Assembly (NCBI GenBank): GCA_035529075.1 | Contig: DATKXK010000005.1 | Coordinates: 196,981 to 260,980, forward strand | Length of the DNA stretch: 64,000 nt | Direction of reading: 5' to 3' | Origin: Acidobacteriota bacterium | GTDB lineage: Bacteria; Zixibacteria; MSB-5A5; GN15; FEB-12 | Shown here: piece after piece, positions 1-64,000 of the stretch | Numbering within the stretch: the stretch's first letter is position 1 | Layout: every line of letters begins with the position of its first letter | Translations under genes and position numbers: made by a program | The notes under the pieces: model-generated | Seen by the model: only the letters and a program-made list of their open reading frames with translations | What the model was told of the DNA's origin: nothing | The model's database searches: none

Positions 1-1
1 T

Positions 2-997
2 ACCGCCGGGACGTTCCTGACCGACATCGCCCTTCCCGAGACGGGTTCCTCCGGCGCGCTGCGAGGGACGTGGGACGGTCCCGATCTGCTGTTCAGGTTC
101 AGTTCCTTTGTCCGCCCGCGTACCATCTATCGGTATAACCTGGCGAGCGGTGACCGTGATGTCTGGTTCTCTCGGGGCGGTGGCCCCGAAAGCGGTCGGT
201 ACGACGTGAAACAGGTCTGGTATAGTTCCGTGGATGGTACACGACTTCCAATGTTCGTAGTGCACCGCTCGGGGCTGGCGCTTGACGGCAGCAACCCGGT
301 GCTGATGACCGGCTACGGTGGTTTCAATCACAGCATGACTCCCTGGTTCAGCCCGACGGGGCTGGTGTGGGCCGAGCACGGAGGCGTTTACGTGGTGACG
401 AACCTGCGCGGCGGGGGAGAGTTCGGGGAAACGTGGCACCGGGCCGGCATGTTTGAAAGCAAACAGAATACTTTTGACGACTTCACTGCCGCGGCCGAGT
501 GGCTGATGCATAACGGTTACACCAGCGCGGACAGGCTAGCAATCTCCGGCGGCAGTAACGGCGGTCTGCTGGTCGGGGCGGCGCTCACCCAGCGGCCCGA
601 GCTTTTCAAGGCCGTTCTCTGCACGTACCCGCTCCTGGACATGATCAGATATCACATGTTTCTGGTCGCCCGGTTCTGGACGTCCGAATACGGCTCGTCG
701 GAAAACGCGGACCAGTTCTCTTACCTGATGGCCTATTCGCCCTACCACAATGTCCGGGCCGGGACCGATTATCCGGCCGTGCTGTTTGTGACCGGTGATG
801 CAGATACACGCGTCGACCCCTGCCATGCCCGCAAAATGACGGCCCTGCTGCAATCGGCGACGGCGGCAAGCGACCCGGTTCTGCTGCTTTATGATACTCA
901 AGCCGGGCACTCCGAGGGTCGTCCGGTCGGCCGGACGGTCGAGAACCTGGTCGATGAAGTGAGTTTTCTATTCTGGCAGTTGCAGGTGCGCCCGTAA
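2..997 (+). CDS. Prolyl oligopeptidase (S9) family serine peptidase, C-terminal catalytic domain; the 5' end lies outside the window
   Basis: The frame is open from nt 2. The translation carries the S9 nucleophile elbow GGSNGGLL, then TGDADTRVD and AGHS, typical of the alpha/beta-hydrolase domain of prolyl endopeptidases. Confidence 0.85.
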   Translation, partial: TAGTFLTDIALPETGSSGALRGTWDGPDLLFRFSSFVRPRTIYRYNLASGDRDVWFSRGGGPESGRYDVKQVWYSSVDGTRLPMFVVHRSGLALDGSNPVLMTGYGGFNHSMTPWFSPTGLVWAEHGGVYVVTNLRGGGEFGETWHRAGMFESKQNTFDDFTAAAEWLMHNGYTSADRLAISGGSNGGLLVGAALTQRPELFKAVLCTYPLLDMIRYHMFLVARFWTSEYGSSENADQFSYLMAYSPYHNVRAGTDYPAVLFVTGDADTRVDPCHARKMTALLQSATAASDPVLLLYDTQAGHSEGRPVGRTVENLVDEVSFLFWQLQVRP

Positions 998-1065
998 CGT
1001 CGGTCGGTTTTCCGGCGGGCACCACGAGCAATCAGCCGCTTGCCCGGTTTTGCCGTTAAAGGGGG

Positions 1066-1093
1066 TTGAATTTTCTGAGCCGAGTGTTATAAT
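1066..1093 (+). promoter_or_regulatory. Sigma70-type promoter with extended -10
   Basis: TTGAAT (1066-1071), a 16-nt spacer whose last three nt are TGT, then TATAAT (1088-1093). It lies about 55 nt upstream of GTG 1147, which is preceded by GAGGAG at 1136-1141. Confidence 0.45.
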
Positions 1094-1146
1094 GGGCCTA
1101 CTGTGAAATAGTTCACAAAGAAAGGTCCAGCAAAAGAGGAGATACC

Positions 1147-2391
1147 GTGACTTTGGTGCGACCCTTCAGGGGACTCAGGCCGCGGCCCGACGCTGCACAA
1201 GAAGTCGCCTCGCCCCCCTATGACGTGCTGAGCCGTCAGGAAGCAAGAGACCTGGCTCTCAGCAATCCCAACACTTTCCTCCGGGTCAATAAGGCAGAAC
1301 TGGAGTTTGACGACGCCGTAGATCCGTACAGCGAGACGGTCTACCTGCGGGGGAAGGAAAACCTGGAGAGGCTGATCCGGGACGGTGTCATGATCCGTGA
1401 TCCCCGGCCGGCCTTCTATCTGTATCGTCTCACCTGGCGCGGTGCCGGCCAGATCGGTCTGGTTGCCCTGACGTCGGTGGCCGAGTACGACGCCGGCAAG
1501 ATCAAGAAGCATGAAAATACGCGACCCGAGAAGGTGCGTGACCGGGCCAACCACATAGAGTACCTGCAGGCTCAGGTCGGCCCCGTGTTTTCAACCTTTC
1601 GGCACGACCCGAGCGTTGACGCCCTCTTCAAGAAGATCACTGCCGCCCCGCCCGAAACTGATTTTACCGGCCGGGACGGTGTTCGACATGAGCTCTGGGT
1701 TGTCGATGACGGCGGTCTTATCGATGAGATCACGGCAGCGTTCGCTCGGCTGGACTGCCTGTATATCGCCGATGGTCACCATCGCAGCCAGTCCGCTTCC
1801 GAGGTATGCCGACGGATGGCCGAGAAAAATCCCCGGCACAGCGGTCAGGAAGTGTTCAACTTCTTTCTTAACGTGCTGTTTGCGGACAGCGAACTCCGCA
1901 TCCTGCCGTATAACCGGGTTGTCAGGGATCTCAACGGAATGTCACCGAAGGAGATCCTCCGGCGCGCCGGTGAAAAATTCGACGTGACGGCGCAACAGAG
2001 TGCCGTCGACCCGGACCGCCCGCATCAGTTCGGAGTTTACCTTGACGGGAACTGGTATCTTCTGGAGGCTCGACCGGGCAGTTTCGACGACGCGCATCCG
2101 ACCCGTTCGCTCGACGCCTCCATTCTGGCTGAGAATCTCCTCGCACCCGTGTTCGGCGTCACTGACCCGCGCACCGACAAACGCATCGATTTCATCGGCG
2201 GTATTCGTGGTGTCGGCGAGCTGGTCAGGATAGTGGATTCCGGAGAGTACAAGGTTGCCTTTTCTTTATATCCGACTTCAATTGCACAGTTGCTGAAGGT
2301 CGCGGATGCCGGTGAAGTCATGCCGCCCAAGTCGACATGGTTTGAGCCCAAGCTGCGCAGCGGCATGGTGGTTAACCCGTTAACCGATTAA
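1147..2391 (+). CDS. DUF1015 family protein
   Basis: The N-terminus (RPFRGLRP...ASPPYDVLS.EAR) and the ADGHHR motif match my recollection of the DUF1015 family. The length (414 aa) is typical. Confidence 0.75.
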   Translation: MTLVRPFRGLRPRPDAAQEVASPPYDVLSRQEARDLALSNPNTFLRVNKAELEFDDAVDPYSETVYLRGKENLERLIRDGVMIRDPRPAFYLYRLTWRGAGQIGLVALTSVAEYDAGKIKKHENTRPEKVRDRANHIEYLQAQVGPVFSTFRHDPSVDALFKKITAAPPETDFTGRDGVRHELWVVDDGGLIDEITAAFARLDCLYIADGHHRSQSASEVCRRMAEKNPRHSGQEVFNFFLNVLFADSELRILPYNRVVRDLNGMSPKEILRRAGEKFDVTAQQSAVDPDRPHQFGVYLDGNWYLLEARPGSFDDAHPTRSLDASILAENLLAPVFGVTDPRTDKRIDFIGGIRGVGELVRIVDSGEYKVAFSLYPTSIAQLLKVADAGEVMPPKSTWFEPKLRSGMVVNPLTD

Positions 2392-2410
2392 CAAGATAAA
2401 GGACACCGAT

Positions 2411-3286
2411 ATGCTTATTCTCATCAGTGATGCCTTTGATCCGGGCCTGCCCGGTCAGCTGGCCAGGTTTGGCGAGGTGACCGACGACAAGGGCCGGGTG
2501 CCCGAGGCCGAGATTGTCCTCGTCCGGAGCAAAACGAAAGTGACCAGGGAGTACATTGACTCGGCGCCTAAACTCAAACTGGTCATTCGCGGCGGCGTCG
2601 GCCTGGACAACGTCGATCTTGAGTACGCGAGGCAGAAGGGGATAGAGGTGTACAACACGCCGGCGGCGTCATCCGTCGCCGTGGCCGAACTGGCCTTTGC
2701 GCTCATGATTGCGCTGCCGAACAACATCACCCGGGCGGACAGTTCCATGCGTGACGGCAAATGGCTCAAGAAGGAACTGACGCGCACCGAGTTGATGGGC
2801 AAGACGCTGGCTGTTCTCGGGATGGGCCGGATCGGCTCGGCCCTGGCGGCTCGTGCCCAGGCGTTCCACATGAGAGTGCTCGGCTACGACCCGTTCGTGT
2901 ACTTCTCCGACCTGGCCGAGATGAGAGGCGACCTGAGCAGCGTCCTGAGGGAGGCCGACTACGTCTCGCTGCACATGCCGCTGACGGCCGAGACGAAGGG
3001 GTTCATCAACAAGAAGACGCTGGCGGACTTCAAGGACGGCGCGTACCTGATCAATACCGGTCGGGGTAAGTGCGTGGCGGAGGAGGACGTCGCCGAGGCC
3101 CTCAAGAGCGGCAAGCTCGGTGGCTTTGCCAACGACGTCTGGTTTTCCGATCCCCCGGACTGGGACAGCCCGCTTCTGAAGGCGCCCAATTGCATTCTCA
3201 CGCCCCATCTCGGTGCCTCCTCAAGGGAGAATCTGCTCCGAATCGGCGCCATCGTGGAACAGATTATAGCGAATTTCGTCGCGTAG
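2411..3286 (+). CDS. serA: D-isomer-specific 2-hydroxyacid dehydrogenase, short phosphoglycerate-dehydrogenase-like (no ACT domain)
   Basis: NAD-binding GMGRIGSALA and the NTGRG...H catalytic region are present. It lies directly upstream of serC. The symbol is tentative and rests on context. Confidence 0.7.
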   Translation: MLILISDAFDPGLPGQLARFGEVTDDKGRVPEAEIVLVRSKTKVTREYIDSAPKLKLVIRGGVGLDNVDLEYARQKGIEVYNTPAASSVAVAELAFALMIALPNNITRADSSMRDGKWLKKELTRTELMGKTLAVLGMGRIGSALAARAQAFHMRVLGYDPFVYFSDLAEMRGDLSSVLREADYVSLHMPLTAETKGFINKKTLADFKDGAYLINTGRGKCVAEEDVAEALKSGKLGGFANDVWFSDPPDWDSPLLKAPNCILTPHLGASSRENLLRIGAIVEQIIANFVA

Positions 3287-3336
3287 AAGTTACCGGTTGT
3301 GGCCCTAATGTAAACAGAGGATAACGAGGCAAGACC

Positions 3337-4422
3337 ATGGCTCACAGGATATTCAACTTTAACCCGGGACCATCCACTCTTCCGCTGGATGTCCTGAAGA
3401 TCGTACAGGAAGAACTGCTGGATTATCAGGGTACGGGCATGTCCGTGATGGAGATATCGCATCGCTCGCCCCAGTACTCGGAAATCAACACCGATGCCGC
3501 TGCCCTGCTGCTTGAGGTGATGGGTCTCTCCAGCAAGTACAAGGTGCTGTTTCTTGGCGGCGGCGCCTCGACGCAGTTCGCAATGATTCCGCTCAACTTT
3601 CTTCCGGCCGGCAAAACCGCCGCCTACGTCGACACCGGTTCCTGGGCCTCGAAGGCCATCAAGGAGGCCAAAATCGTCGGCAACGTGCACCTGGCCGCCT
3701 CCTCCAAGGAGCAGAAGTATACGCGCATCCCCAAACCGTCGGAAATCGATATCCCGTCCGATGCCGCGTACCTGCACCTGACGTCAAACAACACCATCTA
3801 CGGTACCCAGTATCACGAGTGGCCCGACCTCGCCGGCGTGCCCCTGATGTGCGACATGTCCTCGGACATATGCTCCCGGCGGCTGGACTTCAGCAAGTTC
3901 TCGCTGATCTATGCCGGCGCCCAGAAGAACCTCGGTCCGGCCGGGGTGACGGCCGTCATTGTCCACGAGAGCCTGCGGGAGCGCTGCAAGGACGGTAATC
4001 TGACCATGCTCGACTACCGCACCCACTGGGAGAAGGACTCCCTGTTCAACACCCCGCCCGTGTTCGGCGTGTACGTCGTGAAACTGGTCCTGGAGTGGAT
4101 CAAGAAGCAGGGCGGGCTGGAGGCTGTCGAGAAGGTCAACGTGGCCAAGAAGAGCCGCATTTATGACCTGCTGGATCGTTACCCGGACTACTACCGGGGA
4201 ACGGTCGAGCCGGACAGCCGGAGTTGGATGAACCTGACGTTCCGCCTTCCGAGCGAGGACCTGGAGAAGAAGTTCATCGCCGAAGCGACGGCGGCGGGCA
4301 TGGGCGGACTTAAGGGGCATCGCAGCGTGGGTGGTGTTCGTGTCTCTCTTTACAACGCGATGCCGCTTAAGGGAGTTGAGAAGCTGGCTGAATTCATGGA
4401 GGCGTTCAAGAAGGCCAATTGA
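3337..4422 (+). CDS. serC: Phosphoserine aminotransferase
   Basis: N-terminal FNFNPGPSTLP, the YAGAQKNLGPAGVT block with the PLP lysine, and a 361-aa length are classic for SerC. Confidence 0.92.
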   Translation: MAHRIFNFNPGPSTLPLDVLKIVQEELLDYQGTGMSVMEISHRSPQYSEINTDAAALLLEVMGLSSKYKVLFLGGGASTQFAMIPLNFLPAGKTAAYVDTGSWASKAIKEAKIVGNVHLAASSKEQKYTRIPKPSEIDIPSDAAYLHLTSNNTIYGTQYHEWPDLAGVPLMCDMSSDICSRRLDFSKFSLIYAGAQKNLGPAGVTAVIVHESLRERCKDGNLTMLDYRTHWEKDSLFNTPPVFGVYVVKLVLEWIKKQGGLEAVEKVNVAKKSRIYDLLDRYPDYYRGTVEPDSRSWMNLTFRLPSEDLEKKFIAEATAAGMGGLKGHRSVGGVRVSLYNAMPLKGVEKLAEFMEAFKKAN

Positions 4423-4453
4423 GCTGCCGGCCGGCAGATACCGATAATCCCAC

Positions 4454-4490
4454 GGAGTCAGGGCCTGGTGAGGCCCTGACTCCTTTGTAT
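4454..4490 (+). terminator. Intrinsic terminator after serC
   Basis: A 12-bp stem GGAGTCAGGGCC / GGCCCTGACTCC (4454-4465 / 4472-4483) with a 6-nt loop is followed by TTTGTAT. Confidence 0.6.
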
Positions 4491-4609
4491 ATGGGCGGTC
4501 CCGGATTCACCAGCCTCAGGTTCGTTCTCATTTGACAAATCACGACTCGTGTCGTAGATAGGAACCGGTATTGTTTTCGACTGACCCGCCCGAACAAGGA
4601 GGCCGCACC

Positions 4610-6562
4610 ATGACGCCCGTCCGCACGATATGCTTTACTCTTCTGGCATGCCTGGCCATAAGCACAGCCCCCCGCGCCCAGGTCCAGCGAACCGAAGTGG
4701 GCAACCTGGCAATTGAGAGCATTCCGGAGATCCCCGACCGGATAGTCGACCGCATGCGTCAGTATAGCAATACGCGGTCTGCTTATTTGAACGGCTGGGA
4801 CCCGTCAGGGAGCGGTATCGTCATCACGACCCGTTTCGCGGAGACGGCACAATTGCACTTTGTCCGTGAGCCGCTGGGCGCCCGCGAACAGTTGACCTTC
4901 TTCGACGAGCCGGTCGGCTCGGCCCGGGTTTCTCCGGATACCGCCCGCCCCGGAATCCTCTTTTCCAAGGATATCGGGGGTGACGAACTGTATCAGATTT
5001 TCTACCTTGACCTGGACCCAAGCCACATCACCATGGTAACGGACGGCAAGTCTCGAAATGGCGAGATGAAATGGTCCCCAAGCGGCGGCATGTTCGCCTA
5101 CCAGAGCACGCGCCGCAACGGCAAGGACTGGGATATCCTGGTTGCCGACATCAACACGCCGACCGAGGCAAGGACGGTGGTGCAGGGGCAGGGATACTGG
5201 GAGCCGCTGGCCTGGTCTCCCGACGAAACCAGGCTGCTCGTAGAAAACTACGTTTCCATCAACGAAGCCTACTATTACGTCGCCGATGTCTCTTCGGGCG
5301 AGATGCAGCGAGTAAACCCATCCGACGAAAAAATGGCCATGGGCGGCGGTGTGTTCTCGGGGGACGGTTCGACCCTGTACATCATCACAGACTACGGCTC
5401 TGAGTTTCGCCATCTGAGGTCTTTGGATCTGGCCGGCCGCGAATTGAAGACGCTGACCGCGCAGATCCCGTGGGACGTGAACGGCCTGGCCATTTCGCCC
5501 TCCGGAGAGACGGTGGCTTTCACCGTCAACGAAAACGGAGTCAGCCGTCTTTACCTGCTCGACACCCGGACAGGTGCGTACCGGCCCGTGCCTGGGCTGC
5601 CGGCGGGGCAGGTCAGCGACCTGCGGTTTCGACCTGACGGTTCCGAACTGGGCTTTACGCTTGAGACACCGGTTTCCCCCGGCGACGTCTACTCCCTGGT
5701 CCTGGCTGACAGCTCACTGGTGCGGTGGACACTAAGCGAGGTCGGCGGTTTGAGCCGGGAACGGTTTGTCAGCCCCGAACTGGTAGCGTACCCGACTTTC
5801 GATTCAGTGGACGGGCAACCGCGCATGATACCCGCCTACTATTACAAACCCGAGCGTGCCGCGGAACCCTACTCGGTGGTGATCCAGATTCACGGCGGGC
5901 CCGAAGGGCAGTTCCGGCCGTATTTCAGCCCCCGCCTTCAGTACTGGGTCCGCGAACTCGGGGTTGCGGTCCTGATCCCCAATGTGCGCGGGTCATCCGG
6001 CTACGGCCGGACTTACGGGCTGATGGATAACGGCTTTGGGCGCGAAGAGTCCGTACGCGACATAGGCAGCCTTCTGGATTGGATAGACACCCGACCGGAG
6101 CTCGACCCCACACGGGTCGCCGTCTACGGCGGATCATATGGTGGCTACATGGTGCTGTCGTCGATGACCCATTACAACGACCGGCTCCGGGCGGCCGTCG
6201 ACGTCGTCGGCATCAGCAATTTCGTCACCTTTCTTGAGAATACCAAGGCGTACCGTCGGGATCTTCGCCGCGCCGAATATGGCGATGAGCGCGACCCGGA
6301 GATGCGGGAGTTCCTCAATCGCATATCGCCGACGACCAATGCGCACATGATCACCAGACCGGTGTTCATCGCGCAGGGGCTCAATGACCCCCGGGTACCG
6401 GCCAGTGAAGCCGAGCAGATTCTTCAGGCCGTGCGGAAAAACGGCGTCGAAGCCTGGTACCTGCTGGCCAAAGATGAAGGCCACGGCTACCGGAAGAAGA
6501 AGAATCAGGACTTCTTCGATCAGTCGGTCGTGCTGTTTTTCGAGCAGTACCTTCTGAAATAA
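4610..6562 (+). CDS. Secreted S9 family peptidase (beta-propeller plus alpha/beta-hydrolase)
   Basis: AAGGAGG at 4596-4602 precedes ATG 4610. There is a signal-peptide-like N-terminus, the GGSYGGYM nucleophile motif, and later NDPRV and DEGHG. Confidence 0.85.
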   Translation: MTPVRTICFTLLACLAISTAPRAQVQRTEVGNLAIESIPEIPDRIVDRMRQYSNTRSAYLNGWDPSGSGIVITTRFAETAQLHFVREPLGAREQLTFFDEPVGSARVSPDTARPGILFSKDIGGDELYQIFYLDLDPSHITMVTDGKSRNGEMKWSPSGGMFAYQSTRRNGKDWDILVADINTPTEARTVVQGQGYWEPLAWSPDETRLLVENYVSINEAYYYVADVSSGEMQRVNPSDEKMAMGGGVFSGDGSTLYIITDYGSEFRHLRSLDLAGRELKTLTAQIPWDVNGLAISPSGETVAFTVNENGVSRLYLLDTRTGAYRPVPGLPAGQVSDLRFRPDGSELGFTLETPVSPGDVYSLVLADSSLVRWTLSEVGGLSRERFVSPELVAYPTFDSVDGQPRMIPAYYYKPERAAEPYSVVIQIHGGPEGQFRPYFSPRLQYWVRELGVAVLIPNVRGSSGYGRTYGLMDNGFGREESVRDIGSLLDWIDTRPELDPTRVAVYGGSYGGYMVLSSMTHYNDRLRAAVDVVGISNFVTFLENTKAYRRDLRRAEYGDERDPEMREFLNRISPTTNAHMITRPVFIAQGLNDPRVPASEAEQILQAVRKNGVEAWYLLAKDEGHGYRKKKNQDFFDQSVVLFFEQYLLK

Positions 6563-6696
6563 TGGGTGCCGGCCGGGCCGGCGAAGGGCCTGCCGGTTCG
6601 CCTGGTCCGGGTTGCTAATTGCTTGACAAAGGGGGGGACAGAGGTTTTTATGTGACAATCTGGTTTATTACCAACCCTATGCCGTGAGGAATTGAT

Positions 6697-7923
6697 TTGC
6701 AGGCTCAGGACAAGACCGCCGTCGGCTATGCCGACCTTCTCGAGAAGTGTCGCCAGTATACGGCCTCGCGCGAAGTGCAGGCAATGGGGATCTATCCGTA
6801 CTTCCACCCTATTCAGTCTGCCCCCGGCGACGAAGTCGTTGTCGACGGCAAAGAGTGCATCATGATCGGGTCCAACAACTACCTCGGCCTGGTAAACCAC
6901 CCCAAGGTCAAAGAGGCGTCGGCTGAGGCGGCCCGCAAGTTCGGCTCCGGCTGCACCGGTTCGCGGTTTCTCAACGGGACGCTTGATCTTCACCTCGAGC
7001 TTGAAGATCGGCTGGCCAAGTTCATGAAGAAAGACCGGGCGCTGGTTTTCTCCACCGGATTCCAGACCAATATGGGGACGATTTCCTGCCTGGTCGGCAA
7101 GAACGATACCGCCGTTATCGATCGTCAGGATCACGCATGCATAGTTGACGGCTGTCGCCTCTCTCATGGCAAAACGCTGAAGTTCTCGCACAACGACATG
7201 GCGGACCTGGGACGCATTCTCGGTAATATCCGGAGCAACAACCATCGTAGCGGCATCCTGATTGCGGTCGACGGCGTTTTCTCCATGGAAGGCGATATTG
7301 CCAACCTTCCTGCGATCGTCGAACTGGCGGACAAATACGGCGCCACGGTGATGGTTGACGATGCTCACTCGATCGGCGTGCTCGGCGCCACCGGCGCCGG
7401 CACGGCCGAGCACTTCGGGCTGACCGATAGGGTTGCCTTGACCACCGGCACGTTCTCAAAGTCATTTGCGTCGCTGGGCGGGTTCGTGGTCGGCGACGAC
7501 AGCGTCATAGAGTATATTCAGCATAACTCGCGGGCACTCATATTCTCTGCGTCGATCACGCCCTCGTCGGCCGCGGCCGTGCTGGCGGCCCTCGACATCA
7601 TCCAGGCCGAACCGGAGCGCCGCGAACACCTGTGGAAAAACGCCAGGCGGATGCTCCGCGAGTTCAAGACCCTCGGATTTAACACCGTAAACTCGGCCAC
7701 GCCGATTGTCCCCATCCTGGTCGGAGAGGACCTCGACACGTTTGCGTTCTGGAAGGCGCTTTTTGACAACGGCGTGTTCAGCAATCCGATAGTCTCTCCT
7801 GCCGTTCCGCCGGGTCAGGCGATGATCCGAACGTCCTACACCGCCACGCATACCGACGAGCAGTTGGATCGGGTGCTGGAGGTGGTGGCCAAGGTCGGCC
7901 GGGAAAAGGGACTCATTTCCTGA
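6697..7923 (+). CDS. Alpha-oxoamine synthase family PLP enzyme, serine-palmitoyltransferase-like
   Basis: Contains GSNNYLGL, GSRFLNGT (the SPT-type variant of this block), DDAHS, and FSKSFASLGG with the PLP lysine. The start is TTG, with GAGGA 6-8 nt upstream. Confidence 0.8.
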   Translation: MQAQDKTAVGYADLLEKCRQYTASREVQAMGIYPYFHPIQSAPGDEVVVDGKECIMIGSNNYLGLVNHPKVKEASAEAARKFGSGCTGSRFLNGTLDLHLELEDRLAKFMKKDRALVFSTGFQTNMGTISCLVGKNDTAVIDRQDHACIVDGCRLSHGKTLKFSHNDMADLGRILGNIRSNNHRSGILIAVDGVFSMEGDIANLPAIVELADKYGATVMVDDAHSIGVLGATGAGTAEHFGLTDRVALTTGTFSKSFASLGGFVVGDDSVIEYIQHNSRALIFSASITPSSAAAVLAALDIIQAEPERREHLWKNARRMLREFKTLGFNTVNSATPIVPILVGEDLDTFAFWKALFDNGVFSNPIVSPAVPPGQAMIRTSYTATHTDEQLDRVLEVVAKVGREKGLIS

Positions 7924-7927
7924 GTCT

Positions 7928-9055
7928 ATGGCAACCTTCGAAGTCGTCGAAGTAGAGTCCTCGGCGCAACTGAGACAGTTCATTCGCTGTCCCAATCGCC
8001 TGTACAAGGGTGACCCCAACTACGTGCCGCCCCTTCTGAGCGAGCGCAGGGAATTCTTCGATTTCCAGAGGAACCCGTTTTACCGCACGGCCCGTGTCAA
8101 GCTGTTCCTGGCCCTCCAGGGCAGCGAGGTAGTGGGGCGTGTGGCCACGTGTATCAACTTCCGGCACAACGACGTCCACCAGGAGCGGGTGGGTTTCTTC
8201 GGCTTTCTCGACACGCCCGACGACTACGAGATTGCCCAGAAGCTGCTGAAGGTCGCCATGATCACGCTCAAGACGGAAGGGATGGAGAAAATGCGCGGCC
8301 CCATGAACTTCTCCACCAATCACGAGTGCGGTTTCCTCGTCGAGGGGTTCGACCGGCCGCCCGCCGTGATGATGACGTATAATCACCCCTACCAGGTGCA
8401 GTTGGCCGAAAAGTTCGGGCTCAAGAAGGTCATGGACCTCATTGCCTACCGACTCACGAAGGAAGACGGCATTTCCGAGCGGATTCAGCGCGTCGTCGCC
8501 AAGACCAGGCAGCGCACTAACATCACTTTGCGCGGCCTTCGGCTGTCTGATTTCGACAACGAAATCAAACGCATCCAGGAGGTCTACAACACGGCCTGGG
8601 CGGCCAACTGGGGATTCGTACCTATGGACGGAGCCGAATTCGAGCATATGGCCGCTAACCTCAGGCGGGTCATCGATGCCGATTTGGTCCTGATTGCCGA
8701 GCACGGGGACAGGCCGGTGGCTTTCTCGCTGGCCCTGCCGGACGTCAATAAGGGCCTGATTCATCTAAACGGCAGGCTTTTTCCACTGGGAGTGCTCAAG
8801 CTGCTGTGGCATACCAAGCTGCGAAACAAGATTGACAGCGTCAGGTTGATAACGTTCGGCGTCATGCCCGAATACCAGAAGCGCGGGATCGATTCCATGA
8901 TGTACATTGAAACGTTCGTGCGGGCAGTGGCCAAAGGTTACCGGGAAGCGGAACTGTCATGGATTCTTGAAACCAACGAGTTGATGTGCCGGGCGTGCGA
9001 AGAAATGGGTGCCAAACCGTACAAGAAGTATCGGATCGTGGAAATGCCGCTGTAA
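7928..9055 (+). CDS. Putative GNAT-fold acyltransferase, poorly characterised family
   Basis: It starts 4 nt after the stop of the preceding gene. The C-terminal YQKRGI motif resembles the GNAT acyl-CoA binding loop. The family assignment is by recollection only. Confidence 0.45.
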   Translation: MATFEVVEVESSAQLRQFIRCPNRLYKGDPNYVPPLLSERREFFDFQRNPFYRTARVKLFLALQGSEVVGRVATCINFRHNDVHQERVGFFGFLDTPDDYEIAQKLLKVAMITLKTEGMEKMRGPMNFSTNHECGFLVEGFDRPPAVMMTYNHPYQVQLAEKFGLKKVMDLIAYRLTKEDGISERIQRVVAKTRQRTNITLRGLRLSDFDNEIKRIQEVYNTAWAANWGFVPMDGAEFEHMAANLRRVIDADLVLIAEHGDRPVAFSLALPDVNKGLIHLNGRLFPLGVLKLLWHTKLRNKIDSVRLITFGVMPEYQKRGIDSMMYIETFVRAVAKGYREAELSWILETNELMCRACEEMGAKPYKKYRIVEMPL

Positions 9056-9075
9056 GACCTGGGCCACGCGTCCAG

Positions 9076-9627
9076 ATGATCGAAGTCATGAGAAAAATTC
9101 ACAAATTTTTCTTCGTCACGCTGGTCATATCGGTGACCTTTGCCTGCACCAGCCGCTACCGGCTGGATCTTTATATGGTTACCGGCGAGTTCGACAAGAA
9201 GGTAAAGATTGAAAACACGGAGTACGTCCAGGCAGCGACCATCAGGGATCCGTTCGCGGACGTTAAACTGCAGTCCGGCGACGGCAGTTGCCTGATTCTC
9301 AGCATCGGCACGCGCGGCGAGCGGCTTGAGGTAGACAGGTCACAGCTGCTTGGCTATGATGAGTACTTCCGCTGTTTGCTCTACCTCCAGTTGCCCCGGG
9401 ACCTCCGACCGGACACGATTGTGCTGGAGAATAACTCATTCGCCCACGTGATAGGGCGGTACGATCAGCCGCCTGAGGAGAAGATTTTCTTGGCTGACTC
9501 GGGCACGCTGGTGTTGGACTCGCTGCCGAAAAAACTCCTGTTCGGTACCATCAACGGTGAATACCGCAACCGGACGGGAGAAACGTTCAGGTTCAACGGT
9601 CGTTTTAAGGTGCGCGTGACAAGGTGA
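9076..9627 (+). CDS. Hypothetical lipoprotein
   Basis: An internal ATG at 9076 (or 9088) gives MIEVMRKIHKFFFVTLVISVTFAC, a hydrophobic signal ending in a lipobox-like Cys. I recognise no family. Confidence 0.45.
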   Translation: MIEVMRKIHKFFFVTLVISVTFACTSRYRLDLYMVTGEFDKKVKIENTEYVQAATIRDPFADVKLQSGDGSCLILSIGTRGERLEVDRSQLLGYDEYFRCLLYLQLPRDLRPDTIVLENNSFAHVIGRYDQPPEEKIFLADSGTLVLDSLPKKLLFGTINGEYRNRTGETFRFNGRFKVRVTR

Positions 9628-9642
9628 GCGGGTGCCCGTTCC

Positions 9643-10170
9643 TTACCGGGCGTCCTCAGAATGCGATTCCCCCTGCACGACCTGCAGAAAAAGCCTGTAG
9701 CCCGTGTCGTCGAACAGGCAAAACTGAACGCGTTGCAAGTTGACCACCTGCGACTCAAACCCTCGTACTGCCTTTACCATGATGTTGGCGCAGGCCTTCA
9801 TGGGAAAACCGCCGACACCGGTGCCAAAGGCCGGCAGGGCCAGTGACTTGAGTCCGAGTTTTTCGGCCAGGCTCAGTGCGGCGATTGTCGCCCGGCGGAT
9901 CAGCCGGTCGCTGGTGCGAAGATCCTGGCCCATGACGGCCGCGTGGATGACGTACTTAAAGCGCAGTCTGCCGGCGCCCGTATAGACGGCCTCGCCCGGC
10001 ATTACCGGCCCCTTGTGCATGGCTTCCTCTTCAATCACCTGCCCGCCGTGGCGCTTGATGGCGCCGGCCACGCCTGAACCCATCCAGAATTCGTTGTTAG
10101 CGGCATTGACTATTGCCTCCGTATCCGCCGCCGTGATGTCGCCTTTTACGACTTCAAGCTTGATCGGCAC
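9643..10170 (-). CDS. Macro domain protein (ADP-ribose / O-acetyl-ADP-ribose binding or hydrolase)
   Basis: The GDIT...EAIVNAANN...GSGVAGAI and PAFGTGVGG motifs are present. Confidence 0.88.
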   Translation of the reverse strand: MPIKLEVVKGDITAADTEAIVNAANNEFWMGSGVAGAIKRHGGQVIEEEAMHKGPVMPGEAVYTGAGRLRFKYVIHAAVMGQDLRTSDRLIRRATIAALSLAEKLGLKSLALPAFGTGVGGFPMKACANIMVKAVRGFESQVVNLQRVQFCLFDDTGYRLFLQVVQGESHSEDAR

Positions 10171-10717
10171 TTCGCAGAACCCTCCTGTAGAACGTTCGAA
10201 AGGCGCGGGCCAGGATCAGCCCGATGGCAGTTCCCAGAACGGCGCCCGCCAGCACGTCGCCGGGATAGTGGACGCCGACAAACACCCGGCTGATCGCCAC
10301 CAGGGCCGCGAAGGAGAACAGGTAGGTGCGCGCCCGGGGGTAATGATATCCAAAGAGCGTCGCCTGGGCGAACACGTTGGCGGCGTGGGCCGACGGCATG
10401 GCCTTGCCTCCCCCGCAGCCGACTAGCAAGTGGACGACCGTCATCGTATGACAGGGACGCAGCCGCCCGATGGCGGGTTTCAGAAGACCGGCCGACACCT
10501 GGTCTGACAGCAGAAGTGTCAGCCCTGACGCCACCACTAGCCACCTGAGTTTGCGGTCTCCCTTGATCAGCATGGCGAGCACGACCGTGCCGTAAAGAAC
10601 CTTCAGGAGCGTATCAGACGTAACAATCGGCATGAGAAAGTCAGTGACCGGGTTAGCCAGAGTGAGGTTGACAAAGAGAAAGACGACCCGGTCAATTTCG
10701 GCCAGGAACTCAAGCAT
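10154..10717 (-). CDS. PAP2 superfamily membrane phosphatase
   Basis: The PAP2 motifs KPAIGRLRP, PSAHA and SRVFVGVHYPGDV are present, along with several hydrophobic segments. Confidence 0.85.
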   Translation of the reverse strand: MLEFLAEIDRVVFLFVNLTLANPVTDFLMPIVTSDTLLKVLYGTVVLAMLIKGDRKLRWLVVASGLTLLLSDQVSAGLLKPAIGRLRPCHTMTVVHLLVGCGGGKAMPSAHAANVFAQATLFGYHYPRARTYLFSFAALVAISRVFVGVHYPGDVLAGAVLGTAIGLILARAFRTFYRRVLRSADQA

Positions 10718-11636
10718 AGGTGGGCGGACCTTTCTTCAGGAATCGGGCAACCTGTGCCGCCGTGGGAAGGCCGGCCCGCGCACCCATGCGGGTGCACTTC
10801 TGCGCCGCCGTGGCGGATCCGAACTTCAGGCGCTCGGACATCGTGAAACCCTGAAGCAATCCGTAAATGTAACCGGCGTGGAAGGCGTCTCCGGCTCCCG
10901 TCGTATCGACGTTCTTCACCCTGAAGGCCGGTCGACGGACATACGCGCCGTTCTCAAAGCCGGTCGATCCCTTGATTCCCTCAGTGACGACAATGCTCCC
11001 CGGGCAGTGGCGCCGCAGCCTTTGGATTGCCTGCCGGGCCGAACGGGCGCCGGTGAACGGGAAGGCATAGCTGTCGGCGACCACGAGGTGATCGACCAAA
11101 GGGAAGATCGGTGAGACGTCGTTTCGGACTGAGCCGATGTCGAAGGTGATGGTTGCGCCCACGCGTATTCCCCATCGGGCCAGCTTGATGCAGGCTTTCA
11201 GATCGCGACCGTCCAGGTGGACTATCCGCGGGATGGGATAGCGCAGCGGCGTAATGTCGCGAGGCGTCAAATGGATTATTCGATTGAGCACCATCGTGCG
11301 GCGGCCGCCGGGGGTCTCGACGACGCCGACGGCGGTATCGGACGACCCTCTCTTGAACACCACGAAGCGGTGATCGACGCCCTCTTTCCCAAGGTCCTCA
11401 AGGCCCAGCCTGCCCACCAGGTCATCGGCCACGGCCGTAATCAGCGCGGCGCTGTGGCCCATGCGTTTCAGGGCGATCATCACGTTGGGTACCGGCCCGC
11501 CCCCCTGGATACACAGCCCCCGGCCGTCAATCTTGCTGCCCGCTCGCGGATAGGTATCGACGCTGAACAGCAGGTCCAGGGGCATGATGCCGATGCCCAG
11601 GCAGTCTATGGTTTCAGTCCGGCGTGGTTTCCTCAA
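10710..11636 (-). CDS. PfkB family carbohydrate/nucleoside kinase
   Basis: A GG dipeptide region lies near the N-terminus and the C-terminal DTTGAGDAF anion-hole motif is present. Confidence 0.85.
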   Translation of the reverse strand: MRKPRRTETIDCLGIGIMPLDLLFSVDTYPRAGSKIDGRGLCIQGGGPVPNVMIALKRMGHSAALITAVADDLVGRLGLEDLGKEGVDHRFVVFKRGSSDTAVGVVETPGGRRTMVLNRIIHLTPRDITPLRYPIPRIVHLDGRDLKACIKLARWGIRVGATITFDIGSVRNDVSPIFPLVDHLVVADSYAFPFTGARSARQAIQRLRRHCPGSIVVTEGIKGSTGFENGAYVRRPAFRVKNVDTTGAGDAFHAGYIYGLLQGFTMSERLKFGSATAAQKCTRMGARAGLPTAAQVARFLKKGPPTYA

Positions 11637-12231
11637 TCCGTCCTTTTCCCGCAGTCAGTTCGTTGAACGAGGCCACCAGTTCATCCACCCGGCTGCGGCG
11701 GATTTCAAGGCGGACGCTCACGTGGTCAGAAAAATCGGTATCCTCTATCCGTGCCTCGAGACGATGCAGCAGTTTCTGCAAACGGTCGTACAGAGACAAG
11801 TCGAGATCAGCGCGGTAGTGCCGGCAGACGTACCGTTCACGAACGCCCGAGAGGTCCATCACGGCCCTGGCCGTCTCCGTGTAGGCTCTGGCCAGCCCGC
11901 CGGTACCGAGCTTGGTGCCGCCGAAGTACCTGGTAACGACAACGAGCACATTGGTAACGCCGCTGCCCGTAATCACGTTGTATATCGGTTTGCCGGCGGT
12001 ACCGTTCGGCTCGCCGTCGTCGGAATATCGGAACGCCTGTTCACCCGGTGCGCCCGTCAGCCAGGCGTAACAGTGATGAGTGGCGGAAAATTCGCGCCTG
12101 CGGATTTCCTCCAGCCTGGCTGCCGCCTTCTCGGAAGAGGACACGAGGCAGGATTCGCCTATGAACCTCGAGCCCTTCACTTTGATCTCGGTTTTTGTCT
12201 CCCGGGCTATTATCAGAAAACGGTCGTCCAT
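11614..12231 (-). CDS. yigZ: YigZ / IMPACT (UPF0029) family protein
   Basis: Contains KGSRFIG, the HHCYAW motif and VVVTRYFGGTKLG. Confidence 0.8.
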   Translation of the reverse strand: MDDRFLIIARETKTEIKVKGSRFIGESCLVSSSEKAAARLEEIRRREFSATHHCYAWLTGAPGEQAFRYSDDGEPNGTAGKPIYNVITGSGVTNVLVVVTRYFGGTKLGTGGLARAYTETARAVMDLSGVRERYVCRHYRADLDLSLYDRLQKLLHRLEARIEDTDFSDHVSVRLEIRRSRVDELVASFNELTAGKGRIEETTPD

Positions 12232-12239
12232 GGCGGTCT

Positions 12240-13145
12240 TTATACCAGGGCCTTGATGATTTCGTCAAGGCGATCGTATCCTTCAATCGGGATGGCGCCG
12301 CTTTGAACGGCGTGCGAGAGGCTCTCTTCGTCGGCCAGGGGACCCAGTTCAGGGTCGACCATGAAGAAGGTCAACTTGCCTATCTGGTTGCAGCAGGTTA
12401 CAATATCGAGCGCCCGGGCCGAATCGGCGTACATCTCCGGGACCACGACCGCCTGGGCCAGACCGATCAGAACCCGGTTGGCCTGGGCCATGGCCTGCAA
12501 GTTCGGCTTTTCGTCGGGAAGGTGCTCGCTGATCACACCGCCCGCCTGAGCGATGTCGATAGCCAGCCGCATGGCCTCGTCGCCGCCGAGTTGATCGAAG
12601 CCGACGTCGAGGACCGCGAAGGATTCCCCGGTCGCCGATTTGCATCCAAGATGGGCGGCAAAGTCGATGCCGCCGGACAGCGATGAAATCATCTGGACAC
12701 CTTCCTCGGCAAACCGTTTGGCCAGTCGCGTCGCCATCTGGATACCCTCGTTGGTTGCCACCTCGGCGCCGATGACGGCCACGGACCGCTTATCCGGTGA
12801 AGTCAGACGGCCGCGAACAAACAGCAGGGGCGGGGGGTCGTTCAACTCGAACAGCAACGGCGGGTAGCCATCGGTAAACCGGCTCGCGACCGATATGTCC
12901 CGGGACGCGAGGTTGTCCAAGAGCGATTGAGCCTCATCAAGGCGGTTCAACGCCGAGGAGATTCTCTTGGCCGCTTCTGCGGTCATGCCGTCGAGTTCAA
13001 GGATCGAGGCCGAAGCGGCCTTGAGGATGCGCTCGGGGGGACCGAGATGCCGGAAGAGCGCCTCGAACATGCGCGGTGTCACGCCCGCCAGTTTGCACAG
13101 AGCGAGCAACTGCGCGGCTATTGGATACTGCGACGTATCAACCAT
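12240..13145 (-). CDS. Divergent DprA/Smf-like (SLOG fold) protein
   Basis: It is collinear with the canonical DprA at 39157-40263: YPPLL...PPPLLFVRG, VIGAEVATNEG vs IVGTRHATEKG, GGIDFAAHLG vs EGIDAAAHRG, and ANRVLIGLA vs RNRIISGIS. It lacks the GARSG block. Confidence 0.6.
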   Translation of the reverse strand: MVDTSQYPIAAQLLALCKLAGVTPRMFEALFRHLGPPERILKAASASILELDGMTAEAAKRISSALNRLDEAQSLLDNLASRDISVASRFTDGYPPLLFELNDPPPLLFVRGRLTSPDKRSVAVIGAEVATNEGIQMATRLAKRFAEEGVQMISSLSGGIDFAAHLGCKSATGESFAVLDVGFDQLGGDEAMRLAIDIAQAGGVISEHLPDEKPNLQAMAQANRVLIGLAQAVVVPEMYADSARALDIVTCCNQIGKLTFFMVDPELGPLADEESLSHAVQSGAIPIEGYDRLDEIIKALV

Positions 13146-13248
13146 GCCCTAATGTAACCGTTTGCAGGATCAAGTCAACCGGCCACGTTACGGCAGAACC
13201 GAAGGCACGGGGCATGCCCCGCCCCGGGTCGCGCTGCCGAACCGGGAC

Positions 13249-13277
13249 TTGAACTATGGTACTCATTTAGGTATACT
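13249..13277 (+). promoter_or_regulatory. Sigma70-type promoter, apparently driving a leaderless mRNA
   Basis: TTGAAC (13249-13254), a 17-nt spacer, then TATACT (13272-13277). The ATG at 13284 is only 6 nt past the -10 element and has no Shine-Dalgarno sequence. Confidence 0.4.
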
Positions 13278-13283
13278 CAGACT

Positions 13284-14147
13284 ATGTTTCGTGCGAGTCT
13301 CTTTGCCGGCATTTTAGCGGGGCTGGTGCTGGCGGTCGTGTTGGGCGGGTGCAGCGGCCCTGACAGCGTCGAGGAATTGCAAGCAGCAGGTCAGAAAGCG
13401 TTCCTTCAGCAGGATTACGCCACCGCTCGCGATTACTTTCTCAGGGGTGTGGCCAAGGAACCCTCCAACAAGGATCTGCTGTACTACGCCGGTATGAGCT
13501 ACAAGCGGGACTTCCTCTACGACTCGGCCCTGTTTTATCTCAAACGGCTCGACATTCTGTACCCGAACGACCGTGAGACCAACCGGCAGCTATATGAAAT
13601 CGCCCTGGCCCTGGAGGACTGGGACTACGCCCGCACGGCGCTCACCGGCCTGGTGCGTACCGGAGACCGGATCGAGGACCATTACGCTGACTACGCGGAA
13701 CTGTGGGGCAAAGACAATCATCCGGGCAACGCATACTACTACACGAAACTGGCGATCGAAGTGGAGCCTGACAATCCGACCTACTATATGCAGGCCGCCG
13801 TGCTGGCTACGACCGTTGAACCCGGGCCCGCGGCCATGGCCTGGGTCGACACCGCAATTGCCAGGTTCGGCGAAAGCGATCCCTTTCTTGGCACCAAGGC
13901 TCTGATCCTGGCAAAACAGGAGAGCTACCGGGAGGCCGAAAGAATCTACCGCGATCTGGCCACCAGGGATACGACCAACGTCCTGCTCCAGGTCAACCTG
14001 GCTCACACCCTTGCCGCTCAGGACGACGTGACGAAGAAAACAGAGGCACTGGAGATTTATCGTTCGACGGCAGGCATAGTCTCACGGGATCTCAAGCTGG
14101 ATTCACTCATCGAGGAACTGGAACAGGAACTAAAAAGGGCTGAGTAG
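13284..14147 (+). CDS. TPR-repeat lipoprotein
   Basis: The signal peptide ends in the lipobox LGGC. The rest is repetitive helical A/Y/L-rich TPR-like sequence. Confidence 0.7.
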   Translation: MFRASLFAGILAGLVLAVVLGGCSGPDSVEELQAAGQKAFLQQDYATARDYFLRGVAKEPSNKDLLYYAGMSYKRDFLYDSALFYLKRLDILYPNDRETNRQLYEIALALEDWDYARTALTGLVRTGDRIEDHYADYAELWGKDNHPGNAYYYTKLAIEVEPDNPTYYMQAAVLATTVEPGPAAMAWVDTAIARFGESDPFLGTKALILAKQESYREAERIYRDLATRDTTNVLLQVNLAHTLAAQDDVTKKTEALEIYRSTAGIVSRDLKLDSLIEELEQELKRAE

Positions 14148-14279
14148 GATCGTTGCCGGTTCTACCCAACCCTTGCCTGTCCAAGGGACAGAGACAGGAG
14201 GGGGAGGTAAGTCATGTTCATGTGTTATAACACGACCGGTCTGGTGCGTCTTGTTTGAGGGACACAAAGGGAGGGAGTT

Positions 14280-15317
14280 ATGAAGAGAATGCGAGAAGCA
14301 ACAGGTTTGGCGCTTTTACTGATTTTCCTGGCTGGGGCTGGAAAGCCGGCCTACTCCGGCGTGCAAAGACCACATGCATTTGATTTCACCCTGGAGCCTG
14401 TATCAGAGCTGACAACGAACGCCCCTGTGACTATGAAACTGACATTCAGCCCCAGACGTCCGTGTGGAAACAAGGTTGTGGTGGCAGTAACCACGTTGAA
14501 TTACGTTCAAACGTTCAGTGAGAATACCTGGGAAGTGGAGCTTCAGGATGATGGTCCTTATTCAACGACTTTCCAGGTATCGATTCCAGACGATGATACA
14601 AGTTCTGTGCGTGTGACCCTGGAGTGTGGCCGGCTTCGAGGAACAATCGAGCGCTCTTTTGTATCGACGGGTGACACCGTCGAATACTGGATAAGCCGTC
14701 CTCGACACTACCGCCCACACCCGCCACCTCCCCAATCCGATCCCATAAGAGACACTCTCACCCAGGAGCAGTTGGCCACTGAGTACGAGGTTGCGCTTGA
14801 TCTGCGGGACTCGGCCCATCTGAAAATCGCTGAGGAGATACTTGGACCACTGCCCGATTCTGCTAAGTGTAAGTACAAAGGCCGCCATGGATATTACATA
14901 CTCATGGCCAGCCTGCGGGAACTTATCGAGTTGGCCGATGCGGGAATAGGATTCGAATTCACTAGCCCGCCACCCTGGGACCGGCAGTATCGCCCACCGG
15001 AGGACAGTCTGCCTGAGAAACAACCGGAAACAGACTCAACAAAACAGTCGGGAGACTTGAAGGGCCTGCTTAATCCGAATTCCCCTGCCGGTTTCTCGCG
15101 GAAAGTGATCTACTTCACCCGTGAGACAAAGCCGCCCGCCTGCTGCAGCTTCGTTACTGCCGTGCTCCTGTCGCACCGGAGTTGCTGCATGACCATTGCA
15201 GTCTTGACGGACCCCCCGGATCGTTGGAGCAAATCGTCGGCCTTCTCCAGCGTCAGGTCGTACAGATCCATCAGGATTTTGCGCGATCGTGCGGCGAGCT
15301 TTTCGGATTTCGCCTGA
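14280..15317 (+). CDS. Hypothetical secreted protein; the 3' end is uncertain
   Basis: GGGAGGGAG (14269-14277) precedes the ATG, and the N-terminus looks like a signal peptide. G+C is lower than in the flanks. The last 208 nt overlap murQ on the opposite strand. I recognise no family. Confidence 0.4.
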   Translation: MKRMREATGLALLLIFLAGAGKPAYSGVQRPHAFDFTLEPVSELTTNAPVTMKLTFSPRRPCGNKVVVAVTTLNYVQTFSENTWEVELQDDGPYSTTFQVSIPDDDTSSVRVTLECGRLRGTIERSFVSTGDTVEYWISRPRHYRPHPPPPQSDPIRDTLTQEQLATEYEVALDLRDSAHLKIAEEILGPLPDSAKCKYKGRHGYYILMASLRELIELADAGIGFEFTSPPPWDRQYRPPEDSLPEKQPETDSTKQSGDLKGLLNPNSPAGFSRKVIYFTRETKPPACCSFVTAVLLSHRSCCMTIAVLTDPPDRWSKSSAFSSVRSYRSIRILRDRAASFSDFA

Positions 15318-16021
15318 AGGTCAATCATCAGATTCCCGTAGGTCTTGCCGAGCAGGACCATGGCAGTGGTGGAAATCATATTGAGGGCCATCTTCTGTGC
15401 CGTGCCTGATTTCATTCTGGTGGAGCCCGTGATGGCTTCAGGTCCGACCGGCAGTTCGATCACAACGTCGGGTCGGACCGGCAGATCAGCGCCCTTGTTG
15501 CATATGATAAACGCTGTCCTGCATCCTGTTGTCGCGGCGTACGCGAGGGCCGACAACGTGTACGGTGTCCGCCGGGAGGCACAGATGCCGATAACGAAGT
15601 CGGACGGTGTAAGGCCGTGTTTTTCCAGGTCAATGACGGCCGCGTCGCGGTTATCCTCCATGCCTTCGATGGAGAGTATCAGGGCGGCCGGTCCACCGGC
15701 GATGATACCGATGATCCGGTCAGGATCGGTACCGAAAGTCGGCGGACATTCGGCGGCGTCCAGGACGCCCAGGCGGCCGGAGGTTCCTGCGCCTACATAA
15801 AAGACTCTCCCGCCCGATCGGAGGGTGTCGGCAAAAATCTCGGCTGCCCGAGAGATCGGTCCCAGGGCTTTGTTTACGACATCGGCTACGGTTCCGTCCT
15901 GGTCGTTTATCCTGTGGGCAATCTCGCGGCTGCTCAGAGAGTCGATGTCCGCGGTGGCGGGGTTGACCTGTTCGGTCTCGAGCTTCTGCAGCTGCTTGAT
16001 GAGTTTTTCAAAGTCGGCCAT
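15110..16021 (-). CDS. murQ: N-acetylmuramic acid 6-phosphate etherase
   Basis: The start is trimmed to ATG 16021 (MADFEKL...). The SIS domain motifs VGAGTSGRLG and LDAAECPPTFG are present, and the 303-aa length is typical. Confidence 0.88.
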   Translation of the reverse strand: MADFEKLIKQLQKLETEQVNPATADIDSLSSREIAHRINDQDGTVADVVNKALGPISRAAEIFADTLRSGGRVFYVGAGTSGRLGVLDAAECPPTFGTDPDRIIGIIAGGPAALILSIEGMEDNRDAAVIDLEKHGLTPSDFVIGICASRRTPYTLSALAYAATTGCRTAFIICNKGADLPVRPDVVIELPVGPEAITGSTRMKSGTAQKMALNMISTTAMVLLGKTYGNLMIDLQAKSEKLAARSRKILMDLYDLTLEKADDLLQRSGGSVKTAMVMQQLRCDRSTAVTKLQQAGGFVSRVK

Positions 16022-16083
16022 AGAGCAAACGTAGACGGTAGCGGGACGTAAGGCAAGAAAAAGAGTATCGGATCGGCCGGCTG

Positions 16084-16887
16084 TCAGGGCTGCTGGGCGA
16101 CGCGTAGCGTATCGAAAAGGGTCACCACAATCGTCCCGAACTTTCCGCTGAGCTCCGGCAGCGAGATGTTGTCCGGACGCTGGTCGGGCAGCGGCACCGG
16201 GAGCAATCCGCTGGTCAGGGAGGAATCGGGCGTGCCGGTAAGGGCGTAAACGTACAGGTTGTACAGGCCGGTGTCCGGCTCGACCCCGCCGCTGAGTGCG
16301 AAGGCTTCGGGAGGAATGGTCTGGTCGTCGGCATATTTGCTGAACCCGTACCCGGTGTACACGGAGTCGCTCAGCACGGCGGCGATAACGAAAACCTCGG
16401 CCCGATTGCTGGTGCTCCATTCAAGCGACGCCTGGTCATTGCCCTGAATGAGCCGATTGGTCGGCACGACATTGGTGATCGTGAAACTGTCGGCTACGTT
16501 GACGGTGGTCGCGTACGCAAGCTCGGTGCCGTCCTGTACCTCCAGCGGCAGTAACGAGTCGGTAAAAACATACGGTGAATCGGTCATCAACCAGTAGGCG
16601 GAGTCCAGACACTGTTCGCAGGCCTCAAACGGGAGCGTTCGCCCCGCCAGGCTGACCTGGCCGGTGGTCACGATGTGCTCCCCGCGTTCCAGCCTGACCA
16701 CCACCTTAAGGCTCTTCGAGATGGGGTTGGACGCCAGATTGGGGTCAACCACCAGCGCACCGCTAATGCCGTAGGTTTCCTCGTCCGTCTTGACCGGACT
16801 GTCATTGCACCCTGAAGCGGCCGTGAGCAGCGCAAGGGCGACCAGGGTGAACAGCCATCGGCTCGTCTTTAGGCAGGTCTCAACCAT
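16084..16887 (-). CDS. Hypothetical lipoprotein
   Basis: The signal peptide carries the lipobox AASGC. The gene is co-directional with murQ and immediately upstream of it. I recognise no family. Confidence 0.55.
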   Translation of the reverse strand: MVETCLKTSRWLFTLVALALLTAASGCNDSPVKTDEETYGISGALVVDPNLASNPISKSLKVVVRLERGEHIVTTGQVSLAGRTLPFEACEQCLDSAYWLMTDSPYVFTDSLLPLEVQDGTELAYATTVNVADSFTITNVVPTNRLIQGNDQASLEWSTSNRAEVFVIAAVLSDSVYTGYGFSKYADDQTIPPEAFALSGGVEPDTGLYNLYVYALTGTPDSSLTSGLLPVPLPDQRPDNISLPELSGKFGTIVVTLFDTLRVAQQP

Positions 16888-17302
16888 ACGTTACCTGTAT
16901 CGGCAGGAAGATCGAGCGGATTTACCGGAATGTCCAGAGTAACCGATGCGCCGAAAAACACGCGTCTGTGCTCGCGGCGGAGCGCACCCGGTCACGGGAC
17001 AGGCCCGTTTCGGGAGTCACGGCGGGCGCTGCCCGGAATGACGGCTAATCAGCCCGCCGGCAAGATGCCCTGTCAGGGGTCCTCTTTTCTTCCAGCATGG
17101 AGGTAGAGTCCCAGGGACAGCGATTTGGGCGCCATCCAACTAACCCGTTGCCATTCCGCCACTTACTGCGTTCGGCCAGCGATTTGCCAATTAATGGTGT
17201 CTGGCGACTGTTAGTTTTCCGGTTCAGATTCCGATATGGAAAGATGAATGGGCGGAGGTCAATATCATAGCCAAACCCAAGGTTCAATTAAGGAGGATTG
17301 CC

Positions 17303-18487
17303 ATGAAGAGTATGGCGAGGATTGCATTGGGCGTTGTCTGTCTGGGCCTGCTAGCGGTATCCAACGCGCCGGCCACGGACACAGGTTCATTCGATCTGAA
17401 CTGGTACGGGTCTCTCAAACTCGACGGTTCGTGGGATGAAAACCTTACCAGCCACGGCAACTACGTCATGTGGATCAACCCGCGGGTGTACAACGGGGAT
17501 GACGAACAGTTCAACATGACGGCTAACGAAACTCGTTTCGGTCTCAGCATCACCGGAGATCCCTCGCGGGATATCGCCGTGTCGGGACAGCTCGAATTCG
17601 ATCTGTACGCCGGTGCTGCCGCGGGGGCGATCGCGGAGAATCAGGCAATGTTGCAGTTGCGGCATGCCTACTTCACCCTGGAGATGGAAAACACGCGCAT
17701 TGTCGCAGGTCAAACCTGGGATATGATTTCTCCGTTGAACCCGACCACGTTGAATTATTCGGTACTGTGGGGATGTGGCAACATCGGTTACCGTCGCCCG
17801 CAGATCAGCCTCTGGCACACCCTCGATACCGGTCCGGTGACGGAAGTTACCGTGGCCGCCGGGTTCTACCGCACGATCGGCAGCGATCTGACACCGACCT
17901 TCACCCTTGCCGCCGGTGAGTTCAGCGACGGGGACGAGGACGGTGCGGACGCCGGGATACCTTCGTTCCAGGGACTCTGCGAGGTTGACCACCAGTTTGC
18001 CTCCGGTACTTCTCTCAGGCTCGGTGCCTCCGCCCTGTGGGGCCGGTTGAAGGCCGAGACCACGTTGGGGAACTCTGCGACGTACAAGACCTGGGCGGCG
18101 TCAAGTCACATGGCGCTGACGTGGCCGACCGGGTTCGGGATCTCCAGCGAGCTGTTCACGGGAGAGAATCTGGGCAGCTACTACGGTGGCATTCTCAACA
18201 CGAATGTCGTGGATGGTCTGGCGACCGTCGGCGGCTGGGTTTCTGTCTGGATGTCGCCCTCGGATCCGGTCAAGCTTTCGGCCGGTATCGGCATGGATGA
18301 TCCGGACGATGATGAGTTGGGTGTGGCCAGTCGCGCCAAGAACCGCTGCGTCTGGGGTAACATCCGCTACGCCGTTGTCCCGCAGGCCACCATCGGCTTC
18401 GAGCTTTCACAGTGGAAAACGCAATATAAGGACGCGGGCAGTGTGGCCAGCCTGCGTGCCCAGACTTCGTTCATTCTCGAGTTCTAA
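17303..18487 (+). CDS. Putative outer-membrane beta-barrel porin
   Basis: AGGAGG precedes the ATG. A signal peptide, alternating amphipathic beta-strand pattern and C-terminal ...SFILEF (terminal Phe) are present. Confidence 0.65.
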   Translation: MKSMARIALGVVCLGLLAVSNAPATDTGSFDLNWYGSLKLDGSWDENLTSHGNYVMWINPRVYNGDDEQFNMTANETRFGLSITGDPSRDIAVSGQLEFDLYAGAAAGAIAENQAMLQLRHAYFTLEMENTRIVAGQTWDMISPLNPTTLNYSVLWGCGNIGYRRPQISLWHTLDTGPVTEVTVAAGFYRTIGSDLTPTFTLAAGEFSDGDEDGADAGIPSFQGLCEVDHQFASGTSLRLGASALWGRLKAETTLGNSATYKTWAASSHMALTWPTGFGISSELFTGENLGSYYGGILNTNVVDGLATVGGWVSVWMSPSDPVKLSAGIGMDDPDDDELGVASRAKNRCVWGNIRYAVVPQATIGFELSQWKTQYKDAGSVASLRAQTSFILEF

Positions 18488-18524
18488 GGTGCAGCTTCGG
18501 CTGCCCGAGAGGACATTGACTAAA

Positions 18525-18552
18525 ACGGCAGGACCGCTGACGGTCCTGCCGT
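18525..18552. terminator. Bidirectional intrinsic terminator between convergent genes
   Basis: A 12-bp stem ACGGCAGGACCG / CGGTCCTGCCGT with a 4-nt loop is flanked by AAAA on the 5' side and TTCTC on the 3' side. Confidence 0.6.
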
Positions 18553-18627
18553 TTCTCATGCCCTTCCGATAATTCAAAACGCCGGGCTTGGCGGGCGTCG
18601 GACAAGCGGCGGCGCGGGTCCGGAGCG

Positions 18628-18840
18628 CTAGCCGCCGTCACAGGAATCGGCCGATGGCCGGAGAAACGTCTTCTTCAAGACGATTTCTGCGGGACAGAAC
18701 TTCGTCAGCGCCGACTGAAGGAGGTTCAGCCCGACAAACGCGGCCAAAAGGAGCCCGTACGGGGACACGAAATAGTACAGTGTCAGCGACAGCAGGACCA
18801 GCGTGCCCGCGAGAAGTCTAATGGTGTTTTCCGGTGTCAT
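18628..18840 (-). CDS. DUF2892 (YgaP-like) small membrane protein
   Basis: ATG 18840 has AAGAGG upstream. There are two hydrophobic helices and the conserved C-terminal ...LTKFCP motif. Confidence 0.7.
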   Translation of the reverse strand: MTPENTIRLLAGTLVLLSLTLYYFVSPYGLLLAAFVGLNLLQSALTKFCPAEIVLKKTFLRPSADSCDGG

Positions 18841-18913
18841 ATAAAGCCTCTTTTCCACGCTGCTTGACGATCAGGTCAGGCGACGTTCTTCTGTATCTCG
18901 AACCGTGAGTATC

Positions 18914-20191
18914 TTAAAACCCGTAGGTGACTTTCAGGTAGGCGTTGTCATTCTTCTGAAACTGGCCGAATTCGGTGTTTTCATGGCTGCCGCCAAAGAT
19001 GTTCCCGCCCACGGCGAGAGCAATCTCGTCCGTGTGCTTGTACCCGAGGCGCAGCCTGATATACGCGTCCTTGTCGGTCGGCGAGAAGAACGCGAAGGCC
19101 GAGAGGCTCAGGTTCTCGTCCATCAGCAGTCTGGTAAGGCGCGACGTGACGAGGTGGCGGAATTCGTCGCGGACAAAAAGACCTGCCGGCTGCTGAGCCG
19201 CGAACTTGTCATAGTCCGTCATCCAGTCGATCTGCCACTGAGCGTTCACCGTCAGGTTCGCGGCGATCTGTCGTTCGTACCCGATCATGGCGGTGGCCGC
19301 TGAGTTCGGGATCAACGGGTTACCGCCGCACCTGTCTTCGCGGGAATCGAAATACCCGCCCTCGATCCAGAGCACTCCCTGCCAAACGGCCCCGCGCGCG
19401 GACGCTCCGTAAACGTTCAGGCGCGGATAGTAGGGAGTCAGCCGTCCGTCAACCGTCATTGCACCCACGGGGTTCTTGTAAAACCCCCTGTAGAAATACA
19501 GGGCCGTGGCGAAGTTGCCCACCTGCCGCTGGAATCGCAGTGCTGTCTCTGCGTTTTCAAATCTCGATGGCGGCCTCGGCGGCTCGAAATAGAATGTGTC
19601 GTCGGCTCCCGTGCCGACGATACCCGGAGCCCACGGCGCGGCCGGAAACGGGCTGTAATAGCTGAGCCGCCGCCCGGTCGGCAGGCGATTGGGCTCGAAG
19701 TTCGGCGTCCAGACGGCGTTGACGTTTCCCAGCGGGTGGTAGTACTCGACGCGAACCGCGTTCTGAGGGGCTTTCAGGTACTGATCATCCCTCCCGATGA
19801 AGAACGACCGGTAGTCCTTGGCGAAAACGTCGTTTATGAATATGAGGTCGCCGGTTCCCCAGGTGAGGACCTGGCGGCCTATCTTGAAGTCGAAGTTGTC
19901 ACCGAGCACGAATTTGAGGTATCCCTCGCGCAACTCCCAATCCAACCGGCTGGAGTCGGCGCCATCGTACACGAAATCCAGGCGGCCGAAAAACTCGCCC
20001 GCGTCGCCGAAATGTTCCGCGCGGAGCTGCAAACGCGTTTCCGAGGCCGTGTATTCGGTCGACGTGGGATTGTCCTTGTCCAGGCGGCCGCCGTAGAGCC
20101 CCTGCAAAAATCCGCCCCAGGTCACGTCGGCCCGGGAAACACCCGTCAGCACGAGGATCAGAGCAAACATTACCGCTGCTATCTGTTTCAC
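18914..20191 (-). CDS. Outer-membrane beta-barrel protein (DUF1302 / alginate-export-like)
   Basis: A signal peptide, the GRQVLTWGTGDL block and C-terminal ...KVTYGF are present. Confidence 0.65.
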   Translation of the reverse strand: MKQIAAVMFALILVLTGVSRADVTWGGFLQGLYGGRLDKDNPTSTEYTASETRLQLRAEHFGDAGEFFGRLDFVYDGADSSRLDWELREGYLKFVLGDNFDFKIGRQVLTWGTGDLIFINDVFAKDYRSFFIGRDDQYLKAPQNAVRVEYYHPLGNVNAVWTPNFEPNRLPTGRRLSYYSPFPAAPWAPGIVGTGADDTFYFEPPRPPSRFENAETALRFQRQVGNFATALYFYRGFYKNPVGAMTVDGRLTPYYPRLNVYGASARGAVWQGVLWIEGGYFDSREDRCGGNPLIPNSAATAMIGYERQIAANLTVNAQWQIDWMTDYDKFAAQQPAGLFVRDEFRHLVTSRLTRLLMDENLSLSAFAFFSPTDKDAYIRLRLGYKHTDEIALAVGGNIFGGSHENTEFGQFQKNDNAYLKVTYGF

Positions 20192-20207
20192 CTGCCACCT
20201 CCACCGG

Positions 20208-21035
20208 TTACTTGATGAACTTGCGCGGAGGGTTCTTGAGGTATCGCTCCGTGAACAGGTCGTCCGGAACGTCCTGGTTGTAGGCGATCTTTGAGAACGT
20301 CACGACGGTCTTGCTGCCCTTCTTGAGATCCTCCATACTGCGCGCCGTGACCGTCAGGATACCGTCGACCTCCTCGATCTTCTCCGCCGTAAAGACCCGG
20401 GTCATGGTACCGTTCTTGTCGAAGTACTCCTCCTTGAGCGGCAGGTATGTGTTCTTGTCGATATAGGAGATCTTGCGGCTGAACCCGTTGTAGGGTTGAT
20501 TGGGTATTGACTCGATGACAAAGACCGTGGTGCCGTTCAGCTCGGCCTCGCCCGTCAGCGTATGGCTGTCTTCGGTCCAGTGGCGCCCGGAGACGTCTTC
20601 GTAGGAGAAATCGGACCCGACGAAGCTCGAGTTCTTGTCGTCGGCGGAGATCGGTTTTATCAGGTCGACGGCCGGAACGTAGATCCATCTCATGTCGTTG
20701 CCGTCGGACGTCTTGTGGACCATGAAGGTAAGCCGGGCAACGTCGGACGGTTTCCTGAAGTACGTGTAGTATTTCTGGTTGCCGCCTTCCTCCACGTCAA
20801 GGCGCAGCATGGTGAATTCGCGGCGACGCTCCTTGCCCCTCTTGTCCGTGATGGTCATGGTCACGTCGGCAGTGCCGTCATCACCCGCGTAGTAGTAGGC
20901 GAGGTGGGATTTTTCCATGATCCCGGCTGCATCCTCGGCTGACGCGGCCAGCGCAAAGACTACGACGGCCATCAGCGAGCTTGTTAAGTAGCGAGTCAGG
21001 TTTCTCATCGTTTCCATCCTTTTCTTATTTGTCAC
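20208..21035 (-). CDS. LolA-like outer-membrane lipoprotein-sorting protein family
   Basis: A signal peptide is followed by the ...YYAGDDG...ITDKRGKERRREF...Y..F..P.DV pattern typical of the LolA_like family that accompanies RND/MMPL exporters. Confidence 0.75.
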   Translation of the reverse strand: MTNKKRMETMRNLTRYLTSSLMAVVVFALAASAEDAAGIMEKSHLAYYYAGDDGTADVTMTITDKRGKERRREFTMLRLDVEEGGNQKYYTYFRKPSDVARLTFMVHKTSDGNDMRWIYVPAVDLIKPISADDKNSSFVGSDFSYEDVSGRHWTEDSHTLTGEAELNGTTVFVIESIPNQPYNGFSRKISYIDKNTYLPLKEEYFDKNGTMTRVFTAEKIEEVDGILTVTARSMEDLKKGSKTVVTFSKIAYNQDVPDDLFTERYLKNPPRKFIK

Positions 21036-21038
21036 GTG

Positions 21039-23393
21039 TTATTGATTCTCGGTTTTCAGGGCCTTGGCGCTCGATGGCTCAGCCGTCACGGCGCGGACCG
21101 GCACGGCGAAGAGCGATTTGCTGAAGGTGCGGGCTATCGCCGGCAGAAGCAGCATGGTCACCAGACCGGAGATGACCATAATGGCGAGGAAGAAGGAACC
21201 GACCGTGATATACGGCACCAGCGTGGAGAAGAGCATGGGCACGAAACCGATGGCGATGACCAGCACGTTCCGGCCGATCGCCCTGCCGGCCCCCTCGAAT
21301 ATCTCACGGAAGGACTCCCTGAAGTCCTTCGTGCGGGCATGAACCATGCGGAGTCGCTGGATGAAGTGTATGGCAAAGTCGACCGACAGCCCCAGCGTCA
21401 GAGAGGAAAGCACCGCCACCGGCATGTCGTACGGCTTGCCGATGAAACCTATGAAGCCGTAGATGGCCATGATCGTGATCGACAGCGGCAGCATCGAGAT
21501 GACCCCCCACCGGAATGACCGGAAGAGGAATATCATCATGAGGAAGACCACGGCGTAGGAACCGAGCAGCGAAGAACGCATGCCCGTGACCATCTGACGC
21601 TGCCATTCGACGTTGATATAGGGCAGCCCGGCCCAGTGGACCGTCACACCCGGCGGCGGCGGGTTCGAGGCCAGAAAACGCGTGCCGCGCTCAACGACGC
21701 CGGAAACGGCGCGATTGTCGCCGTTCTTTAATTGCACCCAGACGTTGGCCTTGTCGTATCCGGGCGTCACGAACTTGAAGAGGTCGTCGGGATCACCGCC
21801 CGACAATTCGAACAGGAAGAGCAACTGGGCGATTTCCTGCCGGGATTCGGGCAGGGCGAGCCTGGACGAGTCCGCGCCGAACAGCTCGTATCGGACCTTC
21901 TTGACAATGTCGGTCAGGCCGGTGGTGGCCCCTACAATGTCTTCCTTCTCCAGTTCGCGCTGGAAAGATTCCATGTAGACTGCGACCTGCGGAGATTTCA
22001 TCAGGTCTTCCTCGTCACCCTGAAAAACGAGGTAATTCACGTACGTGCCGGCCAGGTGCTGATTCATGGCTGTATCGGCGACGCGGATGGGGTGGGAGCG
22101 CTTGAACCACTTCACGGGGTTGTCGTTGACCTCAATCATGGTGAGACCGACGACGGCGACGACGACGACCGCCGCCGCAGCGCCGATAATGCCCTTGTGG
22201 TGCCGGTAAGAGAAGTCGCGAAACGCGTGCATGGTTCCGGTCAGCAGGCCGTGCTGATCGTCAACGGCCCCAAAATTGCGCAGTGTCCGGGTCGATATCA
22301 GCATGGCGATGGCCGGATTCAGGGTGATCGAGAGCAACCAGGCGACAACGATGCCGAAGGCCACGAAAATGCCGAACACGCGTACCGGGGGAATCGGGGT
22401 CAGAGCCAGGGAGAGAAACCCGGCCACGGTGGTCAACGAGGTGAAGAGCATGGGTACGAACAACTCGTTGATCGAGTGGCGGATGGTCGAGTCCTTGTGC
22501 TTGTATCGTTTATAATGATCGTGGAATTCGGAGATGATATGGATGGAGTTTAATACGGCGATGGGAATCAGGAAAATGGGTATCATGGAGGACATGATGT
22601 GCACGGTATTGCCCGTCAGGATAAGCAGTCCCATCGACCAGATCACCGACATCAGGGCGACCACCATGGGGGCGAGAATGATCTTGATCTTTCTGAAGAA
22701 CAACAACAGCAGCAGGAAGATGATGAGCATGGCGGCAGGCGCGCTGTAGGCCATCTGGGCAAACATCTCCGCGCCAAAGGAGTCTTCCGCCAGCGGCAGT
22801 CCCGCAATGTGATACTCGGCGTCGCCGCCGTGCCTGTCTATGATATGACGAATTTCTCCGGCGATCCGGTGCGACATATCCTTCGATTCGATAGGTATGA
22901 AAAGCGCGACCGCCTGGCCGTCATCGGAGGCCAGCTTGCCGCGCAGAATCGGGTTGTCGAGAATGCGCGTCAGGATATACGCGGCCTCTTCATCCGAGGC
23001 GATCTCCCCGCCCATGAGCGGCTTTACGACCAGCATGCCGCCCGGTCCCTGTTCGATGTCATCGACGGTCGAGGGAGCCAGTATGTCCCGGACAATCACG
23101 CCGTCGATCTGGAGTATTTCAGCCGTAATCCGGTAGATGCGGTTGAGCATGTCCGCCGTGAAAGCGGTCGGCTGTTTCACGACGCCGACGGCGATGAAAT
23201 CGTGCAGGTCGAAATCTTCCTTGGTAGCGCTGTGCAGCAGGCGGGTGGGCTCGTCCGACTCCAGCATGTTCTGCGGATCGGTGTCAATCTTGATCCTGGG
23301 GAATTGGGCGGCAAAAAAGGCCGTCACCGCCACGGCAATGGCGATGACCAGCCACGGTCGTCGTATAGAGAAATCCGTCAGTCCCTTCTTCAT
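21039..23393 (-). CDS. RND-superfamily MMPL-type exporter (COG1033-like)
   Basis: 784 aa with two blocks of about 6 TM segments, each following a large periplasmic loop, and SSD-like regions. Confidence 0.85.
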   Translation of the reverse strand: MKKGLTDFSIRRPWLVIAIAVAVTAFFAAQFPRIKIDTDPQNMLESDEPTRLLHSATKEDFDLHDFIAVGVVKQPTAFTADMLNRIYRITAEILQIDGVIVRDILAPSTVDDIEQGPGGMLVVKPLMGGEIASDEEAAYILTRILDNPILRGKLASDDGQAVALFIPIESKDMSHRIAGEIRHIIDRHGGDAEYHIAGLPLAEDSFGAEMFAQMAYSAPAAMLIIFLLLLLFFRKIKIILAPMVVALMSVIWSMGLLILTGNTVHIMSSMIPIFLIPIAVLNSIHIISEFHDHYKRYKHKDSTIRHSINELFVPMLFTSLTTVAGFLSLALTPIPPVRVFGIFVAFGIVVAWLLSITLNPAIAMLISTRTLRNFGAVDDQHGLLTGTMHAFRDFSYRHHKGIIGAAAAVVVVAVVGLTMIEVNDNPVKWFKRSHPIRVADTAMNQHLAGTYVNYLVFQGDEEDLMKSPQVAVYMESFQRELEKEDIVGATTGLTDIVKKVRYELFGADSSRLALPESRQEIAQLLFLFELSGGDPDDLFKFVTPGYDKANVWVQLKNGDNRAVSGVVERGTRFLASNPPPPGVTVHWAGLPYINVEWQRQMVTGMRSSLLGSYAVVFLMMIFLFRSFRWGVISMLPLSITIMAIYGFIGFIGKPYDMPVAVLSSLTLGLSVDFAIHFIQRLRMVHARTKDFRESFREIFEGAGRAIGRNVLVIAIGFVPMLFSTLVPYITVGSFFLAIMVISGLVTMLLLPAIARTFSKSLFAVPVRAVTAEPSSAKALKTENQ

Positions 23394-23571
23394 ACTCCAT
23401 CCTCTTTCCTGGGCGGTTGATGTTTCCAGTGTTAGATGGGTCTCGGACAGAAATGATTCAGATTTTTTCGCGGCTGACGGCGGCGCGTAAGCTGTTGGCG
23501 CGGGCTAAGAAAGCCGGTGTGGGCGGAGTGGGGGAAAGGAACCGAGGCCGGTTGTGGAGGTTATGGAAGGC

Positions 23572-23826
23572 TCAGGGCTTCCGGCCGAACTTCTTTTCCC
23601 ACCGTTGCTTGAGCAGGGCGTTGAGTTTGCTTTCGAGAGACGGCGGTAGCGGTTCGGGTTTGCCATCCCGGCACAGACTGACCGTCATCTTCATGGTGTC
23701 CACCATGATACGGCAATTAGTGCACTGGCTGAGGTGTTTCCTGATCTCGGCACAAAGCTCAGGATCGATCTCGCCGTCGATATAATCGCTGAGATCCTCA
23801 ATGTATTCTTCACAATGTCTTGCCAT
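23572..23826 (-). CDS. Zinc-binding (ZAS, zf-HC2) anti-sigma factor, short cytoplasmic type
   Basis: The start is trimmed to ATG 23826 (MARHCEEY...), giving a 17-nt overlap with the sigma gene. The HLSQCTNC sequence fits H-x3-C-x2-C. Confidence 0.72.
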   Translation of the reverse strand: MARHCEEYIEDLSDYIDGEIDPELCAEIRKHLSQCTNCRIMVDTMKMTVSLCRDGKPEPLPPSLESKLNALLKQRWEKKFGRKP

Positions 23827-24406
23827 AACTTCCCTCGAATACTTCTGCCAGAAAATCGCGCAGAGCCAGCCGGGCACGAAGAATTCTGGACTTGGTCGCC
23901 GCCTCGCTCTCGCCGATCAGCCGGGCCACTTCTTTGACCGACAACTCTTCGACATAGCGCAACAGGAACGCCTCGCGATACTTGTACGGCAGTTCGCCTA
24001 TGGCCTTGTCAATCACGCGTCGTAACTCCGCCGTTTCGAGCTCCTGGTGGGGGTCGTGCCAGTCAAAGAGCTGATGGTCCTCGGGGCCGGCGCCGTCGGA
24101 ATGGCCGGCCGGCAGGTATTCCTGAAGCGGTTTGAGATCCACCTGTTTTCGGCTTGCGTACAGCGCTCGCGACTCGTTCAGGGCGATGCTGTACAGCCAG
24201 GTGCCGAACGACGACTCCAAGCGAAACTGGTCAATCTTGTCAACTGCCTTCAGGAAGGTTTCCTGCACGATGTCCTCGGCGTCCTGCTTGTTGCCGGCCA
24301 GTCTCCGGGCCAGACCGTAAATCCTGTTCTTGTGCCGGCTGAGCAGCTCCGAAAAAGCGTCAAAATCACCGGCCTGGGCTCTCTGGACAAGTTCCCGTTC
24401 ACTCAT
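23810..24406 (-). CDS. ECF-type RNA polymerase sigma-70 family factor
   Basis: The start is trimmed to ATG 24406 (MSERELV...). Region 2 is DAEDIVQETFLKA...FGTWLYSIA and region 4 is LSVKEVARLIGESEAATKSRILRAR. Confidence 0.88.
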   Translation of the reverse strand: MSERELVQRAQAGDFDAFSELLSRHKNRIYGLARRLAGNKQDAEDIVQETFLKAVDKIDQFRLESSFGTWLYSIALNESRALYASRKQVDLKPLQEYLPAGHSDGAGPEDHQLFDWHDPHQELETAELRRVIDKAIGELPYKYREAFLLRYVEELSVKEVARLIGESEAATKSRILRARLALRDFLAEVFEGSYGKTL

Positions 24407-24619
24407 ACGATTTAAATATAGACAAAACGATTCAAAGTTTATATCAAAAAGGAGCGGGTGGCAGAAGCAGACCGCGGGTGCATCATGTGTCTTCTCCGCA
24501 CGCGGGGCCGCGACCGCCGGTACGCCGCTTTGCCGCCGGCCGTGACTGAAAGAATACGGCCCCGGCGGCGATGTTGAAATATGCAAGTCGCGGGAACCTT
24601 TCACGCGGCTACCGGGTAA

Positions 24620-24719
24620 TGAATAGAGGGTTGGCGATTGGACTGACTCCTTGACGTGACACCATATCGCCGACTAGCCCCGTGCCGACTCCCTCCCCCC
24701 CGGCACGGGGTACATTTTT
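24620..24719 (+). ncRNA. Candidate small RNA, copy A of a three-member tandem family
   Basis: TAGAG block at 24624-28. Stem 1 is GGCGAT/ATCGCC (24633-38 / 24666-71). The 10-bp stem CCCCGTGCCG/CGGCACGGGG (24678-87 / 24701-10) has a 13-nt loop ACTCCCTCCCCCC and is followed by a T5 run ending at 24719. The 5' end is not determined. Confidence 0.45.
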
Positions 24720-24883
24720 CCGGTCATTTCCACATTTCGCGGAGAAGGAAGAACTCCGTTGGGGTCAGCGCAGAGCGTACACGGCGGCTCGGCGCGCGTC
24801 GCGGTTCGCGGCCGGGAGCGCATCCCGGAGTCCGTGTTTCTCTTCCATTGGCCGAGTCTCGGGGAACATTTTCACGCCCGATT

Positions 24884-24988
24884 TTGTAGTAGAGTCTGAT
24901 AGGCGGCTGGAATGACTCCTCGAACGACATCAATGCCGCCTTTGGCCCCGCGTCGATCCCCTCCCCCCCGGCGCGGGGCACTTTTTTT
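24884..24988 (+). ncRNA. Candidate small RNA, copy B
   Basis: TAGAG at 24890-94. Stem 1 is GGCGGC/GCCGCC (24902-07 / 24935-40). The stem CCCCGCGTCG/CGGCGCGGGG (24946-55 / 24969-78, one G-U pair) has the loop ATCCCCTCCCCCC and is followed by a T7 run ending at 24988. Confidence 0.45.
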
Positions 24989-25084
24989 GTGGCTTTGCTG
25001 GACCCACTATGTTGATTATTTACAGGCTCTTGAGGGGAATCTGGGAAAAAGACCGGCCGGCCGGGAACATCTCGCGCCCAAACA

Positions 25085-25190
25085 TTGTAGTAGAGGCTGA
25101 CTGGCGGCTGGACGGACATCGGGATATGACAACCATGCCGTCAGTCGACCCCGGGCCGTCTCCCTCCCCCACGGCACGGGGTTTCTTTTT
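25085..25190 (+). ncRNA. Candidate small RNA, copy C
   Basis: TAGAG at 25091-95. Stem 1 is GGCGGC/GCCGTC (25103-08 / 25137-42, one G-U pair). The stem CCCCGGGCCG/CGGCACGGGG (25149-58 / 25172-81, one mismatch) has the loop TCTCCCTCCCCCA and is followed by TTTCTTTTT ending at 25190. Confidence 0.45.
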
Positions 25191-25263
25191 GCCTGAAATA
25201 ACCCGACGGTTTCCAATCAGGAAAGGGGAGTAGCGGGAATCGGGTGCTTTCCGAGAGTCGTCT

Positions 25264-26661
25264 TTAGAACTTGACCCAGCGCGGGACCCTGGGGAAGGGG
25301 AGGACGTCGCGGATGTTGGCCATGCCGGTTATATACATGATGGCGCGGTCGAAACCGAGGCCGAACCCGGCGTGCGGAACCGAACCCCACCTGCGAATGT
25401 CCAGGTACCAGAAGTAGTTGTCGAAATCCGTGATGCCCTTGGCGGTCATTCGATCCTTCAGAACGTCGTAGCGGTCCTCGCGCTGGGAACCGCCGATAAT
25501 CTCTCCCACCTTGGGTACGAGCACGTCCATGGCGCGGACCGTCTTACCGTCGTCGTTAACCTTCATGTAGAAGGACTTGATCTCTTCCGGGTAGTCATAG
25601 ACAATGACCGGTTTTTGGAACGTCTTTTCAGTCAGGTAGCGTTCGTGCTCCGATTGCAGATCGCGTCCCCAGCCGACCGGGTACTCGAAGGGTTCACGGG
25701 CCGACTCGAGGATTTTCACCGCCTCCGTATAGGTGAGGCGCTCGAACTCCGACGACGCAACCGCCTCCAGCGTCCGGCATACGTCCTTGTCGATCCACTT
25801 GCTGAAGAACGCCATTTCGTCGGCGCAATCCTCCAGCGCGAAACGGAAGAGTGACTTCACGAAGTCCTCAGCGAGGTCCATGTTGTCGTCGAGCTCCGCC
25901 CAGGCCATTTCCGGCTCGATCATCCAGAATTCGGAGGCGTGACGGCTGGTATTGGAGTTCTCGGCTCGAAAGGTCGGCCCGAACGTATAGACGTCACCAA
26001 GGGCGGTGGCCAGAAGCTCGGCTTCGAGCTGGCCGGAAACCGTCAGAAAAGTCTCGTGGGCGAAGAAGTCGGCATCCCAGTCGACCTGGCCGTCCTTGCG
26101 CGGCACGTTTGACGGGTCAAGGCACGTGACGCGGAACATGTCGCCCGCGCCCTCTGCATCGGAGGCTGAGATAATAGGCGTGTGGATGTAGTAAAAGCCC
26201 CGCTCGTAGTAGTACCGGTGGATGGCGTAGGCAAGCTTGGAGCGGATGCGATTGACGGCACCGAACGTGTTGGTGCGGGGACGCAGGTGTGCGATCTCGC
26301 GAAGGAACTCGAACGAATGGCGTTTCTTCTGCAGCGGGTAGGCTGAGTCGGCATGGCCCACCACGTCGAGCGTGTCCACGGCCACCTCGTACTTCTGCCC
26401 CTTGCCCTGTGAGTGGATCAGACGACCACTGATCCGGACCGCCGCGCCGGAGAGTATCTTTTCGACGAGGGGAAACTTCTCCGGGTCGTTGACGACCCCC
26501 TGGATATTGCTCATGCAGGAGCCGTCGTTTACGTCAACGAAAGCAACCGCCTTGCTGACGCGGGCGCTGCGCACCCAGCCGAGGATTATGACCTGGGAGT
26601 CGACGGGGACGCTGTCATCGACTAGAATGCGGGCAATCTTTGTCCTCGATTTGTAATCCAT
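25264..26661 (-). CDS. asnS: Asparagine--tRNA ligase
   Basis: The start is trimmed to ATG 26661 (MDYKSRTKI...). An N-terminal OB fold, the class II motifs and the AsnRS-typical FRAENSNTSRHASEFWMIEPE are present. Confidence 0.9.
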   Translation of the reverse strand: MDYKSRTKIARILVDDSVPVDSQVIILGWVRSARVSKAVAFVDVNDGSCMSNIQGVVNDPEKFPLVEKILSGAAVRISGRLIHSQGKGQKYEVAVDTLDVVGHADSAYPLQKKRHSFEFLREIAHLRPRTNTFGAVNRIRSKLAYAIHRYYYERGFYYIHTPIISASDAEGAGDMFRVTCLDPSNVPRKDGQVDWDADFFAHETFLTVSGQLEAELLATALGDVYTFGPTFRAENSNTSRHASEFWMIEPEMAWAELDDNMDLAEDFVKSLFRFALEDCADEMAFFSKWIDKDVCRTLEAVASSEFERLTYTEAVKILESAREPFEYPVGWGRDLQSEHERYLTEKTFQKPVIVYDYPEEIKSFYMKVNDDGKTVRAMDVLVPKVGEIIGGSQREDRYDVLKDRMTAKGITDFDNYFWYLDIRRWGSVPHAGFGLGFDRAIMYITGMANIRDVLPFPRVPRWVKF

Positions 26662-27050
26662 TTTCGGTCCTTGTGCCCTGTGTGAGTCACGTGCCCCTTG
26701 ATCCGGGGCCGCGGGCGGCCGACAGGGCCACTGGCTAATAATAGCAGAAATGCCCCTAAGCGCAATATATAAGGAGTAATAGCCGCCCGTCGGGGTCGGG
26801 CCCGATCCTTTTTGTGCCCCGGATGGAACTTCCAGCTCTATCGGACGTATACACAGGTACACAAGAAGGGTTTTGCTCCTAGCGGCGAAAGCCGAACACT
26901 TCCTGACCTATCATTCGCGTTCGCCGCCGGCCCGTAACGGCCGGCGGCGAACTTTGTTGTGCCCATTCGTTACCTGCTGGTCGGGATTCTGCGTCGGGAG
27001 GCCGGTGGAGCCCTGGTTCGCCGCGTGCCGCACGCGGGCGAGCGGCGACA

Positions 27051-29552
27051 CTAATTATTCTGACATTCCTCTACCAGGGAGCGATAGCGGCTTATAAGGC
27101 GCGACGTGTTCTGCTTCGACGTCGATTCGGCCAGAATGTTGAAGGAGGCCCTGAAACGGTCCGGTGAGACCAGGACCCAGCTGTCGTCCTCGAGAATCCG
27201 TACGCCGTCGACCAGCTGCCGCTTCTTGCTGCTGGAGTCGGTGATCAGTCGGCGCATTACCAACCCCTTCTTGGACCAGGGGCAGGGCACCGAGACGCTT
27301 GCGCGCACGTATTGTTCGAACTTCTGGCGCAGTTCTCCGAACCTGGTGTTGGCGTGGGTCATCATTTCGAGAATCTTGGCCGTGGTCAGGATGGCGTCGG
27401 AGCCGGTCTGGAAGCCCGGGAAGATGAAGCCACCCCTTGTCCCGCCGACGAAATCAGCTTTTCCCTGCCGGCGGGCTTCCATCATGGCCAGGTGAGCATC
27501 GGCCACTCGAATGACCTCGACCCCGTGCTGCCCCGCGATTTCCTCGACTCCCATGGAAGCGCTGATCGGCACCGCGATCGATCTCGGGCGCTGCGCTCGG
27601 ATGTACAGTTCGGTAACCAGCAGGAGAAGCAACTGACTGTCGACCGGCTTGCCCCGTTCGTCGACCACGGTCAGTTTCTCCGCAGTCGGGTTGAGCGCGA
27701 TCCCGAGGTCGGCCTTCAGAGACGTGACAATAGCCGAGAGCTGGACAATCGACTGCGCCTGTTCCGCCGAAGAGGTCGAGAACTTGCGCGGATTGAGACT
27801 GGCGTTCAACTCGGTGGCGGTCACCCCCAGTATGGAGAAGAGCGTGGGGAAGATCTGCGACGAAGAACCGTTGGAGTGGTCGATAACGAGCTTGAAGGCG
27901 GCATTGCGGATCGTCTTGACGTCTATCTCGGCCAGGAACGCGTGGCGATAGTCCTCGATGACGCGCTGGGGGGTGTCGAGATGGCCGATCGTGTCCAGGG
28001 TTGCGCGCTCGAAATCCTCGCCGAAGTAGTTCCGTTCAATCTTTTTCAGCTTCGCCGTTGGCATGTCCAGCCCGCTACCGTCAAAGATGATGATGTCAAG
28101 CTGACGGTAATCGTCGGGGTTGTGCCTGACGTACATGCCGGCGGCATATTTCCCCTTGGTCAGGGCAAAGCGCACCACCGGAATCGGCATGGTCTCGAGG
28201 TCCGAGACGTTGACGCCGGAGGCCAGCAGTCCGGAGATGAAACTGCGGCGAAGCAGACGGGAGATGTCCGAGGCGTCCCGGCTGGTCACGACCGCCGCAC
28301 CCCGGCCCAGTGAGGCACCGAAAGCCGCCCCGAAGCGAACGCACATCTCCGGGCTGATCTCGGTCAGGGCCAGGCCCGTCACTTTCGAGTCCGTGAACAG
28401 TTCCCGGTTCCACTTCTCACCCCAGACCAGGGAACTGGAGACTATGGCCCCATCGTCGACTCTCTTGGCCGGCCAGATTTTGCAGTTGGCCTTGATGGTC
28501 GATTCGTCGCCGAGAACGCAGTCGTCAGATACGATGACGTTGTCCTGCAACTGGACGTTCTTGCCCAGCCAGGAACGCCCGCATATAATGGCACTGCTGG
28601 CCACGCTGTTGGGGCCGATGGTCACATCCGGCCAGATCGTGGTGTCCTTGAGTCGACACCGGCGGCCGATCCGGCTCCGCTGGCCGACCGTGCAGTTCTG
28701 AAGTCTGGCTCCCGGCTCCACGACGACGTCATCGCCGAGGATGACCGTTCCGGCCAGCTCAACGTCCTCTTCGACACGAACATTGGCCCCCTTGAACACG
28801 ACGCCGCCGTCCAACGCAGTCCGCTCGACTTTCAGATCGAGATTCATGAGTCCGGCGTACAGGTCCTGATGCACGCGCCGGTATTCGTCAACGTTGCCGA
28901 CGTCCTTCCAGTAGCCGTCCATAACCTTGCCGTACAGTCTCATTTTCCGGGAAAGCATGAGCGGATACAGGTTCTGCGAGAAGTCAAAGTCCTGGTTGGC
29001 GGGAATCAGTTCGACGGTGCCCGGCTCCAGGATATAAATGCCGGTATTGATGGTATCGGAGAAGGCTTCGCCCCAGCTCGGCTTTTCCAGAAACCGGACA
29101 ATGCGACCGTCAGATTCGGTGAGGACGATTCCATAGCTGAGGGGATTCTCGGCGCGGGTGAGCAGAATCGTGGCCTCCGAGCCGCGCTCCCGGTGCCACT
29201 TTATAGCTTCCGCCAGGTCGAAATCGGAGATCAGGTCGCCCGAAATAACGATCACCGTTTCGTTGATCTTGTCCAGAGCGCACCGGACGGCTCCGGCCGT
29301 GCCGTAATCGTCATCCGGCTGACGGTACTTCATGTTGACCCCGTAAGCGCTCCCGTTGCCGAAATGAGCCCTGATGGCGTCTCCCTGGAAGTACAGCAGC
29401 GAAGTGACGTCGGTGATGCCGTGCCTGGTCAACAGCGTGACCACGTGCTCCATCATCGGCAGGTTGCCGACCGGCACCATCGGCTTGGGGATATTAATGG
29501 TGAGCGGCCGCAACCTGGTGCCGAACCCCCCCGCCATTATAATCGCTTTCAC
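27051..29552 (-). CDS. Sugar-phosphate nucleotidyltransferase fused to a left-handed beta-helix and a phosphohexomutase-like C-terminal domain
   Basis: The start is trimmed to GTG 29552, with GGAGGG at 29562-29567. MAGGFGTRLRPLT...KPMVP is the NTP-transferase motif and hexapeptide repeats follow. The C-terminal half is collinear with PGM/PMM but its catalytic motifs are altered (see findings). Confidence 0.82.
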   Translation of the reverse strand: MKAIIMAGGFGTRLRPLTINIPKPMVPVGNLPMMEHVVTLLTRHGITDVTSLLYFQGDAIRAHFGNGSAYGVNMKYRQPDDDYGTAGAVRCALDKINETVIVISGDLISDFDLAEAIKWHRERGSEATILLTRAENPLSYGIVLTESDGRIVRFLEKPSWGEAFSDTINTGIYILEPGTVELIPANQDFDFSQNLYPLMLSRKMRLYGKVMDGYWKDVGNVDEYRRVHQDLYAGLMNLDLKVERTALDGGVVFKGANVRVEEDVELAGTVILGDDVVVEPGARLQNCTVGQRSRIGRRCRLKDTTIWPDVTIGPNSVASSAIICGRSWLGKNVQLQDNVIVSDDCVLGDESTIKANCKIWPAKRVDDGAIVSSSLVWGEKWNRELFTDSKVTGLALTEISPEMCVRFGAAFGASLGRGAAVVTSRDASDISRLLRRSFISGLLASGVNVSDLETMPIPVVRFALTKGKYAAGMYVRHNPDDYRQLDIIIFDGSGLDMPTAKLKKIERNYFGEDFERATLDTIGHLDTPQRVIEDYRHAFLAEIDVKTIRNAAFKLVIDHSNGSSSQIFPTLFSILGVTATELNASLNPRKFSTSSAEQAQSIVQLSAIVTSLKADLGIALNPTAEKLTVVDERGKPVDSQLLLLLVTELYIRAQRPRSIAVPISASMGVEEIAGQHGVEVIRVADAHLAMMEARRQGKADFVGGTRGGFIFPGFQTGSDAILTTAKILEMMTHANTRFGELRQKFEQYVRASVSVPCPWSKKGLVMRRLITDSSSKKRQLVDGVRILEDDSWVLVSPDRFRASFNILAESTSKQNTSRLISRYRSLVEECQNN

Positions 29553-29580
29553 GAACGGATTCCCTCCGCCACGTAGGCAA

Positions 29581-30249
29581 TTAGTCTGCCAGCATGTCCA
29601 TTTCGAGCATGCGGGTGCTGACCTCAAAGAAATCGGTAAAGCCAGTATAACGAATATTCTCTCGGAGGCAATACTGTTCGAGGTCTTTTTTGGCAAAAAC
29701 GACGTCCGCCTCCCTGGTTGCGCAGGCATCCGAGAGACCGTCACCCACGAAGACAACGAGGCAATCGGAGCCGACTCCGGCCCGGTATTCAGCGATGCGC
29801 TCACCCTTGCAACTGCCGCATCGGCGGCACTCGCGGTTGACGTACGGGAATTCGATGCTGATGCCGTCACCGACAAGGCGCCCGACGTTTGACAGGAACT
29901 TAAGATCGGAGTGCCCGTGGCGGTCCAGAAGGTACCTGATATAAAAGTCCAGGCCCTCCGATACGATGATCGGGTCCACCCGGTTACGGCGGCAGAGTTC
30001 CGCAAACCGTGAGAAGCCGGGATCGAGACTAAACCGGTCGAGAAATTCGTGGATCTCTTTCGGGGTGGCGTGCACCATGGCGGCTTCGCGCAGCAGGCAT
30101 TCACGGGTGGAGATGCGCCCTTCCATCCAGTCCGGGATCAGTTCGTCGTTCCTGCCGCCGGAGAAATGGTTAAACAGCGTGTACCCGATGTCGGTCGTCG
30201 CGACCGTACCGTCGAAATCGCAGAATATCAGGAGGGGCTTCTTTCTCAT
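29581..30249 (-). CDS. HAD-IB family phosphatase, MtnX-like
   Basis: Contains the DFDGT motif I, the CRRCGSCKG cysteine cluster seen in MtnX-type proteins, and the late GDGLSD motif. Confidence 0.72.
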   Translation of the reverse strand: MRKKPLLIFCDFDGTVATTDIGYTLFNHFSGGRNDELIPDWMEGRISTRECLLREAAMVHATPKEIHEFLDRFSLDPGFSRFAELCRRNRVDPIIVSEGLDFYIRYLLDRHGHSDLKFLSNVGRLVGDGISIEFPYVNRECRRCGSCKGERIAEYRAGVGSDCLVVFVGDGLSDACATREADVVFAKKDLEQYCLRENIRYTGFTDFFEVSTRMLEMDMLAD

Positions 30250-30255
30250 ACAGTA

Positions 30256-30537
30256 TCAGCCCGCCAGCACAATTGTTGACAGCAGGAGGGCGGCCAGCAT
30301 GAAGCACAGCAGCCAGTAACGGTAAAACGCCGAGCGGCGGAACATTTCCGACAGGACGATCAGGCGCGTGAGGGTGGCCAGCAGCACGATTATTATGCCC
30401 CACCTGGACAAATCGGCAGAGATCGGCCAGCCGAGCACCGAGAGCAGGGTTGTGGTCAGGAACCACACGAGGAAAAGATACCACATCACCCGCTGAACGA
30501 CGACAAGCACCCCGAGATCAAGCACCCTGTCCTTCAT
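30256..30537 (-). CDS. Small hypothetical membrane protein (93 aa)
   Basis: ATG 30537 overlaps the stop of the upstream TauE gene (ATGA). There are three hydrophobic segments. I recognise no family. Confidence 0.5.
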   Translation of the reverse strand: MKDRVLDLGVLVVVQRVMWYLFLVWFLTTTLLSVLGWPISADLSRWGIIIVLLATLTRLIVLSEMFRRSAFYRYWLLCFMLAALLLSTIVLAG

Positions 30538-31301
30538 AACAGACCTGCCAGGGGTTCCCAGGCCAGGCGAAAAGCCAGATAAAGCATGGTAACGAAGAAC
30601 AGGATCTTCACGACGAACGGTTTGGCCAGAGTGCCGAAGTAACCTCCGATTTTGCCGCCGAAAATGATGCCGAGGATCACCGGCGACACGACAGCCGGGT
30701 CCAGGCGCCCGCTGAGGAAATAGACGGCCGTGGCGGCGGCTGCGGAGAAACCTATCAGGAAGGCCGACGTCCCCCTCGCCGTCGTCAGCGGCAGCCCGAC
30801 GATCAGAAACAACAGGGGGATGATGATGACTCCCCCGCCGATACCGATCATTCCGGCCAGGGTCCCGGCCACGTAGATGAGCGCGCTGCACAGCAACAGG
30901 TAGCGCTTCCGACTGTCCTGAAAGGTCATCCGTTCCGAGGGCTGCCGCCCTTTGAGGAACGCGAAAGCGGTATAGAGCAGGACAGCCGTGAACATGAGCC
31001 TCAGCAAATCGGTGGGCACGTAGCTGCTGAGAATGCTCCCGGTAATGTTCCCCATGGCCATGAAGATGGTCAGTACCACCACCAGTTCCAGGTCGACCAT
31101 GCCGCGCCTGAGGTATTCCGTGGAGGACGCGATCGAGTTTACGACGATTGCCGCCACCGAGACCGGAATCGCCGTCTTCATATCAAGACCGGTCGCGACG
31201 GTGAGAAAGGGCACCATGACGATGCCGCCGCCCAGCCCGAGATAGCCGCCGAGCACGCCGGCGGTCAGTCCGCAGATGACGTAGAGTAGGTAATCGCTCA
31301 T
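30534..31301 (-). CDS. TauE/SafE (TSUP) family anion permease
   Basis: It is polytopic and has the duplicated G-rich GLGGGI.MVP / GIGGGVIIIPLL motifs. Confidence 0.85.
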   Translation of the reverse strand: MSDYLLYVICGLTAGVLGGYLGLGGGIVMVPFLTVATGLDMKTAIPVSVAAIVVNSIASSTEYLRRGMVDLELVVVLTIFMAMGNITGSILSSYVPTDLLRLMFTAVLLYTAFAFLKGRQPSERMTFQDSRKRYLLLCSALIYVAGTLAGMIGIGGGVIIIPLLFLIVGLPLTTARGTSAFLIGFSAAAATAVYFLSGRLDPAVVSPVILGIIFGGKIGGYFGTLAKPFVVKILFFVTMLYLAFRLAWEPLAGLL

Positions 31302-32875
31302 GTGGAGGGTTCCCGCAGGAGCCTGGAGGCTGTTTGAATCTCGGGCCTCTGGTGGATAAGCACGCGTGCATATGCTTCGTACGTCCCGAATCTCCGTTCG
31401 CAGGCAATCTGCTGCAGCCGCATCTTGATATAATCGGCGTACTTCGCAAACTGGCGGGCGTCGTCCGCTCTTGCTCGTCTCAGGAGTTCTCCGACGGCCT
31501 TAACCGTCTGGATGCGGGCGCGTTCGAGGCGGGACAGGTCGACGAGCAACTGGGCACCGCGCGTGGCCCGGGAGACGAATCGGAAATTCTCGCGCACCGC
31601 GAATCGCTCCAGTCGCCTGAGCCAGTCGTCGGAGAGGCGGAAGCCATCGGAGGCGGCGATGATTTCATCCTGGTGTTCGTGAGCGAACTTGTACAGCAAC
31701 AGCGAGTTTTCAAGCGCGCGGGGGAACTCGCTTCGCTCGACCGACCTGAGATAATGGTCCGGAACCAGGCCGTGCCCGGTGTCGTTGAGCGTGGAATCGA
31801 ACTCGTTGAGGTAAACGTCGCCGTCAAGGTAGTACCGGGAAATAGTCAGCCGCAGGCCGCTTCCGTCGGGAAAGCGCGTGAACCCCTGGACAAGACCCTT
31901 GCCGAACGTAGTATCGCCCACCAGGACGGCTCGGCCCAGTTGCCGCAAGGCTCCGGCGACGATTTCGGCGGCCGACGCAGTGCCGCGATCAACCATGACC
32001 GCCATGGGAAGGCCGCCCGTGCGGTCCTGCCCGCTCGAATAATGGGCTTCCCTGTTCCAGCGCGAGCGGCTGTCAGTGCCGACAATGAACCGGCCGGCCT
32101 CCAGGAACAGATTGGCCGTTCGATATGCCTCCGCGAACAGGCCTCCCGGATTGCCGCGAAGGTCAAGGATGACGCCGCAGGGTGTCCTCTTGCGGTCTGC
32201 AAGCAGGGAATCAAGGGCCTCGGCAAGCTCTTCTGAGGCTCCGGCGTCGAAATCCAGCAGGCGAAGGTACAGAATGCTGTCGGGAGTGAAGCCCGCAAAC
32301 GGCACGTGCATGAGGTCGATGCGGCTGCGCGTTATATCCAGAAGTAGCGTATCGTCACTGACCGGACGCAGCACCTTCACCGCCACCTCGGTGTCCTCCC
32401 TGCCGCGCAGCAGGCTGCTGGCGCGTTCCGGCGACACCTGCGCGAGAACGACACCGTCGGCCTGGATGATGACGTCTCCGGTCAAAAGCCCGCCCCGTGA
32501 GGCCGGACCGCCCTCCCGGACCGACATGATCATCAGCCCCCTCTGGTGGGGAATGACGGTCACGCCGATGCCGCCGTAGCTGCCGGTCATCTCCTCGTCC
32601 ATTTGCTCGAACAGTTCCGGCTCCACGTATGATGAGTAGCGGTCCAGTTGCAGGAACATCTCGTCCATCGCGGATCGAAACATGCCGTCCCAGTCCAGTT
32701 GGCCGGAATACATGTGTTCGACCTCTACGGCCAGATGCGCCAGCGAGACCGCCCGGTGCAGCCCGCGGTCGGACAGGACGTACACGGCCATGGTTCCGCA
32801 GATCCCGACCAGGAGAAACATGAAGAGGACGGACAGAAGAACGATGCGACGATTGAACGACTGGACGTGACTCAT
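31298..32875 (-). CDS. ctp: S41 family C-terminal processing peptidase with a PDZ domain and C-terminal extension
   Basis: An N-terminal TM segment, a GGIGV PDZ region, and the motifs DLRGNPGG, TASAAEI and GDTTFGKGLVQ are present. Confidence 0.85.
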   Translation of the reverse strand: MSHVQSFNRRIVLLSVLFMFLLVGICGTMAVYVLSDRGLHRAVSLAHLAVEVEHMYSGQLDWDGMFRSAMDEMFLQLDRYSSYVEPELFEQMDEEMTGSYGGIGVTVIPHQRGLMIMSVREGGPASRGGLLTGDVIIQADGVVLAQVSPERASSLLRGREDTEVAVKVLRPVSDDTLLLDITRSRIDLMHVPFAGFTPDSILYLRLLDFDAGASEELAEALDSLLADRKRTPCGVILDLRGNPGGLFAEAYRTANLFLEAGRFIVGTDSRSRWNREAHYSSGQDRTGGLPMAVMVDRGTASAAEIVAGALRQLGRAVLVGDTTFGKGLVQGFTRFPDGSGLRLTISRYYLDGDVYLNEFDSTLNDTGHGLVPDHYLRSVERSEFPRALENSLLLYKFAHEHQDEIIAASDGFRLSDDWLRRLERFAVRENFRFVSRATRGAQLLVDLSRLERARIQTVKAVGELLRRARADDARQFAKYADYIKMRLQQIACERRFGTYEAYARVLIHQRPEIQTASRLLREPST

Positions 32876-33534
32876 TGCCGGCCGAGTTTCCGGATCAGGT
32901 GGTGTTTGACGTCGTCAAAGACTTCATCTACCGAACGGGACGCGTCGACGACCTTGACGCGCCGGCTCTCCTTCCGGGCGATTTCCAGGAAGCCTCGGCG
33001 GACCCTGCGGAAGAAGGCCCCGGATTGTGACTCGAGGCGATCGGGCTTTTTCGTCCGCCTGGCCCGGGCCGCCGAAAGGTCCAGGTCGAAGACGAGAGTG
33101 AGGTCGGGCTGGATTTGCCCGACGGCCACCCGGTGCAGCGATGTCACCATGCGGATATCCAGGCCGCGCCCATACCCCTGGTAGGCGGTAGTGCTGTCGT
33201 AGAAGCGGTCGCACAGGACAATCGTTCCCGCCTGAAGGGCGGGCACGATTTCGCAGGCCATGATCTCCGCCCGGGCCGCCTCGTACAGCAACAATTCGGT
33301 GATGGGAGACATCTCGATCCGCCGGTCAAGCAGGATTCTTCTGATTCTCTCCGACACACGGGTGGCGCCCGGCTCTCTCAACTGCCTGACACGGTAGCCC
33401 TGAGCCGTAAGAAACCGCGCGGCGCGTGCCGTCTGAGTCGACTTGCCGCACCCATCCACTCCCTCGAACGTGACAAACAGCCGCGGCCGTCTGACTCTCG
33501 TGGCTTTCCTTTTTGTACGTGCCTTCGTGACCAT
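32872..33534 (-). CDS. tmk: dTMP (thymidylate) kinase
   Basis: Contains the FVTFEGVDGCGKST P-loop and the DRF...S..AYQG motif. ATG 33534 is preferred because the upstream in-frame extension runs through a terminator hairpin. Confidence 0.82.
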   Translation of the reverse strand: MVTKARTKRKATRVRRPRLFVTFEGVDGCGKSTQTARAARFLTAQGYRVRQLREPGATRVSERIRRILLDRRIEMSPITELLLYEAARAEIMACEIVPALQAGTIVLCDRFYDSTTAYQGYGRGLDIRMVTSLHRVAVGQIQPDLTLVFDLDLSAARARRTKKPDRLESQSGAFFRRVRRGFLEIARKESRRVKVVDASRSVDEVFDDVKHHLIRKLGRQ

Positions 33535-33563
33535 GAAAAAAACCGGCGATCGTTGATCGCCGG
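33535..33563 (-). terminator. Intrinsic terminator after ino1
   Basis: On the minus strand, the 9-bp stem CCGGCGATC / GATCGCCGG (33543-33563) has a 3-nt loop and is followed by TTTTTTT (33535-33542). Confidence 0.65.
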
Positions 33564-33595
33564 TTAATCTACTCAATTCGCGGATTGATTCAAGA

Positions 33596-34810
33596 CTATT
33601 TTTTCTTTCTGACCACGCGCTGAGGAAGGGTTGTCCTCGTGGTCGTTTTCTTCGTGGTCGCCTTTCTCTTGGCCGGCGGTTTTGCGGCCGCGGGTTTCTT
33701 GGCGGCGGCTCGTGCCGCTTTCGGCCGCGCCTTTTTCCAGCCGTACCTGGCGATGAATTCCTCGGTCAGGCGGCGGGCCTCTTCGTCCGTGTACTGGATG
33801 GGCGGCGACTTCTTGAAATAGGACGAGGGCTCCACCACGGCCCCGGACAGCTTGTTGTCAAGGGCCAGCTTGCAGCACCTCACGGCGTCGATCACTACGC
33901 CGGCGGAGTTGGGGCTGTCCCACACTTCCATCTTCATCTCGATGTTGAGCGGCACGTTGCCGAAGGTGGTACCCTCCATGCGGATGTAGGCCCATTTGCG
34001 GTCGTCAAGCCACTCGACGTAGTCGGACGGTCCGATGTGGATGTTTCCGGGCTTCATCTCGTAGGTGAGCTGGCTGGTAACGGCGTTGGTCTTGGAGATC
34101 TTCTTTGACTCCAGGCGCGACCGCTCCAGCATGTTCAGGAAATCGGTGTTGCCGCCGACATTGAGCTGGCTGGTCCGCTCCAGCTTCACGCCGCGATCGA
34201 GAAACAGGCGCGTCAACACGCGATGGGCGATGGTGGCACCCACCTGTGACTTGATATCGTCCCCGATGACGGGCAGGCCTTTCTCCTTGAAGCGCTTCTG
34301 CCAGTAAGGCTCGCGGGCGATGAAGACCGGGATGCAGTTTACCAGGCCGCAACCGGCTTCCAGAATCTGCTCCACGTACCACTTTGTGGCCTCCTCCGAA
34401 CCGACGGGCAGGTAATTGATAACGACGTCCGTGTTGGTGTCTTTCAACAACCTGACGATGTCCACCGTCTCCCCGGGAGCTTTCTCGATGATCTGCGAAA
34501 GGTAGTACCCCAGCCCGTCGTGCGTCATGCCGCGCTGCACGGTGATTCCCAGTTTGGGCACGTCGCAGAACTTGTACGTGTTGTTCGGCCAGGTGTAGAT
34601 CGCCTCGGAAAGATCCTTGCCCACCTTGTTCTTGTCGATGTCGATGGCGGCTGAGAATTCGATGTCCCGGATGTGGTAGCCGCCGAGATTGACGTGCATA
34701 AGGCCGGGCACGACGTCCTCGTCCTTGGCCTTCCGGTAAAACTCAACTCCCTGCACGAGGGAGGAGGCACAGTTGCCAACGCCGATGATGGCCACGCGCA
34801 CTTTTGCCAT
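33596..34810 (-). CDS. ino1: myo-Inositol-1-phosphate synthase with a Lys/Ala-rich C-terminal tail
   Basis: The start is trimmed to ATG 34810, with AAAGGA upstream. [21 protein letters not shown] is the NAD site, and ...GDDIKSQ.GAT... and ...LNVGGNTDF are typical MIPS blocks. Confidence 0.88.
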
Positions 34811-34949
34811 TCCTTTGACCCCTTGCTTGTATGGTTCCTTTATGACCTGTTGACTTTTCTGCCTGCGGCAAGGATACAGGCGCCGTGACGGCGGGGTCAA
34901 ATTATATTTGCACCGCGGGCAAAAATATATAATAATAGTATAGCTATTG

Positions 34950-34963
34950 TGACCAAATGGTCA
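34950..34963. promoter_or_regulatory. Candidate TetR operator
   Basis: A perfect inverted repeat TGACC-AAAT-GGTCA lies in the AT-rich divergent intergenic region between ino1 and the TetR gene. A second palindrome GTTGCGCAAC lies at 34972-34981. Confidence 0.35.
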
Positions 34964-35028
34964 TGTGAGGTGTTGCGCAACGCGCCCTGCGGCCTGCCGC
35001 CGGGGCACTGATACAGGCAGGTTTTTCA

Positions 35029-35676
35029 ATGCTCGATGAAAACACCGTCGCCGACCTCGTTGAGCGCGGCGTAATCAACGATACGTTCCGGCGGCTGCCA
35101 CGGCAGAAGAAGAATCAGATCTACCGGACGGCGGTGGCGCTGTTCGGTGAGTATGGGTACGACGGTCTGCCGGTGGACAGGTTATGCCGCGAGGCCGGAA
35201 TTTCGAAGGGATCGTTCTTCCAGTATTTTCCGTCGAAGAGCCACCTGCTGGAGTTTACTATCCTCGTGTTTGACGACTACCTGGTCAAATGGCTGGCCGA
35301 GATTCGTCGGCAGGAGAAGACCGTCTTCGCCCGGGAGCGGCTGCGCTACCTCTACGAGGCGCTGGTTCTTAACGCCAAACTGTACCGATCGGAGCAAAGG
35401 TTCTACCTTTTTGTGACTCACGCCCTGCGACACGCGGCGGTGGTGACGGAGGGGATTGACCTGGAACGGCACTTCCGCCAGTACGTGTGTGAGATTGTCG
35501 AGCGTGCCGCGCAGACGGGCGAGATACGTGCAGACTTCGAAGTTGATTTGACCGGCTACCTTGTCTCGAACATCATCGAGGCCTTGGTGCAACGCCAGTT
35601 CTCCGGCCACAGGACGCCGCGACGCGAGACCGAGGAATACCTCGTTTCGTTTCTCTTTGACGGCATAAAGGGATAG
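35029..35676 (+). CDS. TetR/AcrR family transcriptional regulator
   Basis: The N-terminal HTH is FGEYGYDGLPVDRLCREAGISKGSFFQYFPSK. Confidence 0.88.
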   Translation: MLDENTVADLVERGVINDTFRRLPRQKKNQIYRTAVALFGEYGYDGLPVDRLCREAGISKGSFFQYFPSKSHLLEFTILVFDDYLVKWLAEIRRQEKTVFARERLRYLYEALVLNAKLYRSEQRFYLFVTHALRHAAVVTEGIDLERHFRQYVCEIVERAAQTGEIRADFEVDLTGYLVSNIIEALVQRQFSGHRTPRRETEEYLVSFLFDGIKG

Positions 35677-35755
35677 GGCGGCCTCGGTCGGCCAGGCACC
35701 GGGGTGCCGACGGGAGCTGAGCGCTTGACGGGCCGGGTGAGTACGGCAACTGCTC

Positions 35756-36316
35756 TCAGGACGGGAAATCGAACCTGTCCACGGAGATGATCTTGCCGAC
35801 AGCTTTGCGGGTGCGGGGAGCCTGGTCCTGCTCGCGCTCTTTTGGACCCAGGAGATCGGCCGGGCCCTCGTAGCCGAGAGAAATCACGCACATGACGTGG
35901 TATTCATCGGGAATGGCAAGGGCCTGCTTGATGGCCGGTGCCTTCCAGCCGGCCATCGGGTGCGCCATCAGGCCTTCAGTGACGGCCCCCAGCAGCAGCG
36001 ACATGGCGGCCAAACCGCAATCGAACTGGTAATATGCGATTGGATCGTCGTCGCGCGTGTAGTCGTCCTGTTCCCGGGCGCAGATAACGACGAGAACCGG
36101 GGCTCGGGCGGCCCACTGGTTGCCGCGAGCCAGGGCCGAGACCACTTTCGCGTGCTGCTGAGTGTCGGATACGAATATAAACCGCCAGGGCTGGTTGTTT
36201 GAACAGGAGGGTGACCAGCGGACGGTCTCAAACAGCCGTTCAAGGACGTCCTGCGGCACGGGCCTGTCCAGGTAGGACCTCCGGCTGCGCCGCTCAAGGA
36301 AAATCGATTTTACCAC
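35756..36316 (-). CDS. Nitroreductase family protein
   Basis: Contains RRSRRSY...RWSPSCSNNQPWRF and a C-terminal GY region. Confidence 0.82.
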   Translation of the reverse strand: MVKSIFLERRSRRSYLDRPVPQDVLERLFETVRWSPSCSNNQPWRFIFVSDTQQHAKVVSALARGNQWAARAPVLVVICAREQDDYTRDDDPIAYYQFDCGLAAMSLLLGAVTEGLMAHPMAGWKAPAIKQALAIPDEYHVMCVISLGYEGPADLLGPKEREQDQAPRTRKAVGKIISVDRFDFPS

Positions 36317-36353
36317 AGTACCACCTTCCGGACAAGAGGAAGCTGCTTTTCTG

Positions 36354-37289
36354 CTATATCTTCCGGGCTACGGCGGGTTTGAAGTCGCGCCGGGCCAGAA
36401 GCTCTTCCTGCCGTTCGCGGATCATGGCCTCGCTCATCTTGAAATGCGGCCCCACCTGCTCGATCATGACAGACGACGTGCAGGAGGCATAGCAACCGGC
36501 TTGCCACAGGTCGCCGCCGGTCCTGAGGTATTCGAAAACGAACCCGCCCATGTACGTGTCACCGGCGCCGGTAGCGTCGACGAGGTCGATTTCGTAGGGC
36601 GGGATGTTGATGAATTCGTCGCCGTCGTAGATGACTGACCCCAGTTCGGCCAGCGTAACGATCACGAGGCGCGGCCCCCACGACTTGATAATCCTGGCCG
36701 CCTCGTAAGGGTCCTCGCGGCAGTTGATCCCGGTGAGTACCATGCCCTCCAACTCGTTCGGCTTGACGATATCGCATATACCGAGAATGCCTTCGATACC
36801 CTCCGGCTTTTCGTGAAAGATGCGGCCGTTGTCATGTGCTCCGCGCAGCAGGCCCTGCGGGTCGCAAAAGAGCAGGCCGTCATGATTGGCGCGAATGTCA
36901 CGTATGTCTTCGAACGTCAACTCCTTGAGAATGGGCCCGAGCAGCACGGCCCCGGAGTCCGCGTACGCTTGCGGCTCAAGCCGGCCAATGCCGCCGGCCC
37001 GACCGAGCAGGTCGAGCGTGCGGTTGCCGAAGTCGTCGTAGTAAATGAGCGAGAAACCGCCGGACTCGCGAGAGGGGACAATCTCATGCTGCATGTGGTA
37101 AGGTGCCAGGTCGCGGATAAACTGTTCTTTGAAGTCGTCGCCGATTGCCCCGATCAGCCTGACCTCTTCACCCATCTTGGCCAGGGCAAGCGCGGCGTTG
37201 GTGGAACAGCCGGAGAGAATCCGCTCTTTCGTGTCGACTTTAGGAGTCCTGATGTAGTCGTATACAGGGTTGCCGATCGCCGTGATCAC
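36354..37289 (-). CDS. PfkB family carbohydrate kinase
   Basis: The C-terminal DATGAGDTYMGGF motif and a ribokinase-like length are present. Confidence 0.8.
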   Translation of the reverse strand: MITAIGNPVYDYIRTPKVDTKERILSGCSTNAALALAKMGEEVRLIGAIGDDFKEQFIRDLAPYHMQHEIVPSRESGGFSLIYYDDFGNRTLDLLGRAGGIGRLEPQAYADSGAVLLGPILKELTFEDIRDIRANHDGLLFCDPQGLLRGAHDNGRIFHEKPEGIEGILGICDIVKPNELEGMVLTGINCREDPYEAARIIKSWGPRLVIVTLAELGSVIYDGDEFINIPPYEIDLVDATGAGDTYMGGFVFEYLRTGGDLWQAGCYASCTSSVMIEQVGPHFKMSEAMIRERQEELLARRDFKPAVARKI

Positions 37290-37407
37290 GGGCTTAGCCG
37301 CCTTTCTTCAAACCGAGCAGGAAGCGGGACGCAGGCGGGCAGTCTGGCTGGCGGCTTACGGGCGGCGTTGGTGCGTGCCTGATCATGAGATACCGGGTTT
37401 TTGGGGG

Positions 37408-38052
37408 TCACGCTTCCCGTCTGTCGTCCAGGATCTTTTTTGTATAAACCAGCCGCTGGATACCGGTGATAAGCGACGTCACGCCGACCACTATCAGGGC
37501 GAATTCCAGCCAGCCCCCGCGCGGCCAGGTCCCCGAGGGCAGGTAGATTTCGACCAAGGAGCCTGCTATTATCAGGACGAATTTCTCCAGGCGGCCGACG
37601 ATGCCTACCGCGCAGTTTTCGATCCTGCCCATGGATTCGGCAGCGGCGCGCGTGTAACTGGCGATCATCATGCCGAAGAGGGCAAACAGGCCCCAGCCCG
37701 GATGAACTGCTCCGGACAAAGTGATACCGGCCAGTATAAAGAACTCCCCGTAGCGGTCTGACACGTGGTCCAGGATGCCGCCGAAGAGGGTTCCCATCTT
37801 GCCGGCTCGCGCCGTCGCGCCGTCGAGCATATCGGTAAGCGCCGTGGCCAGCATCCAGAACACTCCCCAGCCGAGCGCACCTTTCCAGAAGCAGATGCCG
37901 GATATGAGAGCGCAAAGGACTGATGCACCGGTCAGGAAGTTCGGCTTCAGGCCCAGCCGCAGGCAGATTTTACCCAGAACGAGCGATGACTCCTCGTAGA
38001 ACTGCCGCTTTCGCTGATTGATCCCCGGCAAACCTTGTACGTCCCTGCTCAT
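37408..38052 (-). CDS. CDP-alcohol phosphatidyltransferase family protein (phosphatidylinositol-phosphate / archaetidylinositol-phosphate synthase-like size)
   Basis: It carries the complete D-x2-DG-x2-AR-x8-G-x3-D-x3-D motif (DMLDGATARAGKMGTLFGGILDHVSD). It is 214 aa and polytopic. Confidence 0.85.
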   Translation of the reverse strand: MSRDVQGLPGINQRKRQFYEESSLVLGKICLRLGLKPNFLTGASVLCALISGICFWKGALGWGVFWMLATALTDMLDGATARAGKMGTLFGGILDHVSDRYGEFFILAGITLSGAVHPGWGLFALFGMMIASYTRAAAESMGRIENCAVGIVGRLEKFVLIIAGSLVEIYLPSGTWPRGGWLEFALIVVGVTSLITGIQRLVYTKKILDDRREA

Positions 38053-38156
38053 ATATGCAGTGGGAATATACCGGTTGCCACCGGCGGCGTCAATTTATAT
38101 GCCCGTGATATTTCGCTGCCGCCGTTTTGTCCGTCCCGTTCCCGCTTAGAAGCTGA

Positions 38157-40263
<2,107 letters not shown>

Positions 40264-40268
40264 ACACC

Positions 40269-40538
40269 ATGGTGGTTAGAACGGCAACGATCGTCAATAA
40301 GCTCGGCCTGCACGCCCGCCCGTGCGCGCAGCTTGTCTCCACGGCCGCTAAGTACGACTCAGTAGTGCATTTCACGAAGGACGAGTTGCGGGTGAACGGC
40401 AAATCAATCATGGGCGTGATGATGCTGGCGGCTGAGAGGGGATCTGCAATAAAGGTTGAAGCCGAAGGTCCGGATGAAGAACAGGCTGTGGCCGATCTGG
40501 TGCAGGTTATTGAATCCGGCTTTGGCGAGGAGATCTGA
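40269..40538 (+). CDS. ptsH: Phosphocarrier protein HPr
   Basis: 89 aa, with the GLHARP active-site His15 region and GKSIMGVM containing the regulatory Ser. Confidence 0.9.
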   Translation: MVVRTATIVNKLGLHARPCAQLVSTAAKYDSVVHFTKDELRVNGKSIMGVMMLAAERGSAIKVEAEGPDEEQAVADLVQVIESGFGEEI

Positions 40539-40615
40539 TATTGTCCTTGTTTTGCGCGGGCCGGTTTATCTATCATGGTCGTGCGTTTGGAAAAGACAAG
40601 GCAGGGCAATAGGAT

Positions 40616-42379
40616 ATGGTGGAGCGGTACAGGCGCAAACTGCTGAAGGGTCTGCCGATCTCAGCCGGGATCGTGATGGGTCGCGGCAAGGTCATTCTGC
40701 CCGGCGACGTGCGCGTAGCCGAGGTTGCCGTTACGGCTTCGCGCGTCGGGGAGGAAATCGCCGCTCTGGACTCGGCGGTGGCTCAGACCATCGCCGAATT
40801 GCGCCGCATCAGGGACACGGCCGGCAAAAAAATCGGCGGCCCGGTGGCGAAGGTCTTTGACGCTCAACTGCTCATCGCCGGTGATTACGAGTTCCTCAAC
40901 AAGGTCAAGGAACAGATTGCCCAGCGGCGGCGTAACGCCGGGTACGTCTACAACCTCCTGGTCGAGAGAACCACTCGGCCGCTGAATAAATCGCCCGATC
41001 CCTACCTGCGCCAGATGTCGCAGGATATTGTGGCCGTGTCCAGCCGCGTGCTATCATATCTGGCCGGTTACGAAGAAGAGTCGAGCCTGCGCTTTCCCAC
41101 CGGCACCATCGTGATTGCCAAGACGCTGACTCCCGGAGAGGTCCTGGCCTACCGCAACCGCAAGGTGGTCGGTTTTATCGTCGGTGAGGGCGGACGCAAC
41201 TCCCACATGGCACTCATCGCACGGTCGCTCATGGTCCCGGTTGCCGTCATTGCCGACCACTGGCGGCAGATACCGGATAACTGCCGCATTATTGTCGACG
41301 GCACCAGCGGAGCGGCCATCATCGACCCGACCGACGCTGAATGGGACAAGTACCACAAGCTAAGGAAACGACAGGGACCGGCCGCGGTCTCGCGGATAAA
41401 AAAACTGGCGCAGATACCGCCGCAGACGGTCGACGGCCTGCCGATCCAGATCGCCGCCAATCTCGAACTGCCGGGACCGGTGGACGCTATCCTGTCCGCC
41501 CGGAAGATCCCGGTCGGGCTGTACCGGACGGAGTTTCTCTACCTCGAGCGAAACAGCTTTCCTGACGAGGAGACGCAGTACGATTTCTACCTGCAGATCT
41601 GCGAAGCTTTTCCTGACAGCGAAGTGACTCTGCGCACGTTCGATCTCGGCTCTGACAAGGTCGCGGGCGATGGTTTTGCGAAGACTGAGGATAACCCCGC
41701 CCTCGGCTGGCGCGGTATCCGGTCAATGCTGGAGATGACGAGCGTCTTCAAGGACCAGATTCGGGCCATGTTGCGCGCGTCGGCCCACGGTAAGATCAGG
41801 ATAATGCTGCCGATGGTAACCGATGTGGCCGAGTTCGAAAAGGCCAAGAAACTGGTTTCGCAGGTTATGTTGGACTTGCGCCGCAAGGGGATCCCATTCG
41901 ACGCCGACGTCCCGCTCGGCGTGATGGTCGAAGTGCCGTCGGCTGCTCTGACTGCCGACCAGTTGGCCCGCAGGGTCGATTTTATCTCGATCGGTACCAA
42001 TGACCTTACCCAGTATACTCTTTCCGCCGACCGCAGCAATGTCCGCGTGGCTGGACTGTACAACCCGCTGCACCCGTCCGTCCTGAACCTGGTGAAGATG
42101 ACGGTGGACGCCTGTGCCAAACACGACATTCCCGTATCCATCTGCGGCGAAGCGGCCGGTGATCTACTGGCCCTGCCGCTGTTCATAGGTATGGGAGTGA
42201 AGCAGCTTTCCATGAACCCGGCCAGGATTTTCGACGCTTGCCGCCTTGTCAGAAAAATCGACTTCAACCTCGTGCGCCTTCTCGTCGGCTCAGTCATGTC
42301 CAGTGAAACCAGCTCAGCCGTGAAGAGAAAACTGGACGCCTACCGGTCGGGGCTCGAAAAGAAAAGGACCGTCCGATGA
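40616..42379 (+). CDS. ptsI: Phosphoenolpyruvate-protein phosphotransferase (PTS enzyme I)
   Basis: Contains the GGRNSHMALIARSL phospho-His region and the PEP-utilising TIM barrel motifs GTNDLTQY and ICGE. Confidence 0.92.
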   Translation: MVERYRRKLLKGLPISAGIVMGRGKVILPGDVRVAEVAVTASRVGEEIAALDSAVAQTIAELRRIRDTAGKKIGGPVAKVFDAQLLIAGDYEFLNKVKEQIAQRRRNAGYVYNLLVERTTRPLNKSPDPYLRQMSQDIVAVSSRVLSYLAGYEEESSLRFPTGTIVIAKTLTPGEVLAYRNRKVVGFIVGEGGRNSHMALIARSLMVPVAVIADHWRQIPDNCRIIVDGTSGAAIIDPTDAEWDKYHKLRKRQGPAAVSRIKKLAQIPPQTVDGLPIQIAANLELPGPVDAILSARKIPVGLYRTEFLYLERNSFPDEETQYDFYLQICEAFPDSEVTLRTFDLGSDKVAGDGFAKTEDNPALGWRGIRSMLEMTSVFKDQIRAMLRASAHGKIRIMLPMVTDVAEFEKAKKLVSQVMLDLRRKGIPFDADVPLGVMVEVPSAALTADQLARRVDFISIGTNDLTQYTLSADRSNVRVAGLYNPLHPSVLNLVKMTVDACAKHDIPVSICGEAAGDLLALPLFIGMGVKQLSMNPARIFDACRLVRKIDFNLVRLLVGSVMSSETSSAVKRKLDAYRSGLEKKRTVR

Positions 42380-43467
42380 CCCGGCAAGACCTTCTGGCTC
42401 AACTCGATGATGCCGACCGCATGCGCGCTCTCGACCCGAGCGGCATGTACGATCGGATCCGGGGCCTGCCCGAGCAGATGCAAGATGCCCTCGCGATCAT
42501 GCGCCGCCGAGAGGTCCGGAGAGAGGGATTTCATGACGTCACGGAGGTTGTCATAGTCGGCATGGGAGGTTCAGCAATCGGCGGTGACCTCGTACGAACA
42601 CTGACGCACTTGCAGTTGCAGGTTCCGCTTCAGGTTTGCCGCCATTACCGTCTGCCCCAATACGTGGACGAACGAACCTTGGTCATAGCCTCCTCGTACA
42701 GCGGTAATACCGAGGAAACGCTGTCGGCGTTCGCGGAGGCTCTTGACCGTCGATGCATGTTTGCGGCGATCACCACCGGCGGCAAGCTCGGGGAGCTGGC
42801 AAGGGTGAACGGAATCCCCACTGTCCGTATCCCGCCCGGACTGCAGCCTCGGGCGGCCATCGGATACTCGTTCGTGCCGCTTTTGATGCTGCTGGAGGAG
42901 GCGGGGCTGGTCGAGGGGATGGCTGATCAGGTTTCGCGTACAACGGCTAACTTGGTCTCGCTCCGGGATCGGTACGACCGCAGCGTGCCGGCCGCGGACA
43001 ATCCGGCCAAGCAGCTTGCGGCGCAGATTCACGGGCGCGTGGCAATCGTCTACGGCGGCCCGGAACTGACCGACGTCGTGGCCGTCCGCTGGAAGGGGCA
43101 GATATGCGAGAACGGCAAGAACATGGCCTTTGCCAACCAGTATACGGAGTTCAACCATAACGAGCTGGTCGCGTGGTCGCGCACGATCGCCCCGCACCGG
43201 GATCACCTGGCCGTGATTCAACTTAAGGATGCCGGTGACCACCCCAAGGTGAGCCGACGCCGGGAAATCGTCGGCTCGATCATCGAGGGATTGGGTGTGC
43301 CCGTTGTCGAAGTAGCATCCAGCGGCACCGTCCCGCTGGAACGCATGTTCAGCCTTATTCAAATGGGTGATTTCGTTTCCTACTACCTGGCCGTTCTTAA
43401 CGAGGTTGACCCGACGCCCGTCGATGCCATCGAAACTCTGAAGAGGAAACTCGCCGAATCCGGGTAG
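42376..43467 (+). CDS. Bifunctional phosphoglucose/phosphomannose isomerase family (SIS domains)
   Basis: ATGA overlap with ptsI. Contains VGMGGSAIGG and ASSYSGNTEET, and the size (363 aa) matches archaeal-type PGI/PMI. Confidence 0.78.
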   Translation: MTRQDLLAQLDDADRMRALDPSGMYDRIRGLPEQMQDALAIMRRREVRREGFHDVTEVVIVGMGGSAIGGDLVRTLTHLQLQVPLQVCRHYRLPQYVDERTLVIASSYSGNTEETLSAFAEALDRRCMFAAITTGGKLGELARVNGIPTVRIPPGLQPRAAIGYSFVPLLMLLEEAGLVEGMADQVSRTTANLVSLRDRYDRSVPAADNPAKQLAAQIHGRVAIVYGGPELTDVVAVRWKGQICENGKNMAFANQYTEFNHNELVAWSRTIAPHRDHLAVIQLKDAGDHPKVSRRREIVGSIIEGLGVPVVEVASSGTVPLERMFSLIQMGDFVSYYLAVLNEVDPTPVDAIETLKRKLAESG

Positions 43468-43682
43468 CCGCATGAGCACCCTGCCGGGTACTGCCTGCGA
43501 CATCCGACGCGAAGAGGCGCCGGCCGTGGCCGATCCCGGGTGCCCCGTTTGCCGGGAGGCGTTCCCGGGCACGTCGGGTGCGGATGATTCTCCGGACGAG
43601 TTCGTCGACTGATCCTCCGTTCGACGCCGGAACCGCCGATAAACCGCAATTGACATCACGATTGACTGACATATATTACCCT

Positions 43683-44564
43683 ATGCGACACCTGCTGCGA
43701 AAACTCCTTCCGACCGTACCTTCCGCGCTGATCTCATTCTTCCTGCTGGGGACGCAGTCAGCCGTGGCGCAGGCAAGCGGCGACACGATCGTGCGATGGG
43801 ATCGCACCAGTGCGGCGATTCTTGTAGCCGTCTTCTCGATAGTCGTGCTGCTGTACACGCGATGGGCCAAGGCGGGCAAGTCGCTTTTCCTGCGCAAGAT
43901 TCCCGGCCTGGAGGCGGTTGAGGAAGCGGTGGGTCGGGCCACCGAGATGGGCCGAGCGGTGCTGTACATTCCCGGCATTCAGGAACTCGACGATATCGAG
44001 ACGGTGGCCGGTATCTCCATTCTCGGAAGGGTTGCGAGAATCGCCGCACAGTACGACACGCCGCTGGTGGTGCCGGTTCGGTATCCTCTGGTGCTGGCTG
44101 CGGGCCAGGAAGTAGTTGAGCAAGCGTATGTCGAGGTAGGCAAGGCGGATGCGTACAACAAGGATATCGTACGCTACGTGGCCGGGGAGCAATTCGCATT
44201 CACGGCCAACGTGAACGGTCTCATGATGCGGGATCGACCGGCCGCCAACATTTACATGGGCGCCTTTTTCGCCGAATCGCTGCTGCTTGCCGAAACCGGG
44301 AATGCGGCGGGCTCCATTCAAATTGCCGGGACCGCCCGCCCGGAACAATTGCCCTTCTTTATTGCGGCCTGCGACTATACGCTTATGGGAGAGGAACTGT
44401 ATGCCGCCTCCGCATACCTGTCCCACGAGCCGCTGATGCTGGGCGGTCTTAAAGGGCAGGACCTGGTGAAAATCCTCATCATTATCTTTATCGTCGCCGG
44501 GGTCATCCTCGTGACTCTGGGCATCGGTGACACTTTCCGCAGCTGGTTTGATCTGGGGAATTGA
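43683..44564 (+). CDS. Hypothetical membrane protein P1 (signal/TM, soluble domain of about 230 aa, C-terminal TM)
   Basis: The start is trimmed to ATG 43683 (MRHLLRKLLP...). Hydrophobic segments lie near both ends. I recognise no family. Confidence 0.55.
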   Translation: MRHLLRKLLPTVPSALISFFLLGTQSAVAQASGDTIVRWDRTSAAILVAVFSIVVLLYTRWAKAGKSLFLRKIPGLEAVEEAVGRATEMGRAVLYIPGIQELDDIETVAGISILGRVARIAAQYDTPLVVPVRYPLVLAAGQEVVEQAYVEVGKADAYNKDIVRYVAGEQFAFTANVNGLMMRDRPAANIYMGAFFAESLLLAETGNAAGSIQIAGTARPEQLPFFIAACDYTLMGEELYAASAYLSHEPLMLGGLKGQDLVKILIIIFIVAGVILVTLGIGDTFRSWFDLGN

Positions 44565-45229
44565 GCGTGAGAACGGTCATTCCAGTGGTCGTGGCGTTCC
44601 TTTCGGGCATCGTCATGGTTGTATCCTTCTTTTTCAATCCGGACCGGACCATACTCGGCCGGATTGAGCCGATGGTGCTCAACTGGGTAACGATTGTCGG
44701 CGGGTTCACGCTGCTGCTGGGTGTCGTTTCGATCACGCGCGTCAACTGGAGCGGCGTGCGCCGGAGGCAGGACGGCTGGGTGTACAAGTGGTTCACTCTT
44801 CTGTCGCTGTACGTCATGGCCATACCGGCGCTGCTGCCGTCGTCATGGTCGCCGCTGTTCGGGGACGCCCGGGGTTCGATCTACGATTGGCTGTTTACGC
44901 ACGTCGATTCTCCCATGATGTGCACGATGTTTGCCATGCTGGCCTTTTACATCGCCTCGGCGGCTTACCGTGCTTTCCGCGCCCGAACACTCGAGGCGAC
45001 GCTGCTGCTTGTGGCCGCCGTGCTGGTGATGCTCTGGCGGATCCCGATGGGTGAGGCGTTCCTGCGCCTGTTCAGCGACAGCCTCCCGGGTTACATCAAT
45101 ACGTTCCTGATGGGCGGAGTCAACGCGGCGGTGCAACGAGGCATCGTCATCGGCGCTGCGCTCGGGGCTGCCTCGATGTCGCTGAGGATACTGCTCGGTA
45201 TCGAGCGAACGTACATGGGGAAGGGTTAA
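44561..45229 (+). CDS. Hypothetical polytopic membrane protein P2
   Basis: It overlaps the P1 stop; the start is TTG 44561 or GTG 44567. There are several hydrophobic helices. I recognise no family. Confidence 0.55.
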   Translation: MSVRTVIPVVVAFLSGIVMVVSFFFNPDRTILGRIEPMVLNWVTIVGGFTLLLGVVSITRVNWSGVRRRQDGWVYKWFTLLSLYVMAIPALLPSSWSPLFGDARGSIYDWLFTHVDSPMMCTMFAMLAFYIASAAYRAFRARTLEATLLLVAAVLVMLWRIPMGEAFLRLFSDSLPGYINTFLMGGVNAAVQRGIVIGAALGAASMSLRILLGIERTYMGKG

Positions 45230-45232
45230 CCC

Positions 45233-46069
45233 GTGGGTTTCTGGGAGAAATTCGGTTCTCTGGACCGCCGCCTGATCTATCTCATGGTGGCGCTGGCGGT
45301 CATTTTCCCGCTGATCGTCCCCGCCACCTTCAAGGTTTACGTTACTCCCGAGGCCCAACAGCTCTATGAGGCCGTTGAGGCGTTGCCTGATTCCTCGAAT
45401 GTCATGCTCACCTTCGACTACTACCCGTCGACTCTCGCGGAGACGGAACCGATGTCCATCGCTGCGCTGCATCATTTGTTCCGCAAGAACTGCAGGATCG
45501 TCACGCTGACGACGGTTCCTCTGGGCGGCCCCTCGATTGCCGAGCGCGTGACGCGATCCGTCGCTGAAGAACTCGGTAAAGTCTACGGCGTGGACTACGT
45601 CAACCTGGGTTTCAAGTACGGGTACGTGGCGGTGCTCAAAGGGATGGGCACGTCAATTGAGACCATTTACCCGACCGACAACTCCAGCACACCGCTGGCG
45701 GAGCTGCCGATGATGCAGTCAATCAGGAATTACGGCGATATCCGCTTCATCTTTGTCGTCTCGGACAACAACATAGTCGACTACTGGATTTCGATCGTCA
45801 ACGCCGAGTATGCCGTTCCGGTCGGCTGCGGGGTGACGGCCGTATCGGCGCCGAAGTATTACTCGTTCACGGCCTCGGGACAGGTGACCGGCCTGCTCGG
45901 CGGGATGAAAGGCGCTGCCGAGTACGAACAACTGGTGCAAAAAGAGGGGTTGGCCGTGGCCGGTATGGCCATGCAGTCGCTGGTTCACCTGCTCATCATT
46001 GCTCTCGTCGTCGTGGGCAACATAGCCTATTTTGCCACCGGGCGCCAAAAGAAGGGGGCGGCCCGATGA
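45233..46069 (+). CDS. Hypothetical membrane protein P3 (N-terminal TM, soluble domain of about 215 aa, C-terminal TM)
   Basis: GTG 45233 lies 3 nt after the P2 stop, with GGGGAAGGG upstream. I recognise no family. Confidence 0.55.
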   Translation: MGFWEKFGSLDRRLIYLMVALAVIFPLIVPATFKVYVTPEAQQLYEAVEALPDSSNVMLTFDYYPSTLAETEPMSIAALHHLFRKNCRIVTLTTVPLGGPSIAERVTRSVAEELGKVYGVDYVNLGFKYGYVAVLKGMGTSIETIYPTDNSSTPLAELPMMQSIRNYGDIRFIFVVSDNNIVDYWISIVNAEYAVPVGCGVTAVSAPKYYSFTASGQVTGLLGGMKGAAEYEQLVQKEGLAVAGMAMQSLVHLLIIALVVVGNIAYFATGRQKKGAAR

Positions 46070-46701
46070 GTCCGGTGGAAATCCTGCAGGTCTGGGTTGC
46101 CGCCTTTTTTACGCTGGCCTTATTTTCGTTTCTTTACCGGGATAACCCGTTTTTCAAGCTGGCCGAGCATATTTTTGCCGGTCTGTCGGCCGGGTACTAT
46201 ATCGGCGTGGTCTGGAAATCGGTCATTCTTCAGCAGTTGTGGTACCCCATGCAGGCCGGCCACTGGGAGCTGGTTTTCCCGGCTATGCTTGGTCTTCTCA
46301 TGTTTGCCCGGCTGTCGTCCAAGTACTCCTGGATATCACGGGTTTCGCTTGCCTTCGTCATCGGGTGCACGGCCGGCGTGTTTCTGATCTCGCAACTGAA
46401 CGGGATGGTTCTGCCGCAAATGCAGGCGACCATGCTGTCGCTGGGTTTCGCCGACGGAATCGTGGAGATGCTGCTGGCGGTGATTGTAGTGGTGGGAGTC
46501 ATTTCCACCCTGATCTACTTCTATTTTTCCAAGGAGCATACGGGCGTGATGGGGGTAACGGCCAAGATCGGTATCTGGTTCATCATGGTCGCCTTCGGCG
46601 CTCATTTCGGATACACGGTCATGGCCCGCGTCTCGCTCTTGATCGGGCAGGTGTATTTCCTGTACCACCAGTGGTTGGGGTCGTTTTCGGATATCTTCTG
46701 A
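46066..46701 (+). CDS. Hypothetical polytopic membrane protein P4
   Basis: ATGA overlap with P3. There are several hydrophobic helices. I recognise no family. Confidence 0.55.
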   Translation: MSPVEILQVWVAAFFTLALFSFLYRDNPFFKLAEHIFAGLSAGYYIGVVWKSVILQQLWYPMQAGHWELVFPAMLGLLMFARLSSKYSWISRVSLAFVIGCTAGVFLISQLNGMVLPQMQATMLSLGFADGIVEMLLAVIVVVGVISTLIYFYFSKEHTGVMGVTAKIGIWFIMVAFGAHFGYTVMARVSLLIGQVYFLYHQWLGSFSDIF

Positions 46702-46773
46702 GCAGGCCGGTGACACGGCGGCGGTTTCTTTGTATAATCCTGTGAGGTGGCTCTGTCAAATGCAGGAGGATAA

Positions 46774-47838
46774 GTGAAAAGCATGTCCAAATACTTCGGG
46801 CCGCTTGTGGCTGTTGTGCTGCTGACCGGCTGCGGCTACAGTCCGGACAAACCCGTGTATGACACGGTCGAAAATCCCGACGGTTTTCCGGTCATGGCGG
46901 TTCAGCTCCTGGATGATATTGAGAACGACCAACTTACGGGCCTGGACGAAATAAGCGAGGCGTTCGGCCAACTGTACACGGAGCATTCTGAACTGCTGGA
47001 CAATGCGGCCTGGCGCGCTATTATTGACCGCCTCGGCCTGCGGCTGCACTACAAGGCCAGGCAGTTACTCAGGCAGGGCCTGCCCGGGTTCACGGGGGCC
47101 TCAGGGTATTTCATGCTGGCGGCCTTTGCCCGGCCGAAGGATCCGGAGGTCACGCGCGACGGCCGTCTTTTCACGTGCTGGCGAAAGGCCGTCACGGATA
47201 CAACTGCCGGTGCGCTTATTGACTCCCTGGCGCAGGACTCCTCGCCGGCTGTCAGACTTAACCTGGCCAGGTTCTTCATGCTCAATGACTCGTTGCATCG
47301 ACAGTTCGGACGGGAATACCTGATCGGGAACCTGTTTGCGTCACCTTCCGGCGAGAGCGCCATCTCCGGGTCGGCCGGGTTGACGGCTCTTGACAGAGCC
47401 TTTGCCGCCCACCTGGGCCTTTATGACTTTCCCCGGGAAGAGGCCATGGTGTCGTTCGGCGAGCAGTCAGTTGACCTGCTTTGCGCCGGATTCGTACCCC
47501 TGGGCGAAAACGTCTATCGCGCCGAGTTGTATTTCTATCCTCGTGAACGGATTGAATCCGACTATTCCGTAGCCCTTCGGATCACCACCGCCGGCGTGAG
47601 CGCGGAATCCCTGTTTGATCCCCTCCGCTTTGTGCCCTTCGATTTTCCACCGGAGGTGCCAACGTCGCGCTGGGAAAAGGGAAAGGTGGCTGCCGCATAC
47701 CGGATCATTCGTTTTCTCGACCCGATTTCCGACGTCGCGGTCGGTCTGGTCGACGTCAGCGCCGAGCCCCGGCGCTACCTGAAGCCCGCGGGTGCCGACG
47801 GCAATTGTTTCCGTTTTTCGAGCGGTACGGGGCAGTAG
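46774..47838 (+). CDS. Hypothetical lipoprotein
   Basis: AGGAGGA at 46764-46770 precedes the start. The signal carries the lipobox LLTGC. I recognise no family. Confidence 0.55.
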   Translation: MKSMSKYFGPLVAVVLLTGCGYSPDKPVYDTVENPDGFPVMAVQLLDDIENDQLTGLDEISEAFGQLYTEHSELLDNAAWRAIIDRLGLRLHYKARQLLRQGLPGFTGASGYFMLAAFARPKDPEVTRDGRLFTCWRKAVTDTTAGALIDSLAQDSSPAVRLNLARFFMLNDSLHRQFGREYLIGNLFASPSGESAISGSAGLTALDRAFAAHLGLYDFPREEAMVSFGEQSVDLLCAGFVPLGENVYRAELYFYPRERIESDYSVALRITTAGVSAESLFDPLRFVPFDFPPEVPTSRWEKGKVAAAYRIIRFLDPISDVAVGLVDVSAEPRRYLKPAGADGNCFRFSSGTGQ

Positions 47839-47948
47839 TCGAGACGGGCGGGGGGGTGTGCTTGTATGCCGGGGAGAAGCGCTCCGCTTTTCTGCTTGTC
47901 TGGCCTTCGGGCTCTGCCTACATTGCCCGTGTTTACAGAAAGTTGTCC

Positions 47949-48923
47949 ATGAAGATTATAATACCGGTAGCCGGTACGGGTACGCGTCTTCGGCCGCACA
48001 CGTACTCGCTTCCCAAGCCGCTTCTGCACGTGGCGGGCAGACCCGTTATTACCCATCTGCTTGATCCGGTGGTGCCGCTTGACCCTGAGGAGGTCATCTT
48101 TGTCGTCGGGTACCGGGGCGAGCAGGTCCGGGAGTACATCCGGGCCAACTACTCGTTCAACGCGCGGTTCGTGCACCAGGACCGGTTGCTCGGCCTCGGG
48201 TATGCCTTGAACCTGGCGCTGGCCGGCGTCGATGGCGGCGAAGTTCTGGTCATCCTTGGTGACACGGTCGTGGAGTGCGACCTGCGAAAGTTCGTGGCCG
48301 CGGGCGATTTCGTGCTTGGTCTGCGGCAGGTGGCCGATCCGACCAGGTTCGGCATCGCCGAAGTCAAGGACAACCGCGTGGTGAGCCTGGAGGAGAAACC
48401 GCAGAACCCCAAGACCAATCTGGCGGTGATCGGCCTATACTTCTTCAAGGACATTGCCAAGCTCAGTTCGACGCTGGCCTCGCACGTCCAGAGCGGCAGA
48501 TTGACGCGAGGCGAAGTGCAGTTTACCGATGCCCTGCAGGAGATGATCGAATCCGGGATTCACTTTGTCCCGTACGAGGTTCGCGAGTGGTACGACTGCG
48601 GCAAGAAGGAGACCATGCTCGAGACCAACCGCCACCTTCTGCGCAGCGTGGGCAACACGGTGAAGATTGACGGATCGGTGATCATCCCACCGGTGTTCGT
48701 GGCACCGTCGGCCAAGGTGATCAACGCCGTCCTGGGGCCGGATGTTTCGGTCTCCGAGGGGGCGATTATTCGGCGGTCGATCATCAGTAATTCGATCATC
48801 GCAAGCAATGCAACCGTCCACGACGCGCTTATAGAGAATTCCATTATCGGGCAGGAAGCGGTCGTCAAGGGGTGCAACCAGGTTCTCAACATCGGCGATT
48901 CATCGGACATCACTCCGGCCTGA
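47949..48923 (+). CDS. Sugar-phosphate nucleotidyltransferase with C-terminal hexapeptide-repeat domain
   Basis: The start is trimmed to [16 protein letters not shown]...LPKPLL. The C-terminus is a left-handed beta-helix. Confidence 0.82.
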
Positions 48924-48973
48924 GCGATCGTGTATCCACTGAACGAAGAAAAAAATATCGAGGAGCAGAGTAT

Positions 48974-51399
<2,426 letters not shown>

Positions 51400-51491
51400 G
51401 GCGGCGCGTGCGGTCTTAGCCTTCGGCACGGGATACCGGCCCCGCCGCCGATCATCTGCACAACACGGGCAAACACAAGGGAGGATTACGC

Positions 51492-52349
51492 GTGCGCTCA
51501 CCTATTATCCGCTTGACTGTCGCGCCGGTGCTGCTTCTGGCGTGCCTGGTCGTTCTGCAATGCGGTCAGGTCGACCGGCAGACAACTTCGCGGCCGTACC
51601 TGATTCTCTTTGCCTTCGACGCCGAGGGAGAGTTTCTGAGCGAGCAGATGTCCGTCAGCAAGGTCGAAAAACACCTTGGTCGGGCCGTCGCAATCGGCGA
51701 ACTGTCCGGCAAAGCCGTCGTCCTGGCCGAGTCCGGTATCGGCATGACGAACGCCGCCATGACGGCGCAGAAGCTGATCGATCTCTATGCTCCCCGGGCC
51801 GTCATCATGACCGGCATTGCCGGCGGTATCGACACGACCGTGCACATAGGGGACATCGTCGCCTGCGACGCCTGGATGCAGCACGACTACGGGTACGTCG
51901 GGGCCGACGGTTTCGAGCACATGGAACTGTATGCGTACATTCCGGGGGACGACAGCCTGGCGGGCATGGTCGCCTTTGAAGCCGACAGTGCCCTGCTCTC
52001 GGCCGCCGTGCGCGTAACCGGCGAACAACTCGACCTTGAGCAGATCGGCGAGAGGACCCCGAGCATTCACGTGGGCGGGATCGGTGTTACCGGCAACACG
52101 TTTATCGATTCCGAGGAAAAGCGGCAGTGGTTATCCGATGAGTTCGGGGCGCTGGTAACGGACATGGAGTCGGCCGCCGTGGCTCACGCGTGCACCGTCA
52201 ACGGCGTTCCCTTCATTATATTCCGATCCGCTTCCGACCTCGCGGGCGGTTCCGGCTCGGAGACGGCCGAGGAAGAGCTGGAGGAGTTTTTCGAGGTAGC
52301 CGCCGACAACTCCGGCCAGGTAGTGATTTCGTTCCTGCGGGAGTTGTAG
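51492..52349 (+). CDS. MTA/SAH nucleosidase-like (PNP_UDP_1 family) protein with an N-terminal signal/anchor sequence
   Basis: GTG start with AAGGGAGGA upstream. Contains the hydrophobic N-terminus VAPVLLLACLVVLQC, TGIAGG and DMESAAVAHAC. Confidence 0.72.
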   Translation: MRSPIIRLTVAPVLLLACLVVLQCGQVDRQTTSRPYLILFAFDAEGEFLSEQMSVSKVEKHLGRAVAIGELSGKAVVLAESGIGMTNAAMTAQKLIDLYAPRAVIMTGIAGGIDTTVHIGDIVACDAWMQHDYGYVGADGFEHMELYAYIPGDDSLAGMVAFEADSALLSAAVRVTGEQLDLEQIGERTPSIHVGGIGVTGNTFIDSEEKRQWLSDEFGALVTDMESAAVAHACTVNGVPFIIFRSASDLAGGSGSETAEEELEEFFEVAADNSGQVVISFLREL

Positions 52350-52432
52350 AGAACTGACAGCCTCGGCACGAGCAACAGAAGACTGCCGTTAGTGCCCGGG
52401 AGGGGTGTTGTGCTGCAGAGTCAAGTGGCGGG

Positions 52433-53218
52433 TCAGGCGTCTTTTCGCGCTTTCAATGAGAACATTAACGGGTACCGGGCCGGTCCGCCCGGCGGGTACC
52501 AGTACTCGCCGTCATCGGAGTACCAGCCTTCCTCCTCCCGGTAGTAGCTGTAGTTGTACTCCTCGAGATGCTCTATCACGAGTCCCGCACCGATCAGGGC
52601 GTTGACAATGCCGGAGATCGGGTGCTGCCACTCGACTATTTCCCCCTTGATGCGGAAACTGCGGTCGCAGTAGTCGGGGGCGCCGGTCTCGCGGTCGGGA
52701 TCGCGGCGGAAGTAATCGCGCGGCGACTCCCAGAAGACCGCCTTGAACGGGTGATCGTCGATCATGAAGAAGGTGCCGCCCGGTTTGAGGTAGTGTCCCA
52801 CCACCTGTGCCCACCGGGTGATGTCCGAAATCCAGCAGTGCGTGCCGTACGACTGAAAGACGATATCGAACCTGCGGTCAATCCTGCCGATGAGGTTAAG
52901 AATATCGCAGCGGATGAACTCCGCGTTCAGGCCGGTTTGCCGTTTCAGTTCATTCGCCCGTTCGATTGACTTGTCGGAGATATCGATGCCGGTGACGACG
53001 GCACCCTCCCGCGCCCACGAGAGCGTATCAAGGCCGAACTGGCACATCAGGTGCAGCAGGTGTTTGTTGCGGACGTCGCCCATCGTCTCGAGTTCGATGC
53101 GCTTGAGCGACGAACCGCCGGCGGCCACCTCGGCCGTTTTGTACTCCGGGTGGTGCAGGTGCACCTCGACCATCTGGTTCCAGGCGGCGCGGTTCTTTTC
53201 ATGATCCGGGTGCGGCAT
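52433..53218 (-). CDS. Class I SAM-dependent methyltransferase
   Basis: The start is trimmed to ATG 53218, a TGATG junction with lptG. The pattern is Rossmann-like: LHLMCQFGLD...VTGIDIS...D.VF. Confidence 0.75.
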   Translation of the reverse strand: MPHPDHEKNRAAWNQMVEVHLHHPEYKTAEVAAGGSSLKRIELETMGDVRNKHLLHLMCQFGLDTLSWAREGAVVTGIDISDKSIERANELKRQTGLNAEFIRCDILNLIGRIDRRFDIVFQSYGTHCWISDITRWAQVVGHYLKPGGTFFMIDDHPFKAVFWESPRDYFRRDPDRETGAPDYCDRSFRIKGEIVEWQHPISGIVNALIGAGLVIEHLEEYNYSYYREEEGWYSDDGEYWYPPGGPARYPLMFSLKARKDA

Positions 53219-54300
53219 CACTTCTTCGCTTTGAACATGGCGATACAGCCGATGACGAGGAAGACGCCGTTGATGCCCCACACGGCCAGGTCCTGCGGAA
53301 TTTTCTCATTGTATCCCGCCGACTGTGTGACCCGGAAAAGCACAAAGTAGACCAGGGCTATCAGGGCGCCGGCGGCGAAGGAGACGGCGATGCCGCCACG
53401 CCGGGGGTTGGCCGCAAAGGGTATACAGATGAGGCTGACTATAAACGACGTCAGGGGAAAGGCGTACTTGATTTTCAGGTCGATAATTTCCCGGAGGTAC
53501 GGGCCGCCCGTTCGTTTCATCAGGTCTATATAGCGCCGCAGCTCGAGCAGTCCCATGTCTTCGGGCTTGCCGATGCGCCGCGCCAGATCCACCGGTACGT
53601 CCTTGATGTCCCAGAGGATGAGAGAGTCGAACGGGATGAAGGTTTCGTGCGCGGAATCGTCGAAAAGCCTCACGATACCGTCGCGGGCCTGCCAGACGTG
53701 GTTCTCGTAGGCGACGATGGCGGCGGTGGTCAGTTCCTTAAGGCGGTTGCGTTCGGTCTTGTATACTTTGAGGTCGACGCCTTCCTGGCGCTCCACGTTG
53801 AACTTCCCGACGGTGTAGAAGTAGCCGGGCGAAATCTGGCGGTAGATATCGCGCACGGTGGTGAAAGCCTGTTTGGAACGTTTTTCGATGGTGAATTCCT
53901 TCATTTCGACCCGCTTCTTGTTGGCGGGAGGGAAAACATACTCGTTGTAGTAAAAGTGGCCGACCGAGATCAGCAGCGTGACGACCAGGAACGGCAGGGC
54001 GATCCGGTACAGCGAGAGTCCCGAGGCCTTCATGGCCAGGACCTCCATCCGGCGCGCCATCAGCGAAACCGTGAACAGGACAGCCAGCATCACGAACATC
54101 GGCGTGAACGACCTGATCACCCAGCCCCCGAAGTACAGGTAGTATTCGAACACCTGCGCGATCGGTACCCGGTGATCAATAAAATCCCTGAGCTGCTCGA
54201 CCATGTTAATGACAATGATCACGACGCCCACGGTGAGCGTCACCACCATGAGTGACACCAGGAAGTAACGCAGGAGGTAGAGGTCAAGTCTCTTGATCAT
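53218..54300 (-). CDS. lptG: LPS export ABC permease, LptF/LptG (YjgP/YjgQ) family
   Basis: 360 aa with 3 + 3 TM segments flanking a periplasmic beta-jellyroll-like loop. It is the second of a tandem pair. The symbol is assigned by gene order only. Confidence 0.75.
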   Translation of the reverse strand: MIKRLDLYLLRYFLVSLMVVTLTVGVVIIVINMVEQLRDFIDHRVPIAQVFEYYLYFGGWVIRSFTPMFVMLAVLFTVSLMARRMEVLAMKASGLSLYRIALPFLVVTLLISVGHFYYNEYVFPPANKKRVEMKEFTIEKRSKQAFTTVRDIYRQISPGYFYTVGKFNVERQEGVDLKVYKTERNRLKELTTAAIVAYENHVWQARDGIVRLFDDSAHETFIPFDSLILWDIKDVPVDLARRIGKPEDMGLLELRRYIDLMKRTGGPYLREIIDLKIKYAFPLTSFIVSLICIPFAANPRRGGIAVSFAAGALIALVYFVLFRVTQSAGYNEKIPQDLAVWGINGVFLVIGCIAMFKAKK

Positions 54301-54307
54301 CGTCAGG

Positions 54308-55633
54308 CTACTTCACTCGCCGAAAAAACGCGAACAGCGGCTTCTCGCTCACGACAATGTAGACCAGGTACAGGCCGACGGCGCACAGGAGAACGTTTGC
54401 GCCCCACATGGCCCAGAACGGAGACAAGAGCCCGCGGTCAGCCAGGTCCTCGCCGCCGATCAGGAAGGCCCAGTAGATTATGAACAGCACGATGGAAATG
54501 GCGATGGCCATGCCCATACCGCCGCGCCGGGCCAGGATGCCAAGCGGCGCGCCGATAAGAATGAAGGCCAGCGAAGCCGCCGGGATGGAGTACTTCTTCT
54601 GTATCTCTATGTTGAACTTGTTCATCACCTGTTTCTGGGTGCTGATCTGCTGGAGGTTTCGTTCCACGTGCCGCTGCATGACCGAGGCATCGCTCCTGAC
54701 AGCCGCCAGGGCGGCCGAGTCGGAGGCCGTGTCGCCCAGGTTGAAGGCGAACGTATCGCCGAACAGGTATGAGAATTTGTCGTCAAGGTAGGCGGTAATG
54801 CGGCCGCGAGCCGGAGACAGGTTGCCGATAGCCTGGTCCACGCGCTCCTGCATGTCGTCGATCCCCATCTCGCGGTCGGTGCGGTACTCGGTGGAGGTGC
54901 GCTTGAGCTCCGACCCGACGCCCGAGACGTTGATCACCTGGTTCTTGAAGTCCAGCTTCCGGTAGTTCTCCGGTTCGGACACGTCGAACGAGTGCACCTC
55001 GCCGTCGTACAGCGTAAACTGCATGGTCGATTCCCCATCGACCGTCCTGAGGTAGCCGGAATCGGCCACGATGAGCCTCGGTTTGGAGGGTACTTTCGTC
55101 TCGGTGATGCGGACGCCTTCGACGCGCGAGGTCTTGTGGTCGATCCGGTCGATGAGAATGAGGTACCCGGGAATTTCGGATATGAAGACGCCCGAGCGGA
55201 ATATCAAGGTGGGGCGCATCGAGGAGATGGCGCCGGTAAGCTCCCGAGCCTTCTTGTTGAGGTCCGGCAGAATCTTGTCGTTGAATTGCACCATCAGGAC
55301 GGCAATGACCGACCCGGCCAGGAGCAGGGGAACCAGAACGTGAATCAGGTTGACCCCGGACGCCTTGACCGCGGTGATTTCGAAGTCGGAACTTAGCCGC
55401 CCGAAAGCCATCAGCGTCGCCACCAGCACCGACATCGGCACCGACAGGGCCAGCATCCAGGCCAGGTTCAACCCCAGCAACTCCAGCACGACCCACAGGC
55501 TCAGGTCCTTGTCGATGACCCGGTCGATTATTTTGGGGACGTAGTCGATGATGAGCAGAAAAGTGATAGTGAAAAAGGCGAACAAAAACGGAGCGATATG
55601 CTCCTTGAGTATGTAGCGCTGCAGGATCCACAT
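54308..55633 (-). CDS. lptF: LPS export ABC permease, LptF/LptG (YjgP/YjgQ) family
   Basis: The N-terminus is ILQRYILKE...F and the topology is the same as its neighbour. It is the first of the tandem pair. Confidence 0.75.
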   Translation of the reverse strand: MWILQRYILKEHIAPFLFAFFTITFLLIIDYVPKIIDRVIDKDLSLWVVLELLGLNLAWMLALSVPMSVLVATLMAFGRLSSDFEITAVKASGVNLIHVLVPLLLAGSVIAVLMVQFNDKILPDLNKKARELTGAISSMRPTLIFRSGVFISEIPGYLILIDRIDHKTSRVEGVRITETKVPSKPRLIVADSGYLRTVDGESTMQFTLYDGEVHSFDVSEPENYRKLDFKNQVINVSGVGSELKRTSTEYRTDREMGIDDMQERVDQAIGNLSPARGRITAYLDDKFSYLFGDTFAFNLGDTASDSAALAAVRSDASVMQRHVERNLQQISTQKQVMNKFNIEIQKKYSIPAASLAFILIGAPLGILARRGGMGMAIAISIVLFIIYWAFLIGGEDLADRGLLSPFWAMWGANVLLCAVGLYLVYIVVSEKPLFAFFRRVK

Positions 55634-55733
55634 AACGTCAAGCTAATATATCAGTTATACACTTCCGGGCAAACAGAATATTCCGCGCGGAATTGCTTGT
55701 CCCAACGGGGCGGTATGTTGTAGATTCAGTGAC

Positions 55734-56693
55734 ATGCAGGACAAAAGAATCAGGGATTTCGTTGTCGAGGATCGGGTGGAGGGGTTCTTCGCCGTCCGGC
55801 GCAAAGACGTGCGCGAATACACGCGCGGCCAGTATGTCACTCTCGAACTCGGCGACTGCACCGGCAGGGTGCAGGCGGTGTTTTGGGATCCGGACCAGTT
55901 TGCCCTGAAGGAACTGGCCGAGGGGATGGTCGTCAAAGTCCGTGGGGTGGTCGGCGAGTACAACAACAGGATTCAGGTGACGGTGAATCGCGTGCGGCTG
56001 GCCGAGGATAACGAATACGCGCCCGAGGATATCCTGCCCCACGCCTCCACCACGCCCGAGGAACGTAAGGCGCGCATCATGGCACTCACGGACAAAATCG
56101 AGAACGATTACGTAAAGCGCCTTGTCGGCGAGTTCTGGAGCGATGACGCCTTTCTGACCAAGTACCTCAACGCCCCCGCCGGCAAGCTCTGGCACCACGC
56201 CTACATCGGGGGACTTTCCGAACACTCGGCCAACGTGGCGGAACTCGCCCTGCGGGTGGCCGACGGGTACCCGTACCTTAACAGGGACTTCCTCGTTTTC
56301 GGGGGCCTGTTTCACGATGCCGGCAAGATGGATACGTACTCGGCCCGCACGGTCATCGACTACACCGATGAAGGCCGCCTAATCGGGCACATCTGCCTGA
56401 CCGATCACTGGATCGCCGAGCGCGCCGGACGCATTGAGGACTTTCCCGGTCCGCTGTTGACCAACCTGCGCCATCTCATCGTTTCGCACCACGGTGAGAT
56501 TGCCTATGCCTCGCCGGTGGTGCCGCAGATAGCCGAGGCGTTCGTGCTGTACTACTGTGACGAGATTGACAGCAAGATGGGGGCTATCGAGCGCATTCGG
56601 CTCAAGCACGACGGCCGGGGATGGTCCGAGTACGTGAAAATGCTCGACCGCTTCCTGTATTTCGGCGAGGGGAGCCGGGAGTCGGAAGATTGA
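55734..56693 (+). CDS. OB-fold plus HD-domain phosphohydrolase, YhaM-like 3'-5' exoribonuclease family
   Basis: An N-terminal OB fold is followed by the HD motifs HHAYIGGLSEHS and FHDAGK. Confidence 0.72.
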   Translation: MQDKRIRDFVVEDRVEGFFAVRRKDVREYTRGQYVTLELGDCTGRVQAVFWDPDQFALKELAEGMVVKVRGVVGEYNNRIQVTVNRVRLAEDNEYAPEDILPHASTTPEERKARIMALTDKIENDYVKRLVGEFWSDDAFLTKYLNAPAGKLWHHAYIGGLSEHSANVAELALRVADGYPYLNRDFLVFGGLFHDAGKMDTYSARTVIDYTDEGRLIGHICLTDHWIAERAGRIEDFPGPLLTNLRHLIVSHHGEIAYASPVVPQIAEAFVLYYCDEIDSKMGAIERIRLKHDGRGWSEYVKMLDRFLYFGEGSRESED

Positions 56694-57421
56694 CCCCGCC
56701 CGGACCCGTGCTGACTCTGCAAAAGGTGTCGCGCCGGGTCGGCCCGCCCGAGGACGGCAGAGAAATCGTTAGTGACGTCTCCTGTGACATAGAGCGCGGC
56801 GGAATCTACACGGTGCTCGGCCCCTCCGGGGCGGGGAAGAGTTCCCTGCTTCGTCTTATCAACCGTCTGGATGAACCGACCGGGGGCGAGATCACCTTTG
56901 AAGGCAAAGCCCAGCGCGATTACTCTCCGTGCGAGCTGCGCCGAAAGATCGGTTACCTGTTCCAGACGCCGCACCTTTTCCCCGAAACAGTGACCGACAA
57001 CCTGCGATTCGCGCAGGCGGACCTGTCGGAGGATCAACTCCGCGTCCTGATCGAGCAAGTACATTTGAAGGCTGACATGCTTGCCCGTTCGGGGGAGAGC
57101 CTCTCCGTCGGCGAGAAGCAGCGTGTGGCCCTGGCGCGGCTCCTGGCTACCGGTCCGACCGTGGTGTTGCTCGATGAACCGACGTCCGCGCTGGACCCGT
57201 CTTACACGGCGGGTATTGAAGACCTCATCAAGGAACTCGTGTCCAAAGGCGGGCTGACCGTGATAATGGTGACGCATCACCCCGAGCAGGCGTTGCGCAT
57301 GGGCGGCGAGTCGCTTTTCCTGGTGGCCGGGCGCCTGGTCGAAAGCGGGCCGGCCGACCAGGTCGTGAACCACCCGCAGACGGAACTCGGGCGCAGGTAT
57401 AAAAACAGGGATCTCAAATGA
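56690..57421 (+). CDS. ABC transporter ATP-binding protein, FetA/YbbL-like
   Basis: Contains Walker A GPSGAGKSS, the signature LSVGEKQR and Walker B VVLLDEPTSALD. The start is TTG 56690 (overlapping the upstream stop) or GTG 56708. Confidence 0.8.
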   Translation: MTPPGPVLTLQKVSRRVGPPEDGREIVSDVSCDIERGGIYTVLGPSGAGKSSLLRLINRLDEPTGGEITFEGKAQRDYSPCELRRKIGYLFQTPHLFPETVTDNLRFAQADLSEDQLRVLIEQVHLKADMLARSGESLSVGEKQRVALARLLATGPTVVLLDEPTSALDPSYTAGIEDLIKELVSKGGLTVIMVTHHPEQALRMGGESLFLVAGRLVESGPADQVVNHPQTELGRRYKNRDLK

Positions 57422-58194
57422 ATCAGATGGCGGTGATCGGCTACCGCGAAGTTCTGATCGCAGCGGTGCTCGTTTTGCTCTCGATTGCCATCAGCCGGTG
57501 GTGGCGCATTCCGGTGCAGAAGGACATGGCGCTCGGATCGGTCCGCGCCTTTGTGCAGTTGGTGCTCGTTGGCTATGCCTTGGAGTACGTCTTCGCGCTG
57601 GAGTCCATCTGGCTCATTCTGCTGGCTATCATGGTGATGATCATCGTGGGCGCGCACGCCGCCGCCGGCAGGGTTTCCGGCCTGAGACGGGCTATCACGA
57701 TCACGTCGACGGCCATGATAGCCGGATCACTGTTGACTCTGGGGTTTATGCTGCTGCTGGACATTATCACCCTGGAAGCGCGATACGTTATTCCTCTGGC
57801 GGGAATGATCATCGGCAACTCCATGAACGCGTCCGCCCTTACGATCGGTCGCATCAGCGCGGACATCCGCAGTCACCGCCTGGCCATCGAAACGGCCCTT
57901 TCACTCGGGAAGAGCTGGCGCCAGGCCACGCGACCGTACCAGAAGGAGGCCGCTGTTGCGGGCATGCTTTCGATGCTCAACTTTCTGAAAACGGTAGGCA
58001 TTGTTGCCCTTCCGGGTGCGATGACGGGGATGATTCTGGCCGGCGTGGACCCCCTTGACGCCGTGCTGCTTCAGATCGTCGTCGGCTACATGCTGCTCAG
58101 CGCCGTCACGATCACCTCGGTGGTAGCCCTCGAGCTTACGGTCCGGCGGTTCTTCTCGCCGTTTCATCAACTTATCCTGAACGATTCGAAGTAG
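57418..58194 (+). CDS. ABC transporter permease, FetB/YbbM (UPF0014) family
   Basis: ATGA overlap with the ATPase gene. It is 258 aa and polytopic, and its size and pairing are typical of FetAB-type exporters. Confidence 0.75.
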   Translation: MNQMAVIGYREVLIAAVLVLLSIAISRWWRIPVQKDMALGSVRAFVQLVLVGYALEYVFALESIWLILLAIMVMIIVGAHAAAGRVSGLRRAITITSTAMIAGSLLTLGFMLLLDIITLEARYVIPLAGMIIGNSMNASALTIGRISADIRSHRLAIETALSLGKSWRQATRPYQKEAAVAGMLSMLNFLKTVGIVALPGAMTGMILAGVDPLDAVLLQIVVGYMLLSAVTITSVVALELTVRRFFSPFHQLILNDSK

Positions 58195-58471
58195 CCTGCG
58201 GCTGGGGCCAACAAGATCGCGACCCTCGCACGCCTCCACTTGACATGCACGTTGAATCATCCGTTCTTGATGTGAGTGAATGGCATGAGCGGGTAATCAG
58301 GAGGGAAAGATGCCATGAAACGCACAGTGCTGATCTGTATCGCGGTCGCGCTGTTGGTCGTTCTCTTCTCGGGTGACACCAGAGTATCCGATACCATGCT
58401 GGTATCATCGACTATGTAGAAATCCCCCGCCCAACCCGGGTCTACATACGGGCCCCTCCCCAAAGCCGCCG

Positions 58472-59215
58472 TTACTCGATTTCCCGGATTTGCGCCGTTC
58501 TTATGCGCTCTACAGCAGCTTTCATGAGCTCATCCACCGTGTCGGCGTACGTATCGAGAACATACTGACGCTTCCTCTCAATCAGATCCCGCTCCGAAAT
58601 ACCAAAAGGAAAGCGAACAACAAACTCATAGCCTTCAAGATAGTCCAACCAGTCCCGAAAGGCTGCAACTGCCTCCTCGTCCCTGGCTATCCGCTCGATG
58701 AACTGTTCGCCCTCAATAATCAACAGACCATAGTACTTGGCGGAGTTGTCCGGATTACGAGCCCATGTCGGGCGCTTCCCGACTATCTCAGCATATTCCT
58801 CGTCGGCTATTAGCCGGTATCCGGGAAGCTCAGGGCGATTCTCCTTCAGAAATGCGATTTCAGCACCGTAATCCTCATGTAAGTCCTTCCTCCGGTCAAG
58901 CATGTCATAAAAGAAGTTGACTTCCTTGTCTCGGAACAACCAAGTCATTCCGAGCTCAAACTGCCCCGGCTGGTTTCGGCTCTTTTCTACCCACGCGGCT
59001 CTTAATGACGTGTCTTCCTTCAATAATGTAAGGAGCTCGGACACAGAAAAAGCCAAGTTGACGTAGTCGAACCGGTCCAAATGGTCTTTCAACAATTGCA
59101 TGACCTCTCCACTGAGCACAGGAGGGTTGCTCCTTATGCTGTCTGTTTTCTGCTGCGAACAGGCAAGAGCAGCCGCAAAACAACAGAGCATGAACGCTAG
59201 TACTGTCACTCTCAT
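58472..59215 (-). CDS. Hypothetical lipoprotein (lower-G+C patch)
   Basis: The signal carries the lipobox ALAC. I recognise no family. Confidence 0.5.
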   Translation of the reverse strand: MRVTVLAFMLCCFAAALACSQQKTDSIRSNPPVLSGEVMQLLKDHLDRFDYVNLAFSVSELLTLLKEDTSLRAAWVEKSRNQPGQFELGMTWLFRDKEVNFFYDMLDRRKDLHEDYGAEIAFLKENRPELPGYRLIADEEYAEIVGKRPTWARNPDNSAKYYGLLIIEGEQFIERIARDEEAVAAFRDWLDYLEGYEFVVRFPFGISERDLIERKRQYVLDTYADTVDELMKAAVERIRTAQIREIE

Positions 59216-59783
59216 GAGCTATCTCCTCCTAATGCAAAGGCGGGTCTAGAATAGTAATACTAAAATTACGGTTCGTCTGATCTATGATTGCATTGAATGC
59301 ATCGGCGCTTCTTCCAACCCAATTCGTACCCCACTCAAAACCAGGCAGCCCGTAGGTCGGGTTCCAACCGGCCGCAGGCCGGGAGAAACCCGACACGGGC
59401 CCATGTATGAACTACTCTCAGATGCAACCCCCCGGTGAACCAAGAGTATACCGTATGGTCTATGTTGTGTCAAGGCGTGAGTCAGACAGTGACACCGCAG
59501 AAGCCCGTCTTCAGGATGGTCACGCTACTGCCCCAGTCTCTTCAACTGCTTCCCGGCAGACGCCTTGTCTTCCTTCGTCCCGGCCCTGCTTTTCCGTTGT
59601 GCTACAGGAGCTTACGCGCCCCCATGATCAATGTGCGACAGCGCCACATGTTACCTGCTGATTACCACTCGGCGCCGGGCCTTTATTGACAGACTCACCA
59701 TCGGTACTCCTTCCTTGCTCTGCTTGTAAGGTCTGTCCCTCCTGTTCGACTAGTCTGAAAAACCAATGTGGGAGACTACAATT

Positions 59784-60932
59784 ATGACACGCCGCTTGAT
59801 CTTCGTAATCGCCACCATTTGCCTGTGGAGTGCGCAGCTTGCCCACGGCCAGAATCTGCTTGATGGTCCTGATGGCGCCTCATACGATGAGGCCAACGAC
59901 AGATACCTGATTGCAAGCAGCCAGAATGCTGCTATCGTAGCCATTGATCAGGAGGGAGTGCAGAGCTATTTCCTCACCGGCCTCGGTAGTTACGTCTTTG
60001 GGGTCTTTATATCGGGTGACACCCTGTATGTTTCGGGCTCCGTTGGTGAGGTGAGAGCTTTCAACCTGAATTCGGCGGAACTCCTGTGGTTGAAATTCAT
60101 CGCCGGAGCCCACTACAATGGTGGCATGGCCATGGATAGCTCGGGGTATCTGTACATTGCCGATAACTTCGGGTTCGACAGCAAAATATACCGCATGAAT
60201 CCGAGCGATCAGACCTGGGTGACATTCGTCGGCTCCGGGCTGCCGGCGTTCACAACTGACTTGATCTACGATGAACCCAATAACCGTCTACTCGTCATCG
60301 GGTTCTATATGAACACACCAATTACCGCTGTCGATCTTGAAGATGCTACCTTGACGCCACTCGTCACGCCGCCGTCCATGAACCTGGGCGGGATTGCGAT
60401 GGACCACGATCGAAACGTCTATGTGTGCGAGTACTACAAAGGCACCATTTACATGTATGATCAGACTTTCACGAATCCACCGGCTGTAATCTCAGACGAC
60501 CACGGCAGTGCCAGCGGCATTGCTTATGATCATGTTCATGACATACTGATAGTACCGGATTTTATGAATCACCAGGTCGATTTCGTACATCTGAACGATA
60601 GCGACGGTGATATGATTGACGACCCCGATGACAACTGCGTCGATGATTACAATCCCGATCAGCTGGACCGTGACGGCGATGGCCTTGGCGACGCCTGTGA
60701 TTCCGTCTGCTGCGTCGGCGATGTCAGCGGAAACACAGACAACGACGCGTCGGAGATCGTAGATATCGGCGATCTGACCAAACTCATCAGCTATCTGTTC
60801 ATCACGTACGAGGAACCGGTTTGTTTGGGTGAAGCGAATGTCGACGGTGTTAGCAGTGTGGATATCGGCGATCTGACGCGCCTTATCGATTACCTGTTTA
60901 TCGCGCAAACACCGCCGGCCCCGTGCCTGTAG
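59784..60932 (+). CDS. Secreted beta-propeller (NHL/SMP-30-like) protein with TSP3-type Ca-binding repeats and a C-terminal dockerin-like repeat pair
   Basis: The start is trimmed to MTRRLIFVIATICLWSAQLAHG (signal). DDPDDNCVDDYNPDQLDRDGDGLGDACD is TSP3-like. The duplicated D.GDLT.LI.YLF segments are dockerin-like. Confidence 0.68.
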   Translation: MTRRLIFVIATICLWSAQLAHGQNLLDGPDGASYDEANDRYLIASSQNAAIVAIDQEGVQSYFLTGLGSYVFGVFISGDTLYVSGSVGEVRAFNLNSAELLWLKFIAGAHYNGGMAMDSSGYLYIADNFGFDSKIYRMNPSDQTWVTFVGSGLPAFTTDLIYDEPNNRLLVIGFYMNTPITAVDLEDATLTPLVTPPSMNLGGIAMDHDRNVYVCEYYKGTIYMYDQTFTNPPAVISDDHGSASGIAYDHVHDILIVPDFMNHQVDFVHLNDSDGDMIDDPDDNCVDDYNPDQLDRDGDGLGDACDSVCCVGDVSGNTDNDASEIVDIGDLTKLISYLFITYEEPVCLGEANVDGVSSVDIGDLTRLIDYLFIAQTPPAPCL

Positions 60933-61072
60933 ACGTTGCCCCTACTCTCCGGTGCGGGTCGCCAGGAGAATCCTCGCAACAGTCATTGATCTTCGAGTAT
61001 TCGTCACCGGTCGGTCGATCATACTATAGGCGACGCCGGCACGTTCTTATTGGTAGTATGTGATCGCGTCCA

Positions 61073-63340
61073 TCAGCTTCCTGCACGCAACCTCGACAAT
61101 CGGTCCCGGGCATCCGTGATTTCGGGGGGAGTGGCATCGGCATTGTCCCAACGGGACAGAAACGCCTCGTACTGCTCGATGGCTTTGTCCGGCCAGTTAG
61201 ACTCCTCGTACGTCTGACCGAGGAAATAGCGGGCTTTAACGAACCAGATGCCATAGTAGTATCGTTCGGCCGAGTAGTCGTCCCAGATTGCCTCAAAAGC
61301 ATCGCTCGCTTGACTCAGGTGCCCGTCTGCAAGATAGGCCCGGGCCAACCAGTACCGAACCGGAAAATGTAGGCTGCCCGAGTGAATTTCAGTGAAGGCA
61401 CTGATCGCTGATGCGATCCTGCCCTGGCTGAAGTCGATATAGCCACGCAGATACCAGTAGTTCCACGGCAGCGAACTGTCCGACATGTGCTCCGAGCGAA
61501 TCACTTCAAGGGCGGACTCGGCCTGCGCAAGTTGGCCCGCGTCGGTCAACGTCTGAACCCGATCGGTGCGACAGAGCAGCCTGGCCCCTGCGCTGATCGG
61601 TTCGCCAATCTGCTCACAGGCTTCGATAGTGGCAATTGCCTGCCTGAAGTCGCCGAGTTCGGCCAGTATGCGGGCTTTCATGAGCCGCTTTCTCACTGCC
61701 GCTTCAAATTGACGGTCGGTCATGTCAACCGCTGCCATGCTGTCCAGCACGGCCAGAGTGCTGGTGAACTGCCCCTGGGCCAGTGGAACGTAGGCCAGAA
61801 ATTCCCGGGCACGCGCGCGCAAGCCGTCTTCTCCACGCAGGGCGCATACGCGGTAACAGCTGTCGGCGCGCTCGTAGTCTTGCTTGAGAAGGTAGAGGTG
61901 GCCGCAGGTCTGGAGCGTAGTGAAGTGGTCCGGCTTTATTCTCAGAGCTTGCAGATACGATTTAAGAGCTGCATCGACGTCACCATGGTGCAGGAAGAGA
62001 TCACCGCGGGTGTCATACGGGTTGGGTTCATCGGGAGCAATCTCGATATAGCGGTTGACCGACAGGATGGCCCGTTCCCAATCGCCGGTGTTGTCGTAGG
62101 CGTAGGCCAGCGAGTTGTAGGCACTGCGATAGAACGGATTGACTCTGAGGGCCGCCTCGAAATACGGTATCGCTTCTCTGACCTTGCCGGTCATCCGCTG
62201 GATGAAGCCCAGCTGCCAGAAGGCATACGCTTCATCGGGGTACTCCTCGATCAAATCTTGAAGGAGACTGATGGCCAGGGCCGTATCCCCGCGAATGAGA
62301 TGATACCGGCTCTCGATGTAGTGTTTCTCTTTTTGGCTGGCGTGTTCACTGTACTTCCGGGCCTGCTCAATCAAATCCCGGTTTCGGGACTGCGAAAGGT
62401 AGTAGTAAGCCATCGCAAAAGTCGAATCATACTCCAGTGCCCGCTCGAACTCTGCGATTCCCTCGGCTGTGTAGAAACGAGTGACGAATTCGACGCCGCT
62501 AAGATAGTGTCGAAACGCATCGGCCGAGTGGGTGGTGATGTCAGAAATCGGAAGGTCCGTCGCCTCCCGGGCCAGGATCGGCAGCGGAAGGTCCAGTCGA
62601 ATCTGCGCGCTCAATCTGTCGATCACCGAGAAAATGTCTTCATCCGGCCCACCGGTCACGCGCTGGGTCGACAGAACGTTGCCCGTTGTCACCTCAGCCA
62701 GCCGCGAGGTTATGACGATTCCGGAGTCTACCCGGAGTAGTTCTCCGGTCAGGATCCAGTTGGCTCGCGCCTCGCGGGCCAACTCGATGGCAGCTTCCGG
62801 CCGCTGGATTTCGCTTCTGTCAATGCCTCGGGCACTCGCCAGATCGAGCATGTACGCGCTGGATATAACCCGCAGGTACTTCGATTCGCCCAAATCGGCG
62901 ATAAGCAGATTAGTGGCAATATCACTCAAGTGATCCTGATCCTGCGGCTCGGCCACGTTCGTGAACTGGAGGACCGCGAGCCGGTTATCAGATGCCACAG
63001 CTTCATTGTCGGTACGGATGTCGACCTGCCAGTCAACGAGTAACAGGAGGAGCAGAATCGCCGCCGCCACGGGCATAGAATACTTCCACCGGCTCCAGAT
63101 CCGTTTCCTCAACGGCGCCGCACCGGCCGCTTCCTTTTCCGCCAGCGAAATCGCGTAATCGTGAATCTCCGGGTCGTGACGAACCAGTTCGGCGACGTCG
63201 AGGTTCTTCTCCGCACGCAAACAGCAGAACTCACATTCGATCAGATGCTGCTCAAAGGCCCTGCTTTCTTCCTCAGATAGCATCCCCAGTTCATAAGCGT
63301 AGAGCATGTCACCATACTGCTTGTCGATACACCGACTCAT
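61073..63340 (-). CDS. Large membrane-spanning ZAS anti-sigma factor with periplasmic TolB-N-like and TPR domains
   Basis: N-terminal HLIECEFC fits H-x3-C-x2-C. A single TM segment is followed by about 620 aa containing many TPR-like repeats. ATGA overlap with the sigma gene. Confidence 0.72.
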   Translation of the reverse strand: MSRCIDKQYGDMLYAYELGMLSEEESRAFEQHLIECEFCCLRAEKNLDVAELVRHDPEIHDYAISLAEKEAAGAAPLRKRIWSRWKYSMPVAAAILLLLLLVDWQVDIRTDNEAVASDNRLAVLQFTNVAEPQDQDHLSDIATNLLIADLGESKYLRVISSAYMLDLASARGIDRSEIQRPEAAIELAREARANWILTGELLRVDSGIVITSRLAEVTTGNVLSTQRVTGGPDEDIFSVIDRLSAQIRLDLPLPILAREATDLPISDITTHSADAFRHYLSGVEFVTRFYTAEGIAEFERALEYDSTFAMAYYYLSQSRNRDLIEQARKYSEHASQKEKHYIESRYHLIRGDTALAISLLQDLIEEYPDEAYAFWQLGFIQRMTGKVREAIPYFEAALRVNPFYRSAYNSLAYAYDNTGDWERAILSVNRYIEIAPDEPNPYDTRGDLFLHHGDVDAALKSYLQALRIKPDHFTTLQTCGHLYLLKQDYERADSCYRVCALRGEDGLRARAREFLAYVPLAQGQFTSTLAVLDSMAAVDMTDRQFEAAVRKRLMKARILAELGDFRQAIATIEACEQIGEPISAGARLLCRTDRVQTLTDAGQLAQAESALEVIRSEHMSDSSLPWNYWYLRGYIDFSQGRIASAISAFTEIHSGSLHFPVRYWLARAYLADGHLSQASDAFEAIWDDYSAERYYYGIWFVKARYFLGQTYEESNWPDKAIEQYEAFLSRWDNADATPPEITDARDRLSRLRAGS

Positions 63341-63933
63341 GAGCCCTCATCCTCCTGACTGAGACACTTCTCCAGCATCGTTCGCGCTCGCGACAGAGTG
63401 ACCCAGCAGTTGTTACGGGTAATCCCCAGACGAAGGCATATCTCGTCCGTCGTATAACCCTGAAAGTGAAGGCTGAGGATGCGGGCGTGCCGCCGGTGCG
63501 TCTGATGAATCTTCCTAAAGCAGGTCTTGATCCTCACCTTGAGCATTGGATCCGGGTCGCTCACTACTGCTCCTGTCCGCCGTTGGCCTAGCTGCCTTAT
63601 CTTGTCAGTACGGATCTTCTTTAGCCTGAAATGATCCACGATCTTGTTATGCAGAATCCTGTATGCCCAGGCGGCAAAACTCGACTCGACCGTGAGTTCG
63701 TCAAATTTAGCCACCACGGCGAGAAGGGCATCCTGGGCAACATCCTCAGCGTCCTCATCCCCCCACATTCGATGTCGAATAATAACCCGAAAACATACAA
63801 GAAGGCGGGCATATAAGCTGGCCCTGGCGGCGGCATCACCACCATGGGCCAGAGAATACAATTCGTCGATGCCTGACATCGGTTCCATCGCCGGTCCCAT
63901 AATAGTACGACCGTTTCGCTTTATCAACAGCAT
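63337..63933 (-). CDS. ECF-type sigma-70 family factor
   Basis: Region 2 is DAEDVAQDALLAV...FAAWAYRILHN and region 4 is YTTDEICLRLGITRNNCWVTLSRAR. Several in-frame Met codons leave the start uncertain. Confidence 0.8.
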   Translation of the reverse strand: MLLIKRNGRTIMGPAMEPMSGIDELYSLAHGGDAAARASLYARLLVCFRVIIRHRMWGDEDAEDVAQDALLAVVAKFDELTVESSFAAWAYRILHNKIVDHFRLKKIRTDKIRQLGQRRTGAVVSDPDPMLKVRIKTCFRKIHQTHRRHARILSLHFQGYTTDEICLRLGITRNNCWVTLSRARTMLEKCLSQEDEGS

Positions 63934-64000
63934 TTCTCGATGGCTTTGATCAGGGGATTCCGATCAGCCCGGCCGGACCGGCACGCACTCGTTTTCGTAG

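Follow-up and report, generated by a model that had tools for sequence, protein, structure and literature searches.

The stop of asnS (25264) and the start of an ECF sigma factor gene (24406), both on the minus strand, are separated by a gap of 857 nt in the window, i.e., the whole 64-kb stretch of DNA that was analysed. The plus strand of this gap carries three paralogous modules (A, B, and C, at approximately 24592-24719, 24862-24988, and 25063-25190), each of which is made up of a promoter-like signature, GGGAAC-N18-GTA, followed by a covarying stem, a G+C hairpin with a 13-nt loop, and a run of five to seven thymines (Table 1). That three tandem paralogues occupy this strand had been proposed in the original prediction, and the coordinates, the alignment, and the repeat search all agree on it, given that the copies align over approximately 150 columns with a mean column identity of 79%, and that a 43-nt repeat family of 84% identity was found at 24677-24719, 24945-24987, and 25148-25190. 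Copies A-C are thus predicted to be three diverged genes of a previously undescribed small RNA of approximately 95 nt.

Table 1. Coordinates of the sigma and anti-sigma genes and of the predicted elements of the three small RNA copies.
Feature	Position	Strand	Remarks
Anti-sigma factor, 84 aa	23572..23826	-	HxxxCxxC zinc motif; zf-HC2 7e-12; antisig_RsrA 1.7e-9, below cut-off
ECF (group 4) sigma factor	23810..24406	-	Sigma70_r2, r4_2; TIGR02937 above cut-off, SigW/RpoE-like models below theirs
Promoter-like element A	24592..24621	+	-35 GGGAAC 24592-24597, 18-nt spacer, -10 GTAATG 24616-24621; position-weight-matrix score 22.0
Predicted sRNA copy A	24625..24719	+	~95 nt, 5' end inferred; MFE -43 kcal/mol; folding z = -4.4 (minus strand -0.6); 111.9 bits; inverted repeat I8
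Copy A parts	stem 1 24629-24675; terminator hairpin 24677-24711; T-run 24715-24719	+	terminator arms 24678-24687/24701-24710 (I8)
C-rich terminator loop A	24688..24700	+	ACUCCCUCCCCCC
Promoter-like element B	24862..24891	+	GGGAAC, 18-nt spacer, GTAGTA; score 28.9
Predicted sRNA copy B	24894..24988	+	folding z = -1.6 (minus strand -1.0); 103.7 bits; inverted repeat I10
Copy B parts	stem 1 24901-24907/24935-24941; terminator hairpin 24945-24979; T7 24982-24988	+	terminator arms 24945-24955/24969-24979 (I10)
C-rich terminator loop B	24956..24968	+	AUCCCCUCCCCCC
Promoter-like element C	25063..25092	+	GGGAAC, 18-nt spacer, GTAGTA; score 26.7
Predicted sRNA copy C	25095..25190	+	folding z = -2.1 (minus strand -1.4); 114.9 bits; converges on asnS stop 25264
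Copy C parts	stem 1 25099-25146; terminator hairpin 25147-25183; T5 25186-25190	+	terminator arms ~25149-25158/25172-25181, one mismatch
C-rich terminator loop C	25159..25171	+	UCUCCCUCCCCCA

The arms of stem 1 read GGCGAT/ATCGCC in copy A, GGCGGC/GCCGCC in B, and GGCGGC/GCCGTC in C, and the covariation claimed for this stem is seen both among the paralogues, where RNAalifold on copies A-C alone found double changes in five of 24 pairs, and between the loci of the 14 homologues. The G+C terminator stem also proved to be present in each copy, with arms of 10-11 nt set 13 nt apart around a C-rich loop (one mismatch in copy C) and followed by five (A), seven (B), or five (C) thymines. In all the copies, the plus strand is the better folder, and it clearly beats its own shuffles only in copy A.

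In an alignment of 17 sequences, 93.7% of the cells pair, whereas sliding the partners lowers this share to 35-48%. The covariation score of 0.338, which drops to 0.03-0.10 with slid partners, was reached by none of 500 shuffles. Double changes occur in 12 of the 24 pairs, including eight of the 13 in stem 1, although these counts were taken from an alignment fitted to the model. The terminator stem is less variable, with changes at five of 11 positions and double changes at four, and its hairpin is retained in 17/17 sequences (96.8% of cells paired), as is the T-run, which follows the hairpin 3' on this strand only.

Upstream of the stems, the pattern GGGAAC-N17-19-GTAR has three matches in the window, one 5' of each copy, where 0.44 would be expected and none of 100 shuffles reached three. 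Within the family as a whole, RAAC-N17-19-GT[A/T] was found in all 16 members with an available 5' flank (the pairing counts rest on 17 sequences), at a constant distance from stem 1, with diverged spacers and often an A-rich tract upstream. The TAGAG block that had been assigned to the module is indeed found in every copy, although it sits in the -10/+1 region of the promoter-like element (GTAGTAGAG) and not clearly within the RNA.

This motif resembles the sigmaW promoter of B. subtilis, TGAAAC-N16-CGTA. It also fits the ECF layout in its GGAAC-like -35, its (C)GT-like -10, and its spacing of 16-19 nt, taking as reference the experimentally defined ECF promoters of sigmaE/sigmaH of Corynebacterium and Mycobacterium, GGAAC-N18-19-GTT (PMC10012870). 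As each copy has a conserved promoter-like element and a terminator of its own, the copies look like separate transcription units, as originally proposed, i.e., predicted independent sRNA genes with intrinsic terminators. A position-weight matrix of the 16 promoters, run over the 64-kb window, revealed no further regulon promoter above the shuffled background, with the best other site (21017-20984, minus strand) scoring 10.9 and the shuffle maxima ranging from 11.6 to 21.8.

The adjacent sigma gene is followed by a gene for an anti-sigma factor that has no hydrophobic segment, i.e., a soluble, RsrA-like protein, which is kept downstream of the sigma. Because this small protein belongs to the soluble, RsrA-type zinc-finger proteins, the response may be to a cytoplasmic (thiol/redox) signal rather than to classical envelope stress, which corrects the original reading. 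The sRNA lies divergently upstream of an orthologous operon of ECF sigma, soluble zinc anti-sigma, and MMPL genes in six loci (the window, L083, L084, L091, L101, and L113), and in L083 and L084, where two genes separate it from asnS, it remains beside the sigma.

Five other loci (L001, L002, L081, L085, and L088) have the sRNA with an intact promoter and no sigma gene alongside. An autoregulatory GGAAC-N18-GT promoter was not found upstream of the sigma gene in the six loci, where the region contains a different conserved block, TTTGAATC-N8-10-TATATT, and there is therefore no autoregulatory promoter tying the motif to the adjacent sigma. The proposed link to an ECF sigma is strengthened by the ECF-type promoter motif and by the conserved divergent synteny, the latter being suggestive only as a sign of dependence on this particular sigma. 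The divergently encoded ECF sigma is, most plausibly, the candidate that would drive the sRNA genes.

The original prediction depended on the conservation of the two stems and the C-rich loop at homologous loci, and the 14 single-copy homologues found in related Zixibacteria-type contigs all keep both helices and the loop 9-mer, together with the promoter signature RAAC-N17-19-GT[A/T]. Two covariance models (R1 and R2) identify only copies A-C in the 64-kb window and, over approximately 0.67 Mb, a single copy in each related locus, with the syntenic position being identical in every case. No more members were found when R2 was run over 77 loci, including distant Zixibacteria (L003-L005, 67% AsnS identity) and other phyla. 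Among 29 metagenome pattern matches, members were recognized on seven contigs, which represent six distinct new homologues (L114 is the same as L083); the match L090 belongs to the same contig as L082, and the remaining matches are unrelated hairpins. On these searches, the predicted family is so far known only from a single clade of Zixibacteria-type genomes, and the array of three is found in this genome only, with one copy at every other locus found. A co-oriented downstream gene is usually absent after the sRNA.

The most conserved segment of the family is the C-rich loop, of 13-14 nt, in which the 9-mer CCCUCCCCC is common to all three copies and kept in all 14 homologues. In the 64-kb window, CCCTCCCCC is found three times, once per loop and nowhere else. 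Seven of the homologues came from a pattern search in which the loop and the 3' arm were preset, so that their loop conservation is by construction; CCCUCCCCC is nevertheless invariant in the seven recovered independently of the RNA sequence, through AsnS synteny (L001, L002, L081, L083, L084, L085, and L087).

The loop holds the anti-Shine-Dalgarno core CCUCC with C-rich extensions, and an exposed C-rich motif complementary to GGAGG is thus under sequence constraint. By contrast, the GACTCCT reported from loop 1 is shared by A and B, but absent from C and not conserved in the homologues. We infer that the C-rich terminator loop is the seed.

Ribosome-binding sites of the GGAGG type are used in the window, with AAGGAGG or CAGGAGG before the starts at 4610, 17303, 46774, 58472, and 61073, and GGGAGGGAG before 14280; the last of these, cited in the original prediction as a perfect complement, was correctly placed at 14269-14277, directly 5' of the ATG. 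The candidate loop-complementary sites are 14269-14277 and 14197-14207, in a 64-kb window that is underpowered for target prediction and with a G+C-rich loop that readily matches G-rich sites. RNAduplex identified no conserved target of the loops in the whole 64-kb window, nor, locus by locus, at the starts of the NTP-transferase/PGM, asnS, sigma, MMPL, and 266-aa lipoprotein genes. A parallel with ErsA and algC was considered, given that a PGM/PMM fusion adjoins asnS, but found no support, as the start of this fusion gene shows only weak complementarity (-17, -14.9, -5.1, and -11.2 kcal/mol), which is not conserved.

The best non-self complement of the loop in the window is a conserved non-coding G-rich block, GACAGGAGGGGGAGGTAA (14193-14210), which is not the ribosome-binding site of a conserved gene and which recurs downstream of an orthologous TPR gene in L085, L117, L118, and L119. 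No clear co-variation of this block with the loop was found in the four further loci; L087 and L118 come from the same metagenome, and the L087 loop, CACCCUCCCCC, would form only some 6 bp with the L118 block, AGGAGGGGAAUG. As the block is conserved but does not clearly co-vary with the loop, it is kept as a lead only.

Wherever the original interpretation could be put to the test with sequence data, the outcome was in its favor. The reading favored here, which is reasonably probable on the strength of the sequence comparisons, is that the copies encode ECF-sigma-dependent, independently transcribed, trans-acting sRNAs with the C-rich terminator loop as the seed. Each copy would be transcribed on the plus strand from its own ECF-sigma-type promoter, GGGAAC-N18-GTA, and each transcript would end at its own intrinsic terminator, which would produce an RNA with a short 5' tail, a long covarying stem-loop 1, and a terminator hairpin that displays CCCUCCCCC. 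This seed would pair with the G-rich ribosome-binding regions (GGAGG, GGGAGGG) of target mRNAs, and the pairing may either block the initiation of translation or alter the stability of the mRNA. Having three copies would increase the dosage, and the targets could be diversified by the differences in the loop-1 sequence. The divergent ECF sigma would be held in check by the soluble zinc anti-sigma factor, and the sRNAs would form the post-transcriptional arm of the stress response of that sigma.

On the other hand, the RNAs may be real and bind or titrate a protein (a C-rich-RNA-binding or KH-domain protein, or a chaperone), or the loop may pair with another non-coding RNA, which is rather unlikely, even though three copies would add binding sites, the invariance of nine loop nucleotides exceeds what most sRNA seeds require, the neighboring genes yielded no conserved mRNA target, and the best non-self complement is the non-coding block described above. 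The conserved neighborhood encodes no candidate binding protein and, to our knowledge, the C-rich loops of every characterized analogue (LhrC, RsaE, RoxS, and CcsR) act via base pairing. The lack of clear co-variation between the G-rich block and the loop argues against the non-coding partner. For LhrC, the action of the C-rich loops by base pairing is documented (PMC4132741).

A role in cis, in which the units would separate the convergent asnS from the divergent sigma operon as terminators or insulators, or would give rise to transcriptional interference or antisense RNA, is very unlikely. It would suit the 10 loci in which the hairpin is convergent with asnS, at tens of nt to approximately 400 nt past its stop (mostly 75-150 nt), and the weakness of asnS's own terminator candidate (25221-25202, minus strand), but the T-run lies solely on the strand opposite asnS, and the element is conserved in L083 and L084 in spite of being two genes away from it. 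In addition, a conserved promoter, stem 1, and an invariant 13-nt loop are superfluous for a terminator, and termination does not require three tandem copies. That a dispersed repeat (REP/MITE-like) or a generic type of terminator is found here threefold by chance hardly deserves credence, and is largely refuted: tandem, intergenic, hairpin-containing units might recall one, but the copies differ by 29-34% and nonetheless keep their pairing, the loop motif is found nowhere else in the window, and the covariance models return this locus and one copy per related locus only, not the many gene ends at which such a repeat would be found.

Scarcely more credible would be a 5' leader, an attenuator or riboswitch, or a small-peptide gene in each unit, as might be suggested by the AraC-family gene that comes next on the same strand in L083 and L084. 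In the window and nine other loci, the next downstream gene is the convergent asnS, so that there is nothing to attenuate, and no riboswitch or leader family of Rfam matches. As for a peptide, the family alignment has no conserved ORF, with no shared start codon or reading frame, and the ATG in CCATGCC alternates with CCATACC, CCATATC, and CCGTATC.

Beyond the favored reading of trans-acting, anti-Shine-Dalgarno sRNAs, a ZAS-controlled ECF sigma might drive two sRNA families that flank asnS, i.e., the C-rich-loop family and CCAACCUAUCAUUC (26824-26959), with a non-coding G-rich sponge or decoy, AGGAGGGG (downstream of the TPR gene, 14148-14262), as the partner of the C-rich loop instead of, or besides, ribosome-binding sites. 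This arrangement is unlikely, but if true, it would give the uncultured phylum Zixibacteria its first described riboregulatory network, with an sRNA-sponge pair encoded within one neighborhood. No regulatory RNA is known to have been described for this phylum, and a full-text search for Zixibacteria and small RNA returned nothing relevant.

The predicted sRNA family and its promoter provide a testable entry into the stress regulation of an uncultured phylum of the FCB group, and the conserved promoter motif can be used to predict the sigma regulon in metagenome-assembled genomes. The family is a new one of a familiar kind of regulator, and reveals no new principle. It would provide an independent example of a recurrent design, in which sibling copies with a promoter of the stress-sigma type expose a C-rich loop imitating the anti-Shine-Dalgarno sequence, and would support the view that distant phyla arrive at this design by convergent evolution.

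No match was obtained from Rfam 15 at gathering scores over the whole 64-kb window (with LhrC, RsaE, 6C, MicA, and RybB included), in agreement with the earlier statement that the sequence family matched no RNA that was recognized. A permissive cmscan of the locus and the window produced sub-threshold matches to ErsA and ar14, and the only other match in the window at E <= 1, malK-III, lies elsewhere and is due to chance. ErsA (RF01719, Pseudomon-1) is the best match, over the full length of the model, with 28.1, 19.1, and 15.4 bits for the three copies against a gathering score of 50 (E 0.21 on the whole window), a weak match that arises because the Rfam consensus of ErsA also has a CCCCUCCCC terminator loop. 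Membership was rejected on these scores, and the likeness does not extend beyond the terminator and the overall architecture. Membership in ar14 (RF02344, cuckoo/CcsR) was rejected in turn, as the 21 bits of copy B fall short of the gathering score of 58.8, and the CUCCU of loop 1 is found in A and B only and not in the homologues.

The family resembles LhrC, RsaE/RoxS, CcsR, and ErsA in its would-be action and is a member of none of them. LhrC1-5 of Listeria monocytogenes are likewise multicopy homologues, of which four lie together at a single locus, and measure approximately 100 nt with two hairpins; they bind the Shine-Dalgarno region of lapB through UCCC motifs that are exposed by loop A and by the terminator loop, the latter thus contributing to target binding, and envelope stress induces them through a stress-sensing system (PMC4132741). 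They differ in that there is no sequence or Rfam relation between a family of the Firmicutes and one of Zixibacteria, that the two-component LisRK drives LhrC with no ECF-type promoter, that the UCCC motif lies in an A+U-rich RNA in comparison with the 9-nt CCCUCCCCC here, and that LhrC has three redundant motifs, whereas the terminator loop alone is conserved here.

ErsA of Pseudomonas pairs with algC, oprD, and other targets via its 5' single-stranded region, and is not known to do so via its terminator loop. It shares a 5' tail, one internal hairpin, and a terminator hairpin with the family, together with the terminator loop of its Rfam consensus. Its ECF promoter (sigma22/AlgU), on which it depends, is a further likeness (PMC13613067). 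Its host, by contrast, is gammaproteobacterial.

The CcsR1-4/alpha-r14 cuckoo RNAs of the Alphaproteobacteria are tandem homologous sRNAs with anti-Shine-Dalgarno motifs of the CCUCCUCCC type in their hairpin loops, under the control of stress sigmas. They are alike in their tandem copies and C-rich loop motif, as well as in the weak cmscan match to copy B, but carry the C-rich motif in two loops, in contrast with the one conserved C-rich loop here, and CcsR arises by processing of the 3' UTR of a DUF1127 gene that RpoHI/II controls, whereas each copy here has its own promoter. RsaE/RoxS of the Firmicutes and RepG of Helicobacter use C-rich or C/U-rich loops, which in RepG is the terminator loop, to pair with Shine-Dalgarno sequences or G-rich leaders, but have no Rfam match to the family, are single-copy, and obey other regulators (ResDE/Rex/SrrAB). 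Other ECF-sigma-driven sRNAs have seeds at the 5' end that are not C-rich, depend on Hfq, and bear no relation in sequence, although they would follow the same circuit logic, in which sRNAs are the repressing arm of the stress response of the sigma.

The 857-nt gap between the stop codon of asnS and the start of the ECF sigma gene holds, as originally predicted, three related modules on the plus strand (copies A, B and C), which align over ~150 columns with a mean column identity of 79%. A repeat search recovered their terminator hairpins and T-runs as one 43-nt family, in which G+C arms of 10–11 bp enclose 13 nt (inverted repeats I8 and I10), and the 9-mer CCCTCCCCC, found in each of the three loops, has no other occurrence on either strand of the 64-kb window. 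The first stem reads GGCGAT/ATCGCC in A, GGCGGC/GCCGCC in B, and GGCGGC/GCCGTC in C, and the covariation claimed for it was confirmed by RNAalifold, which placed 24 pairs on the three paralogues, 5 of them already doubly changed. Folding favours the plus strand: the z-scores of A, B, and C were -4.4, -1.6, and -2.1 there, against -0.6, -1.0, and -1.4 on the reverse strand, and T-runs lie 3' of the hairpins on the plus strand only. The observation behind the original prediction is real, and sequence analysis, as far as it can go, supports its interpretation.

Each copy is preceded by a promoter-like element, GGGAAC-N18-GTA(A/G), which has only these three matches in the window, where 0.44 would be expected and none of 100 shuffles reached three. 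The TAGAG block ascribed to each module is present, but it proved to be the continuation of the -10/+1 promoter-like region (GTAGTAGAG), which places the predicted 5' ends and would give transcripts of ~95 nt. With a promoter-like element and a terminator of its own, each copy may well be a separate transcription unit, as proposed. All 16 family members with a 5' flank carry (G)G(G/A)AAC, a spacer of 17–19 nt (18 nt in 12 of them), and then GT(A/T); the spacing to stem 1 is constant, the spacers have diverged, and an A-rich tract often lies upstream. This element has the shape of the promoters of ECF (group 4) sigma factors. The sigmaW consensus of B. subtilis is TGAAAC-N16-CGTA. For sigmaE/sigmaH of Corynebacterium and Mycobacterium, the experimentally defined consensus is GGAAC-N18-19-GTT (PMC10012870).

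A cmscan of the whole window against Rfam 15 gave no match at gathering scores, in line with the initial impression that the modules match no recognised RNA. Under permissive settings, Pseudomon-1/ErsA scored 28.1, 19.1, and 15.4 bits against a gathering score of 50, and ar14 scored 21 bits against 58.8; the best ErsA match has E = 0.21 over the whole window, and what aligns is the overall architecture and a terminator whose consensus loop is likewise CCCCUCCCC. A covariance model built from the three copies (R1) was used to search two sets of loci. Those derived from AsnS, and so independent of the RNA, carry one homologue each (L001, L002, L081, L083, L084, L085, L087), and a metagenome scan, whose pattern combined the loop and the 3' arm and which returned 29 contigs, added six or seven distinct new ones (L088, L089, L091, L099, L101, L105, L113), with L091 and L113 sharing the gene order of the window. 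In total there are 14 distinct homologues, with stems and loop kept and always one copy per locus, and the triplication is specific to the window's genome. A second model (R2, 17 sequences) found no further members over 0.67 Mb, including distant Zixibacteria (L003–L005, 67% AsnS identity) and other phyla. Given that the paralogues (66–71% identity) are as diverged as paralogue–orthologue pairs (56–76%), the duplication is either old or fast-evolving, and the structure is kept in all three copies. The nearest AsnS proteins come from metagenome-assembled genomes of Zixibacteria (73–81% identity). Identical AsnS (P0001) and TPR (P0121) proteins carry the name "Acidobacteriota bacterium" (MAG TPA) in NCBI; as the close relatives of AsnS, the sigma operon, and the RNA family are all labelled Zixibacteria, the source MAG probably bears a wrong taxonomic label.

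In the 17-sequence alignment, which was fitted to the model, so that pairing figures lean towards the structure, 93.7% of the cells form standard pairs, against 35–48% when the 3' partners are slid by 1–3 columns. Half of the pairs (12/24) are changed on both sides, and eight of these belong to stem 1, which has 13 pairs; the covariation seen was not matched by any shuffle, and the slid controls and raw sequences agree with the model-fitted figures. The apex of stem-loop 1 is variable, being replaced by a UUCG-capped hairpin in L002 and by a short hairpin in L088, and the GACTCCT (GACUCCU) reported in loop 1 is indeed found in A and B, but is not conserved in the homologues. The terminator-hairpin loop is the most conserved segment. 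In it, CCCUCCCCC is invariant, also in the seven homologues obtained through synteny, whereas the surrounding helix accepts changes; this is the signature of a sequence read single-stranded.

Gene order was compared by tblastn of the window proteins against the sRNA-bearing loci, together with called genes. The ancestral order, present in the window, L091, L101, and L113, is asnS, the sRNA in the opposite orientation, and then, oriented as asnS, the genes of the ECF sigma, anti-sigma, MMPL/RND (and LolA-like, DUF1302-like, and 266-aa lipoprotein) products. In L083 and L084, NmrA-like and AraC-like genes lie between asnS and the sRNA, which keeps its place immediately upstream of sigma and divergent from it. 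L001, L081, L085, and L088 have no sigma operon at this locus, and the sRNA lies there between asnS and the lipoprotein gene, which thus remains beside it; the operon is likewise missing from the locus in L002, where the upstream neighbour is a small membrane-protein ORF. Given these varying arrangements, the RNA gene is tied to the neighbourhood rather than to one gene. Structure, gene organisation, conservation, and context are all direct results of the computation.

The adjacent sigma passes the ECF superfamily model, the nearest models being of the SigW/RpoE type, below curated cut-offs. Its partner, a zf-HC2 protein, contains HxxxCxxC and lacks any hydrophobic segment; its best match, RsrA, is sub-threshold. 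Since this anti-sigma is soluble and RsrA is nearest, what is sensed could be a cytoplasmic signal (thiol or redox) instead of envelope stress in the classical sense; promoter class and synteny are suggestive of the proposed sigma link. Upstream of the sigma gene lie an invariant T-rich tract and TTTGAATC-N8-10-TATATT, with TATATT 8–11 nt before the ATG in six loci (window, L083, L084, L091, L101, L113), in which neither the GGAAC-N18-GT motif nor a Shine-Dalgarno (SD) sequence was found there. This suggests a housekeeping-type promoter and a (nearly) leaderless mRNA, with no ECF autoregulatory promoter. Given this different block, and given that a matrix from the 16 promoters found no further site in the window above the shuffled background, the RNA promoters are tentatively assigned to the adjacent sigma on class and synteny. 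As sigE autoregulation is rare in corynebacteria (PMC10012870), the missing autoregulatory promoter is not contradictory.

Features of the window and their counterparts in related loci (L numbers)
Feature	Position	Strand	Remarks
Exported-protein gene	start 14280	+	no Pfam match
G-rich block	14148-14262	+	conserved, non-coding
G-rich motif GACAGGAGGGGGAGGTAA	14193-14210	+	
GGAGGGGGAGG	14197-14207	+	
14-codon ORF MFMCYNTTGLVRLV	14215-14259	+	
GGGAGGGAG	14269-14277	+	
G-rich block, L085	9150-9345	-	
G-rich block, L117	3353-3633	+	
G-rich block, L118	3356-3611	+	
G-rich block, L119	3344-3636	+	
Conserved cluster, ECF sigma through lipoprotein	16087-24406	-	
Lipoprotein	16087-16863	-	266 aa, no Pfam match
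DUF1302-like protein	18914-20191	-	
LolA-like protein	20208-21008	-	
MMPL/RND transporter	21039-23393	-	
Anti-sigma	overlaps sigma stop	-	84 aa, zinc, soluble
ECF sigma	start 24406	-	Sigma70_r2/r4_2
Block upstream of sigma	24415-24436	-	
Promoter-like elements A, B, C	24592, 24862, 25063	+	
Predicted 5' ends A, B, C	~24625, 24894, 25095	+	
Terminators A, B, C	24677-24719, 24945-24987, 25148-25190	+	
asnS	stop 25264	-	tRNA-synt_2 + OB fold
Longest asnS ORF	25264-26862	-	532 aa
Second sRNA-like unit	26824-26959	+	
Its promoter-like element	26824-26851	+	TGGAAC...CGTATA
Its single-stranded segment	26900-26916	+	
Its terminator hairpin	26919-26952	+	
Second unit, L083	~3700-3852	-	
Second unit, L091	~3220-3372	-	
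Second unit, L084, L001, L002, L081, L085, L087			
Transferase/PGM fusion	27051-29552	-	1017 aa
malK-III match	29762-29859	-	E = 0.24

On the other side of asnS, divergent from its start and converging on the end of the NTP-transferase/PGM gene, lies a second conserved sRNA-like unit with no Rfam match. It comprises a promoter-like (G/T)G(A)AAC-N16-18-CGTAT(A), a conserved single-stranded UUCC(C/U)(A/G)ACCUAUCAUUC, and a covarying terminator hairpin followed by a T-run, and its promoter class, the same as that of the C-rich-loop RNAs, suggests a shared sigma factor. The longest asnS ORF, from a GTG, is ~67 codons longer than its homologues (465 aa) and would overlap this unit; translation most likely begins at the ATG at 26661. 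Directly upstream of asnS, a nucleotidyl-transferase/LbH (GMP-like) domain is fused to PGM/PMM (AlgC-like), an arrangement kept in L081, L085, and L087, with homologues of 828–833 aa, and the weak malK-III match upstream of the likely fusion-gene start is probably due to chance.

As for targets, the genome uses GGAGG-type ribosome-binding sites, which a CCUCC-containing loop could occlude. Duplex scans of the window and loci found no loop complementarity conserved at the start regions of syntenic genes. A single intergenic region of the window holds both of its best non-self sites; the best of all is GGAGGGGGAGG (-25.3 kcal/mol), and GGGAGGGAG is, as claimed, the SD of the exported-protein gene. 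The first of these belongs to a conserved block after the TPR gene, in which a covarying terminator hairpin is followed by a 6-bp hairpin (CUGUCC..GGGACAG) and then by the G-rich motif (A/U)GA(C/U)AGGAGGGG(G/A), which complements the C-rich loops better than any other sequence in the window. The block follows the orthologous TPR gene in L085, L117, L118, and L119, even where the exported-protein gene is absent; no ORF is conserved in it among the loci compared, and in the other loci ~150–250 nt follow the motif, ending in a terminator-like hairpin. No clear co-variation between block and loop was seen, and the block may act as an RNA partner or sponge, or be unrelated to the C-rich-loop RNAs. 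A 14-codon ORF, at SD distance after the G-rich block in the window genome only, is probably fortuitous, given that its ATG is missing in L085.

The favoured reading is that each copy is transcribed independently from an ECF-type promoter, ends at an intrinsic terminator, and acts in trans as an sRNA. The invariant C-rich terminator loop would be the seed and pair with G-rich sequences of the SD type; dosage would rise through the triplication, and the three different loop-1 sequences may diversify targets. By analogy, the RNAs are predicted to be transcribed, to depend on the sigma factor, to use the loop as seed, and to have such targets. That the RNAs instead titrate a protein or bind an RNA sponge, a role open to the G-rich block, is unlikely. 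That they act purely in cis, as terminators or insulators, is more improbable still, in view of the conserved promoter and stem 1, the invariance of the loop, and the arrangement in L083 and L084. A dispersed repeat is essentially refuted, and so is a leader or peptide gene: most loci have no co-oriented downstream gene, which excludes a leader or attenuator role, and the 17-sequence alignment shows neither a conserved start codon nor a conserved reading frame.

Trans-acting sRNAs of this kind would have several counterparts. CcsR/cuckoo RNAs are likewise tandem siblings with anti-SD loops, and RsaE/RoxS and RepG also use C-rich loops as seeds. The stress-induced LhrC1-5 of Listeria are similarly multicopy, with C-rich motifs in loop A and in the terminator loop that bind the SD region of lapB (PMC4132741), and ErsA, MicA, and RybB serve ECF sigma responses as their sRNA arm (PMC13613067), as is proposed here. 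Given the failed Rfam tests and the different phylum, promoter, and motif, the C-rich-loop RNAs belong to none of these systems, but are a putative new sRNA family from an uncultured phylum, bringing no new principle, and representing a known kind of regulator.

Follow-up and report, generated by a model that had tools for sequence, protein, structure and literature searches.

A co-conserved four-gene membrane-protein module in Zixibacteria and its linkage to a GlmL-type ATPase

Four adjacent genes, P1 to P4, lie on the + strand of a 64,000-nt stretch of contig DATKXK010000005.1 (hereafter the window). They are best explained as encoding subunits A to D of one inner-membrane complex, a minimal copy of an ATPase-linked module family, and we put the probability of this reading at roughly 0.55. 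Because an actin-fold ATPase adjoins the module in many genomes, the module appears to belong to an envelope machine that has yet to be described. The locus examined (43683-47838, + strand) also holds a lipoprotein gene, P5.

Layout of the locus

The features of the locus, in positions of the window, are as follows.

43650-43677, + strand: promoter-like site TTGACA-16-TATATT, a consensus match alone, 11/12 positions
43683-44564, + strand: P1, subunit A, 293 aa, from ATG to TGA, Pfam DUF6754
43683-43772, + strand: P1 signal peptide, residues 1-30, cleavage motif AVA/QA
43797-43871, + strand: P1 first transmembrane (TM) helix, residues 39-63, predicted to run from outside to inside
43872-44429, + strand: P1 Rossmann-like alpha/beta domain, residues 64-249, predicted to be cytoplasmic, six parallel strands
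44430-44516, + strand: P1 last TM helix, residues 250-278
44433-44462, + strand: conserved motif LMLGGLKGQD ahead of the P1 last TM helix
44561-45229, + strand: P2, subunit B, 222 aa, TTG start
45233-46069, + strand: P3, subunit C, 278 aa, GTG start
45890-45928, + strand: P3 motif GLLGGMKGAAEYE
46066-46701, + strand: P4, subunit D, 211 aa
46710-46738, + strand: another promoter-like site, GTGACA-17-TATAAT, between P4 and P5, a consensus match alone
46774-47838, + strand: P5, lipoprotein, 354 aa, lipobox LLTGC

P1-P4 span 43683-46701 on the + strand. The spacing given in the first-pass annotation was confirmed exactly by the coordinates: P1 and P2 overlap by 4 nt, P2 and P3 are separated by 3 nt, P3 and P4 share an ATGA overlap, and P5 follows P4 after a 72-nt gap. 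The same five genes were obtained from independent calls on three public contigs with identical P1. Judged by their junctions, P1-P4 are translationally coupled. The ATG of P1 stands 5 nt past the end of the first promoter-like site, and since the predicted promoter ends so close to this codon, the P1 mRNA would be leaderless or near-leaderless.

Predicted architecture of the four subunits

P1 matched Pfam DUF6754 (PF20539) with E=4e-116 and 387.1 bits (cutoff 27) over residues 36-281, and it is a full-length member that covers profile positions 5-250 of 257. Zero matches were found for P2, P3 and P4 in Pfam, NCBIfam, PADLOC or PDB sequences. The earlier statement that no family could be named for these genes was thus incorrect for P1 and holds for P2-P4, and all of them are uncharacterised as stated. 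DUF6754 comprises 2,334 representative clusters and is a catalogue entry only, for which no function, structure or literature was found; its family model represents subunit A alone, and none exists for B, C or D. In most DUF6754 members the N terminus bears an ectodomain of varying type (BamB-like beta-propeller, FN3); P1 has none and is a minimal, ectodomain-less form of the family. The signal peptide of P1 lies where most family members hold the large ectodomain.

In the AlphaFold model of P1 (pLDDT 86.9), the one confident model among the four subunits, the chain runs from a signal peptide through a TM helix into a Rossmann-like domain of six strands and on to another TM helix. The domain is placed in the cytoplasm because the ectodomains of homologues precede the first helix, and because of the positive-inside rule. 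When the invariant columns of the family (GRATEMG, PG, Q170-F171, E198, E204, G216-T217, QLPFF, C230-D231-Y232 and G236-E-E) are viewed on this model, they cluster at the C-terminal ends of strands, a predicted arrangement like that of an active or ligand-binding site. Foldseek returned no close PDB neighbour of the model, but generic Rossmann-like folds only, with a best E of 2.5e-3 and TM-scores of 0.2-0.33.

The N terminus of P3 is predicted to be inside, with a first TM helix at residues 14-36, a periplasmic alpha/beta domain at residues 37-245, a second TM helix at residues 246-268 and then a basic cytoplasmic tail. The periplasmic placement follows from positive-inside charge counts together with the extra N-terminal helices of paralogues. 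By these predictions, the domains of A and C are on opposite sides of the membrane. P2 is predicted to have six TM helices with both termini inside and contains the conserved motifs AFYIASAAYRAFRAR and LGIER, and P4 is predicted to have six or seven TM helices with its N terminus probably outside and contains the conserved motifs FSFLYKDNP, YFYFSKEH and FGAHFGYTVMxR. The alternation described in the first-pass annotation was therefore recovered in the predicted topology, with a TM helix at both ends of P1 and P3 and polytopic P2 and P4; the soluble domains of 215-230 aa were not, the lengths between helices being ~186 aa in P1 and ~209 aa in P3.

The first-pass annotation had taken a shared motif as a hint that a two-gene unit was anciently duplicated. 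On this model of tandem duplication, P1 and P3 would be homologues, as would P2 and P4, and together they would form a pseudo-symmetric heteromer. The sizes of the paired proteins are alike (293 and 278 aa, 222 and 211 aa), the globular domains of A and C are both alpha/beta, according to the model of A and the sequence pattern of P3, and the predicted orientations of A/B and C/D are opposite. Because A is N-out and B N-in, whereas C is N-in and D probably N-out, a duplicated unit would form an inverted-topology pair. The motif pair on which the idea was based, LMLGGLKGQD in P1 and GLLGGMKGAAE in P3, is indeed present before the C-terminal TM helix, and each motif is conserved across phyla in its own family. 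However, hhalign between diverse profiles gave probabilities of 0.7% for P1 versus P3 and 0.6% for P2 versus P4, BLASTP between the paired proteins gave E-values of at least 0.08, and profile comparisons of the globular domains only scored no higher than reversed-profile controls. In wider alignments of A versus C, only ~35 residues (34 columns) aligned, running from the LLGxxKG motif over a Q into the last TM helix and placed equally in both proteins, with a score of 30 against 17-19 for reversed controls and a probability of 14%; this lone signal could also be explained by a common packing partner. Common descent of the two halves of the module is thus unlikely.

Conservation of the module and its genomic partners

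The first-pass annotation had made its reading depend on the four genes staying together in other genomes, and this they do. Among 80 Zixibacteria genome loci, contig ends excepted, P1-P4 are collinear in 80/80, with identities of mostly 58-84%. Elsewhere on Zixibacteria chromosomes the A-B-C-D order recurs in three tandem paralogous copies, and it was also detected in Brocadiia, Fermentibacteria and three further lineages (unassigned metagenome lineages), the module proteins being ~50% identical between phyla. One to four module copies per genome are present in several little-studied bacterial phyla, and the complete Zixibacteria chromosome CP070777.1 holds both a solo module and an ATPase-linked triple array.

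Immediately upstream of the module there are often genes encoding a GlmL-type actin-fold (ASKHA) ATPase and p376, a conserved protein of 376 aa, and a p376-based search recovered the gene order s147-s148-GlmL-p376-(ABCD)x1-3. Among the 26 metagenome loci that are well flanked, 15 have ABCD next to p376; since the other 11 have no adjacent module, the link is frequent and not obligatory. At the window locus, genes for the ATPase and p376 are absent. The small ORF s148 (~133 aa) recurs in 22 of the p376 loci, and no other gene family was recurrent across them. The GlmL-type protein matched PF13941 with E=2e-126 and 422 bits, and its ASKHA phosphate and adenosine motifs are intact in 48 sequences. 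In these respects it resembles the GlmL/MutL accessory proteins of B12-dependent mutases (NF040745, TIGR01319), but it falls far below the equivalog cutoffs (231 bits against 475 for NCBIfam NF040745), carries a C-terminal extension of ~130 aa and has no mutase gene nearby. p376 gave a weak match (E=0.01) to a biotin/lipoyl-like barrel. The anti-phage defence models of PADLOC gave no match for P1-P5, the GlmL-like protein, p252 or p376.

Proposed machine and alternative readings

Taken together with these linkages, P1-P4 probably form a four-subunit inner-membrane complex driven by the GlmL-type ATPase. Subunit A would be exported by its signal peptide, cross the membrane, hold its conserved Rossmann-like domain in the cytoplasm and cross back, and C would mirror it, two helices holding its conserved alpha/beta domain in the periplasm. 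B and D (~210-220 aa, six to seven TM helices) would form the membrane core. The ATPase and p376, both cytoplasmic, may dock on the cytoplasmic domain of A, and ATP- or ligand-driven changes could then be relayed through the core of B and D to the ectodomains of A and to the domain that C holds in the periplasm, so that some envelope component would be transported, assembled or remodelled. The hetero-oligomeric envelope machine suggested by the first-pass annotation is consistent with the co-conservation of the four genes; the sugar-phosphate neighbours and the lipoprotein that it had drawn into the picture are not part of the unit. A more far-reaching reading, which we propose tentatively, is that ABCD, the GlmL-type ASKHA ATPase, p376 and two small proteins constitute an unrecognised class of ATP-driven envelope machines in FCB/PVC bacteria, in which modules with interchangeable ectodomains (beta-propeller, FN3 or none) are set on one cytoplasmic motor, each module being maybe an inverted-topology pair (A/B versus C/D).

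In MreB-MreC-MreD, PilM-PilN-PilO and GspL-GspM, a cytoplasmic ASKHA-fold protein and small membrane proteins encoded beside it, some bitopic with periplasmic domains and some polytopic, build envelope-spanning scaffolds. The module may be compared with these platforms by analogy, in that an actin-fold protein is encoded beside small membrane proteins. They have no sequence match to the module or its partner proteins, and the module differs from them in having a GlmL/PF13941-type ATPase, two anchoring helices on each of A and C, and tandem repeats of the module with differing ectodomains. The Rnf/Nqr core, with two ~200-aa six-TM subunits and a bitopic periplasmic subunit, is alike in sizes and layout, and its peripheral subunit has an N-terminal barrel-sandwich domain to which the weak barrel signal of p376 is similar. 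A complex of this type was rejected: there is no Pfam Rnf-Nqr or NQR-subunit match at E<=1, B, C and D lack invariant Cys residues and an FMN-attachment (SGAT) motif, the module has no redox domain, and the likeness is one of layout only. GldF/GldG-type ABC auxiliary pairs consist of a periplasmic alpha/beta domain on N- and C-terminal helices beside a small polytopic protein. This arrangement resembles P3 and its small polytopic neighbour, but no ABC_transp_aux or ABC-2 match and no ABC ATPase were found at the module. Stators of the MotA/ExbB/TolQ - MotB/ExbD/TolR kind were also rejected, with no PF01618 or PF02472 match; an invariant charged residue (Asp/Glu) buried mid-helix, as in ion-driven stators, is absent from both B and D.

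A solute transporter modelled on importers that depend on a binding protein is about as improbable as the duplication. In it, B and D would form a heterodimeric 6+6-helix permease, C would be a binding protein tethered to the membrane on its periplasmic side, and A would regulate or energise the system from the cytoplasm. The two six-TM subunits, the periplasmic alpha/beta domain and the cytoplasmic Rossmann-like domain with its conserved pocket would suit such a system, and the solo copy is surrounded by housekeeping and sugar-nucleotide genes in two phyla. On the other hand, P1-P4 contain no Walker motifs and gave no ABC, TRAP, TTT or other transporter match in Pfam, NCBIfam or PDB, whether as single sequences or as profiles, by which ABC and other known transporters were rejected. 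Moreover, it would be unusual for a solute transporter to be arrayed in tandem as whole modules or to have a subunit such as A with large ectodomains of varying type (beta-propeller or FN3), and no riboswitch was found upstream of the module.

Still less probable is that the module forms one exopolysaccharide or envelope-glycan unit together with P5 and the sugar-phosphate and nucleotide-sugar genes on either side. The signal peptide of P5 ends in a lipobox (sequence MKSMSKYFGPLVAVVLLTGC, then G) that agrees with the pattern L-x-[GA]-C, and P5 matched a lipoprotein signal model weakly. A nucleotidyltransferase lies downstream of the module in 51 Zixibacteria loci and directly after P4 in about half of the Zixibacteria loci, an NAD-dependent epimerase follows the module in Fermentibacteria, a polyprenyl synthase is nearby in L089, and GT-B and sugar-phosphate-binding folds are among the weak Foldseek matches of P1. 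These fold matches, however, have TM-scores of <=0.33, and P5 was found in just 29 of 80 Zixibacteria loci, at 29-53% identity and with its own promoter-like site; this patchy presence and separate site argue against a fifth subunit, and P5 is a lineage-variable neighbour outside the conserved module. The upstream PGI/PMI gene is linked in just 15/80 loci, the synteny of the downstream nucleotidyltransferase-metK-ahcY block is conserved within Zixibacteria only, and none of these genes recurs beside the modules in metagenome loci.

A signalling receptor, with the variable ectodomain of A sensing a periplasmic ligand and its invariant cytoplasmic domain as output, would have a classic layout but is the least probable reading, given that the most conserved members (the window copy and its ectodomain-less Zixibacteria and Fermentibacteria orthologues) have no ectodomain, that kinase, cyclase, HAMP and DNA-binding domains are absent, and that three obligate membrane partners and an ATPase would be unexpected for a simple receptor.

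The inner-membrane complex that we favour involves four protein families, three of them without any family model, whose members occur in thousands of metagenome sequences, and P1-P4, with 70-80% identity across the phylum, are some of the best-conserved membrane proteins that Zixibacteria have. Being modular, present in several copies and linked to an actin-fold ATPase, they make a concrete candidate system. If they are truly an envelope machine, it would be a novel device for coupling energy across the membrane or for assembly; a large 'dark' share of the FCB/PVC pangenome would gain a function, and with it GlmL-type ATPases would gain a role outside that with mutases.

Co-conservation of the P1-P4 genes

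The five open reading frames and their junctions are as the first-pass annotation had described, and the same five genes are called on three public contigs with identical P1.

43683-44564, + strand: P1 (subunit A), ATG start
44561-45229, + strand: P2 (subunit B), TTG start, overlapping P1 by 4 nt
45233-46069, + strand: P3 (subunit C), GTG start, 3-nt gap after P2
46066-46701, + strand: P4 (subunit D), ATGA overlap with P3
46774-47838, + strand: P5, 72-nt gap after P4, a lipoprotein by its lipobox (LLTGC), as had been proposed

A strong sigma-70-like promoter match (TTGACA-16-TATATT, 11/12) in the 43650-43685 region stops 5 nt short of the P1 ATG, and no Shine-Dalgarno sequence was found ahead of this start codon, which together suggest that the operon mRNA may be leaderless. 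A second promoter-like site lies in the gap between P4 and P5. No Rfam family was found in the operon or its leader.

Relatives of P1 number more than 8,000 at 90% clustering, and the top matches are 72-82% identical. A scan of species-representative genomes yielded 197 loci, of which the best 80, all from Zixibacteria-type metagenome-assembled genomes, were examined. Homologues of P1-P4 occurred in the same order in every one of these 80 loci, with gaps only at contig ends and with identities to the window copy of 68-84% for P1, 58-81% for both P2 and P3, and mostly 57-78% for P4. The first-pass annotation had staked the unity of the four genes on their co-conservation in other genomes, and that unity stands. 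A homologue search with the P3 profile recovered orthologues only (59-78% identity).

P5 was detected in only 29 of the 80 loci, at 29-53% identity, and PGI/PMI, ptsI, ptsH and dprA precede the module in only 12-15. The nucleotidyltransferase directly follows P4 in about half of the loci, and a nucleotidyltransferase-metK-ahcY block lies behind the module in about 51. The unit therefore consists of P1-P4 alone. P5 and the sugar genes lie outside it, as neighbours at the level of the lineage. A glycan pathway that includes P5 had been an alternative suggested by this neighbourhood, and the frequencies of P5 and PGI/PMI argue against it.

The genes for HPr (ptsH), Enzyme I (ptsI) and a bifunctional PGI/PMI lie close upstream of the operon (window 40269-43467). 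No EII permease gene was seen near ptsH and ptsI, which suggests that the phosphotransferase system here is incomplete, probably with a regulatory role. At window 58001-64000 the GC content is 0.535-0.56, down from about 0.60, and the GC skew changes sign, which may mark this part as an island or as a different segment of the genome. A public protein 100% identical to P1 (P0001) is labelled 'Acidobacteriota bacterium'; its close relatives and the syntenic loci are all from Zixibacteria, and a mistake in binning or taxonomy probably explains the label.

The wider DUF6754 family and its genomic partners

P1 belongs to Pfam DUF6754 as a full-length member (E=4e-116), so that the earlier statement that none of the five proteins belongs to a nameable family fails for P1 and holds for P2, P3, P4 and P5, for which neither Pfam nor NCBIfam has a match. 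No weak match recurred consistently when 22 diverse C proteins were scanned against Pfam, profiles of all four P1-P4 families found nothing among PDB sequences, and no PADLOC model matches P1-P5. An exhaustive profile search for DUF6754 returned 2,334 representative clusters (50% identity) at E<=1e-3 and 969 at E<=1e-30, with named sources including Zixibacteria, Candidatus Brocadiia and Candidatus Fermentibacteria. In most clusters 100-1,000 extra residues precede the DUF6754 part. Of 76 long members, 14 have BamB/PQQ-type beta-propellers in this extra part, 4 have FN3 domains that Pfam recognises, and the rest have unrecognised sequence. The window P1 is the minimal form, with only a signal peptide ahead of its first helix.

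A second locus on Zixibacteria chromosomes carries three tandem DUF6754 copies, followed by proteins of about 216-270, 292-336 and 207-280 aa, and HMMs of the window P1, P2, P3 and P4 orthologues match the genes of this tandem locus in that order. The same A-B-C-D order was found on a Brocadiia contig (where A has 1,277 aa), on a Fermentibacteria contig (a solo minimal module behind rpsF-ssb-rplI) and on three further contigs; the window holds a solo copy only. A Brocadiia locus (L086) also encodes an OmpA-domain coiled-coil protein behind the module (9073-9837) and a second DUF6754 protein of 1,276 aa (9973-13803), which has no B, C or D beside it.

Modules bearing ectodomains adjoin the gene of a GlmL-type ATPase of about 605-620 aa, an actin-fold (ASKHA) protein that matches PF13941 (E=2e-126), scores under the NCBIfam equivalog cutoffs and retains the phosphate-1, phosphate-2 and adenosine motifs (48 sequences). 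Its companion p376 is a cytoplasmic protein of 373-378 aa with 51-58% identity between phyla, for which no family model exists, and two small proteins (s147 and s148) often accompany the pair. A metagenome contig search seeded with p376 yielded at least 526 loci, with the recurring order s147-s148-GlmL-p376-(A-B-C-D)x1-3. CP070777.1 is one example of a genome with A-D, the ATPase, p376, s147 and s148 together. Flanks of at least 6 kb upstream and at least 4 kb downstream were available in 26 loci, and in 15 of these the module adjoins p376; clustering of all ORFs flanking the p376 loci revealed no other widely recurrent family. The GlmL-like protein, p376 and the product of a further neighbour gene, p252, had no PADLOC match.

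Two loci (L084 10001-21092 and L085 10001-21240) carry a tandem array of three A-B-C-D modules, with ectodomains of the FN3 type, divergent from the GlmL-like, p252 and p376 genes, which there adjoin a complete tolQ-tolR-tolA-tolB-pal-ybgF cluster. Tol-Pal was rejected as a general partner because only the Zixibacteria group shows this adjacency. In two lineages, giant cadherin/Big-domain surface proteins flank the system (L088 1-5872; L090 1-7320 and 18111-21686), one of them with a T9SS sorting-tail signal; these could be cargo or coincidence.

Topology, the P1 model and the duplication hypothesis

Hydropathy, family-averaged charge counts and the AlphaFold model bear out the alternating bitopic and polytopic layout. 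Subunit A would be N-out with a cytoplasmic domain, since ectodomains and signal peptides are N-terminal to helix 1. Subunit C would be N-in and C-in around a periplasmic domain, given the conserved DRRW before helix 1 and the basic tail after helix 2, and two paralogue classes with two extra N-terminal helices leave this predicted orientation unchanged. B is predicted to have six helices with both termini inside, and D is probably N-out, judging by an N-terminal signal-anchor added in some paralogues and by an insertion in the predicted periplasmic loop 4-5 of some orthologues. This insertion, hydrophilic and about 160 aa long, occurs between helices 4 and 5 of the 371-aa P4 orthologue in a Zixibacteria subset (L033 12299-13414; also L031, L036, L044, L045 and L076), so that D, too, can gain an extracytoplasmic domain.

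AlphaFold modelling of P1 from 26 close orthologues was unusable (pLDDT 50.7), whereas a set of 139 orthologues and paralogues, to which 109 paralogues had been added, produced a usable model (pLDDT 86.9, pTM 0.78). After an N-terminal signal-peptide helix, two transmembrane helices (residues 39-63 and 250-278) enclose six parallel strands that alternate with helices (93-97, 128-132, 163-165, 188-192, 212-217 and 232-235). The family-invariant residues (GRATEMG, P97-G98, T107, Q170-F171, R183, E198, E204, G216-T217, Q222-x-P-F-F, C230-D231-Y232 and G236-E-E) line the edge of the model formed by the C-terminal strand ends, where a ligand or active site is usually found. Foldseek found no PDB match to the model at E<=1e-3; its best matches were generic Rossmann-like folds (eIF2B/MTR-1-P isomerase, SIS, Sir2 and GT-B) with TM-scores of 0.2-0.33.

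A pseudo-symmetric heteromer that arose by duplication of a two-gene unit, the origin first proposed, would make P1 homologous to P3 and P2 to P4. BLASTP gave nothing significant for either pair. In hhalign comparisons of orthologue-only, diverse and domain-only profiles, the diverse profiles gave probabilities of 0.7% for A versus C and 0.6% for B versus D, and domain-only scores were no higher than those of reversed-profile controls. The sole A/C signal came from the widest alignments, as 34 aligned columns that take in 'LLGxxKG', a conserved Q and the last helix (score 30 versus 17-19 for controls; probability 14%). The motif common to P1 and P3 near the last helix is thus genuine and conserved, but these comparisons do not support homology between the globular domains of A and C, or between B and D.

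A putative envelope-directed machine

P1-P4 form a translationally coupled, strictly co-conserved membrane module, which is repeated within genomes, occurs across phyla and is frequently linked to the GlmL-type ATPase and p376. Searches of open-access text found no mention of DUF6754, PF20539 or PF13941 and nothing relevant on GlmL as an actin-like protein or on Zixibacteria with FN3. The only catalogue entry for A is a DUF, B, C and D, like p376, have no family model, and neither literature in open-access text nor a known system that accommodates the module was found; we therefore rate this putative machine as outside the known kinds.

A binding-protein-type transporter and a receptor are the other rival explanations for the module. 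We infer that the A-D proteins make up a single complex of the inner membrane, in which a ligand, the ATPase-p376 pair or both would be bound by A through its cytoplasmic domain, and energy or information would then reach the periplasmic domain of C and the ectodomains. The function of the module is probably directed to the envelope, in transport, assembly or remodelling.
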